Source: Macrostomum lignano
Taxonomy: Eukaryota
Direction of reading: 5' to 3'
Assembly: GCA_002269645.1 (NCBI GenBank)
Contig: NIVC01001674.1
Span: 62,001-126,000, forward strand
DNA: 64,000 nt
Positions within the stretch are counted from its first letter, which is position 1. Each line of letters opens with the position of its first letter. Of the stretch, positions 1 through 64,000 are shown in pieces. Both the position numbers and the translations under genes were made by a program. Below the pieces are notes generated by a model. That model saw only the letters and a program-made list of their open reading frames with translations, had not been told where the DNA came from and made no database searches.

Positions 1-74
1 AGTGGGTGTGGCACGTTGCCGCGTGCCCTCGATGTGCAGCTCACTGTAAATGAAAGTGCAACTGCGAATCCGGG

Positions 75-1206
<1,132 letters not shown>

Positions 1207-1683
1207 CAGGGTTCAACCCCATAGGCTGATGTTTGAAGTACGAAGTCAGATTTGAGATGAGAGTGGCAGTTGAGAGTGAAGGTATAACCTGAATTCTAAA
1301 GGACTATTTTTCATGGATTTCCCATCCGGCTTCCGAAACTCCAGGACATTCATGATGCAGTTTGTTTTGTTACTCAGCCTCTCTCAGGCCCCATCTGTTG
1401 CAGTTGCAGTGGCCGGGGTCGCGCGGGATCGTATGAAATCGATCTCAAACAAACGAAAATATCTCTCTAGTTCGGAGGCTGCGAAGCTTCCCGCTGTGAG
1501 CATAAATTGCTGACCGCGCGAGCTGGCGGGCTATAAAGGCTAATTATGACTTTTATGCGCCCTATATTAGAGAGATTTAACACTATTATTAGGGCTGCAT
1601 CAAGCCGAACTTAAATTGGTAATAATAAAATACTGTGCTAGGAAAGTAGAGAGTCATAGACTGTGGGATGATATTACAGTAAT

Positions 1684-1785
1684 AGAGAGACAGAAGGGGA
1701 GGGAGAGGACGAATGACGGGAGAGGGGAGGAGATAGTGAGGGAGAGAGGGAGAGAGGGAGAGAGGGAGGGAGGGAGAGAGCGAGG

Positions 1786-1816
<31 letters not shown>

Positions 1817-2340
1817 GGAGAGAGGGAGAGGAGAGAGAGGGAGAGAGGGAGAGAGAGGGAGAGACGGAGGGAGAGAGGAAGGGAGGGAGGGAGGGAGAGA
1901 GAGAGGAGAGAGGAAGAGAAGGAGGGAGGGAGGGAGGGAAAGAGGGAGAGAGGAAGAGAAGGAGGGAGGGAGAGAGGGAGAGAGGGAGAGAGGAAGAGAA
2001 GGAGGGAGGGAGGGAGGGAGAGAGGGAGAGAGGGAGGGAGAGAGGGAGGGAGGGAGGAGAGAGGGAGGGAGGGAGGGAGGGAGGGAGAGAGGGAGAGAGA
2101 GGGAGAGGGGGAGAGAAGGAGAGAGAGAGGGAGAGGGGGAGAGAAGGAGAGAGAGAGGGAGAGAGGGAGAGAAGGAGAGAGAGAGGGAGAGAGGGAGAGG
2201 AGAGAGAAAGGTAGAGAGGGAGGGAGAGAGGGAGAGAGGGAAGAGGGATAAAGGAGGGAGGGAAGAGAGGGAGAGGACAGAGAGGAGAGGGACAAGAGAG
2301 GAGAGGGGGAGAGGAGAAAGGGAAAAAAGGAGAGGAGATG
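1684..2340. repeat. Purine-rich (GA/GGA) low-complexity tract
   Basis: Almost only G and A on the + strand; explains the E/R/G and S/L/P ORFs. Confidence 0.95.
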
Positions 2341-3237
2341 AGTGGACAGAGCATGAGGGCAGTAGCAGTTACCCATTCGCCCGTACGCGGAACGTCAGCC
2401 GGCCTTACAGAGAAGCAATTTACTAAGAGAAGTCGAAAAAAGTTGCCACAAAGCTCACAGCTACAAGCCTGAATTTCGAAAAGGTGTCAACAAAAAGTAC
2501 AACTGTGCACTTTTCTCTATATCCGTGCGCAGTGCTCGGGGAGGATTCGGAGAAGAAAGAATTCTATCCTGTTCCCTCAGCTAGAGATGTTGCACTGGAT
2601 GGCAATTTAAATGCAGATTGGGCTAGCAGCCGCACGCATCAGCTTATAACCCTGTCAATCTCGTTCTCCTCAGTGCCATCAGTCCATTCTGAGCACAAAG
2701 AACTCCCAACTGAAATTAGCACTACTGCAGCGGTTATGGCATCCCCCGCAAGTGTTAAACTATTGAATAAAGTTTTAAAATAATATTACTGTCCAACAAA
2801 TTTCGACGCTAATAAACGCTACTTGCCTACTTGCAGTAAAATAAAAAAACGCAATGTTAAAAATTATTCAAGTCATGTGTAATAAAAAGTATGGTAATAG
2901 CTAGGGTTAGTTTTGTTTAACTTTGGTAATCTAATGAGCGCTTTATACTGAAAGTTGATTGTATTATTATATTATTAATCTTAATAATATTTACTAAATT
3001 ATTAATAGAAGCAAAAGCTGCGCAGCTGGTAACGAGCGAAACAGTTGAAGACGGTTTAACGTGTGAATTTCCCACATCGAAATTTATATACTACGAATTT
3101 CTAATACGAAAGAATACTATTATAACAAAGAATATAGTATCAAACCGGTTTGTTTATAATGATCTAAGTCATAATATGACGTGGTATAAGTGTTGTCTTG
3201 TCTGACCAAGCAGCATATCGAGTGCCATATTATCAAA

Positions 3238-5643
3238 GGTCATGACTTCATCAGGGGAATCTCTAAATCTAGGGTCATGACCCTATTAGGAGAATCTCTA
3301 AATCTAGGGTCATGACCCCATTAGGGGAATCTCTAAATCTAGGGTCATGACCCCATTAGTAGGTGAATCTCTAAATCTAGGGTCATGACCCCATTAGTAG
3401 GTGAATCTCTAAATCTAGGGTCATGACCCCATTAGGGAATCTCTAAATCTAAGGTCATGACCCCATTAGTAGGTGAATCTCTAAATCTAGGGTCATGACC
3501 CTATTAGGAGAATCTCTAAATCTAGGGTCATGACCCCATTAGGGGAATCTCTAAATCTAGGGTCATGACCCCATTAGTAGGTGAATCTCTAAATCTAGGG
3601 TCATGACCCAATTAGTAGGTGAATCTCTAAATCTAGGGTCATGACCCCATTAGGGAATCTCTAAATCTAAGGTCATGACCCCATTAGTAGGTGAATCTCT
3701 AAATCTAGGGTCGTGACCCGATTAGGAGAATCTCTAAATCTAGGGTCATGACCCCATTAGGAGAATCTCTAAATCTAGGGTCATGACCCTATTAGGAGAA
3801 TCTCTAAATCTAGGGTCATGACCCCATTAGGGGAATCTCTAAATCTAGGGTCATGACCCCATTAGTAGGTGAATCTCTAAATCTAGGGTCATGACCCCAT
3901 TAGTAGGTGAATCTCTAAATCTAGGGTCATGACCCCATTAGGGAATCTCTAAATCTAAGGTCATGACCCCATTAGTAGGTGAATCTCTAAATCTAGGGTC
4001 ATGACCCTATTAGGAGAATCTCTAAATCTAGGGTCATGACCCCATTAGGGGAATCTCTAAATCTAGGGTCATGACCCCATTAGTAGGTGAATCTCTAAAT
4101 CTAGGGTCATGACCCCATTAGTAGGTGAATCTCTAAATCTAGGGTCATGACCCCATTAGGGAATCTCTAAATCTAAGGTCATGACCCCATTAGTAGGTGA
4201 ATCTCTAAATCTAGGGTCGTGACCCGATTAGGAGAATCTCTAAATCTAGGGTCATGACCCCATTAGGAGAATCTCTAAATCTAGGGTCATGACCCTATTA
4301 GGAGAATCTCTAAATCTAGGGTCATGACCCCATTAGGGGAATCTCTAAATCTAGGGTCATGACCCCATTAGTAGGTGAATCTCTAAATCTAGGGTCATGA
4401 CCCCATTAGTAGGTGAATCTCTAAATCTAGGGTCATGACCCCATTAGGGAATCTCTAAATCTAAGGTCATGAACCCATTAGTAGGTGAATCTCTAAATCT
4501 AGGGTCGTGACCCGATTAGGAGAATCTCTAAATCTAGGGTCATGACCCCATTAGGAGAATCTCTAAATCTAGGGTCATGACCCCATTAGGGAATCTCTAA
4601 ATCTAAGGTCATGACCCCATTAGGAGAATCTCTAAATCTAGGGTCATGACCCCATTAGGGAATCTCTAAATCTAAGGTCATGACCCCATTAGGAGAATCT
4701 CTAAATCTAAGGTCATGACCCCATTAGTAGGTGAATGTCTAAATCTAGGGTCGTGACCCGATTAGGAGAGTCTCTAAATCTAGGGTCATGACCCCATTAG
4801 GGGAATCTCTAAATCTAGTGTCATGACCCTATTAGGAGAATCTCTAAATCTAGGGTCATGACCCTATTAGGAGAATCTCTAAATCTAGGGTCATGACCCC
4901 ATTAGGGGAATCTCTAAATCTAGGGTCATGACCCTATTAGGAGAATCTCTAAATCTAGGGTCATGACCCTATTAGAAGAATCTCTAAATCTAGGGTCATG
5001 ACCCTATTAGAAGAATCTCTAAATCTAGGGTCATGACCCTATTAGGAGAATCTCTAAATCTAGGGTCATGACCCCATTAGGGGAATCTCTAAATCTAGGG
5101 TCATGACCCCATTAGTAGGTGAATCTCTAAATCTAGGGTCATGACCCCATTAGGAGAATCTCTAAATCTAGGGTCATGACCCCATTAGGGAATCTCTAAA
5201 TCTAAGGTCATGAACCCATTAGTAGGTGAATCTCTAAATCTAGGGTCGTGACCCGATTAGGAGAATCTCTAAATCTAGGGTCATGACCCTATTAGGAGAA
5301 TCTCTAAATCTAGGGTCATGACCCCATTAGGAGAATCTCTAAATCTAGGGTCATGACCCCATTAGGGGAATCTCTAAATCTAGGGTCATGACCCCATTAG
5401 GAGAATCTCTAAATCTAGGGTCATGACCCTATTAGGAGAATCTCTAAATCTAGGGTCATGACCCCATTAGGGGAATCTCTAAATCTAGGGTCATGACCCT
5501 ATTAGGAGAATCTCTAAATCTAGGGTCATGACCCTATTAGAAGAATCTCTAAATCTAGGGTCATGACCCTATTAGAAGAATCTCTAAATCTAGGGTCATG
5601 ACCCTATTAGGAGAATCTCTAAATCTAGGGTCATGACCCCATT
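3238..5643. repeat. Minisatellite of 34/35/38-bp units with palindromic core GGGTCATGACCC and higher-order periodicity
   Basis: Unit GAATCTCTAAATCTAGGGTCATGACCCCATTAGGG; GAATCTCT recurs at 3257, 3292, 3327, 3365; roughly 67 copies; no unique spacers. Confidence 0.97.
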
Positions 5644-5802
5644 ATGGAAATTGCTAAATCTGCAAGGTTTAGACAAGAAATTTCTCACAAACTTCTAATA
5701 AGGTTAGGCCAAGCTCTAAACGCTACGGTCTGTTGCCTAAAGCTACTGCGAGTAGTCATCAGTGAGTCAATATTTAGTTCCATAACAAACAAAGTGGGAG
5801 CT

Positions 5803-8800
5803 TCAAGTCGCATCAGACAGAGCCGTAACTCCAGGCATCGGCTTGCCTTCGAGCAGTTCAAGCGAGGCGCCGCCGCCGGTGCTGACGTGGCTGACCTTGT
5901 CCTCGGTGCCCCACAGGGCGGCGCAGGTGGCCGTGTCGCCGCCGCCAATGATGACGCAGGCGCCGGAGGCGGTGGCTTCAACGCAGGCGTCCATGGCCTG
6001 CTTGGTGCCAGTGGAGAAGCTGGCCCATTCGAACACGCCCATCGGCCCGTTCCACACGATGGTGCGGGCGCGTTTGATTGCGTCAACAAAGACTCGCATG
6101 GACTCGGGGCCGCAGTCCAGGCCCATGTGGCCGTCGGGCACGCCGCCAGAGGCCAGGCTGGCAGTGCCGACCGTGGCGTTCTCGGCGAACTTGTCCGCGG
6201 TGACAAAGTCTACGGGCAGGTGCACCTGGAGGGATCCGGGGGGGGGGCAGATTTGAAGGAGCGTTTTTTGAACGAGTGGTTCTTCAAGGAATGACTCCTC
6301 AGGGACTGACTCTTCAGGGATCTAGTGACTCCTCAGTCAGCGACTCCTCTGGGAGTGACTTCTAAAGGCACCGATGCTTCAGGGAGTTGAGGTGATGTTT
6401 CAGGGGAGATTATGCTACAGGCTAGAGTGATGCTTCAGGGGGAGTGATGCTTCAGGGAGGGGGGAGTGATGCTTCAGGGGGGAGTGATGCTTCAGGGGAG
6501 AGTGATGCTTCAGGGAGGAGTGATTCTTCAGGGAAGAGTGATGCTTCAGGGGGGAGTGATGCTTCAGGGGGGAGTGATTCTTCAGGGAAGAGTGATGCTT
6601 CAGGGGGGAGTGATTCTTCAGGGAAGAGTGATGCTTCAGGGAAGAGTGATGCTTCAGGGGGGAGTGATGCTTCAGGGAGAGTGATGCTTCAGGGGGGAGT
6701 GATGCTTCAGGGGGGAGTGATTCTTCAGGGAAGAGTGATGCTTCAGGGGGGAGTGATTCTTCAGGGAAGAGTGATGCTTCAGGGAAGAGTGATGCTTCAG
6801 GGGGGAGTGATGCTTCAGGGAGAGTGATGCTTCAGGGGAGAGTGATGCTTCAGGGGAGAGTGATGCTTCAGGGGAGAGTGATGCTTCAGGGAAGAGTGAT
6901 GCTTCAGGGGGTGATACTTCACGAGGAGTGATGCTTCAGGGTAATTCAGGTAATTGGAACACGATTTTTACCTGAACACCAAGCCGCTTGGCCTCCTCCA
7001 TGACGTCCTTGACAACCGAGGACCCAGCCTCATCGTAGAGTGAGCTGCCGATGGGCATGTTGTGCAGCACCTTCAGAAAGGTGAACGCCATGCCGCCAGT
7101 GATAATGAGCTCGTTCACCTTGCTGAGCAGGTTCTTGATTAGCAGGATCTTGTCGCTAACCTGGGGGTTGGGGACGGCCAAACATGTTATTAGCGGCATT
7201 AGCCTGCTTGAGCCAAGACTCCAGTTAGACTTGATTCAGAACGGCTAACTACGACTGGCTTGTGTGAGTAGCACCCTCAGCAAAACACTTGACCCCCCCT
7301 AACAAAACACTTGACCCCCCAACAAAACACTTGACCCCCCTAACAAAACACTTGACCCCATCCTACAGAACACTTGATACCCATCCTACAGAACACTTGA
7401 CCCCTCATTCTACAGAGCACTTGACCCCCCCATCCTACAGATCACTTGACCCCCCATTCTACAGATCACTTGACCCCCATTCTACAGAACACTTGACCCC
7501 CATCCTACAGAACACTTGACCCCCATCCTACAGAACACTTGACAGCACCTTGGCCCCGCCCAGAATGGCCAGAAACGGTCGCTCGGGATTCTCCAGCGCC
7601 TTGGCAAAATACTGCAGCTCTTTGCGCATCAGAAAGCCGGAGGCGCGCTGCTGCAGCTGCACCCCCACCATGCTGCTGTGGGCCCGATGGGCGGTGCCGA
7701 AGGCATCATTGATGTACACGTCGCCGAGGCGAGTGAGCGACTGCCTGAAAGCTTCAATGGCGGCCTTCTCCGGCTTGAACTTCTTGCCATCAGCGTCCAG
7801 GCCGCTGCCCTCCTCTTCGGGGTGGAAGCGCAGGTTCTCAAGCAGGATGACTGTGCCAGGCGCTGGGTTGGCGCAGGCGGCCTCTACCTCAGCGCCAACG
7901 CAGTCAGTCAGGAAAGTGACTGGCCGGCCCAGTTGGGCTTCAACTTCTTTAGCGATGGGGGCCAGAGAGTTCTTAGCCGATGGTTTGCCATCGGGCCTGC
8001 CAAGGTGGGACATCAGCACCACCGACTTGGCACCTTTCTCAAGGGCGTAGCGGACTGTCGGGAGAGCAGCCACGATTCTGCGGGATTGCAGAAGTGTTGG
8101 ATTTTTTATTACACATGCTAGGCATCATCTGATTCCTAAGTAAAAGGTACAGTATATGCCTTTGTCACGGTGAAATTTCAAATTTTACTCCAATATTCTA
8201 AAAAATTCACACTTCCAGATCATTAAACTCACACCCCCCATACCCAACCTCACATTTGTAGATCTTTAACCTGACACTCCCACATCCAACCTTAACCTCA
8301 CATTCCCATATCCTTAACCTCACAATCCTAGATCCTTAATCTTGCACTCCCATATCCTTAACCTCACATTCCTAGATTATTAACCTCACACTCCCAGATC
8401 ATTAACCTCACACTCCCACATATTTAACCTTATACTTCTAAATCCTTAACCTTATATTCCAGCTAGATCTTAAAATTGGTACTCCTTATATCCCTAATCT
8501 TATACTCTTAGATCTTTAACCTTACGATCCCAGATCCTTAACCTAGCACTTCTAGATCTTTAACCTTATACTCCCAATCCTAGATCCTTAAACTTATATC
8601 CCTTCTATAGATCCTTTAAAATTATACTCCTTTAGCATTGAAAACTTTAAACTATATAGTTTAAACATTTAAATTTTACTATTATTTTAATAGTATTATT
8701 TTATGAGCTCTTAACTAAAGAACCATTGAATAAACATTTGAAAATAGAAATTTAGATTACTAAATATATACTTTGACAAATAAAATATAATATAATATAA

Positions 8801-9164
8801 TATTGACTTACCTTTGGTTGTTTGTGATCTTTCCATCTTTCATTGGAACATTGAAGTCCACTCTAAAATAAAAAAGAAGGAATATAAATATTTTGTTTAG
8901 TTTTACAAATAAATCGCTCAACTCTTAGTCTTACAGAATACAGAATCTAAAACACCAACTGTAGTACAGTGTATCTAACAATGATATTAACATACTGAAA
9001 ACAATCATAATAGCAGTACTCATTGCACGAATTTGAGTTTATATTTACCGACTATTATATCAAATTATTGTTCAGAATGTAAATTAGAATTGCCAAACTT
9101 ACCGAATTAGCACTCTCTTGCCATTCAGTTCAACATTATCAATGCTCAGCTTCTTTAGGGACAT
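5803..9164 (-). CDS. PGK: Phosphoglycerate kinase, 5 exons, 417 aa
   Basis: Exons 9164-9103 ([21 protein letters not shown]), 8862-8812 ([12 protein letters not shown]), 8077-7549 ([35 protein letters not shown]), 7160-6972 (GGGMAFTF), 6225-5803 ([29 protein letters not shown]). All introns GT-AG with matching phases; 1254 nt in total. Confidence 0.98.
6376..6940. repeat. 18-bp minisatellite (GAGTGATGCTTCAGGGGG) in PGK intron 4
   Basis: GAGTGAT recurs at 6482, 6500, 6518. Confidence 0.95.
7278..7545. repeat. 23-24-bp minisatellite (ACACTTGACCCCCATCCTACAGA) in PGK intron 3
   Basis: Direct reading; the array runs up to the splice donor at 7548. Confidence 0.9.
8215..8640. repeat. Degenerate ~22-bp minisatellite (TAACCTCACACTCCCAGATCCT) in PGK intron 2
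   Basis: Direct reading; units diverge across the array. Confidence 0.8.
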
Positions 9165-10216
9165 AGTTAATTTACCAGAAGTTAACTTTAAAAGACCAAA
9201 AATATAAAAACGCAAGTAACTGCAAATCAGAAAAGCTTCGTAGAGATCAGAGCTAGATGAATCAGCGCGCAGCACAACACAGCACTCTAAAAAATGGAAA
9301 TATATTTACCATGTTAAAATTTGGCAAATGCTATAGTAGCTTTAACAAATGTTAAAGCTTATTTTTTTGAAAAAGTACAAAGTATTTCAATAACAATAAA
9401 TTTTAAATTTTAATTTATAATGATTAAAATAATAGTTTCTTTCCCAATTTATTATACTTCAACCTGTTTTGAGAAGCCATTAATGTCCATATCAAAAGCA
9501 ATGGCGAAAGAATGTCCAATGAAATAATTGAAGCCATACAACTGAATTCATTTAACTGTACAGCGAAGAGAATTAGAATCAGAAAATCTTTTCATCGATT
9601 TGATTTAGATCCACTCCCTCTCACTTTATTTTAAAAACTTTATAAAACGGCCCTATTAAGGGCTCTAAAAATCACCAAGAGGAAATATCCTGTCTGAAAC
9701 ACCAAAGTGGTCGCGTCGAACAAAGCTAGTAAAAATGGTAAATAAATAATATATTTAGCATTAGAATTAGTAGTATTGTGAACATTTGTGAAGTAAGCTG
9801 AATTGAAAAATGCAACATATAACTTCCTCATCCGCACATGCAAATTAAATTAAGCATGCTAAAATTTGTTTGATAAAAAAAAACTATAAAGCCATGTCAT
9901 ATTTACACTGTATAAGACGAAAAATATAAAATCAGAAAACTTTTCCTGGTGCTTTTTAAGCTGTATTTCAGCTAGCTTGTTGCCCGGTTGGTCTTTTTTT
10001 AAGTTTTAAAACGGCCCTTTTAAGGGTTGCGATTAATGCCTTAAATTAGCAACCGGGCTTTTGTTAGCAGTACAATTTTGATAAACGCGTCTCTCGTCCG
10101 CTTATAAGGGAGAATTTCCGGGCTTGTTTCATTGTCCCGCTGAGATCTCTACTACACCATCAAATAGCCGTCATAGAGCTAAATTTACTGTCAAGAATAT
10201 CAGACCAAGGACCAAC

Positions 10217-11032
10217 TAGGGATTGCAAAATCCCGTTCTTCTGTCAATTCCGGCCATGGAACATGGACAATCCCGGGATTATCAATCCCGATAAATCCCG
10301 AGTATTTGTAATCCCGGGATCATCCCGGGATTTAATCCCAGAATTTGGCCAATCCCCGGGATCAGAAAAATACATATTTTTAAGCTTCTGGGTTGAAATT
10401 TTAAGACAAAATATGCGCTAAGCGTTTTTTGCTTCCATTTTTGACTGTTATAGAGTTAATGATCTGTTTGTAGATGAAAAACAGCATTACGACGTATCTT
10501 GTGACGTATTTGAGTAAGTAGTATAAAAGTACTAATTAGTAGTAAAGAAGCAAATAAAATATCAAAATTTAAATTGGAATAACTTTCACGGTCATATGAC
10601 CGGTTTTTTGGCCCTACTAACCCAGGAGAAGGCACGGGCTTCCCTGATTGGTCCACTCAACCCCCTCTAGCCCCGGGGAGGTTTAGTTTTGTGCTTGGAG
10701 TAGGTGCGACGCCCCGACGGTAGTAAGTAGGGCCCGCCCTCAGCCCGACTGGTGTCGCCTGCTCGGCTTGATGGTCACAGTTCTTTTAGCCTACAATGCA
10801 ATTTTTAGAGTATCGTTTATTCATCCGAATAATGAAATATGCGAATCGTAAAATTGTTTTCTAGGAATGATCGCGAATTCAAAACTGTTTTTTATGAAAT
10901 TTGAGGTCCCGAATCCCGGCCATGGATAATCCCGGGATTATCAATCCCGGTAAATCCCGACAAATTTTAATCACGGGATTCAAATCCGGGAATTTGGCCC
11001 CTAATCCCGGGATCCCGGGATTACAAACCCTA
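10217..11032. mobile_element. Non-autonomous DNA transposon (MITE-like, hAT-type TAGGG termini)
   Basis: Left end TAGGGATTGCAAAATCCCG; right end CGGGATTACAAACCCTA (revcomp TAGGGTTTGTAATCCCG). Many subterminal ATCCCGGGAT motifs, duplicated ~110-bp blocks at about 10250-10360 and 10915-11020, degenerate GGACCA(A)C flanks. Confidence 0.65.
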
Positions 11033-11400
11033 CGGACCACACAGTGGCTATATACAGTGGTCCTTGTACCAGACTATCTACGTTTAACTTCTCGTGCATT
11101 TTTTTAGTTACCGACTGTGATTTTTTAACGTTTCCAATGACCTAAGAGAGATGTATAGTCATGTACTTATCTGCTACATTTTGCATGATCACCGGGAGTA
11201 AGTTTACAGTTGAAAGAATTAAGATTCGATTTTTTTTCGAAACAGTGCACTGAAAAGCTTTTGGAAAGTTTTATATTTGTTTAAAATAATTGTACGAGTG
11301 TACAATTAAATTAGTCAAAGCGGAAGGTTCATGCACACACAAGCCGCCAAGCTTCAAGATTTAAACAAAGCATACATTTACATGATAATCTTGTTTTAAC

Positions 11401-11862
11401 TCACGCCCTCAGAGCTTCGTACATCTCGGTGAGGCTCAACTCCTGCCGCTGCTGGGGCGATCCGGCTGTGGCCGAGCCCCTCTTCTTGGATGAAGCCAAA
11501 TTGACGGGGCGATTCTGCGACTCCAGCAGCTGCGGCGACTCCCCTTGAGCGTCGGCGTTGTCCCCGATGTCGTCGGCTGGTTCGCGATATTGTCCGGCCA
11601 CCATGGCCTCCTGCTGCACCAGCTCCTCCGTGAACCGCTCGAACCTGGCCGCCGGGTCGCCCAGGCGCAGCTGGATCAGACCCAGGCGCTCCTGGTTGAG
11701 CTTCCAGTCCAGGTAGATGGCCATCTTCTCGCGAAGGATTTCGTTGCGACGTAGAAACTTTGCGGCAGCGATTCGACGCAGCTCCTTCTCTGTGCGCCGT
11801 TTCTTACGACCGCCGCCGCTGCGTTCGGTCGTCGGCCGGGTTGCGGTGACCGAAGGTGCCAC
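11401..11862 (-). CDS. Hypothetical protein or terminal exon (basic, helical), function unknown
   Basis: 153-aa ORF, GC-rich against AT-rich flanks; frame open upstream to about 11949; no ATG start and no recognisable domain. Confidence 0.4.
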   Translation of the reverse strand: MAPSVTATRPTTERSGGGRKKRRTEKELRRIAAAKFLRRNEILREKMAIYLDWKLNQERLGLIQLRLGDPAARFERFTEELVQQEAMVAGQYREPADDIGDNADAQGESPQLLESQNRPVNLASSKKRGSATAGSPQQRQELSLTEMYEALRA

Positions 11863-12225
11863 AGTCGGCTCTACTGTTGCTACCGCTGTTGCTGAAGCAG
11901 ACTCGGGTGCCCGCTGCTCATGCGGCTCGACCGATTCTGTGGAGGACCATCATTGTAAACACTTCCGAGACATCGTCCCACAACCCCAGCGCGGACGGCA
12001 ATTCTGCCCATTCCGCTGACCCCTGAGCGCATACATGTACATGTACGCAGGCACGCACTCATCCACGCGCCCACACAGTGCACAGTGGCCCTAAATTTTA
12101 ATATCGTTAGGCATTGTGTACATGTACAAATTCTTATGGGGGTCGACCGTCATGGTTAGGAATTTAACAGTGCTTAAGTTTACAGCTCCTTTCTACGTCA
12201 TCAACTTTTCTACCGCTTTTAGAAT

Positions 12226-13257
12226 TCACTCACCCTGCCTCAACTCCTGCCTAAACTCTGTCGCGTCTGGTGCGGCGTCTCCTGTAGCTGGTTTGTCTCC
12301 CGCATCGACTGCTTCAACGGTGGCCTCCCATTCCGCTCCATCTTCCTCTTCGTCCTCGTCGTACTCCTCTTCGTCGTAACCTTCTTCTGGTGCCTTATTT
12401 TCCCAAGCCTCTCCGTCGGCTTCAGTAGCCTCGCGGCTCGGGTGCACCCGACGCAGCCTCCGACGACGCCGTCGATGCCTCATGTGGCACTCGTCTACTG
12501 ACACGACGTTCAACAGCCGGTTGGAGTCTGACTTGCTCACCAAGTCCATCGGCTCAGTGGGGTAGTCGCTCAGCGCGCTGTCAATAAACGGCGTGCCTCC
12601 GCGCGACACCTGCGTGGTCTTTTCGGCCACGTCGGTTGCGTGTCGTTGACTCGTCTGCAGCTCCTGCTGCGTGGCCGACGGTGCGCTAGCCGGAACTGCC
12701 CGACTGCTGTGCAGCTGGAAGAACAGCGGGCGACGAGGCGCCGCCGTCAGCGCTGCTTGACGCTGCTGCTGCTGGGGAAGCCTCGGTGACGCACTTGGCG
12801 TGGCAAGCTCCCGCCGGGGAAGTTCGAGCAGCGAGGGCGGACTGCGGTAGGTCATGGACAACTCGGCCAGATGATAGTCGTACACCTTCAAAGACTTACT
12901 TGGACTGGCCGATGACCAGTAGGAGGCTTCTGTAGCTTTGTCGGCGACTGGCTGCGTTGGCGGGGCCGTGCGACTCGAAGTGAGCCGGGCCGGGCCCAGG
13001 CTGAGGTAGCGCTGCTTCTCTGGCTCGCTCATGCCGGTGAAAGGCACGTACTTGAAGTAGCGAATCTGCGTCAGCTCCGTCTGCCGCCGCTGCTGCCGCG
13101 GATCCGGGGCTGACTTCGAACCGAACGCAGCTCGAGGACGCTGACGAACTCGATTGAGACCGAGCTGCCGGTTGAGGTCGTCTTGCAGCTTCGGCTCCAC
13201 CAGGTTCGGGTCCATCCACCCGTCGTCGTCATCCGCGTAGCGCGGATGGTTTGCCAT
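12226..13257 (-). CDS. Hypothetical 343-aa protein/exon with Arg run and acidic tail
   Basis: ATG in CCATGG context at 13257; good donor CAG G|GTGAGT at 12233 just before the stop suggests splicing to a downstream exon; no known domain recognised. Confidence 0.5.
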   Translation of the reverse strand: MANHPRYADDDDGWMDPNLVEPKLQDDLNRQLGLNRVRQRPRAAFGSKSAPDPRQQRRQTELTQIRYFKYVPFTGMSEPEKQRYLSLGPARLTSSRTAPPTQPVADKATEASYWSSASPSKSLKVYDYHLAELSMTYRSPPSLLELPRRELATPSASPRLPQQQQRQAALTAAPRRPLFFQLHSSRAVPASAPSATQQELQTSQRHATDVAEKTTQVSRGGTPFIDSALSDYPTEPMDLVSKSDSNRLLNVVSVDECHMRHRRRRRRLRRVHPSREATEADGEAWENKAPEEGYDEEEYDEDEEEDGAEWEATVEAVDAGDKPATGDAAPDATEFRQELRQGE

Positions 13258-14167
13258 GGATGGACAACAGCTGACCAGGGTGGCTGACAGCTCTGCACTT
13301 TCCCTACTAGATTCTCAGTTGTTTACCTGGCGACGCCTCGCTCAGAGTGGAAGCGCGCGGACGATGAGCAGCTAAGCTCGCGCTCAAGGTTGAGTTTTTA
13401 GACCAGCGACCCTTCTTCATCTCTCTCTCCCCCCTCGCATGGCTCAGCACTATCGGAGGGTTTCTAACAATCTACAAATGTAGTAAAGAAAGGAGAGCGA
13501 GAGAGGCAGCTATGCCGCCACTGTCAGTCTATAGTAAGCAGTTTGGGTGGAGCAAAACACCGAAAAAATAGATTTTTTTCTCTTCATCTCCACACAAAAC
13601 GCTCTAAGGTCTTCCTATCTTGTCTCAGCCTCTCGCGCGAACCGTTGCCAACGTACCGACGTGCTTGGAGAGCTCATAATAATGCTGCCTGGTTGTGCCT
13701 GACCAAATTAATTGTCTATTGACGATGCAAGGCTCAACTGAGTCTCAACTACACTAAAATGTCTTGTTAATAATGCACTACAGTTCTATTTTACATTCGT
13801 CTGTCTACTCATATGTGTAGCAGGTGCCAATTGTCGTCAGCTGCCTATCAAAATTAGGACAGAATTGATTTTAACGCCATGTTGAAGTTTGTGACAACAC
13901 GGACTTTAACAATCAGTGAGAAGTAAATATTATCACGTTTTAACATATAAATTTATTCACGAAAGGCACGCACACTGACTGAAGCGAGATTATAAACCGT
14001 CCATCAAGGCAAGCGAAAAATACAAGTAAAAAAACTTTTTTCAGCAAAATAAAATTAAAAAAACATAACTGTTTCTTTAAATCTAATCTTCGCATATTAT
14101 TATTTTCGATTATTCTCCAAATTGGACCAAAATAGAACGAAAATCTAGACCAGGTTTTTATTTGTTG

Positions 14168-16918
14168 TCAAACTTCCTTAGCGTGGTCAGAATTGACAGG
14201 ATCGGACTCGTCTGTACTGGATTCCTTCCGTTGGTTTGCCATTTCCGCTGATCCACTGGATGGCTCCGGCTCAGCAGGTGCTGACTCTTCGGGAACTTGG
14301 ATTCCGCTTGCCCGGTCGTCGCTGTCCTGAGGATCGACTGTCTCTTGCTTCTGTGGACTGTAGTTTTCGATATTGTTTGATACGGTAGGTTCTGTCTCAG
14401 CTGTCTTCTGTGGACTGGCGCTCTCAGCTGTCTTCTGTGGACTGGCGCTCTCAGCTGTCTTCTGTGGACTGGCACTCTCAGCTGTCTTCTGCGGACTGGC
14501 GCTCTTAGCTGTCTTCTGTGGACTGTAGTTTTCGATATTGTTTGATACGGTAGGTTCTGTCTCAGCTGTCTTCTGTGGACTGGCGCTCTCAGCTGTCTTC
14601 TGTGGACTGGTAATCTCTGCAGCTGTCTTCTGCGGACTGGCACTCTCAGCTGTCTTCTGCGGACTGGCGCTCTTAGCTGTCTTCTGTGAACTGGCACTCT
14701 CAGCTGTCTTCTGCGGACTGGCGCTCTCAGCTGTCTTCTGCGGACTGGCGCTCTCAGCTGTCTTCTGTGGACTGGCGCTCTCAACTGTCTTCTGCGGACT
14801 GGCGCTCTCAGCTGTCTTCTGCGGACTGGCGCTCTCAGCTGTCTTCTGTGGACTGGTAATCTCTGCAGCTGTCTTCTGCGGACTGGCGCTCTCAGCTGTC
14901 TTCTGTGGACTGGTAATCTCTGCAGCTGTCTTCTGCGGACTGGCACTCTCAGCTGTCTTCTGCTGACTGGCGCTCTTAGCTGTCTTCTGCGGACTGGCGC
15001 TCTCAGCTGTCTTCTGTAGACTGGTGCTCTCAGCTGTGTTCTGCGGACTTTCTCTCGCAGCTGTCTTCTGCGGACTGGTAATCTCTGCAGCTGTCTGCTG
15101 CGGACTGGCGCTCTCAGCTGTCTTCTGCGGACTGGCGCTCTCAGCTGTCTTCTGCGGACTGGCGCTCTCAGCTGTCTTCTGCGGACTGGCACTTTCAGCT
15201 GACGGACTGGTAATCTCAGCTGTCATCTTAGGACTGCCGCTCTCTGTGACCAGCAGACTGGCACCTTCATTGTCCGTCTGCGGACTGGCACTCCCATCTG
15301 TCTTCTGCAGACTGTTAATCTCTGCAGCTGTCTTCTGCGGACTGGCACTCCCATCTGTCTTCTGCAGACTGTTAATCTCTGCAGCTGTCTTCTGCGGACT
15401 GGCGCTCTCAGCTGTCTTCTGTGGACTGGCGCTCTCAGCTGTCTTCTGCGGACTGGCGCTCTCAGCTGTCTTCTGTGGACTGGCACTCTCAGCTGTCTTC
15501 TGCGGACTGGCGCTCTCAGCTGTCTTCTGTGGACTGGCGCTCTCAACTGTCTTCTGCGGACTGGCGCTCTCAGCTGTCTTCTGCGGACTGGCGCTCTCAG
15601 CTGTCTTCTGCGGACTGGCGCTCTCAGCTGTCTTCTGTAGACTGGTGCTCTCAGCTGTCTTCTGTGGACTGGCACTCTCAGCTGTCTTCTGTGGACTGGC
15701 GCTCTCAGCTGTCTTGTGTGGACTGGCGCTCTCAGCTGTCTTCTGCGGAGGGGCACTTTCATTGACCTTCTGAGGACTGGCGCTTTCATTGTCCTTCTGC
15801 GGACTGGCACTTTCATTGTCCTTCTGCGGACTGGCACTCCCAGCTGTCTTCTGTGGACTATTAATCTCTGCTGTCATTTGAGGACTGGCGCTCTCAGCTG
15901 TCTTCTGTGGACTGGCGCTCTCAGCTGTCTTCTGTGGACTGGCGCTCTCTGTGACCAGCAGACTGGTACTCCCAGCTGTCTTTTGAGGACTGGCACTTTC
16001 ATTGACCTTCTGCGGACTGGCGCTTTCATTGTCCTTCTGCGGACTGGCATTCCCAGCTGTCTTTTGAGGACTGGCGCTCTCAGCTGTCTTCTGTGGACTG
16101 GCGCTCTCTGTGACCAGCAGACTGGCACTTTCATTGTCCTTCTGTGGGCTGGCATTTTCACTGACCTTCTGCGGACTGGCGCTTTCATTGACCTTCTGCG
16201 GAGTGGCACTTTCATTGACTTTCTGAGGACTGGCGCTCTCGTTGACCTTCTGAGGACTGGCGCTCTCGTTGACCTTCTGAGGACTGGCGCTCTCGTTGAC
16301 CTTCTGAGGACTGGCGCTCTCGTTGACCTTCTGAGGACTGGCGCTCTCGTTGACCTTCTGAGGACTGGCGCTCTCGTTGACCTTCTGAGGACTGGCACTC
16401 TCGGCTGTCTCTCGTGGACTGGCCTTTGTCCCCATTACCTGACCCTCCTGTTTCGTCGACCTCGAATCATCGTCCCAGTTGCTGCCATCTCTCTGGACTC
16501 CACTGTCATCTTCGTTTTCGTGCAGACCGTACGCTCTTGGCTGCCGCATCTGCTCCTGCGGCGGCTGCTGCTCTTTTTTCTGCGCTTTCTGCTTTGGCTG
16601 CTTCTCCGCTTTGGTAGACATTGGCTTGGCTTCGGTTGTGTCGGTGACAGCTTTCGCCTTCTTCTGCTTCTCACGCTTTTCCCGATTCTCCCGCGTGTCC
16701 AAATTGGTTTGTAGTTGCTGCTTTCTGTCGGCCGTTTCGCTGATTGCAAGCGGCTGCGGCTGCTGCTTGGAGGGGCGCTGCAGCTGGGACGGTCCGCTGT
16801 CCGATGCGCTGGTGGCGGTGTCTGGATTGTTGGTTGTGAATTGTGGATTGTTGGTTGCGAATTGTGGATTGTTGGTTGCGAATTGTGGATTGGTGGTTGC
16901 GAATTGTGGATTGTTGAT
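14168..16918 (-). CDS. Large repetitive exon: ~70 tandem 9-10-aa units (ESASPQKTA)
   Basis: 844-aa ORF from the track; the frame stays open upstream to TGA at 16919-16921. Unit lengths are multiples of 3 (27/30 bp), non-repetitive coding flanks lie on both sides, and AATAAA follows the stop at 14162-14157. Confidence 0.65.
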   Translation of the reverse strand: MNNPQFATTNPQFATNNPQFATNNPQFTTNNPDTATSASDSGPSQLQRPSKQQPQPLAISETADRKQQLQTNLDTRENREKREKQKKAKAVTDTTEAKPMSTKAEKQPKQKAQKKEQQPPQEQMRQPRAYGLHENEDDSGVQRDGSNWDDDSRSTKQEGQVMGTKASPRETAESASPQKVNESASPQKVNESASPQKVNESASPQKVNESASPQKVNESASPQKVNESASPQKVNESATPQKVNESASPQKVSENASPQKDNESASLLVTESASPQKTAESASPQKTAGNASPQKDNESASPQKVNESASPQKTAGSTSLLVTESASPQKTAESASPQKTAESASPQMTAEINSPQKTAGSASPQKDNESASPQKDNESASPQKVNESAPPQKTAESASPHKTAESASPQKTAESASPQKTAESTSLQKTAESASPQKTAESASPQKTAESASPQKTVESASPQKTAESASPQKTAESASPQKTAESASPQKTAESASPQKTAESASPQKTAAEINSLQKTDGSASPQKTAAEINSLQKTDGSASPQTDNEGASLLVTESGSPKMTAEITSPSAESASPQKTAESASPQKTAESASPQKTAESASPQQTAAEITSPQKTAARESPQNTAESTSLQKTAESASPQKTAKSASQQKTAESASPQKTAAEITSPQKTAESASPQKTAAEITSPQKTAESASPQKTAESASPQKTVESASPQKTAESASPQKTAESASPQKTAESASSQKTAKSASPQKTAESASPQKTAAEITSPQKTAESASPQKTAETEPTVSNNIENYSPQKTAKSASPQKTAESASPQKTAESASPQKTAESASPQKTAETEPTVSNNIENYSPQKQETVDPQDSDDRASGIQVPEESAPAEPEPSSGSAEMANQRKESSTDESDPVNSDHAKEV

Positions 16919-18000
16919 TCATGATTGTGGATTGTTGATTAGGGATTGTGGATTGTTGATTGAGGATTGTGGATTGTTGATTGAGGATTGTGGATTGTTG
17001 ATTGAGGATTGTGGATTGTTGATTAGGTATTGTGGATTGTTGATTAGGGATTGTGGATTGTTGATTGAGGATTGTGGATTGTTGATTGAGGGTTGTGGAT
17101 TGTTGATTAGGGATTGTGGATTGTTGGTTGATGATTGTGGATTGTTGATTAAGGATTGTGGATTGTTGATTAGGGATTGTGGATTGTTGGTTGATGATTG
17201 TGGATTGTTGATTGAGGATTGTGGATTGCTGGTTGCGAATTGTGGATTGTTGATTGAGGATTGTGGATTGCTGGTTGCGAATTGTGGATTGTTGGTTGAG
17301 GATTGTGGATTGTTGGTTGCGAATTGTGGATTGTTGGTTGAGGATTGTGGATTGTTGATTAGAGATTGTGGATTGTTGGTTGATGATTGTGGATTGTTGA
17401 TTAAGGATTGTGGATTGTTGATTAGGGATTGTGGATTGTTGGTTGATGATTGTGGATTGTTGATTGAGGATTGTGGATTGCTGGTTGCGAATTGTGGATT
17501 GTTGATTGAGGATTGTGGATTGCTGGTTGCGAATTGTGGATTGTTGGTTGAGGATTGTGGATTGTTGGTTGCGAATTGTGGATTGTTGGTTGAGGATTGT
17601 GGATTGTTGATTGAGGGTTGTGGATTGTTGATTAGGGATTGTGGATTGTTGATTGAGGATTGTGGATTGTTGATTGAGGGTTGTGGATTGTTGATTAGGG
17701 ATTGTGGATTGTTGGTTGATGATTGTGGATTGTTGATTGAGGATTGTGGATTGCTGGTTGCGAATTGTGGATTGTTGATTGCTGATTGTGGATTGTTAAT
17801 TGAGTATTATGGATTGCTGATTGAGTATTATGGATTGTTGATTGCTGATTGTGGATTGTTAATTGAGTATTATGGATTGCTGATTGAGGATTGTGGATTG
17901 TTGATTGCTGATTGTGGATTGTTAATTGAGTATTATGGATTGTTGATTGAGGATTGTGGATTGTTGATGATGGATTGTTGATTGTTGATTGTTGATAGCT
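16824..18000. repeat. 21-bp minisatellite (GATTGTGGATTGTTGATTGAG)
   Basis: Direct reading; produces the CGLLIED ORF on + and NNPQSSI on -. Confidence 0.95.
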
Positions 18001-18016
18001 GATTGCTTAATTTTGA

Positions 18017-18502
18017 TTACGAATGGTGAATCGTTGATAGTGGATTGTTGCTTTTTGCTTCTAACTTGTTGAGTGTTGATTGTTGATTGTGGTCAACAAT
18101 TATTTTATTAATGAGCTCAAACTCACCGTCAGACTCTGAGAAGAAGCTGGACCTGTCTCTTGCCTTTCTCGGATATCTCAGCAATTTTGGCGGCCTCTTA
18201 ATCATCTCGATACGCCTCAGATTGGCGGCGTGTCGTCGCTGAATGTCGGCCAAGTCAGCGTCCCGCCGACGTCGCTTCTCAGCCTCAGCGGCCTGTCGCT
18301 CGGCCTCCGCCGCTCGGGCGAGCTGGAGCTCAGCCTCCAGCCTGCGAAGGCAGCGCTCCATCTTGAGCTCGCGCTGCCGACGGAACAAGTCCTCGGCGCC
18401 GCCCGCCGCAGGCTTGTAGGCGGCTTCGGCCTCTTCAAAACGACGTTTGCTCTCTTCGCTGGGCTCAGAGGCGCGATTCTGCGGGGCGGTGTACGCAGGC
18501 AC
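18017..18502 (-). CDS. Hypothetical coiled-coil-like ORF/exon (161 aa)
   Basis: E/R/A-rich helical sequence; starts at GTG; C-terminus made of degenerate copies of the adjacent 21-bp repeat. Confidence 0.35.
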   Translation of the reverse strand: MPAYTAPQNRASEPSEESKRRFEEAEAAYKPAAGGAEDLFRRQRELKMERCLRRLEAELQLARAAEAERQAAEAEKRRRRDADLADIQRRHAANLRRIEMIKRPPKLLRYPRKARDRSSFFSESDGEFELINKIIVDHNQQSTLNKLEAKSNNPLSTIHHS

Positions 18503-18919
18503 CGACTCAGACAGAGTGTACAGCGGCTTTTTATAGGCCTTTTATATAGGGGTTGGCCCTTTATACTGTAGGTGTGAATCACACGACAACAGAATCAAAC
18601 CGGAACCCCACCTGGTTCAGCCGAATGGCTCTCCGCCTCTCCAGCCTGGCGTCCTCAGCCGCCCATTGCCGCTCCATCGACCGTCGAGTCTCATCGTCGG
18701 AATAGGCGGCCCGAATCTCTTCTCGCTTCTGCCGGGAGCTGGCGAAACTGCCGACTGGCTGCCGTTGCTGCTGCAGCTGCTTCTGGTCCTCACTTGCCGT
18801 GTGCGGCGATTGATTGGACTTGCTGCGGTGCGACCTGCGAGCAGGTGCGAATTTGTTCCTCTTTATTATTATTCAATTGATTAAACAGTATTCGGCCTGC
18901 GTTGCATCCTTGATCACGG

Positions 18920-20850
18920 AAAGTGGCACAACTCCGACGCTTAAAGTGGCACAACTCCGACACTTAAAGTGGCACAACTCCGACACTCAAAGTGGCACAA
19001 CTCCGACACTTAAAGTGACACAACTCCGACACTCAAAGTGACACAGCTCCGACACTCAGAGTGGCACAACTCCGACACTCAAAGTGGCACAACTCCGACA
19101 CTCAAAGTGACAGAACTCCGACACTCAAAGTGGCACAACTCCGACACTCAAAGTGGCACAACTTTGACACTCAAAGTGGCACAACTCCGACACTCAAAGT
19201 GACAGAACTCCGACACTCAGAGTGGCACAACTCCGACACTTAAAGTGGCACAACTCCGACACTTAAAGTGGCACAACTCCGACACTCAAAGTGGCACAAC
19301 TCCGACACTTAAAGTGACACAACTCCGACACTCAAAGTGACACAGCTCCGACACTCAGAGTGGCACAACTCCGACACTCAAAGTGGCACAACTCCGACAC
19401 TCAAAGTGACACAGCTCCGACACTCAAAGTGGCACAACTCCGACACTCAAAGTGACAGAACTCCGACACTCAAAGTGGCACAACTCCGACACTCAAAGTG
19501 ACAGAACTCCGACACTCAGAGTGGCACAACTCCGACACTCAAAGTGACAGAACTCCGACACTCAGAGTGGCACAACTCCGACACTCAAAGTGGCACAACT
19601 CCGACACTTAAAGTGACACAACTCCGACACTCAAAGTGACACAGCTCCGACACTCAGAGTGGCACAACTCCGACACTCAAAGTGGCACAACTCCGACACT
19701 CAAAGTGACAGAACTCCGACACTCAAAGTGACAGAACTCCGACACTCAAAGTGGCACAACTCCGACACTCAAAGTGACAGAACTCCGACACTCAAAGTGG
19801 CACAACTCCGACACTCAAAGTGACAGAACTCCGACACTCAAAGTGGCACAACTTTGACACTCAAAGTGACAGAACTCCGACACTCAAAGTGGCACAACTC
19901 CGACACTCAAAGTGACAGAACTCCGACACTCAAAGTGGCACAACTTTGACACTCAAAGTGACAGAACTCCGACACTCAAAGTGGCACAACTCCGACACTC
20001 AAAGTGACAGAACTCCGACACTCAAAGTGACAGAACTCCGACACTCAAAGTGGCACAACTCCGACACTCAAAGTGACAGAACTCCGACACTCAAAGTGAC
20101 AGAACTCCGACACTCAAAGTGGCACAACTACGACACTCAAAGTGGCACAACTCCGACACTCAAAGTGACACAACTCCGACACTCAGAGTGGCACAACTCC
20201 GACACTCAAAGTGGCACAACTCCGACACTTAAAGTGACACAACTCCGACACTCAAAGTGACACAGCTCCGACACTCAGAGTGGCACAACTCCGACACTCA
20301 AAGTGGCACAACTCCGACACTCAAAGTGACAGAACTCCGACACTCAAAGTGACAGAACTCCGACACTCAAAGTGGCACAACTCCGACACTCAAAGTGACA
20401 GAACTCCGACACTCAAAGTGGCACAACTCCGACACTCAAAGTGACAGAACTCCGACACTCAAAGTGGCACAACTTTGACACTCAAAGTGACAGAACTCCG
20501 ACACTCAAAGTGGCACAACTCCGACACTCAAAGTGACAGAACTCCGACACTCAAAGTGGCACAACTTTGACACTCAAAGTGACAGAACTCCGACACTCAA
20601 AGTGGCACAACTCCGACACTCAAAGTGACAGAACTCCGACACTCAAAGTGACAGAACTCCGACACTCAAAGTGGCACAACTCCGACACTCAAAGTGACAG
20701 AACTCCGACACTCAAAGTGACAGAACTCCGACACTCAAAGTGGCACAACTCCGACACTCAAAGTGGCACAACTCCGACACTCAAAGTGACACAACTCCGA
20801 CACTCAAAGTGGCACAACTCCGACACAGAGGCACAACTCAAACTCTCAAA
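18920..20850. repeat. 23-bp minisatellite (AAAGTGGCACAACTCCGACACTC)
   Basis: AAAGTG recurs at 19081, 19104, 19127; about 80 copies. Confidence 0.97.
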
Positions 20851-22184
20851 GGGGCACCTCTTGAAACATTCAGGGACAAGAGAAATTTCTGTGGAACTTT
20901 TGCTTGTTTTTTTATTTTCTGCAATAAAACTTTTTACGTTAGTTGCCCAGGATGCCTGCAGCTTAGAATACTTTAGCTGATATTCCTTACATGCATGACG
21001 CGTACGGTAGCCCATAGCAACTAGTAGAGACTGGAGTTATTGAGACAAAAAATTCTTAGCCCCAATACCTCCCAGCAGACTGCCAGAGACAGACAAAACA
21101 GCCGCATCTTCACGGCCGATTGAGAAACCCAGGAATTCTTCTCGTTTTTTGTCCACAGCTCCCCAGCTCCCGGCCTGCTGCACGTGCTTGGCTCCCACGC
21201 GGAGCTTCCATCAATTTTCCCTAACAAACGACAATGGAGTGCAGTCACCCGAATCCTCTGCTCTGCTCAGCATTTAGAATTCAAGGCGGTTATTTAAGGC
21301 TAAAGTGCTCTCCGTGGTGGGTGTGACCAGCTATACGAGTAGGAAAGAAGTTTTTGTTTGCTCCGTCTTTACGTTTTAAAAATTAACACCGGAAAATTCA
21401 GCTAGTTATTGTTCATAACAAGCGCATTTCGTTTCTTCAGATCTATAAAATTTATTTTTTAATTTAAATATTTTTGAATCAAATTTTTTCCGCAAGTTTT
21501 CTGTTTGAAAGAGCAATTTAATTTTACCCTTTGTTAATTTTAAACGTCGTTCAACAACACCGGCGATTATTAGGCGATTTTAGGCGATTTTTACGGAGAA
21601 TAGGCGATTTTTTACATTCTTTAATTTAACAAAAAAGTTTTTTTTAAAAGTGAGCTTTTTTAATAAAAACACTCATCGCAGCTACATTTTAACAAATGCA
21701 TTTTAAACATCGTTGCTTTTTTAAATTCACAAAAGAAGCGTTAAAAAATTGACAGAGCTATTCAGCATCTGCTTTCGATGCAGGCAATTAGCAAAATTGA
21801 GATGGAAAACCCATCCATGTTTTCGCTAACTGACAAACAGAATGAATGGATTGGGTTTTTTTTAACTTGTCGACTACTATATATGCATGACTATTGGTTC
21901 TTCAGGGAGCCTAAAGGTAGCCATAGCTACAACTCTGTCTCAGTTGGGTATGAAAATACAACAATAAAAATGCTGTATGAATAGCGAGTTGAGACAGCGC
22001 CCCCTTACTGTACTACTTACTGGCTTTTAATTCTTTATTTAACTGACAGATGCGCGAGATTACAAGCCTAGCATACGTTTTTTACCTTTTTGTCGTTCAT
22101 TTCAAACTATATATATGCCCTGCTCTGTATCCTTGCGCTCGTATTTTTACAGCCTGCTATTCACCGATTCACCTACATGTAAAA

Positions 22185-23330
22185 TGTACAGATTCACCCA
22201 CTTGTACATTTACAGATTCACCCACTTGTACTTTTACAGATTCACCAACTCACACTGTACAGATTCACCAACTCACACTGTACAGATTCACCAACTCACA
22301 CTATACAGATTCACCAACTCACACTATACAGATTCACCAACTCACACTATACAGATTCACCAACTCACACTATACAGATTCACCAGCTCACGCTGTACAG
22401 ATTCACCAACTCACACTATACAGATTCACCAACTCACACTATACAGATTCACCAGCTCACACTGTACAGATTCACCAACTCACACTATACAGATTCACCA
22501 ACTCACACTATACAGATTCACCAGCTCACGCTGTACAGATTCACCAACTCACACTATACAGATTCACCAGCTCACGCTGTACAGATTCACCAACTCACAC
22601 TGTACAGATTCACCAACTCACACTATACAGATTCACCAACTCACACTATACAGATTCACCAACTCACACTATACAGATTCACCAACTCACACTATACAGA
22701 TTCACCAACTCACACTATACAGATTCACCAGCTCACACTGTACAGATTCACCAACTCACACTATACAGATTCACCAACTCACACTATACAGATTCACCAG
22801 CTCACGCTGTACAGATTCACCAACTCACACTATACAGATTCACCAGCTCACGCTGTACAGATTCACCAACTCACACTATACAGATTCACCAACTCACACT
22901 GTACAGATTCACCAACTCACACTATACAGATTCACCAACTCACACTATACAGATTCACCAGCTCACACTATACAGATTCACCAACTCACACTATACAGAT
23001 TCACCAGCTCACGCTGTACAGATTCACCAACTCACACTATACAGATTCACCAACTCACACTGTACAGATTCACCAGCTCACGCTGTACAGATTCACCAAC
23101 TCACACTGTACTGATTCACCAACTCACACTATACAGATTCACCAGCTCACGCTGTACAGATTCACCAACTCACACTGTACTGATTCACCAACTCACACTA
23201 TACAGATTCACCAGCTCACGCTGTACAGATTCACCAACTCACACTATACAGATTCACCAACTCACACTGTACAGATTCACCAGCTCACGCTGTACAGATT
23301 CACCAACTCACACTGTACTGATTCACCAAC
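22185..23330. repeat. 23-bp minisatellite (ACAGATTCACCAACTCACACTAT)
   Basis: ACACTAT at 22321 and 22344; about 50 copies. Confidence 0.97.
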
Positions 23331-23360
23331 TTCACCAGGTGAAGCAGCAAACCCGCTCGC

Positions 23361-23750
23361 TCACCTGTCAGTCAGCACTGTCGGCTGTCGGGGAGACGCT
23401 CCATTTTTACTCAGCGGCGGCAGCAGCAGAGGAAACTCCTCGAACTTCTCTTTGCGCTTCTGTCGGCCCTGCTGACCCTTCGATTGTCGCACCGACTGCG
23501 GCAGCTCATCAGTCAGCTGAATGTCTTCAAAGTCATCCTCGTACTCCACCTGATGATGCGGTTGCTCCTCCTCGGCCAGCGCCGCCGCCAGGGCTTCATC
23601 GTCTGGGGCCACTTGAGACTTTCGTTTGGCCAGAATTCGGTCGGCCAAGCTGCTGCTGTTGTTGCCGCGGCCGCCGCCAACGCCTCCACGGCTACCGGCC
23701 GAAGCTGCCGACTCCAGGATGTTTCTAGCTGTCTGTTGATCGGTCAGCAA
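23361..23750 (-). CDS. Possible coding exon of an unknown gene (acidic/basic low-complexity)
   Basis: 129-aa GC-rich open frame; no ATG and no recognisable domain; splice sites not resolved. Confidence 0.3.
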   Translation of the reverse strand: MLTDQQTARNILESAASAGSRGGVGGGRGNNSSSLADRILAKRKSQVAPDDEALAAALAEEEQPHHQVEYEDDFEDIQLTDELPQSVRQSKGQQGRQKRKEKFEEFPLLLPPLSKNGASPRQPTVLTDR

Positions 23751-24479
23751 TCAGGATGGGGGATGCCCTGGTCTCAAGTGGCGGCTTCAGTAGCTGTCAT
23801 CCATTTGACCACTTCGGGACGTCGGCACTCGGCATGAAATAGCGGGGGCGAGCCAGCAGAAGAGATCCGTCATCAAATACAATGCCATTCTCTTCTGTCT
23901 CTTCCTTCCCCTTCCCCTGTCCGGTCCAGAATCCCATGACTAAGCCGGTTTCTAAGGGCAACGGCAAGACTTCTGGGCCTTCCGCGCTTCCCACCCAGTT
24001 CTTCGTCTCCCCCACCTCTGTGTCTCTCCTGCTCTCTTTCTCTCTTGCTTCCTCGTTCGCTCACAAGGGACTGAGCATGTCGCAGCTTCTTTGCCAACCT
24101 CACTCCCCCGTACCAACTAAAAATTGAGCCGTGTCTCTCGTTTTGTACCTCCCAACAAGCAGCATCTTCTGCTTCTATTGCCGCGATTGTTCATCTCTGA
24201 GGGGACCTGCGACTGTTGCGTACCTTCCCGCCAAGGAAAAAATACAGGTCGAAAAGACTTCAAAAGACTTCAAAAGACAGCTACTGGATGAGAGAATAGA
24301 TTCTCTTATCTATGGATTCCCTGCCTAGAGTTGTATCCTATGGTAACCGGCCTCTTCTACCGATAGGGTCTCTTCTTCAATTCATTAGCGACAGTGTATC
24401 AGTCAGTTGCTTCCCCTCTTTTAATCTGTAGGGCGGGCAAGCAGTCCGTAGTCCAAGATAAGCACGTGAATTTAAGGGT

Positions 24480-25845
24480 CTGTAAGATGCACTCAGAGAC
24501 ATCTGTAAATGCATACTCGTAGAGACATGTATAAAATGCATAGAGGCATGTGTAAAATCTTATAAAGACATGTGCACAATGCATCGGAGTATCTGTAAAA
24601 TGCATAGATACATCTGTAAAATGCATAGATACATCTGTAAAATGTATAGAGACATCTGTAAAATGCATAGATACATCTGTAAAATGCATAGATGCATCTG
24701 TAAAATGCATAGATACATCTGTAAAATGCATAGATACATCTGTAAAATGCATAGATGCATCTGTAAAATGCATAGATGCATCTCCAAAATGCATAAATAC
24801 ATCTGTAAAATGCATAAATACATCTGTAAAATGCATAAATACATCTGTAAAATGCATAGATACATCTGTAAAATGCATAGATATATCTTTAAAATGCATA
24901 GATACATCTTTAAGATACATAGATACATCTGTAAAATGCATAGATACATCTGTAAAATGCATAAATACATCTGTAAAATACATAGAGACATCTGTAAAAT
25001 GTATAGAGACATCTGTAAAATACATAGAGACATCTGTAAAATGTATAGAGACATCTGTAAAATACATAGAGACATCTGTAAAATGTATAGAGACATCTGT
25101 AAAATACATAGAGACATCTGTAAAATGCATAGATACATCTTTAAGATACATAGATACATCTGTAAAATACATAGAGACATCTGTAAAATGTATAGAGACA
25201 TCTGTAAAATACATAGAGACATCTGTAAAATGTATAGAGACATCTGTAAAATACATAGAGACATCTGTAAAATGTATAGAGACATCTGTAAAATACATAG
25301 AGACATCTGTAAAATGCATAGATACATCTTTAAGATACATAGATACATCTGTAAAATGCATAAATACATCTGTAAAATACATAGAGACATCTGTAAAATG
25401 TATAGAGACATCTGTAAAATACATAGAGACATCTGTAAAATGTATAGAGACATCTGTAAAATACATAGAGACATCTGTAAAATGTATAGAGACATCTGTA
25501 AAATACATAGAGACATCTGTAAAATGCATAGATACATCTTTAAGATACATAGATACATCTGTAAAATACATAGAGACATCTGTAAAATGTATAGAGACAT
25601 CTGTAAAATACATAGAGACATCTGTAAAATGTATAGAGACATCTGTAAAATACATAGAGACATCTGTAAAATGTATAGAGACATCTGTAAAATACATAGA
25701 GACATCTGTAAAATGTATAGAGACATCTGTAAAATACATAGAGACATCTGTAAAATGTATAGATACATCTGTAAAATACATAGAGACATCTGTAAAATGC
25801 ATAGATACATCCATAAAATGCATAGATACATCTGAAAAATGCATA
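24480..25845. repeat. 21-bp minisatellite (TCTGTAAAATGCATAGATACA) with alternating 42-bp dimer
   Basis: Direct reading; ATGTATAGAG and ATACATAGAG variants alternate through about 24970-25790. Confidence 0.97.
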
Positions 25846-26245
25846 GGTACACATCTTAGAGAGTTTTGGCCTGGTCCGAAGGCCGCTATTTTTAGCTATA
25901 TCTACATGTAGTGTAGTACCTTGTATACGAGCTATGTTGACATTGATAATGCGGTTCGTATTCAGAATTTTAAAACCTCTTGAAAATATAAGCTATAAAT
26001 ACCAGAAGCCTAGCCGTTCAAGCCTAGCCTAGCCGTGCTAAAACTGCTTAATTAGAATCAGATGACTTTCTGCTGGGCAGTAAATTATCCACATTTTGTT
26101 CCTTCTGTTAGTATGCCAACAATATTCACTTATTTAACTCTGATGTCACTATGAAAACTATTTATATGTAGTGCCACTTGACTTTTAAATCAATACTCAA
26201 TTCTCTCAAACTCATACAAGCTAGACTATCAGTTGCTAAGCCGAA

Positions 26246-29200
26246 ATGACGACGCTGGAACTTCTCAGAGCGGCTCGAGACGGCCGCCTGTTCGATGTGA
26301 AGCGAAGCCTGCAATCGAGACTCTCAGTTGACTCCCTCGATGCCAGCAATCGGTCGGCACTTCACCGCGCGTCCAGCCGAGGCCACACGCTTGTGGTGCA
26401 GCTGCTGGTTGAGTCGCAGGCTCAAGTTGACAGCCAGAAGCTGGGCGGCTGGACTCCGCTGCACCTCGCCTGCCGGTACGGTCACGCCGATTCCGTCCGA
26501 CTCTTGGTGATGTCGCAAGCCAGCTCCTCTGTGCAGGACAAAGACGGCATGACGCCGATCTTTGTAGCCGCTGAATGTGGCCACGCTGATGTGGTTCGAC
26601 GCCTACTGGCAGCGGACGGCGCCGACTGCAGTCTGAGTCGGCGAGACACCGGCTGGACGCCGGCGCACGCGGCTGCCAAGTTCGGACACGCCGAGGTGCT
26701 GACGGAGCTGCCCAGACACGCCATTGCGGACCCGAACCTGCCGGACGGAGCCGGTCGGACGCCGCTTCACGTCGCTGCTCAGTTCGGTTACGTCAGCGCC
26801 GTGTCGGCCCTGATCGCGGCCGGCGCGGATCTCAATAGCAGAGACTCGACCGGCTGGTCGCCGCTGCATGCGGCAGCTTCGATGGGCCGCGTTGAAGTCG
26901 CCAAACTGCTGCTTGCCGAGGGCTGCCGGTCGGACGAGGCGGACAACAGCGGCGTAACAGCGGTCGAGGTTGCTGGCTGGTTCGGTCACGAGATCCTGGT
27001 GGACTTGCTGCTCAGTCAGCGCCTGTCTGGCTCAGCCAATGGAACTGACCACCGCGTTAACGGGCACTGCAACGCGATGCTGAGCGTGGGACATGTTCCC
27101 AGGTGACTGTCGTTTTAAAATAGGTCAATACGCTTTTATTATTACGAAGGTTGGAGCTTGTGAAAGACCAAACCCCCCCCCCTCCCCCTGACATCCTATA
27201 GTAGCCTCACAAAGTCGCACCACTGATACCAATCTCAGTTGTTCATCGCACAGAAACAATCACTGTGCACCAATCTTGAACCCATTGGCAGCGATTCGGT
27301 GCTCAGCGCCAAGCTGAATGCTTCCCTGCAAGCTGCCGGTTTTGTCTCCGATCGAGCCGCCCTGCAAGTTGCCGTCTCCGAAGTTCTGCAGAGCATTTTA
27401 CGACGCCGCTCGAATGAATATTTCACCAACATTGTAGGCAGCTACTCGGAGGGCTGGGGCAACAGCCTGACCTGCACGAGCGGCCGCACGGACCTCGACT
27501 CCGACATTGACATCACCGAGATTTTGCGGAACCGGCTGTTTCACATCCGCGGACGCTGCCGATGCAGAGTAGTAGAGTCGTCCGAGGAAACTGTCGACTA
27601 CGAAGATGGACACGTTATTTGCACTGGCGCAGGTGAGTGACGAGGATTTTGATGGACGTTTTTCAAGAAAGAAATCGAAGTCTCACAAGAAGCCGGCTTG
27701 CTATTATTCCACAAGGCTCTGGGTACGTACACCCCGAGCACACGGTTGCGTACGCAGACCGATTCCACTGACCCCTGAGCACGCTACCGCTCACACAGGG
27801 CGTGAAGCGGCATTGACCTTCAACCTCAGGTAGTGTTGCACGCTCTGTGCTGGTGATGTGCTCTGTCTGGAGACCTAGACGGTCACTTCAATTGAACACC
27901 AATTCCCCCATGACGCACTCGGACATTTCTGAATCACCGATGGCACGCAAAACTTTTGCCTTGTGTTGCTGAGTATAAATTACCCTCACTCCATGTTGTT
28001 GCATTGATTGAATTGATGCCAGGGCGGGTCAAATGCCTTTTCTAGAATTAAAAAATTTCATCTAAGATACGCAATAGGTAAAAAAAGCATTCTCGCATTA
28101 TTTCAGCATCGAACCCAGCTCAGGCCTGGGACGGTTCAGTGCTCAGACCGGCGAGCGATCGAGTCTGGGCCTTCCCCTGCTGCCGTTACCCTCCAACAGC
28201 CGTTCTCAAGAAGAATTACAAAACGCAAATCAGACTCCAAGTGCTGGATTCTTTACGCCGAGCACTGGCCACCTGCTCGTGTCACCTCGTGGCGGCGGCC
28301 CCTCCAGGCCGAGCTGGCCAGCGCCTTCGGGTCAGCACGAACTTCCTGGAGCGAAGGCTCATGCGCAGCCTGACTAGCGAGCAGGGCCAGGTGTTCGTCA
28401 TGCTCAAGTACATTATCAAACGGATCATCTCCCCGAAAATGGTCGGCTTAAAAACTTACCACGCAAAGACGCTGATATTCTACCTGTTGGACGAGACTCC
28501 GCCAGAGAATTGGCAGCCGAGCCAACTGGTGTCCTTGGTCAGAGCCGGGCTTCAAAGGCTCTGCTGCTCTATGGAAGATCAGGGCTTGCACCCGCACCGC
28601 TTCGTGCGTCACTTCTTCCTGCGGGACGCTTGGCTGCACTTGAAGTCTGGACAGGCCGAGAAACAAGCGCTAGTGAAATGCATCAGGGCTGCGATTGACC
28701 AGCTGCCCACCCTACTCAGTCAGTTCGAGTCAACTCTGCGTCCTCTACCTGCCGAGGCCGTCTTCACCTTTCACCCGTTCCTAATCATTCCAAATCTGAC
28801 GCCGAGACCCATTGCGACTTCACGGTGTCCGGCATATCACGAGCGTACGACACGGTGAGAGCACTATTTTCAATGCTCGCTGACCACGGAGTTTCAGCTG
28901 AGTTCTGGGAGCTGATCAAGAGTCTGCCGAACAGTGCCAAGACAGCCCGGCTTTGCCTGACCGCTCTGGCTTTACTGAAGATTGGCAGAAACAACTCTGC
29001 CATTAAAACGCTGATGCAATTTTGCGACACTCAGAATGTTTACCGAGTGTCAAACGGTGCGCCGAGGTCGGCCCGTTCAGCTGCCGAAGTTTGGCGACAC
29101 CTTGAAACCAGCGACAACGCTTGGAAGTTTTGCTTCCGCTATAGCGAAAGACCCAATCTAAGTGGTTTCCTGCCAGACACAGTTGCCAGCCACTTTCCTG

Positions 29201-29547
29201 TCGTCATTGGGTACAACGAATGGTTCTACATCAACTTTATGGCACTAGCGAGATGTCTGTGTCTCCAGCTGAACATTGTCAGCGAGTCACTGGCTATGAA
29301 ATGGTTCAAGCAGTATCTACAGCAGGATGACAGTGATGTTCAAGAACTGCTTCTGGTGCTTCAGTTCTGTCAGGATAAAGATCTGCTCATGCAGCTTATG
29401 CACTGCCACAGGACCGTGATCTGCCGTTTCGAGGAGACCGTTGCTATGGTGGTGAAGCTGATGAAGACGCCTTCTGTAACATCCTTTGTCGAACAAATTG
29501 ATGTTCGTCAGTCTGTGGGACGAGTGTTCGTCAGTCTGCGATCTTGA
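26246..29547 (+). CDS. Ankyrin-repeat + Mab-21/cGAS-like nucleotidyltransferase (cGLR-like); frameshifted at about 28844
   Basis: Exon 1 26246-27102 has ~7 ANK repeats (TPLH motifs) and donor AG|GTGACT. Exon 2 (start uncertain, 27292 fits the phase) to 27632 has VGSYSEG and SDID. Exon 3 from 28107 (TTTCAG acceptor, phase matches) has DRVWAFPC, HLVAA, RVSTNFLE, LKYIIK, KTYHAKT and HFFL, all Mab-21 motifs. The frame jumps at CACGAGCGTACGAC. Confidence 0.85.
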
Positions 29548-29850
29548 AGTTTTTTCAAAGTGTCAATAAACTTGTAACATGGAGTTGTCCATGCTGTTTC
29601 ACATTTCTCTGTTGTTTGTAAATCTCTAATGATTTTTGGAAAATCATCGCATTCCACTTGCAAAATTATATATTCAAATGCATATGCTACTACTCTTAAT
29701 GATAAGAATAGTAGCATAATCTTATAATGCCACTATAATGTTAAAAAGAAAATATACTTAAAAATGTTTTTATTAGTTGCTTTGCTTTCTCTGAATCACG
29801 GTCTATTTTAGATCGCAAAACAAGTTGAAAGCGTAAATAGCTAGAAAAAA

Positions 29851-30449
<599 letters not shown>

Positions 30450-31257
30450 ATAAATAGGGATGGAGAGAGACGGAGAGGATAACGAGCGAGAGGGAGAGAA
30501 GAGAGAGGGAGAGAGAGGGAAATAAGAGAGGGAGATGGAGAGGGAGATAAGAGAGGAAAAGAATAGAGGGAGAAGGAGAAGGAGAGGGAGAGAGGTAGAA
30601 GTGGATGATAGGGTCAGCTGATAGAGAGTTTCCCAGCAGGCGAGATCCTGGTTTTCAAAGGGAGGGCTGTAAAAGTCAGTACAGCAAGAGCGCTCCAATC
30701 CGCTACCCCCAAGCCACGTGATGCCAGCCAGCAGTGGAGTGGGCAGATGTTTACAACCCAGTAATCCATAATTTTATTGAGCCTGGCAATTTTTATTGTT
30801 GTTAGGCCAAAGGCTTTCAATGAAGTTTCATTGTGAGCCTCACCCACGCTTTCCGTTCCAACAGAGAAAATGCCTATGCAGAGCTTGAGTAGCCCAGCCT
30901 CAGTTCTACCCTCAAACCCCCACCCCATACTTCACATATTTTTGCTTGCTCAGCCTGGGTCAGCATCGGCAGATGAGTACAGCATGCCTGCTCTCACGGA
31001 TTCACAGTACTACAAGTCATAGCGACTCCGGGGGAGGGCGTCACAGAACCCCGCATTGTCCATTAGTTGTACGCCAACTTGAGTCTATTTTTAGAACTTT
31101 TCTTTCCAACACTATTGACTTCGCTTTCCCTTGGTCATGGAGCTCTGAGGGTACCTATCTGGAGCTGGAGGAGGTGTGGCCTTTCTTTTGCCGACTTTTG
31201 CCACCTATAGGGCGTGGCATCCAACGCCCATGCAGACAGGGATTAGGACGTCAAATA

Positions 31258-31435
31258 AGAGACAGGATCACCCACCGAGAGACAGGGGCAACCCACCAAG
31301 AGACAGGGGTGACCACCAAGAGTCAGGGGTGACCACCAAGAGACAGGGGTGACCACCAAGAGACAGGGGTGACCACCAAGAGTCAGGGGTGACCACCAAG
31401 AGACAGGGACAACCCACCAAGAGACAGGGGCGCCA
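31258..31435. repeat. 20-21-bp minisatellite (GAGACAGGGGTGACCACCAA)
   Basis: GACAGG/GTCAGG recurs every 20-21 bp from 31261 to 31423. Confidence 0.9.
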
Positions 31436-31896
31436 ACCAAATGGCTCGAAGACACCAAATATTGAAGACAGTCTTAGGGGCTGCTGTCCCCTCCCATAAA
31501 AAAATCCAGAGCACGCCGCTTCGGCCCCATACTACTTACTACCCACCAATCTGTGCATTCTGTTGTTATTATCGTTGCAGACAATGAGCAGAGAAATAAG
31601 CTAAGGCCACTCGGTTTCCACTCCAGATTGAATGATCTGAATCACCCTGCCCTGCGGAGCCCCCCTGGCCTCTCAGGTAAGAGTTTCTATTTGTTGACAG
31701 GCTTGGAGCGTATCCATGGGCGTTGAGTTGCATCGCTCAGAGTCCCAACCCCCCCTCCTCGTGACGCATCGCGCACACCAATTTATTTATTAAGCTCAGT
31801 CTAGAGGCGAAATTTCTGCTCCAAGCTTTTGGCATCATTTTTGACATTTGACACTGCAGAAGAAGAAAAACCAGCAAGAAGCAAAGCATTAGAAAC

Positions 31897-35755
<3,859 letters not shown>

Positions 35756-37290
35756 AACGCAAATAAAAATGGAATATGGAGGACTAAATAAGCAACATCG
35801 GTTCAATTTCGATTTCAAAAATAGCAGCAGACTAAGTTGCTGTGTGCCAACTTGGTAGACAAATGACAAAAAATTCATGTAATGGCGTGGGCTCACAGCT
35901 TCTTCATAAGTTATTAACAGCTTATTCCTTTAAATTTTCTTGGACACATTATAAACCAATCGTTTATCATGCATAGCCCACCTGGGTGGTTATAATATGT
36001 TTCAATACAGTTTTTATTGCAAACCCGAAGGACATTCTTTTTTATAATCATTGTTATTGAAAACTATAATTTGCGTCCAGGTGGGAAATTACGAGTAATC
36101 AGTTTTAACAAAAATAAATATATACTTTTCTCTGAACTAAACAGCAATTAAAATTTAAACAATCTGGTGTATTAAATACGCTGAATTTATAAAATTAAAA
36201 ATATCAATGCGATCGAATTTCCGGCTCTGGCGCAAATTTAAATTAATTAAATATTGTTCTGATCGTTAATGAGTTCTACACGTTTAAACACAGCTAATGT
36301 ACCGCCTGCAACCGCCAAATTTATTTATTTTCGATCAGATTTGATGTCAGATCAAATTTGCATGACGTTAAAGCCAGTTTTTTACTGGTCGACCGAATAC
36401 TTTGGTAAATTACGCATTCTCGTTCCTGTCTCAGAGAGCTATCGACATCGGCTGTGGCCTTTTCGCCTAGTTCTTGGATAAGCCGTGTAGGTCAGCTTTT
36501 TGGAACGTAGAGAGAGAATTTGAATCTGCCATATCAGACCCACAAATATATCTATTTTATTACATTCCATAATCAAATCTAATAAACGACTGAGCACAAG
36601 GCATTTCAAAAAAACCCCAACATATTTATTACATGTCGATCAAAAAGCGTATGAAGAGCATTCTCGACGTTTGTTTAAACGTTAAGAAATATACTGTCAC
36701 TTTTGAAACAATTTAAACCAAAAAACTTGGAACATTTGTTAAATTTCTGAGTTTATCATTGCACTTCATCATATGCTCTTATTTTTTGGCACGTCTGACA
36801 TTTTTAATCTCTGAAATTTTGACATGTCAGAACATTTTTGGCATGTTCGACATTTTGGCCACATGCAGAAAAGGCTCTGCTTTATCTGCAGTCTTCTCAC
36901 TTCCTCGACAATTGCTCCTCTTCTACCTCAATCCTCAATAACATAAAACCCAATCAAACAGAATTTTATGTTGCAGTTGCTAATCCAGTGGCCGGGTTAG
37001 AATTGGTTTTCTTCCACTCATCTTTTTTGCGTACAACAAAACGAACGATCGCATTGTGCGCATGTCCCACCCACTGCCAAGCCTCTCTGTGAGTTGCCGT
37101 TGCTTAGGAAACGGCAGATCCAGTGAGTAGCGGACTGGAGCGGATCTCTGTATTGAAAAAACCACGGCAGTGCATTTGCTGAAATTCGGCAGTGCACTGT
37201 TACTGCGGCTGCTCACATGCGCTCGTGCAATGGCAGCTTTTTTTATTGCATTCGCCATCTGCACATGGGCCATCCAGCCTCCTGCCAGAA

Positions 37291-37536
<246 letters not shown>

Positions 37537-37539
37537 TGT

Positions 37540-38130
37540 ACTCCTGCGTCTATATCGTACATGGAAGTGTTTCTGTGAATCAGTATGCCTTCTGCTGCCG
37601 TCCTGTCCTTGTCTATGTTGCCATTGTTTTGATAGTTCGAAGATCCTCTGATAATCTTCTTAATTGGCAGATTAAACTGCAGATTCAGCCCTTCCATGAT
37701 TTGGTTGCATGATTGCTGCACATTTTTGCAATGCTGTTGGCAATTCTTGGAAGGTGGATTCGTGGACCTTATTGAAGGCCTTTCGTACTCCTCATTCCAG
37801 CTAAATGAATTCTTTGAGCGTAAAGAGGTCTTAGCGTTGAGGTACATTCCGCGATCGAGTCTGTGAATGGTCTGTCTGATTCACTAAGCCCATGAATGCG
37901 CGTAACTCTGTAATATTAGACAGCTCTGGAAATTGAGCAATGTCTGCTGTCATGCCAGGGATTACCAGATAACTGTTTCGTGATAGCAAAAATACGCGAA
38001 CGTGGCATTTTCTCGACGAAGACAAGAAATATGAACTTCTTTATATTCAATGCAATTCCTCTCTCGTCACAATGATTAAGTTCACGAACAGCCTGAATGT
38101 TGGCTGTAGGGGCGTCGACCCCAGGTAGCT
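37540..38130 (-). pseudogene. Degenerate Ty3/Gypsy RT-RNase H remnant
   Basis: Broken frames give [40 protein letters not shown] and GSRRHTD, matching the RT thumb/connection and RNase H start of Gypsy pol; contains stops. Confidence 0.65.
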
Positions 38131-38839
38131 TGTCGGGGAATTGGACTGGCGACTCCGGGGAGAAAAAAAATGCCATTAAAAAAGAAAATGATTCACAGAA
38201 AGCTGATTGAAACTCTGTCTATGCTTTTTTACCGCATCACTGCTTATTTCAATGTATAATTTCAAACGCAACACACGTTTGGATGTTTTTCTTCACTATG
38301 AGTCTTTCAATCAAGCCAATTGCACCTAGAAACCCGTCAGGAAAAAAAGCCTAACTGACTATTGTGTTGGTCTGCGTTGACGGCTTGATGCATTTGACGC
38401 AGGCACAGCGCTGGTCCTGCGTCAGTCACTGACGCATAGCGGGGTGTCATTCAGTCACTAAATGCTCCCTATTAGACAAGGATAAAATGGTGATTTTAAG
38501 AAATAAAATCTGCAAGAAATAAAAATTCCGATTATAAAAACAGTCTCATTCATGAATTATCCTCCGATCCTCGTCCAAAGCTTAAATCAGAGTTTAAAAA
38601 AGCCACTTAAAATCTAAGTTATCCTCTGTTTTTACTTATTTTTTCTTGATGACAGTCAAGAAGCCGGGGAATGACAGTAAATTTCCCCGGGGTCCCCGAT
38701 AAGAAAATCCCCCGTGGAATCGACATCCCTAGTTGGCTGTGATAGTCACACTTATGCAGTCGTTCACAATGTAGCGAGTATCTTTCAAACCTTGCAGAAC
38801 AATTTCCAGTCTCCTGTTGTAATATTAAGAAATAGAGCG

Positions 38840-39060
38840 CCATGCTAGGAGGCGCCATTCGAAAACTATCGACCATAGAGAGTAATAAACTGCAGCCAGT
38901 TGAGCCAGTGAAACACGTCCAAGTTGCCACCTTCTATATTCGAGATCGGCGAATGGGTGCTCGTGAGGCGGCCCTTTGCTCGTGGCAAACTAAGCAGCCG
39001 CCTGTCCGAGCCCCATGTGATTTTGAGAATTACGAGCGCCCACCACCGTGATCCTCAGCC
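38840..39060 (+). pseudogene. Degenerate Gypsy integrase C-terminal remnant
   Basis: IRKLSTIESNKL and FEIGEWVLVRRP..KLSSRLSEP resemble the GPY/F-proximal integrase tail; frameshifted. Confidence 0.5.
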
Positions 39061-39449
39061 ACGACTCCTGCTGACATGTCGACAACTGCGTGCCGTTACA
39101 TGTCCTCTGCCCACGGAAGCGGCAGAGGACACAGAGCCTTTGCAGCCTTAGCAACGTGGGAACACAATAACCGGGCGCTCCTGCACTGGTATGATGGTAT
39201 AAATGAGCCACAATGAGTCAACAAACTGAGAATAATGAACGCTTAGAAATTTATCAGTTGCGGACTTAATTGATGCTATAATTATGGTGCTGCCAGTATT
39301 GTTTGAGTTTTTTTTATACAAGTGGTTGCGTAAATTTTATTTCATTTACTTCTCAAGCAGTAATCGAATTTCGTTTTCGTTTTTTATTTTTTTGTATCGA
39401 GTTGGTCAGACAATTGGTAGTGAATTGTTTTATTGTTTTGATGATACCA

Positions 39450-39760
39450 GCAAGCCTTTCGAACTGGACCTCCTATCGAAAGTGCGCTGCATGCAATTGT
39501 CCACAAGCTGGAGCGCGGCGTGCTCGTCAGTGGATACGCGCTCTCGCTCTTTCTCAATCGACATTGATGGTAACCTTCGATAATGTGCTTCTTGAAGCCC
39601 TGGAATTGCCATCTCGCACCTCCTCGGACACTCCGAGGTGGAGTCCTCTCCCAATCCTCTGAAGATTCGTCATGAACGATTCGCTCAGCAGTCCGTATCC
39701 GGAGTCGGTGCAGAAGATAGGCTTATGCGGACGATGTCACGTCACTGTGGCTGGACCATC
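39450..39760 (+). pseudogene. Degenerate non-LTR retrotransposon reverse transcriptase fragment
   Basis: Across frameshifts: AFRTG..ESALHAIV..LE, LFL/DIDG, GGVLS/PIL and AYADDV, the LINE RT motifs in correct order. Confidence 0.7.
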
Positions 39761-40485
39761 GATCACCCGCGGTCCTACGAGACCCCCGATCCAAGCCTTC
39801 ATCCACCGGACCAAACGCTGTGCACACAGTTGCACTCACGTTCTCTGAGTTTAAAACCATGGCTAAAGAAAATTTATATGGCAGCTTTGTTAAAACTCGT
39901 AAATGAATGCGACGTTCCGAAACTTTATTTTTTCATAAGTTTAACAACCATTTAAAAATTCAAGGCATCTGAGTTTAATTACGTCCAGTAAGAGTCCACA
40001 TATAAATTGAAGTTTTAATGTAAACACGAATTGTGGCCCGAGGAACCGCCCGTCTTAATGGACAACGGGTTCGAAATAGTCTAGACCCTGGTTTTGTTAT
40101 AGAAAATTGGGCACTCTTTGAATATAGTTAGTAGCTATTGTGGTAGGACGGGGCTACCAACTGTGAAATTCTGGTACTACCGTACGTTCCTGACATTGTG
40201 TGTGTCACTCTCCCCCGCCTCCTTCCTTCGATGACGAAATCTGTCGTCATCGCCCGCTCCCGTGTTTGACCCTTCCGGTGGCCTCTCTGGTCCTTCCCCT
40301 GGCCCAACTCCTGCCCCCACCGTTGGTCCCATTTTGGTATTAACTTTGTTTTAATTCTTTTTTTGGCTGTTTTTCGTGCGTTGACCCAACCCGGGAATCC
40401 CATCCACCGGTTGCCCCACCGGTTTACCCACCATGTGCCCACACCCCAATTAAGCGTTCGATTTTTGCTCACTATATTATGCCAA

Positions 40486-40798
40486 CCCGCATAGCAAAAT
40501 TACGTAATCCAATAGAAAGTGCGACGTCTCGGATACGTAACTTTTTGTTTGCAGGAACGTCCTTGATACGGATCCAATTTTTATGATCCTCTAAAGAAGC
40601 TGGTTTCTACCAAAATGGTGGAATAAATAATCAATAAAATTACAAGCATTATCTGTTCACCGTTTTTGTAGAAACGATAGAGCTTCTTTAGAGGATCATA
40701 AAAATTGGATACGTATCAAGGAGTCGTTCCTGCAACCAAAAAAGTTACGTATTGGAGACGTCCCACTTTCTATTGGATACGCAATTTTGCTATGCGGG
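40486..40798. mobile_element. Foldback MITE (313 bp)
   Basis: Arms CCCGCATAGCAAAATT...AATTTTGCTATGCGGG pair over about 130 bp each; CAA flanks both ends. Confidence 0.8.
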
Positions 40799-42525
40799 CA
40801 ATTTTTGCGTGTCCTGTCATCTTTAAAAATACCCACCCCTTTCCTTGCTTTTACCTGTTCGTCTCTGTTCCTGTTTGCTTATTTTGACAACCAATTACTA
40901 GTTTATTCCTTGAAGACTTTTAGTTTTCCTCTGTTTCAATCGCTATAATCGCTAATAAATGAATAATAATTTTCCTGCGTTAATTTAGTTAATATCCAGC
41001 GTGACCAGTAAACTCTGTACCAGTACATGTATTTATTTTCATTAACTAATCGAAGCAGCCCATAGCATTATCTTGAGTCATTTGCCCGTGGGGCGTAAAA
41101 TCCAATTAATCGCAACTCCAAACGAGCTCTGAGAAATCAACGTTTACTCTACACTGTTAGTAAGCAACTAAGCAAATCGACGTACATTAAATCGATGGTG
41201 TCTAAGGACCCAATTGGTCCTCGGACCGTGCCTAACGAAGACCGCTCGACTACGACAACGACTATCCTCCCCCCGAATCTGAGGACCGCGGCAAACGGAG
41301 TATTCAGGAGAAAACCCGTTGAGATTCGACTTCGCGATTTTCCGGATTCATTCGTGCGAACTCAACACCGGCGGCATTTCAAATTTACCAATCGGCCCAA
41401 TTTCTAAAATACCTAAGGGTAATGAGGTCAGGGGGGGGTTTGAAAGATAGTTCTGGAGCCGTGGGGTTTTGACTCGTTCTTTCCAGCCGTTTGAATCGGT
41501 GCGCTTCGACGCTTCAAACAAAACTTAAACGAAAACCTCGGCTTGCAAATGACGGGAGCTCCGCTGCTGAGTTCCTCAAGCTCAGGGGGAGGGTAGCTGT
41601 GGTCGCGGCTGAGCGGTCTAGTTTTGCCGACGTTCAGGATGCCGAATGCAGATCTTTGTAGCCGAATTGGGGGCTTCAAAATAAGCTAAATTTATCGAGA
41701 GTCTTACTAATAGTAGTAGGTCGCTGCCACCACCGCGATTGTACGCGGGAAAAGCTTTAAAGCTTCTGACTAGCTTGAGTTTCGCTCTAGCGCTTCTCTG
41801 TAGGGTCAATATAAATGCTTCCGAGGTCACGAAGGCTAAGACACCGTTTCACACACAATTATTAATGGGGCCGAAATAAATTGTGGCCAGGTAGCTGAGT
41901 AGCACTTATTATTATTATCGGCTGTTGCACGCACTATAAGCAATGTACTATGATGATAATTATTAGCTTAGATTAGTTGGTCGGGTGAGGAGCTGGTCGG
42001 GTCGGGATGCTGCTGGGCTTACAATTAGGGGCCGCTCGTAATGGGCTGTAAATAGAGTCAAGGAAGGCGGGCGATTCCACGGAGTTCGGGCACGGGCCAC
42101 GAGAGTCTGGCTGGGAAAGGCGGGGCGCAGACTCTTAAAATTAAATTAGGCTCTCAGGAACCACCGGGAGGAAGCGGGTTACCCCGAATGGGAAGAGAGT
42201 TGTACACGCAAAGGAAAAGATCGGGTACACCGGGTGGTGACGAAAATAGCACCGGGTGGACCCCAGGGAAAAGCACGGAAAAACAAAACTTAGCCAGGGG
42301 GTGGGAAGGAAAGTTACATTGAGTGTCACAGATTTCCACGCCGGGAATGACGGTTCATTGAGTCATCCAGCCGGTGGATTACGCGTAGTGGGAGGCCGTG
42401 CCCGTAATGTATCTTCATATCTGTTTTAAAAGTAATCATAACTTTGTACTTATTTCACATTGTGCATTATTTGTATTTGTATTCTATTTATATTTTACTG
42501 TACTTTTTACTGTACGTATTTATAT

Positions 42526-42549
42526 CAAGGACGACTTAAGTAGTCCTTG
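42526..42549. mobile_element. 24-bp transposon-end remnant (footprint) with 8-bp TSD
   Basis: CAAGGACGACTTAAGTAGTCCTTG flanked on both sides by ATTTATAT; same termini as the 32888-33519 element. Confidence 0.75.
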
Positions 42550-45332
42550 ATTTATATAAGTTTGCATAACTGGTTTATAACGTACTTTGTTTTGTTGCTC
42601 AATATTAACTAGCGTATAATTATAATAAATTGCCGCATCGTCATAAGAGTTCGCCGCTCTGATTCAGCACCTCTCGATTTAAAATTCCAATTATGATTTT
42701 CGGTTATTCATTTCATTACATACCGTAAAAAAGTCCAGACGCTCTTTCAAATACCATATTTAATACAAATATTCGTAACTTGTATTCATTCATCATTTAA
42801 AAGTATCCAACCTTTTGAAGAAGAATTAAATACATCGACTTATATTGGCCAAAGAGGCTTTTTGCCTGAGCCAAACTTACCAACTACTACTTCTAAATCT
42901 TGTTTTTTCTCCGCCCCCACCAGGCCCACCTCACTATTTTTTTGACATGCCAGATCCTGATGCATTAAACATATAAGTATAACATCTTGACTTAACAATA
43001 TGCAAGAGACGAGGTGAGTACTAATGCCTGTTGCATTTTTTAGTTTCATTATATGATTATATACAGTGTTTTCTTTTGTAGATAGCACTAATTTATTTAA
43101 CTAATATTAAAATTATAATTAACTGTTAGACTCTTTAGTCTAGACTGATTATTTTGTAAGGCCTATGTTATGTATTTATTAATTTTGGCCCAAGGCCCCA
43201 ACTTTATCATAGTCAGGAATCAGGATCCCATATTGCGGAAGGTTTTCTGTGTACGCTGGACACATTTTTATTAAATTTTCAATTGTACGCCAACAGATTT
43301 TAAATGTACGCCAACTTAAAAATGGTAAAAAAATCAGCGAATGTTTAAATTTAAATTTAAAATACAAAAAATTGATAACGACATGATGATTGTCATGACA
43401 ACTCCGGTAATTAAAATGATTGATATATGAGAAAATAGTAGCAGAAAAAATGGTTTTTGAAATAACTTAACACAGAAAAAGCACAAAAAATTATTTATAT
43501 TAATTTCTATGCTAGTCACATACACGACACCGTATACCACCAGGGTTTTTTGTGTGCAGAGTGTGTGTATGCACCCTAAATTTTAAAGTCGCACCCTGAA
43601 ATTAAAAAAGTAGATGCAGTTTAGGTGTGGTCTTATAACCATTTTTCTTTAAAGGCTTAACCATGCTTAAGCTATTTTTCATGCATTGCCTTAAAATATG
43701 AAACAAAATAACTCTTTAAATCCTATTAAGTCATATAGGCGATATAGCCTATGGTAGGGGTTCCAATGAGGTTTGTGAAATATGTCCCAAAACATGAAAA
43801 ACATGAAAATGTGTCCTACGTAGAATGAAGAAAAAGGTACTAAATTACAAATTATAAATTATAATAGAAACTAGACAAATTATACTTTCCAAAATGTGTT
43901 GAACCTTCTATGTGTCACAAAATGTATGACATAAGAAAAAAGTAATACGTGTCGAAAGTTACCACAAAAAGTGTCACAAATACGAAATGAAGCCCATAGT
44001 CAGGAAGGTGTCCAGTGTATGCCGGAATGAAAATTAAGAAAAAATGTTGTGTACGCCAAAATTGAAAAGCCCTAAAAAAGCGCTTTTTGACGTACGCCAA
44101 AATTGAATAGCCCAAAAAAGCGTACGCCAAAATTGAGGACCCAAAAAATGCTGCAATTTACAGATTTAAAATTTACATATTAATTACCCATTAAAAAGTT
44201 CATTTGTTTTCAGACAACGATTCTGACAGAGACTTATCGGCTCCGACGAATGGACACCGATTACCCTGTTCCCGGCGCCAATCAATCATTTTGATAGATT
44301 CATACTTCTTGCGAGCGCAGGCTTTGGGGTCGAAGAAGAGTGGTCCACGGTGTTGCCGCAAGCTTCTTTGACTGTCGCCAGTGTAATAAAGTTTCGCAGC
44401 TTGTCCCAAGAGTCGCTCATTGGCACTGGTACCCACTGGCGGCAGCATCCAGCGTAGCTTCGTTCTTACCTCGAGCGTGTCATTGAGCTGACCGCCGATT
44501 TTTTGCTGCGAGCGCATTGTCACGTAGTAGGATTCGACAATCGCTTCTAAAAAAACGAAAGTTTCCATAATTACAAAGTATTAAAATTCTGCATACCTAA
44601 AACTTTTCAGACTAGCTCATGCTCACCTGTGCCGCCGCGGTGAAGAGCAAAGTCGAGCAACAGACACGTGGCTTGACCAGCGCGGGAATAAACCCGAGGG
44701 TCCTTGTAAAAAGCCGCGTATACTGCTGACTCGTTAAGCGTGGCGCAGACAGACTCGCCTGGCTCTGTAGTCAGTCGCAGTCGAAGCGCCAGATCGCCTG
44801 ACTTGCGGGGTTCCGCAGAGACCTTAATAATGCGACCCTGTACAGCAGGTGTGAGCCAGTTATCTCGGCCGTCGCCTGAGATGAATGCCTCATGAATAGT
44901 CGTGATAAAAGCCTCCAAATACTTCCGTGATAGGGACGACTTCACGTGCGGTGCGAGATGCTCGTGCTTTTCAGCAAGGCGGACGAGGTGCTTCATCTCA
45001 ACGGCATGAGTTGCATTCTCGACTGCCTCTTCGATGTCCTCGGCAGTCAACAGGCTAACGGCAGATGCTGCATCCAGGACAATTGACGGATCCCTGACGC
45101 AGCATTTCTCCAATCGCGCAAGAAAGGAGCGGTGCAGGCTTGAAGCCAACTGGACTAGGTCCTGGAGAGAATTATAAATATATATAAGTGCGTTAATACA
45201 CTAATCATGACATGACAGAAGTTTATACTTTTACACAGTAGCGGTGCTAAAACTCAGAGTTAAAAATTACCTGCTCCATATCCTGGGACTCTCGGAGTTG
45301 CCAGTCGACCCTGCTGCTTGGCCTACCGGTGC

Positions 45333-46204
45333 TATAGCGCTTCAAGTTTATGTCTCTTCTTCTTCACTTGTAGTTTTCCTATAGTTTGTCTAGCGGTTTA
45401 TTGCAGTCTAAAAGTCTTGAAGGCTATAACTCCTAACGACTATCGAAGCTCAGTATTTTGGCTGGTCGTAGTGATCTCTCTAGATCGTTATCGCTGATCC
45501 TACTTGAGAAAGAACACAAACACAATGATTTTCTAGTTTATCTAAACGGAACTCGAAGTGAGTCTATAATTAACCGGAGCGGTGAATCTTTTTCCGCGCT
45601 CCGCTCCGATATATATAGTGTTTTTAAAACCCCTCGATCCGAGGGGGAGATAATACCATAGCAACAGTACGCATGGGAATTTGGGGTGAGTGAGGTCGCA
45701 GCCTCGAGTCTAGTACAGTTATTGTCATTAAACTAGTTGGTTGGCAGGCACGCCAACCCCTTTCCTTTCATCGATCCCGCCTTCTTGTGCGGACTCGGCC
45801 TCCTCTCGATCTCGTTCCCGATCGGGTCCGGGCGGCTCCAGTTTCTGCTGGGTTGGGTCGATGCAGGCAGCTGCAGGTCGGGGTAGGCCGGGTTGATTCC
45901 GGGAGCTCCATGTCAGCACAGCTGCGTTCCGGTCTCGGGCCATTCCACGTCAGCACAGCTGCGGATCCGGTCTCCAGCAGCTCCACGTCAGCGCCTCTGC
46001 GGATCCGGTCTCGGCCAGCTCCACGTTGGCACAGCTGCTGTCATGCCGAACCGGGCCTGCGCTGAAATGAATAGTTGATCTCTGGGGGCAGATTTTGTCT
46101 AATCATTCTCCTTTCGGTTGCTCGCACCTTCTGCTGTTGCTATTTTTAGTTTTAGTTACCAACTAATGCTCACTTAAATTCCATTCAGATTTCTAAGTCT
46201 TATA
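45333..46204 (-). repeat. 3' LTR
   Basis: About 99% identical to 57458-58329; TATATATA at 45610-45617; AATAAA (minus) at 45402-45397; four 37-38-bp U3 repeats. Confidence 0.97.
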
Positions 46205-46217
46205 TCATCCCCCTTTT
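46205..46217 (-). promoter_or_regulatory. Polypurine tract
   Basis: Minus strand AAAAGGGGGATGA directly abuts the 3' LTR. Confidence 0.85.
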
Positions 46218-46388
46218 GAAGAAATCCTTGACTGGTCAAGGGAGGTGTAGCCTATTGTCTTAATCGAGCTGCTAATCGGCTTACTACTAGTAGATCTGTG
46301 AACATATAAGACGTTTGAAATCTGATACTTGATGAAAACGAAATCAATAAATGTGTTTGACCTGCACCGTAGATAAATATAGTTTTAC

Positions 46389-46751
46389 TTATAAATTATA
46401 GACGTGCGGGTGGTAACCATCCAGTAGTGGCACCTGGTATTTGTCCCGGTAATGACGCCAGAAACAATCAATGGTGGGCCACTTCCTGGTGGCGGGCTCG
46501 GGCCGATACGTGGTCTCTGGTGGCCACGTGCCTTGTACTTGTCTTGTGGGGTAAAAATCCTCTAGGTAGCATTCTCGCAGGTCGGTTGTCGACGTGGCGA
46601 CCGTCAGGCCGCCATCAATCTCCTCCTCGGCCACCTGAGTGCTCGCGTCGGCCTTCAGGACCGGCCGCCCCCGGATGTCCACGTCAACAAACTTCTGGCC
46701 GGGGCGGCGGTCGTAGTCTCGGTTGGCCATCGCGCTGGAAAGGTTGTCCAA
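46389..46751 (-). CDS. Putative accessory ORF of the LTR element
   Basis: 120-aa frame (TTG start; first ATG at MANRDYD) in element sense just upstream of the PPT; no domain recognised. Confidence 0.35.
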   Translation of the reverse strand: MDNLSSAMANRDYDRRPGQKFVDVDIRGRPVLKADASTQVAEEEIDGGLTVATSTTDLRECYLEDFYPTRQVQGTWPPETTYRPEPATRKWPTIDCFWRHYRDKYQVPLLDGYHPHVYNL

Positions 46752-47000
46752 TATAGGTGGCTTTCCTAGGCGTTTTTCTTTTATTCCTTAGGTTATTCTC
46801 CAGGTCTTCCTCGAATTGCTAAACTGTCTACTGTTAGTGAGTCTGTGAATATATAAAACGGTGAAATCTGAGATTGATCCCGTTATTTAATCCCTACTGG
46901 ATATGATATATTAGTGTAATTAATAAACATGGCCAGTTAGTTTTTTTTTCATTATTTAAGCGTCCTGTATGCTGCGCCAGGCTTCAACTTGATATTGGAG

Positions 47001-47261
47001 TCAGTTGCGCCACCAGGCCAGTCGCCCCGACGCCCAAGCCTTGGCTTGGCGAGCGGCGCTACGGATGACGCATTTCATCCAATAGCCCCGACGCCTTGTG
47101 GCCGATGGTGTGTCGTCGGGCCAACTTTCCTCCACGAACCTCTCCAGCTCCATTAATATTCCCACCAGCCGGACCCACCTGCGGTTGTTCATCTCCGTCT
47201 GGTGGATGACGGACTGTTGAGTTCGCATGGTCCCGATGAGTGGGATGTTGACTGTGTTCAT
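47001..47261 (-). CDS. Putative small accessory ORF of the LTR element
   Basis: 86 aa, ATG start, element sense; no domain recognised. Confidence 0.3.
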   Translation of the reverse strand: MNTVNIPLIGTMRTQQSVIHQTEMNNRRWVRLVGILMELERFVEESWPDDTPSATRRRGYWMKCVIRSAARQAKAWASGRLAWWRN

Positions 47262-47951
47262 TGCTAGAAATTTGGATAATGTTTCGGATTCCAGTTTGAA
47301 TGTTATATTTTTGTCTTTTAATCCTACGTTCTCTGTGGCATACTTGTTGCTACTACCTATCTATTGTGATTGATGTTTAAGTTCAATTGAAATGAAGTTA
47401 AACAGAGATAAGTTATGAGATTTTCCAAAAAACCGAAACCAAAATACGATGTATTGATTGCGAATATACGTTCCTTGAGATCTCAAGTGAGTAATAACAT
47501 TTCTGGGACTCTCAGGACAATAACATGACTTAATTCATAGTGTTGTAATGGTTATAGCAGTGTGTCATGTGGTTGTGATTTGCTGGTGCTAGTACGTGTC
47601 GTAGTGAATAAACGTGTCGGAATGAATAATGAATTTGCATATAATAAATACGTGTGCCTCATCATGGAATTCGGTGAAGCCTTGTCTTTGCCTTTCTTCG
47701 CTATTCTAAGCTTGAGTTCACATTGATTGATGGGCCTGGCTTTCCCTAGTTCACTGGTCCGATTGTTCGAGATGTGAATCACCTCCCAACTTTCTTTTAG
47801 TGAACTGGGTTCTGCTTTAAGGATTGCACATTGAGTGAGAGTGCCACAAGGATAGGACGTCCAATCGAATCGTCTTTTCTGTCCTATCGTTGCGTCAGTG
47901 TCTCAGCTCTCGTGTCTCCTTATGCCCCTAACACTTCCGGTCCCTAAGTTC

Positions 47952-48716
47952 CTACTGAGAAGCGGTGGCTTGCGAAGCTTCCAGTGCCATTTTTAGTTGT
48001 GGCCACTGGAGCAGCGCCGGTGAATAAGTGTGGATTACTCGCTTCTCTGCTTCCTGGTTGCTGATACGAATTCCATGATAATTCAACGCTTTACACAGAT
48101 GCTTGGATAACGTGGTGCATATCGCATTGGGTGGTGGGCCCCACGGATGGATCAGATTGACAGCTAGATTATGGCAGAGAACCTTGACTATGACACAGGT
48201 AAAAGCGTCTTGTTCCCCGTAGTGAAAGAAAATTGTTGTTCGGTTACGGAGGATGTTATAGTCCGAGAGGAGCCAGAGTGGGTTATTTTCGTCGGCCAGG
48301 ATGCGCGCTGTTGTTAGGTGCGTCACTACATTGGCTGGGATTCGTGGCGCATCCAGCATGTCCAGGTGAATGTCAAATAGTTTCATCTCACCATGCCGAT
48401 TAGGCTTGCTCTGGATGGACTGTCTGTCCATAAGGTTGTGTAGCATCATGAAGGACAGATCTTTTTCTTCCCGTCTGTAGCTCTCTCTCATTACTGTTGG
48501 GCACAGCGATCGTCCGTGTCTAGATCTTCTGATCTCCCATTGGGTTTGGAGATGTCGCCGTTGCTGTTCGGTGGCGGCGCTGTTCCTAATGTTCATCTCC
48601 TTCCCGACTGCCGTGCTTGGTTCTGCCGACGCAAACAATGGCTTGACCAATGTGTAGGTCGTAAGCGGCTCATCGATGGCGCAATCATCCACTGTGTCTA
48701 GCTCCGTCGAATACAT
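47952..48716 (-). CDS. Accessory ORF of the LTR element, 254 aa, unknown function
   Basis: ATG start 170 bp after the pol stop; element sense; complex composition; intact. Confidence 0.6.
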   Translation of the reverse strand: MYSTELDTVDDCAIDEPLTTYTLVKPLFASAEPSTAVGKEMNIRNSAATEQQRRHLQTQWEIRRSRHGRSLCPTVMRESYRREEKDLSFMMLHNLMDRQSIQSKPNRHGEMKLFDIHLDMLDAPRIPANVVTHLTTARILADENNPLWLLSDYNILRNRTTIFFHYGEQDAFTCVIVKVLCHNLAVNLIHPWGPPPNAICTTLSKHLCKALNYHGIRISNQEAEKRVIHTYSPALLQWPQLKMALEASQATASQ

Positions 48717-48885
48717 CTGATTGTTCGAGGGTGGGTTGAATATTTGTGGGTGAATAAATGGTGACTAGTGATGCAGAGTAATATAAAATATATAATTCTA
48801 AATATCAGAGCGCACACCAACAAGGAAATAAATAGTTAAAATGTAAGATTGTCCGTCTACTTCCTCCCTTCCTTGACCTCAGCTG

Positions 48886-51800
48886 TCAAGGAAGTTTCAC
48901 TTTGTTCCTCAGATTGTATTTCTTCCGAGCCGTGTCCGCCTGCGCGTCCAGCTCCTCTGCCTGCACGCTCACTTCCTTAGTGAATCGCTGCCTTGGCTGT
49001 CGCTGGTGGCGCTGTGGGTCGCTCGGTCTGAGGTCAGGAAGCATCACATGTGGTGTTGACGTGGCCATTGGTTTCAGCCTGTCGGTGTGCTGAAAGGACT
49101 CCTGATTTGGGTCGTCAATTTTCCGGATTGTGACTGAAGTCTGGCTGCTCCTCTTCACAATCTCATAGGGTCCTGTAAATTTTGCCTGGTGCTTTCCCTG
49201 TCTCATGGGGATCTGTAGCATAACTCTACTGCCTACTTCCAATGTAGTCAGCTTGCGATTAGCATTAGCTTTTCCGGTATTCTTCTCTTGAGCTATCTGC
49301 AGGTGATGTCTCGCTATTTCCCTGGCTAGTACGACGGCTTCTTTCATCCTGGCTGCGAATGATGGCTCGTCCATGTACTTTACCAAGTTCAACTGAGTCG
49401 TGAGTTGAGTGGGCATCAGAGGTCTCCGGGCAAAGACTAACTCGAATGGAGAGTAGGTCGACGATGCTTGCTTTGCTGTGTTGTAGGCGAACATCGTTGC
49501 CTGCAGGTACTTGTGCCACTGGTCCGGATTCTCGGCTGTGTAGTGGCGTAACATGTTGTGGAGTGTAGAATGCAGTCGTTCCACATGATTCGCTCGAGGG
49601 TTATATGGGGATGTCAAGATATGTTTGATCCCCAGGATTTCTAAGGCTTCGGCTAGTAGAGTTGCTGTGAAGTTCTTTCCATTGTCCGTGGACATCTCCA
49701 TCGGGATCCCAAAAGTACAGAACACTGTGAATAGTGTCTCGGCCGTCGTTTCAGCTGTGAGATCTGGGATCGGAATAGCGAATGCAAATTTCGAAAAACA
49801 ACAAAGGATTGTGAGAATGTGTGTTACTGTTTCATTTCTCACTTTAGTGGGCACCATTGGACCCACTATGTCAACCGACAATTTGTCCATTGGTCGCATT
49901 GGGACCTCTGAAAACTGGATCAGTCCCTTATGGGTTTTTCCTGATTTATTCTTGGCGCACTCTATGCAGTTGTTACAGAATCCTCGGATGTCGGATACCA
50001 TGGTGATCCAAAAGTAGTGTCTACGGATTCTCTCCAAGGTTTTCTCAAATCCTAGATGTGCCGCTAATGGCAATGCGTGTAGTGAGTGGCAAATGGTCTC
50101 ACGATACTGAAACGGTAGGATGATCTGCTGTGTTTGATCCGCTGTTCTGTGTAGAACGCCTCCAATCTCCGCGTAGTCCGCCAGGTGTCTATCGATGTGG
50201 CGTCTGTACTTCGGAGCCAGTGATTCTACTGCGGATTCTCCGTTCCACATTGCTCGGATTTGCTGGCAAAATGGGTCTTCCGCCTGGGCGTCCTTAAGTG
50301 CTTGCAGGTGTGGGATTGGATGCGATATTGTAACATAATTGATTTGTTCCATTGGTTTCTCGTCGTATAATCTCGAGAGTGCGTCCGGTACTGCATGCGT
50401 GACTGATGCTCCAGGTACATATTTGATCTGTATCTGAAATTGCTGTAAGTATAGTAACCAACGCAAAATTTGGTTGTTCTGCAGTATTCTGCCTGTGAGT
50501 AAGCCTCTGAGTGGGGCGTGATCTACTCTCAGTAGTGTAGGTATGGGAGCAGCGTATAAGAACTGTTCGAAGTTTCTGAATGCATGGTAGACTGCTAGAA
50601 GTTCGAGATGAGTGATTCCGTACCTCGTTTCTGCATCTCTGAGTTGTCTACTCGTGAATGCTATCGGTCTCTCCCGTCCCATCTCATCTTTCTGCGAAAG
50701 CATCGCTCCTATTCCTTTAGTTGAGGCGTCACTCGAGACTATGAACTGTTTGTTGAAATCCGGATGTGCTAGCCTGAGATCCTCGGCTATCCATTTCTTC
50801 ATGGCCTCGAAAGTGTAGTCCGCTTCCTCGGTCCACTTTAGGTTGGTCTTCGTTGCTTGTCCTTTTGAGGTCGGTGCCCCTTTGAGCATATCCGTTAGCG
50901 GTTGTACTTTCTTAGCATAATGTGGGACATGCTTCCTAAAGAAATTACACAGTCCGAGGAATGCTCTTAACTGAGTCACATTATCAGGTTTGGTTACCTT
51001 CTGTACCTTGTCCACTAGAGTGCGGTCTATCTGGATGCCGTTCTGGTCGATCTTGTGTCCCAGGAAGGTAATGCTGGGTTGCGCGAATCGACATTTCTGG
51101 AGTTTCAGCTTTAATCCGTGCTTTTTCAAGGCTTCCAAGGTACTTTTGAGTGTCTTGAGGTGGTGCTCGAACGTTTCCGTGAATACTAGCAAATCGTCCA
51201 CGTATGTAGAGACTCTCTCGATACCTTTGAGGATGATGCTGGCAGCCCTAGACAAAGCGGCCGGGCTCGACTGTAATCCCATCGGCGCCCTTAAGAAGAC
51301 TAGAGTTTCTCCGTCCGGTGTAGAAATTCCGCAGTACTTTCTACTGTCCTCGTGCAGGGCCACTTGAAAGAATGCCTGGGCCATGTCTAGAGTCGTGAAG
51401 TACTTTGATCCTTTGAGTTTGGCCAGCAGATCTGGAATTCTGGGCATACACTGTCTCTCGGGGACCAACAACCGGTTTAAGTCCCTGAAGTCCACGCACA
51501 GGCGATACACCGGTTTGGCGTCTGGCAACTCCGATTTTTTCTTAACGAGGAGAATTGGTGAAATGTACGGTGTCGGTGCTTTCATGAGAATCCCCTGCAT
51601 CTCCATTCTGTCTATCACCTTCTTCAGTTCTCCTGTAAGCTGGTGTGGAATCGGATATCTCTTATTCAGCTTCACTTCCACATTCGGTTTTATGTGGAGT
51701 TCGTGTTTCGCTATTTCTGTAAAGCCTATCTCATCATCTGAGAGACAAAATGCTTCCTTGTTCTCCCAGAGGATCTCTCTTAGTCGTTCTTTCTGCTCTG

Positions 51801-53085
51801 CTGTTATCTCGGCTCCCTGCAGATTAATCGCTTCTCTAAATTCTGTCTCTTTCATTGCCGGTGCCTGTTCCTGATTCACCGCTATTTCATATGTCTCTAT
51901 CTCTGTCTCATACGAACCTATGGCTGTATCCGGGTACAGGGTGATAGGTCTGGCTGATTCGTTAGATATGAGAACGTGTATCTCTCCCTTCTCGTCCGGA
52001 TGAACTATCTCCTGAGTCAGACCTATCGCCTTCTTCTCGACGATACTCCTGTCTGGCTCGAAAAGTACCGTGTCAGGCAATTCCTCCTTTGAGTCGGTTC
52101 TAGCTGTAATTTGAGCTGTTTCCCATGGATTCAGGTTTACCACGGAAACTAGTCTGATCTTATTTGTGGCTTCTTGGGCGGCGACGGTCATGATTTCATA
52201 CGATCTGCCATTTAACTGCATCTGTTGCTGTTGGTAATTGATAGACATTCCCTCCTGCAACTGACTTAGGTAATCAATTCCCAGGAGTGCATGGTATCTC
52301 CCAGAGCTCAAGTTAGGAATGACATGAAACTTAACGTTGACGATTGCGTTTCCTGCTTCGACTGGTAACGTGATCATTCCGGATTGCGTGAGCTTTCCTC
52401 CGTGTACTCCTTGTAGCTCTGTCGTCGGCTTCTCGAAGCTGTCACTGTATCGGCGCGCCGTCGCTTCGTCTATCAGCGACCTCTCTGCTCCGCTGTCTAT
52501 CAGCGCTCTACCGACTCGCGTGCCTATCTTCAGTCGCGTCACCGTGTACTTCTGGCCATTCGTAATTGCTGCCACTATCGGCGGTGGCCATGAGCTGATC
52601 GTCGGATAGATTGATGAAGCCAGTGGAGCAGACGGAATCATCGGTTGATGCTGTTCCGTATTTGTGGCTGGTGCCTCTGGTGCTGGGCGGCGTGGGCCCG
52701 TGTGTCTGTAGCTAGTGTCCGTGCTTGGCTGTACTAACAATTCGTGTTGTTCTCGCGTCGCCTTTATCCGTCTTTGAATGGCCCGAATTCCTGGTCGCTC
52801 GTACTTTTTCCGATAGAGCCTGTGACAAACTATTATGGTTTTGAGTATGATGTAGAAGTATACACAGAGAGCGGCAGCTCCAACGGCTATGTTGAAAATA
52901 TTGAGTTTTATGCCTATCCACGGCATCCAAGATGCGAAGTCATAAGTTTTGAGGGCTATGTTTGCTTCCAATGGTGGGAGGTCGAGCGTCTGTGAAGTCT
53001 TCTGCTTTGGTAGTTTAAATACCGTTCTCAGAAATTCTCTCTGGTCCTTCATCTGCGTGTACAGATCGTGCACTGTAATTGGCCT
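48886..53085 (-). CDS. pol: Env C-terminus/TM anchor fused in frame to Pol (protease, RT, RNase H, integrase)
   Basis: TM IFNIAVGAAALCVYFYIILKTIIVC followed by basic HRLYRKK; PR LIDSGAE; RT YRLCVDFRDLN, LDMAQAF, PMGL, YVDDLLV; RH SDASTKGIGAML; IN HHCC finger, SVDIVGP, STDNG, VERLHSTL, GPY. Confidence 0.97.
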   Translation of the reverse strand, partial: RPITVHDLYTQMKDQREFLRTVFKLPKQKTSQTLDLPPLEANIALKTYDFASWMPWIGIKLNIFNIAVGAAALCVYFYIILKTIIVCHRLYRKKYERPGIRAIQRRIKATREQHELLVQPSTDTSYRHTGPRRPAPEAPATNTEQHQPMIPSAPLASSIYPTISSWPPPIVAAITNGQKYTVTRLKIGTRVGRALIDSGAERSLIDEATARRYSDSFEKPTTELQGVHGGKLTQSGMITLPVEAGNAIVNVKFHVIPNLSSGRYHALLGIDYLSQLQEGMSINYQQQQMQLNGRSYEIMTVAAQEATNKIRLVSVVNLNPWETAQITARTDSKEELPDTVLFEPDRSIVEKKAIGLTQEIVHPDEKGEIHVLISNESARPITLYPDTAIGSYETEIETYEIAVNQEQAPAMKETEFREAINLQGAEITAEQKERLREILWENKEAFCLSDDEIGFTEIAKHELHIKPNVEVKLNKRYPIPHQLTGELKKVIDRMEMQGILMKAPTPYISPILLVKKKSELPDAKPVYRLCVDFRDLNRLLVPERQCMPRIPDLLAKLKGSKYFTTLDMAQAFFQVALHEDSRKYCGISTPDGETLVFLRAPMGLQSSPAALSRAASIILKGIERVSTYVDDLLVFTETFEHHLKTLKSTLEALKKHGLKLKLQKCRFAQPSITFLGHKIDQNGIQIDRTLVDKVQKVTKPDNVTQLRAFLGLCNFFRKHVPHYAKKVQPLTDMLKGAPTSKGQATKTNLKWTEEADYTFEAMKKWIAEDLRLAHPDFNKQFIVSSDASTKGIGAMLSQKDEMGRERPIAFTSRQLRDAETRYGITHLELLAVYHAFRNFEQFLYAAPIPTLLRVDHAPLRGLLTGRILQNNQILRWLLYLQQFQIQIKYVPGASVTHAVPDALSRLYDEKPMEQINYVTISHPIPHLQALKDAQAEDPFCQQIRAMWNGESAVESLAPKYRRHIDRHLADYAEIGGVLHRTADQTQQIILPFQYRETICHSLHALPLAAHLGFEKTLERIRRHYFWITMVSDIRGFCNNCIECAKNKSGKTHKGLIQFSEVPMRPMDKLSVDIVGPMVPTKVRNETVTHILTILCCFSKFAFAIPIPDLTAETTAETLFTVFCTFGIPMEMSTDNGKNFTATLLAEALEILGIKHILTSPYNPRANHVERLHSTLHNMLRHYTAENPDQWHKYLQATMFAYNTAKQASSTYSPFELVFARRPLMPTQLTTQLNLVKYMDEPSFAARMKEAVVLAREIARHHLQIAQEKNTGKANANRKLTTLEVGSRVMLQIPMRQGKHQAKFTGPYEIVKRSSQTSVTIRKIDDPNQESFQHTDRLKPMATSTPHVMLPDLRPSDPQRHQRQPRQRFTKEVSVQAEELDAQADTARKKYNLRNKVKLP

Positions 53086-54621
53086 TCAGATTTCTTCTAT
53101 TTTAATATCAGTTTCTGGTGTAAAGATAATCCGTTTGATATTAGGTAATTTCATAGCCTCTATTCCCCAATCTTCGTTCTTCAATTTCTTTACCTGTATA
53201 AGTTCGAAGCTGGTGAAATTTGAGTCGACCTTGTACACTTTGTCCTCTTTGGGTAACAGGTATCCAGTTCGATTCGAGCAGTCCTGAAAGGTGGGGTGCT
53301 CGGTCTCAATTTCCATAGTTCTTACGTCCAAAAATCCTGTACGGTTGGTTTCCGCTACTTTGTACTTCAACGGAGGTTTGGAGAAACATCGGCTTTGATT
53401 CCAGTGTGGTTGATGGAATTCGAAGTCGGTCACTGGGATGCATTTGAAGATTACGACATGCTGAGCTATCGTTCTGGCCTTGAGGTTCTTGTCTTTGAAC
53501 AGTGTCCTCACCGCTAGTGTTGGTTGCATCCTTATGAAGTCTTTAATGTATCTAAAAATGGTCTGTTGGAGTCGGCATTGTTGAAGGATTACATGACGAG
53601 TCAGATCACCAATTCTGTTTTCCATTGTAAGTTCAACACTCTGTAATTTCGCTGCTAGAGTTTCCTGTGATACCAAGTCTCTCTTTGTCCTCTTTGCTGT
53701 GCTAGAGTTATTAAAATTACCTTGTACTATCGATAAGAATTCTGCTTCGGATCCTTCTAGTTTAACCAACTTTCCTTGTTCTGACCTGAATAGTTTAGTT
53801 GTCGTTCCTCCGCATTTCAGCTCCATTGAGTGTGGTGGGTGTTTAAAAGTCAAAGCGTAGGTAGCGTCCTTGGACATGAACCATCCTGTGTGTATGGTTC
53901 CTTCAATTCGCCTGTCTTCCTGGTACGGGCAGTCAATTGCAGCGCTGGGTGTCCAGGCATATCTGTACTGGCGTTCTCCAGCGACCTTGAATGTTGTGTC
54001 GTAGTATCTCAGAGCTTCCCATAATTTATTGGGTACTTGTCTCTCCAACGGCGCATCCTTCTCGGCCTGTAGAGTGGACTCGTGAAGACATTTTCCTATG
54101 GTGTAATTGCAATGTCCTAGTGGGATATATAGTGATGACATTTTCTTATTCTCCACGAAGAACGGAATTTTCGTTATCAGCGTGGACGCTGATTTCGTAT
54201 ATCTAGTTTGGGTACTAGCCGTTGGGTCGAATTCCTCTGTTGTCCAGATGTGAGTAGTAAAGCGTTCAGCTTTGTTCGGGGCTTTCCCATCTTCTTCGAG
54301 GATGCCATCTGGTGTTCGGTAACCTTCCTCCCAGGACTCACAATCTTCCTCTGAAACTAGATGTTTCTGTACCGTAACAGTCATTTCTGGTCTTACCACT
54401 TTGGCAGCAATCGTTTTCAGTGCTACGCTGGTGAAGACATACGTTTCTCGGTAACAGATCTTGAGTGTTGATCGGTGAGTGACCTGGTTTGGTCTAAAGA
54501 TTGTCAGGTTGATCGGCTGTCGGTGCTGCTGTATACTGCTAGGCATCTTGCACTCGATGTCCGGTGGCAGCTTGAAGATCTGTGGCCTGGAGGGCTCCGG
54601 GCAGTACATCGGTGTGTCCAC
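53086..54621 (-). CDS. env: Envelope glycoprotein ectodomain, class III (herpes gB/chuvirus-like) type by motif
   Basis: 511 aa, Cys-rich, at least 7 N-x-S/T sequons, furin site RTKR. QQC..MQPTLAVRTLF..AR....VIFKCIPV resembles the gB-type fusogen core. In frame with both neighbours. Confidence 0.8.
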   Translation of the reverse strand: MDTPMYCPEPSRPQIFKLPPDIECKMPSSIQQHRQPINLTIFRPNQVTHRSTLKICYRETYVFTSVALKTIAAKVVRPEMTVTVQKHLVSEEDCESWEEGYRTPDGILEEDGKAPNKAERFTTHIWTTEEFDPTASTQTRYTKSASTLITKIPFFVENKKMSSLYIPLGHCNYTIGKCLHESTLQAEKDAPLERQVPNKLWEALRYYDTTFKVAGERQYRYAWTPSAAIDCPYQEDRRIEGTIHTGWFMSKDATYALTFKHPPHSMELKCGGTTTKLFRSEQGKLVKLEGSEAEFLSIVQGNFNNSSTAKRTKRDLVSQETLAAKLQSVELTMENRIGDLTRHVILQQCRLQQTIFRYIKDFIRMQPTLAVRTLFKDKNLKARTIAQHVVIFKCIPVTDFEFHQPHWNQSRCFSKPPLKYKVAETNRTGFLDVRTMEIETEHPTFQDCSNRTGYLLPKEDKVYKVDSNFTSFELIQVKKLKNEDWGIEAMKLPNIKRIIFTPETDIKIEEI

Positions 54622-56289
54622 TCAGTTCTGGTGTCTTGGGTTTATCGTCTCCGCCGTGGTACAGAGCAATGCGAAGAGTAGTATTTTCAGCAGGAGTGCG
54701 CATGTCGGTCCGGCTGGGGCCTTCCAGCCTTCGCTAGCCTGTTTAGCCCTCTGCTCTCGCTTTCGTCCTTCGAGCTGTTGAGCGGTCTGAACTAGGGCGA
54801 TTGTCGCCGTCTTGTTCTTCCTGTTCTGTCGTCTTGCCTGTATGACGTCGCTCCTCGCCCGTGTCGGCGTTGTCGCTTCCATCGTGCTAATTGCCATGAT
54901 GTGCGCTGACTGGCTGGGCTCAATCGCCAATTGAGCTGGCTGCGGACTGGGGTCCTGGGCCGTGACTTCGGCGATCCGCTTTGGCTGCTGCCATTGCTGC
55001 GGATACCGTCCTTGATCACCCTGGCGTGGTCGGCCGCATTCCGATGTCCAATGGTTCTGCATGTTACAGTTCTTGCAATATCGCTGGCCTCTGCACTCCT
55101 TTGCAATGTGGCCTCTCTTTCCGCATTTGTTGCACTTAACGTTACCTCGATCTTGTCTGCCCTGTGACTGCACTTGGCCCCCGGTACTCTTACCGATGTT
55201 CCGGTTACCGATGTTCCGGTTCCTTTGGTAGCACCTGTTGGCTGTGTGGCCTATCTTGTCACAGAGTTGGCATGTCGGCCTTGGGTTGCCGTCTGGGTAC
55301 TTGGTTGCGGCTTCCTTCTGTGGCTGTTGAGCTCGATCTTGGGTGCGCCGGTCCGCTTGCCTGATTGTCGTCTCCATCTGTGCTACCATGGCTGTCAGCT
55401 TGCGTACGTCGTTGGAGTCGTGTTCCAGCTCTCGCAGTGCTTGCCATTGAAGTGCTTCACGCACCATCTCCGGGACCGTCTGGTAACGTCCTCTGGCTAG
55501 ATATAGTCGCAATGCCGGTGTGGCATTCTGTTGCGCGTGCAGCATGATGTGGTCTTGGACTATGCGTTTGTTGCGGTTGATTCTTGCGCCTCTGTCGTTC
55601 TCATTCTCACCCTCCGGTGCTGGTTCTTGGAACACTGAGTTCTCGACTAGTTGTGTGATGTCGGCAATGAACTTGTTAACATCCTCTCCTGGATGCATCC
55701 TCCTCATGGAGAGTTGGAGTACTGCCGTGGGTCGATCCATCGCTCTGGTGTCATACAGCTCTCGGAGTTGTGTTCTCACCTGTCCGTAGTCTTCTCGGAC
55801 AGCTTGTGGGAGTCCCGCGTATTGATTACGGGCGTTAGGACGCAGCATGAGTGGTAGTAGTCGGCACTTCTCTTCGTCCGTTAGGCCATATGTCGCTGTC
55901 TGTAGTTCAAACTCCGTCAGCCATTTGACAAATGGCTGTCCCATTTCGTAGTCTCCTGCCGACAGTTTTAGAGCCTGGACAATGGCTGGTAGGTCCCTGC
56001 CGTGTGCCATGGCGAGACGCTGCTGTAGTTCTCGGACTTGGTTCTGGAGATCATCCATTGCGTTGTCCTCGTTTTCCGAGTCTGATGAGTGCTCGTTGTT
56101 GTCTTCCCACTCGTCGTTGTGGTCTAGCTGGTCTTCTCGCTGATCTAACTGATCTTGTGGCTGTTGTTGTTGATCAACGTCTCCGGGTTCTGGAGTTCTG
56201 TCAGTACCTGTTTGAATGTCTTGGTTTAGAGCTTCGTTATTCATATACTGATATTCCGGTCTATTGGTTCTTTGCGGAGTTGGCCGCAA
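54622..56289 (-). CDS. gag: Gag (capsid-like domain, three CCHC knuckles) ending in a signal-peptide-like segment
   Basis: Likely ATG at 56244; FVKWLTEFE..LTDEEKCRLL capsid-like region; CQLCDKIGHTANRC, CNKCGKRGHIAKEC, CKNCNMQNHWTSEC; C-terminal ALLLKILLFALLCTTA/ET. Confidence 0.93.
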   Translation of the reverse strand: MRPTPQRTNRPEYQYMNNEALNQDIQTGTDRTPEPGDVDQQQQPQDQLDQREDQLDHNDEWEDNNEHSSDSENEDNAMDDLQNQVRELQQRLAMAHGRDLPAIVQALKLSAGDYEMGQPFVKWLTEFELQTATYGLTDEEKCRLLPLMLRPNARNQYAGLPQAVREDYGQVRTQLRELYDTRAMDRPTAVLQLSMRRMHPGEDVNKFIADITQLVENSVFQEPAPEGENENDRGARINRNKRIVQDHIMLHAQQNATPALRLYLARGRYQTVPEMVREALQWQALRELEHDSNDVRKLTAMVAQMETTIRQADRRTQDRAQQPQKEAATKYPDGNPRPTCQLCDKIGHTANRCYQRNRNIGNRNIGKSTGGQVQSQGRQDRGNVKCNKCGKRGHIAKECRGQRYCKNCNMQNHWTSECGRPRQGDQGRYPQQWQQPKRIAEVTAQDPSPQPAQLAIEPSQSAHIMAISTMEATTPTRARSDVIQARRQNRKNKTATIALVQTAQQLEGRKREQRAKQASEGWKAPAGPTCALLLKILLFALLCTTAETINPRHQN

Positions 56290-57437
56290 ATGATATGAAT
56301 GTAAGTGATGCGTATTTAATCAGCTTGACTTCAACAAAATGTCTTGTCAGTGTGCACTCTGATCTATCTTAAGATCTCACAAAAGTTTAAGTGAAATTCA
56401 AATATGAGAAAAGGGGCAGAGGTATCGGATACGTTTCCGGCCAGGTGGTGCTGTCAATATGTAAATTATCTTGCATTTTGTAAATAAATGAGTGCATTTT
56501 TTGTCTCGCTTGTCGTAGATATGCGCGAGGCTAAATAATATGGTTGCAGCATTTTATACACATGCACTTTTAGCGACTAAGCATTTTGCTTTCCCTCTTT
56601 CTGCCTCATTGGCTAGTTGGGCTACGCATTTCAATTTTCATTCCGAAATGCCTCGAGGTTGTCTCATGGACTGGCTACCTAGGTTGGGGGCACAAATACT
56701 TACCCTAACACGCCTTGTAGTAGATCAACAGCGCTATGGGCGGGCTGTCGCGTTTGCTGGAGAGCGGAGTCAGATAGACACAGTGTACAGAGCCTAAGTG
56801 AGTTCTTCCCCCCTCTGTGTCCGCGCAGTCCTTAGTGCCAAGAGTATGAACTCCCCTCAGAAGGTCTACTATCCTACTGAGCCTATTGAAGCGCGCTATA
56901 ATAATGAAAAGCCCTATACGGTGTACTTTTTAATGCTGCTATTCGCCTGACAGGTCCTTTACCTGTGATGAGTCGGCCGGCTCCTGCAAACTCCTTTATA
57001 GTCTAAAGTTTAATCTGTGGTAATGTTGGCCAGCGCTGCCTTAATTCTGTTAATGAGTACACCTTTTGTAATAATTCGACTATAGTCCTATTTAAACAAC
57101 TTCCTGGTAGCCCCTCGCTATTGATGTGCGGCCTTGGTGATTTGCTTCACCAGCCGCTAAATATTTCTCTACTAAGGAAAATCATACCGTAACTTTGTAC
57201 ATAACTATTCTACTTTTTTTTCTTGTTTTTAGAATTCAATCGCATTTTTTTGAGCTTTTTCAATGAGAAACGCACATGTCCTCTTACGACACGATGTATA
57301 GTATACTTAGTAAAGAAACAATTGTATGACAGCACTCATCCTGGCCTTCCGCGTTCCTTCCTCCACCGTCAGAAATTACTCAGCCATTACTGGTCGATGT
57401 CGTCAGGTTGAAAAGTGTAGACTGCTTAATAGATGAC

Positions 57438-57455
57438 TCGTAGGTCTGGGAACCA
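57438..57455 (-). promoter_or_regulatory. Primer-binding site, probably tRNA-Glu
   Basis: TGGTTCCCAGACCTACGA starts 2 nt after the 5' LTR; complementary to a tRNA ending GGGAACCA, as metazoan tRNA-Glu does. Confidence 0.75.
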
Positions 57456-57457
57456 CG

Positions 57458-58329
57458 TATAGCGCTTCAAGTTTATGTCTCTTCTTCTTCACTTGTAGTT
57501 TTCCTATAGTTTGTCTAGCGGTTTATTGCAGTCTAAAAGTCTTGAAGGCTATAACTCCTAACGACTATCGAAGCTCAGTATTTCGGCTGGTCGTAGTGAT
57601 CTCTCTAGATCGTTATCGCTGATCCTACTTGAGAAAGAACACAAACACAATGATTTTCTAGTTTATCTAAACGGAACTCGAAGTGAGTTTATAACTAACC
57701 GGAGCGGTGAATCTTTTTCCGCGCTCCGCTCCGATATATATAGTGTTTTTAAAACCCCTCGATCCGAGGGGGAGATAATACCATAGCAACAGTACGCATG
57801 GGAATTTGGGGTGAGTGAGGTCGCAGCCTCGAGTCTAGTACAGTTATTGTCATTAAACTAGTTGGTTGGCAGGCACGCCAACCCCTTTCCTTTCATCGAT
57901 CCCGCCTTCTTGTGCGGACTCGGCCTCCTCTCGATCTCGTTCCCGATCGGGTCCGGGCGGCTCCAGTTTCTGCTGGGTTGGGTCGATGCAGGCAGCTGCA
58001 GGTCGGGGTAGGCCGGGTTGATTCCGGGAGCTCCACGTCAGCACAGCTGCGTTCCGGTCTCGGGCCATTCCACGTCAGCACAGCTGCGGATCCGGTCTCC
58101 GGCAGCTCCACGTCAGCGCCTCTGCGGATCCGGTCTCGGCCAGCTCCACGTCGGCACAGCTGCTGTCATGCCGAACCGGGCCTGCGCTGAAATGAATAGT
58201 TGATCTCTGGGGGCGGATTTTGTCTAATCATTCTCCTTTCGGTTGCTCGCACCTTCTGCTGTTGCTATTTTTAGTTTTAGTTACCAACTAACGCTCACTT
58301 AAATTCCATTCAGATTTCTAAGTCTTATA
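57458..58329 (-). repeat. 5' LTR
   Basis: Begins TATAAG and ends GCTATA on the minus strand; 8 differences from the 3' LTR counted by eye. Confidence 0.97.
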
Positions 58330-60616
58330 GGTGCGTTGGTTGCCTCGAGCGGTCACCGTGGGCTTGTCCGGCAGTACAAGCCATCCGCCCATCAATTCGA
58401 CCGATTTGAATGAGCCTCCCGGTTTGATGGACTCATAGAAGGGCTGTAAAAATTGAAGTGAAGTAGGAAAGAAATGAATGCGCAAATTTAAGCCCTTTAA
58501 ATATAATTTAAGCCCTTACATATAGGCCCAAATCATTTACCTGCAGTCGTGGGTAATCCTCAACTCGGAAAACCTCTGAGCGATCAGCAAAATGCTTCGC
58601 TACCCGATCGGCCAGCACGGAAACCTTCCAGTGAGGCAACTGGAGGTTCTGAGCCACTTCCATCAGGGAGACTAGTGGACCAAAAAGGTCCTGCAGGCAC
58701 AGCAAGTCAAAAACGAAGTCGCTTCCGAACATTGCATATTGCGACTCTTCGTCATCAGAGCAGCACGGATTTTCTGCTCGAAATGCGGTGTGCAGAGCGG
58801 CGTAACTTGCCTCAATGGCGGACCACTGTCTAAAAAAAGAAGCGTAGTGGGAGGACATTAAATAAATTTTTATTTACCCTTTTCATCACCATTTTTATTA
58901 GACTATTTATTGATAATAGCTGGTACTTACTTGATTGCAGAGCTCGTGAAACGCTGGGCTGCGAAATGCGACATCGCTCGAGCTGAACCGTCTGACGCCT
59001 CTTTCAGTGCTGCCTCACCACGACCATGGCTGAAATAGGTAGCAAAAAAATTCGCTCGCTTTATAAACCGGCGCAATGACTCCCCATCAGGTCCATCGCG
59101 AACATCAGTGACGGCCAGATTCAAGTAGTGTGCCGCATCCCACATCACAGGAATCTTTTCGACGTCATCGACAGGGGCCCCGAGCTCGGTCCGAATAGCG
59201 CGGCAGAATGTGCCAGCTTGGTACTGGCCATCAGCGACGATACCCATGATGCTTGCAGTGGGCGTCTTCAACACCTGATAGATTCAAAATGATGAAATTA
59301 AGCACTCGTCTAATTTAAAGTTTAAAACTGTTAGAATCCCTTCAATCGTCCAAAAAATAATACGTTAGTGACGGTTACCTTAAGTGTCTGCATTAGTCTT
59401 TTGGCCAGGGCTTCCCCATCTGCTTGCATTGCAGAGTCGTACACAGCAGGTGCACCCGCAGGAATCGCTACGGCTTCGCCATTTTCGCAGCGAGCTAGAA
59501 GGAGTGCCGCCTGATTCGTTGTGCGGCCTGGGGTGCTTTTGTCGCAGGTGATGGTCAGCAGAGGCGGCTGTCCAGTCGAAGGCAGAGGACACCGCAGAAA
59601 CTCTGCACTTTCGTCGTTTACGCAGGCGTCTAATAACTTCCAAAGTTCTTTGCAGAATGCACTGTGTAAGGAGGGAGGGTAGGTGAAATGACAAAGTTAT
59701 TATTTATTAAGTATATCTGATTGCATTTAAATAAAATTATTTATAGTGTATAGATATGTTTGCAGGTAAACTTACAAGCCATGGCCAATCTGACCAACTT
59801 CACAATCAGACGCATCGAGCAGACTCATTAGAGTCTCGTAATGCGAACCCGCAGCAGCCATTTCAATTGTCGCAATAGCACAGCGGAGAAGGGTGCGCAC
59901 AACCTTGCCTTGTGCCGTCTGTTGTACGACTTCGGTTCGGTAGTCCTTCACAGCCGAATAGTGGGTCTTGCTTGTCAAACAGTGGTTTACGAGTTCATTG
60001 CGAAATTTGGAGAACTCGTCCACACCACTTAGCAAACCTGCGACTCGTTCGGCTGAAAGTCGTAGCCCTCTGCTGAAGGACTTATTCTTTTCAGTGGTGG
60101 TGGGGTTCCTGGAAAAGTGAAAAGCTCGGTACATTAACACCTTAAGTACTTCTTTAAGACTATCCCGTCTAAACGGACTCTACATACAGTACATATAAAA
60201 AACATTCGACTTACAGAATGCTGTAGATTTGCTCGGCTGTACAGTTGGTAGGCATCAGTTTCGACTTGCAGAGGAACGTGACACAGGGAACGCAGTTAAA
60301 AATCGAGTCACCATTCTCGCACGACTTGAGCGAACAAAACTCAAACTGCAGTAACTCAGCGAAACTATTTGTGGCCGCCACATCATCGTTGCCGAGGTCG
60401 ATTTTGGACTTATTTTCTTGATTGCTGCCCTTACTACATTTAGATGTAGCAACAGCATTGACGGATATATTTTCAAGCAGTTTTTTCATCTGCACAATCT
60501 CCTGCGTCTGTGACTCGAACGCCTTTTGCAGAGCAGTGATCTTCTTAGCCATGTTTTCTGGAGCTGGTGCTGAATCAACAGCTTCGAGTCGCAACTGTAG
60601 ACGACACTGCAGGTCT

Positions 60617-60797
60617 GTCTGCTGCTGCTGACCGGATGACTGCTGCTGACCGGATGACTGCTGCTGACCGGATGACTGCTGCTGATCGGATGACTGCTGC
60701 TGATCGGATGACTGCTGCTGATCGGATGACTGCTGCTGATCGGATGACTGCTGCTGATCGGATGACTGCTGCTGATCGGATGACTGCTGCTGCTGCT
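60617..60797 (-). repeat. 18-bp coding repeat (QQQSSD) within the transposase N-terminal exon
   Basis: GATGACTGCTGCTGATCG about 9 times, in frame. Confidence 0.9.
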
Positions 60798-63700
60798 GTT
60801 CAGACTGATCAACCTCAGCACTCAAGTCGTCCTCTTCGTCTTCCACAGTAGCTACATTTTGCAGGGCACGCTCATTCAACAGCCTTCGAACCTCCTGGTT
60901 ATCTCTTCGAGCGAAATCAGGAGGTGCATGTCCAACACCTTTGCGCCCCTGGTGTTGACTCTTACAGTGCCGATTAAGATCATGTGGAAGACCACGGACT
61001 GTTCGGCAGTTTCGCAAATTTCGACCAGCCCTTTAGCAGGACAAACAGTAGTGCACATCCTGTGCAATTACTCTTTTGGGTTGCTTGGCTTCTAACTGAC
61101 TTGGGCCAGAATTACTAACAGACTTTCGCTTGCGATTGTTAGAATTAGAAATAGGCTGCAGCTGATTTGGGGTTGCAAAAAATCCCCAGCCTTCTTTAAG
61201 ACCTGTCTTAGGACCAGCTGCCTTTGATGAAGTAGAAGCAGCCGAAAAACCTGTTTTAGTGAAAGGGTTTTATTGGGGCTACTTAAGGGGTTTAAAATAA
61301 TGTTGCTATAGAATAGATAGAAAGGGCGGGGATTAATATAATATGGTAATAATGAAAATGGTCTTGGTCTGATGACTCTGATTTTGAATGCTACATACAT
61401 TCTACCTACAGGCACAGCCTACAGCTTTGGATTGCATTGCTACATATATACAAAACTAATTAACTAACTGTATTGTCTAAGAAAAGTAAGTCAAAAATTT
61501 ATAATAAGTCAACAATAAAATAAAGTTAAGTATGAGTATGGCAGTATCAGCTATCACCTATCAATCACTATCAAATCAATGTATGAGTCAGAGTCAGATC
61601 TCATGTAAATAATAGAATGTGAAATTAAACAATATACATACTTTATACTTATTGATGTTTGACTACACTACACTAAAATAGAACATATACATATATTGGA
61701 TTTGGATTGGATAAAAACTGGCCTACTTGTCGGAATCTGACAATCAATAACAATAACATGAATCATCATGAATGAATGACTAGACTTAAGACTTAATGAC
61801 TAGACTTGTCAATGTTAACAAAAGTATAGGCAAGGCTGTAGCCTGTAGCCTGTACTGTATGTATCATGTATGCTATGGGCATGGCTGCATTAGCTGATTA
61901 GCATAATATATTTAAAAGCAAAATTTGAGAATCAAGGCTATTCATATTGGTCCCTAGCTCAATGTTTAATATTCTGTCTAAAATTTATTTTCTTCAGAAC
62001 TTATAATTTATAATAAAAGATAAGAAAAGAATATTGAAAACAGGCAATTAGCAAACAGGCCACACTTACTAGAATCAATAGCTGAGCTAAGTGAGCTTGA
62101 AGTTGAATCCAAAGCTTTATCAATAGCATTGACATTATCAGAAGAAACTTCCATCTCCTCGACCTCGTCCTCAGTGTCAGTGTCAGTGACAGTGACAGTG
62201 TCACTAGTTTCCATTGGTGTTGCAACTTGCAATGGTATGGTTAAAGTTTCTGAGCCGATGAGCCTGGCTATATCAACACGACAACACAGTCGAGTCAACA
62301 CTGAATATTTATATTTCACTTCCTTCCTTGTGGATTCGATTGTGCTTACAAAGTTACACACAAGTTACACAACACAAGACAAGACAACAAGCGAAGCAAT
62401 CAGTATATTAGTATATACAAATACAATAATAATAGTTGCAAAAATCCAGGAGAGAGAACAGATCAATTTGAATGGTCTGAAGAACGAACTTGAAGAAGAC
62501 GAACTCGACGACGAAATTGCTAACAAATGTAATAAAATAAAACTGCAAATGCGCGAAATTTGCAACTTAAATCTTAACTTACCTGTATGTCATCTGTTGT
62601 AACGTGAAGAAATCTAAAATACTAAAGTAATTATTGTACAGAATTAGTTAATAAGTTAAAATAAATAACTGACTTACACAAAACTTTAGTAAAGTTTTGT
62701 TAACAATAAATCAGATTCAAAATTTACGTAATTTCAGCGTTTTAAAGATGAAAATAGATTTACCAATTCACTAAAATTGAACGATATACAATACTTTGTC
62801 GAAGTAATTGGGTTGTTTGCAGGTTTTTTAAACGTTTGTTCTTACGCCAATCACATGCAAATATTGTAGGCCGATTTTTGGACAGATTTTTCATGCGAAA
62901 ACTGTGTTGTGTACGCCAAGAACTCTGTACGCCATTTTTCGGACCGCGTGTACGCGAAACTGTACGCCATTTTTTTTGGGGGGGGGCTGATGTACGCCGG
63001 AAAATTCCGGCGTACGGACACCTTCCTGACTATGGAATGAAGCCAATTGTAAAAATGAGGGTTCATATGGCCAATTGAAATATCACCTTAAAGCGTGCTA
63101 GGAATAACAAATTAAATGAAAGGAATGAATAAAGGATATAGTAAAGCACAAATTTTGCAATAAAAAAATGAAAAAAAATTTCTAAGGCCCCTCTACTGTC
63201 AGTTAAAAATTTTCAATACGTTTTTCTTTGTGTTGTCATGAAAGGCCGTATTTTAAACAATTCAATTTGATATGCGGGTAACCTTTGCTCCATTTTGCCA
63301 AAAAGAGGCATCTCGGATGACTTGCCGCAAGGCAGCTGAGCCTCTGATGCGGAGATGAGGAAATTAAACATGTTTAATATGCAGATTTCCATGCTGAATG
63401 ACATGGTATAAGTCCCATTGCATGAAAGTTTGCCGCAAGGTTAATATTTAAGTTAACCTGCCAAAAAATGCGCGTCTACTTGTAGTAGATAAATGGTAAA
63501 TTTGCAGATTTTTTTTGTTTTTTTTATTTTGCTTTTTTCGATCAATATTATGTCCTTAATGAAACTGAATGCAAAGAGGGCATGTATAGGAACGTTGAAA
63601 GGTTTAAATAGTTATATAAACTTATAAAGTTTTTTTTGGGGGTCAACAAGGGAGGCTTCCGTTGGAAAGTCGCTGGATATTTAGACCCTAGCACAAGACG

Positions 63701-64000
63701 ATCCCAACAAGCGACCCCTAGCATTCGCTTGGTCAGCGACGCCAACTCCCTTTAGTTGAAGTCCAATGGAACATATGTGAATTGTTATGTAGACAATGGT
63801 GGCATGGAATATTTGAATTGCTTGTCAGTGTCAAATTTAAAGGGACACATGAATTACGAATTACAAAAAAGTTGTGATGTTCTCGGGGGAGCATGGCGAC
63901 ATTCAAGCAGATCAGTCAATGCAGTGTATCATTGTATACTTACAATAAATATGGTTATTGGATATAGAAAGCAAGAATGCTAAAGTGTGCATACAACATA

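Follow-up and report, generated by a model that had tools for sequence, protein, structure and literature searches.

We found that the Env domain encoded on the minus strand of the window (the whole analysed stretch, 64,000 nucleotides of Macrostomum lignano DNA) is best read as the predicted class III, trimeric fusogen of a Ty3/gypsy family that encodes Gag, Env and Pol in one frame. Env likely lets intact members of the family leave and enter cells in enveloped form, and the window copy would yield only Gag; we give this reading a probability of roughly 0.7. What the sequences show directly is the order of the genes, their single frame, the two stops, the anatomy of the LTRs, and the conservation and purifying selection of env.

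Env lies in a recent Ty3/gypsy insertion

The Env stretch is part of a 13-kb Ty3/gypsy LTR element on the minus strand, with the following boundaries (positions are those of the window).

58330..58334, no strand: target-site duplication (TSD), 5′ side, 5 bp, from the empty-site joint
57458..58329, minus: 5′ LTR, 872 bp, TATA...TATA ends, from LTR comparison
57443..57455, minus: PBS-like 13-mer beginning TGG, 2 nt behind the LTR, also in sister copies L063 and L065
46205..46217, minus: polypurine tract (PPT)
45333..46204, minus: 3′ LTR
45328..45332, no strand: TSD, 3′ side, 5 bp

The element has the LTRs, PBS, PPT, TSD and pol order (PR-RT-RH-IN) of Ty3/gypsy. A pattern search for the primer tRNA of its PBS returned no matching tRNA pattern; tRNA-Glu is a conceivable primer. 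The two LTRs differ at 8 of 872 bases (99.08% identity). The empty-site joint leaves out 13002 bases, and the 5 letters that match either side of it are the TSD. Three alleles occur at the site, namely the full element, a solo LTR and the empty site, and together with the likeness of the LTRs they identify the window copy as a recent insertion. The window family has three env copies at 97% identity or more in the M. lignano genome (G000).

gag, env and pol share one frame

The sequence-only reading had placed the glycoprotein at 53086..54720. Env is indeed located there, not as a separate gene but continuous with gag and pol in one frame, and that range contains two in-frame TGA codons. Because it ends at the second of them, the last helix, the transmembrane segment (TM) and the cytoplasmic tail were left outside. 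The frame, which runs from 56319 to 48886 and is interrupted in the window copy by the two TGAs, comprises gag, env and PR-RT-RH-IN.

54625..56244, minus: gag, capsid-like, running into the Env signal sequence (zf-CCHC, E 4.4e-5)
about 55137-55090, minus: CCHC knuckle within gag
54622..54624, minus: in-frame TGA, break 1, private to the window copy among the G000 copies examined
53086..53088, minus: in-frame TGA, break 2, private to the window copy among the G000 copies examined
52252..52542, minus: aspartic protease, LIDSG (RVP, E 4e-6)
51049..51543, minus: reverse transcriptase, YVDD at 51204 (RVT_1, E 6e-28)
50437..50760, minus: RNase H, from domain search
48886..50112, minus: integrase with H2C2, core and C-terminal region, to the frame end, from domain search

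The site of break 1 was open in all seven other copies that cover it, and that of break 2 in all eight. Among 84 env matches in G000, 17 lay within open frames of 2,370-2,866 codons, and CCHC, env, PR and RT were found in a single frame in 12 of 40 fetched stretches, which were picked from these matches with long frames favoured. The two stops, which sister copies lack, disable the window copy; short of read-through it would produce neither Env nor Pol, leaving Gag only.

We considered whether both TGAs could be programmed read-through sites that set Gag > Env > Pol ratios. The codon is TGA both times, once at the Gag/Env boundary and once near the end of the ectodomain, and a single ORF would otherwise give 1:1:1 stoichiometry. 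However, neither stop occurs in the 97%-identical sister copies or in any of the more distant families examined, break 2 separates the ectodomain from the TM, and contigs of runs X17 and X2 carry neither stop. The 3′ contexts of the window TGAs also presumably differ from known leaky ones. Read-through is thus largely refuted and extremely improbable. Equally, we think it very unlikely that the element is intact and its stops arose through misassembly, or that env is a domesticated host gene. Scattered frameshifts do occur in many G000 copies, and some may be sequencing errors, but both stops are present in contigs of run X16, possibly the window's own source, and the first is also present in a contig of X15, from another study. 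Domestication does not fit a polymorphic insertion for which solo-LTR and empty alleles exist. No sequencing run holding the element is recorded as RNA, and the contigs of presumed-RNA runs covering gag-env-pol contained no env-removing joint, a result uninformative on expression or splicing.

Env is predicted to be a class III membrane glycoprotein

54661..54702, minus: predicted internal signal-sequence hydrophobic core, preceded by basic residues
53089..54621, minus: Env ectodomain, predicted class III (gB/nyamivirus-G-like), 12 Cys, 8 sequons
53680..53691, minus: furin-type site RTKR; R-x-[KR]-R precedes the central helix in 17/17 sequences
53527..53667, minus: central helix, 47 residues, domain III, predicted trimer core
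52900..53085, minus: remainder of the ectodomain, with domain V helix and membrane-proximal region, where the model has low confidence
52843..52899, minus: transmembrane anchor, Kyte-Doolittle 2.25 over 19 residues

The motifs on which the earlier reading had relied were all recovered. The sequons NLT, NYT, NNS, NSS, NQS, NRT (twice) and NFT make 8, compared with a shuffle mean of 2.6 (P=0.002). On the minus strand RTKR lies at 53691-53680, QQC at 53583, QPTLAVRTLF at 53526 and VIFKC at 53454. As for the Cys-spaced ectodomain, none of its 12 Cys varies across the 15 G000 env sequences. The PTL..AR..C motif aligns with HSV gB domain III/IV, and its P, R, A and C show conservation of 90% or more across 88 aligned rows. 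Signal, sequons and TM form the pattern of a type I glycosylated membrane protein, whose parts are split by the two stops in the window copy. Basic residues with a hydrophobic core, furin site and TM recur across families whose RT is 36-41% identical to that of the window, with 126-152 residues between TM and protease motif.

Single-sequence searches with env gave chance matches only among PDB sequences and no match at near or longer lengths among 5.8 billion proteins, so that profiles were needed. Pfam PF24664 matched the window Env (E 4.6e-10) and 12 of the 15 G000 envs, and an Atlas search gave the same family at 0.91, a weak result with low recognition. When a G000 env profile was run against PDB sequences, the top 13 matches were all gB (best E 0.021). 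The AlphaFold model of the ectodomain (mean pLDDT 79.9, pTM 0.57) returned the gB fold in Foldseek, as the earlier reading had proposed to check; the best PDB match was HCMV gB (E 8e-22) and gB filled all 35 rows listed, with low TM-scores (0.32-0.39) and rmsd of 12-19 Å. VIA-align to gB gave Z 13.5 and rmsd 10.5 over 415 aligned residues. A trimer model of residues 225-510 scored 0.49 against 0.00 for the best control, a score that may derive from likeness to solved gB; among solved pairs 20 of 30 attain the trimer mark, and among single chains 1 of 23 does. The trimer runs agreed in at least 89% of contacts, with pLDDT of at least 62. All five approaches (Pfam, profile search, Foldseek, VIA-align and trimer model) agree with the class III, gB-like assignment, and the trimer model predicts a homotrimer formed through the long central helix.

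env appears constrained and its capture ancient

Comparison of env with a sister copy revealed 29 synonymous and 9 non-synonymous changes (dN/dS 0.09, approximate Fisher p 2e-12), and dN/dS was 0.06-0.13 in five pairs from other families; against the 62%-identical family dS was saturated. As judged from these sequences, env is under purifying selection, which is evidence of some function and not specifically of fusion. The suggestion that the element is or was enveloped and potentially infectious fits the lineage through this selection, as a plausible, putative property.

The proposed comparison of env and RT phylogenies grouped the G000 families alike, as one clade in the RT tree (95/92) and in the env tree (SH-aLRT 99). 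Both trees hold G000 sequences and search matches only, with no chuvirus G, and the env tree is a quick version without bootstrap and with long branches. One family, L028, was placed differently in the two trees, and P0056, in which no RT motif was matched, was left out. Because env co-diverged with RT, the capture is ancient, and "captured" holds in that sense and not for a recent event. "Chuvirus-like" holds loosely, by way of PF24664; nyamivirus G ranks higher in BFVD, where 18 of the 50 entries precede the first one labelled as a chuvirus.

If the element had recently acquired its env from a chuvirus, through an Anakin-like event or insertion of an EVE, this would agree with the PF24664 match and with the chuvirus glycoproteins among the BFVD matches. 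Such an event is nonetheless highly improbable: env holds the same frame position across families with only 24-31% env identity, these families form one clade in both trees, and the nearest sequence relatives of the window env are other retroelement polyproteins. Identity to the viral structural matches in BFVD is 8-16%, and the best of them is a nyamivirus G (E 1.2e-26), above any chuvirus.

Relation to known elements and viral glycoproteins

That gypsy elements can carry a gB-like env is already published and not new. GAG-ENV-POL "ancient errantiviruses" with HSV/gB-type ENV have been described in Platyhelminthes, Bryozoa and Nematoda (Chary and Hayashi, eLife 2026, PMC13524379), and passages of that paper list one M. 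lignano family, Platyhelminthes_Rhabditophora_Mlig_errantivirus_2, with 16 copies above 98% identity, and note that how gB-carrying errantiviruses enter cells is not known. The paper also describes an RNase H plus "mini" domain bridge in ancient errantiviruses. As these passages describe them, such elements share with ours the Ty3/gypsy pol, the placing of a gB-type env after gag and ahead of pol, LTRs and a PBS, and a five-domain trimeric ectodomain between a signal/TM segment and a TM; the listed family also shares the host species. Its PBS 12-mer occurs in L026, L027, L039, L044, L072, L073 and L075, families with 24-26% env identity to the window, and not in the window family, which is therefore not the listed one. 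No match came from a pattern search that set the catalogued PBS behind a TATA end. The same passages call errantivirus fusion loops "highly conserved" and hydrophobic, whereas those predicted for the window family are polar. The words "polyprotein", "fused", "late domain" and "ESCRT" are absent from the main text of PMC13524379. Our literature searches returned no paper on "gag-env-pro-pol" and none on a Macrostomum LTR retrotransposon with an envelope.

The group of nematode endogenous retroviruses (NERV) reportedly has a continuous gag-env-pro-pol ORF, a nyamivirus-like env and accessory ORFs, and is said to form a nematode-restricted monophyletic clade. Its layout resembles that of the window element, whose host is a flatworm. 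That Env stands ahead of pol in NERV is stated in a paper citing Sacco et al. (J Gen Virol 2022, PMID 35550022). Two nematode polyproteins, Globodera P0056 and Caenorhabditis P0086, showed the gag-env-pol layout, and P0086 fell outside the G000 clade in both trees. A further difference is an insert of 36-39 residues that 56 of 57 database relatives lack (see below).

A G000-only profile matched nyamivirus G, the one named viral match looked up, at E 3.1e-15. Nyamivirus G (San Jacinto virus, Nyavirus midwayense) shares the PMxC start, Cys pattern and PTL..R motif, in an alignment whose E-value is inflated because P0104 itself is in it; it differs in having about 17% identity, in its aromatic loops, and in that the negative-strand RNA virus makes it on its own, as a type I membrane protein. 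PF24664 is the Monjiviricetes fusion family, which includes chuvirus G. Herpesvirus gB has the fold and the trimeric state predicted for the window Env, and like it a long central helix with a furin site ahead of it, but identity is 10-14% and the window ectodomain is shorter. Passages of PMC10866366 state that gB needs gH/gL; the window element has no counterpart.

Polar candidate loops and a lineage-wide insert

54412..54432, minus: candidate fusion loop 1, aliphatic hairpin tip, no aromatic residue
54211..54243, minus: candidate fusion loop 2, acidic/polar, single Phe
53974..54072, minus: helical insert, about 36 residues, in 15/15 G000 envs

Class III fusion loops normally bear key aromatic residues, according to passages of PMC10866366. 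In the window Env the hairpins are present and their tips are aliphatic or polar, the tips being placed by secondary structure and alignment, not by model coordinates. The loop comparisons took in those of 86 rows in which all three anchor Cys are present, 53 in one analysis and 52 in the other. In interfacial hydrophobicity the window, L010 and L015 were the bottom three of 52 rows and L012 was fifth from the bottom; loop 1 contains no F, W or Y in the window family and at least one in 37 of 38 database relatives. That so few of the 52 relatives have predicted loops as weakly hydrophobic as these weakens the inference of infectivity. Polar candidate loops are common to the window family and its 62%-identical sister family, whereas other G000 families (L018-L027, L042) keep Trp/Tyr-rich loops in an identical layout. 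The insert, of 36-39 residues with an aromatic-rich helix, was found in all 15 G000 envs and is missing from 56 of 57 database relatives. The polar predicted loops, the G000-wide insert and the late-domain-like motifs of the tail are what these sequences appear to add to published work.

Cytoplasmic tail and possible roles of Env

52597..52842, minus: cytoplasmic tail, about 84 residues, with late-domain-like motifs
52635-52624, minus: PSAP in the tail
52608-52597, minus: YPTI in the tail

P[TS]AP was present in 6 of 8 G000 tails (0.27 expected by shuffling) and YPx[IL] also in 6 of 8 (0.34 expected), the eight tails being related to each other and hence not independent. Database tails contained P[TS]AP in 3 of 26 (0.22 expected; 8 of 34 proteins were excluded for want of a clear TM or tail), so the motif is not general to gB-type Gag-Env-Pol elements. 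A literature search on late domains returned retrovirus reviews only.

In an intact copy, Gag would be made in the cytosol, the internal signal sequence would thread Env into the ER, and the TM would bring tail-PR-RT-RH-IN back to the cytosol. The chain might then be cut by signal peptidase, by furin at RTKR and by the element's own protease. P[TS]AP and YPx[IL] in the tail could recruit ESCRT for budding, and Pol may be brought into the particle by being joined to the Env tail and not as a Gag-Pol fusion.

Alternatively, the gB fold might be kept for a non-classical role, as a scaffold for Pol and budding motifs or in vesicle export, or might need a partner or the insert. The polar, non-aromatic candidate loops, retained in the 62%-identical sister family despite dN/dS of 0.09, point in this direction, as do the aromatic-rich insert and the late-domain-like motifs. 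However, all of the class III architecture is retained (12 Cys, furin site, central helix, predicted trimer), loop 1 still has aliphatic residues, Trp/Tyr-rich loops persist in other families of the same layout, and acidic loops could become protonated at low pH. We consider such a role unlikely, and prefer the reading of Env as a fusogen of enveloped particles.

More speculatively, this flatworm Gag-Env-Pol lineage, with a folded, selected gB-type Env minus aromatic loops, might have a new fusion route (insert, low-pH protonation or host partner) or an ESCRT-budding, Pol-carrying scaffold, and an accessory protein of Ulp1 fold might act against SUMO silencing; we offer this only tentatively. 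M. lignano is a laboratory model. It harbours several gB-type families, with aromatic or polar loops, and polymorphic insertions, and this variety opens two questions to direct test: do enveloped particles arise from a Gag-Env-Pol polyprotein threaded through the membrane, and what is the minimum that a class III protein requires for membrane fusion?

The accessory protein would be encoded by the following ORF.

47952..48716, minus: accessory ORF, 254 aa, open in sister copies, weak Ulp1/C48-protease-fold hint

A single-sequence search of this ORF against 5.8 billion proteins gave no match, and its model had a pLDDT of 42. The best VIA-align match, a NEDD8 protease (Z 5.0), was tied with an unrelated arenavirus domain and within background. 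Its possible identity as a Ulp1/C48 protease is a lead only, suggested by C48/CE-clan proteases in 6 of the best 50 VIA-align rows, as read from titles, and by C48 clusters at 0.90 in Atlas, with family shares of 17% and 38%.

A young and polymorphic insertion

Analysis of the LTR anatomy placed the glycoprotein stretch inside one element:
Window 58329-45333, minus strand: LTR element of 12,997 bp

Pairwise comparison of the two LTRs (872 bp each) revealed 8 differences (99.08% identity). Both LTRs end in TATA, a 5-bp duplication lies on both flanks, and the internal ends carry a PBS-like site beginning with TGG and a polypurine tract. Contigs from two of four public sequencing runs joined the flanks directly and skipped 13,002 bases, 5 letters at the joint being assignable to either side; these represent the empty site. 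In addition, L062, a stretch of the genome contig set searched for copies (G000:C2376), contained a solo LTR, 98.9% identical, between the same flanks (98.8-99.7% identity over kilobases). Because of the LTR identity, the empty site and the solo-LTR allele, we conclude that the insertion is young and polymorphic. The site (window 45328-58334) is thus represented by three alleles: full element, solo LTR and empty site. An ORF from a related family in G000 proved identical to an annotated Macrostomum lignano protein, which makes this flatworm the host. All eight LTR differences (45333-46204 versus 57458-58329) were transitions and six lay at CpG sites (P about 1e-4), a pattern that methylation-driven decay of a silenced insertion would produce. 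Elsewhere in G000, the 3′ flank of the copy on C4628 (L063/L064) matched the 5′ flank of L065, the copy on C2598, and not its own flank, possibly through a mis-join or recombination, and these two copies may not be independent insertions.

Gag, Env and Pol in one frame, interrupted twice

A single frame (56319-48886) encodes Gag with a CCHC knuckle, then a signal-like hydrophobic segment and the glycoprotein, followed by a TM segment and a tail and, last, by protease, RT, RNase H and integrase. The sequence-only reading had assigned 53086..54720 to a captured class III (gB/chuvirus-like) fusion glycoprotein. All the motifs it named were found, with 8 sequons where 2.6 were expected (P=0.002), but its 3′ end falls at a stop codon and omits the last helix, the TM segment and the tail.

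Two TGA codons, at 54622-54624 and 53086-53088, interrupt the frame. When eight other loci were compared, the first position was open in all seven that covered it and the second in all eight; among the G000 copies examined, the stops are lesions private to the window copy. Assembly error alone does not account for them: both stops were present in contigs of public run X16, from which the window itself may derive, and the first in a contig of run X15. Contigs from runs X17 and X2 carried neither stop. Absent read-through, the window copy would yield Gag and the signal segment alone. Among the 84 env matches in G000, 17 sat in open frames of 2,370-2,866 codons, and 12 of 40 stretches picked from these matches, long frames favoured, combined CCHC, env, protease and RT within a single frame, in families with RT 37-84% identical to that of the window.

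A profile search retrieved 413 relatives with E no higher than 0.001. The order CCHC, env, protease and RT on one chain was found in 10 of 156 proteins examined, including one from Caenorhabditis, and, by Pfam, in a Globodera protein. In two database proteins, P0007 and P0077, the arrangement differed, a protease domain lying upstream of an env of this family.

Env is predicted to adopt a class III fold

The env stretch matched Pfam PF24664 (E 4.6e-10), as did 12 of the 15 G000 envs. When PDB was searched with a profile of the 15 sequences, the 13 top matches were all gB, though weak ones (best E 0.021). An AlphaFold model built on an 88-row alignment, with the second stop read as X, had a mean pLDDT of 79.9 and a pTM of 0.57. 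In the Foldseek comparison against PDB, a check that the sequence-only reading had proposed, this model matched herpes gB (best E 8.2e-22; 35 of 35 listed rows), with TM-scores of only 0.32-0.39; VIA-align against gB gave Z 13.5 and rmsd 10.5 over 415 aligned residues. Three copies of residues 225-510 were predicted as a parallel central-helix trimer, scoring 0.49 against 0.00 for the best control, with at least 89% of contacts common between runs and pLDDT of at least 62. Among solved pairs, 20 of 30 attained the mark, as did 1 of 23 single chains, and the model may have passed because it resembles solved gB. Twelve cysteines were invariant in all 15 G000 envs and a furin site preceded the central helix in 17 of 17 sequences. 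Altogether, the models indicate a class III, gB-type fold. The chuvirus part of the earlier assignment fits only loosely: the best match in a viral structure library was Nyavirus midwayense G (E 1.2e-26), chuvirus-labelled entries appeared from rank 19 on, and the env profile search also retrieved the G of San Jacinto virus, a nyamivirus (E 3.1e-15).

Env is old and under selection

Against a sister copy, env had 29 synonymous differences and 9 non-synonymous ones (dN/dS 0.09; p 2e-12 in an approximate Fisher test); both sister copies gave identical figures and are possibly not independent. In five pairs from other families dN/dS was 0.06-0.13. The env-versus-RT phylogeny had also been suggested beforehand. 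Both trees united the G000 families in one clade, with support of 95/92 for RT and SH-aLRT 99 for env (quick tree), and database polyproteins grouped alike in both; L028, a G000 copy, shifted between trees. This agreement and the purifying selection speak against a fresh capture, so that "captured" stands only as an old event. Synonymous divergence from the sister copies L010/L011 across window 48889-56319 was 0.08 in env, 0.29 in RT-RH and 0.42 in IN, a spread suggestive of recombination among the sister lineages.

The element has a further ORF, which is also under purifying selection:
Window 47952-48716, minus strand: accessory ORF (dN 0.12, dS 0.42 versus L011)

It gave a weak hint of a Ulp1/C48 fold. 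Other Gag-Env-Pol families have instead one or two RING-finger ORFs, with a Sina_RING match in 5 of 9 rows:
L019:1303-2091, L026:8540-9289, L027:7940-9353 and L042:7956-9299: RING ORFs, 3′ of pol

Probable route of expression and budding

One transcript from the 5′ LTR would give a single polyprotein, of which Gag would remain cytosolic. A run of basic residues and, after it, a hydrophobic core precede env and form a predicted signal; this internal segment would direct Env to the ER, and the TM segment would halt transfer, leaving the tail, PR, RT, RH and IN back in the cytosol. Cleavage by signal peptidase, by furin and by the protease of the element would then separate the parts. Alphavirus and flavivirus structural polyproteins are processed in a comparable way. 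In the tails (~80 residues), P[TS]AP and YPx[IL] each occurred in 6 of 8 G000 lineages (0.27 and 0.34 expected, respectively), motifs that resemble retroviral late domains; of 26 database tails, only 3 had P[TS]AP. Pol would reach the budding site via its link to Env.

Candidate fusion loops are polar

Class III loops are described as bearing key aromatic residues (PMC10866366), and those of gB-type errantiviruses, in the account of Chary and Hayashi, as "highly conserved" and hydrophobic (PMC13524379). In contrast, the candidate loops of the window env, positioned by secondary structure and alignment rather than coordinates, are polar. The tip of the loop 1 hairpin has no aromatic residue, whereas 37 of 38 database relatives have one; loop 2 combines acidic and polar residues. 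When 52 rows were ranked on the Wimley-White scale, the envs of the window, L010 and L015 came last, and that of L012, also from G000, was fifth from last. Loops of the L028, L030 and L031 families also scored low, and Trp/Tyr-rich loops were kept in L018-L027 and L042. An insert of 36-39 residues was found in 15 of 15 G000 envs and was absent from 56 of 57 database relatives. There is good support for a predicted fusogen fold under selection, whereas the polar, non-aromatic candidate loops weaken the case for infectivity, which is plausible at most. Given the tail motifs, the insert and the polar loops, a variant with a new mechanism is conceivable but unlikely. Ahead of the furin site, the envs of L028, L030 and L031 also contain a Thr/Pro-rich, mucin-like insert of 210-270 residues, and they have two additional cysteines (14 in total).

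An uncatalogued family of a published kind

In 2022 Sacco reportedly described gag-env-pro-pol as one uninterrupted ORF whose env is nyamivirus-like. Chary and Hayashi described GAG-ENV-POL errantiviruses with a gB-type ENV, and their supplement lists one M. lignano family and 51 ENV matches for the species (PMC13524379); the PBS of that family was found in other G000 families and not in the window family. Overall, the observation made from the sequence alone is confirmed and its interpretation partly borne out. Set apart by its PBS, the window family is a new, uncatalogued member of a kind already published, and the copy in the window is young but broken. The kind of element being in print, what may be new is this family, along with its insert, its tail motifs and the polarity of its candidate loops.

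Fragmented ORFs flank the insertion (window 58500-61400 and 44200-45200); our impression is of a decayed DNA transposase gene cut by the element. The window also contains a long, MITE-like inverted repeat (40486-40798, 84% over 322 bases) and long satellite arrays with 8-12-bp, 35-bp and 23-bp units (1-6000 and 18800-20900).
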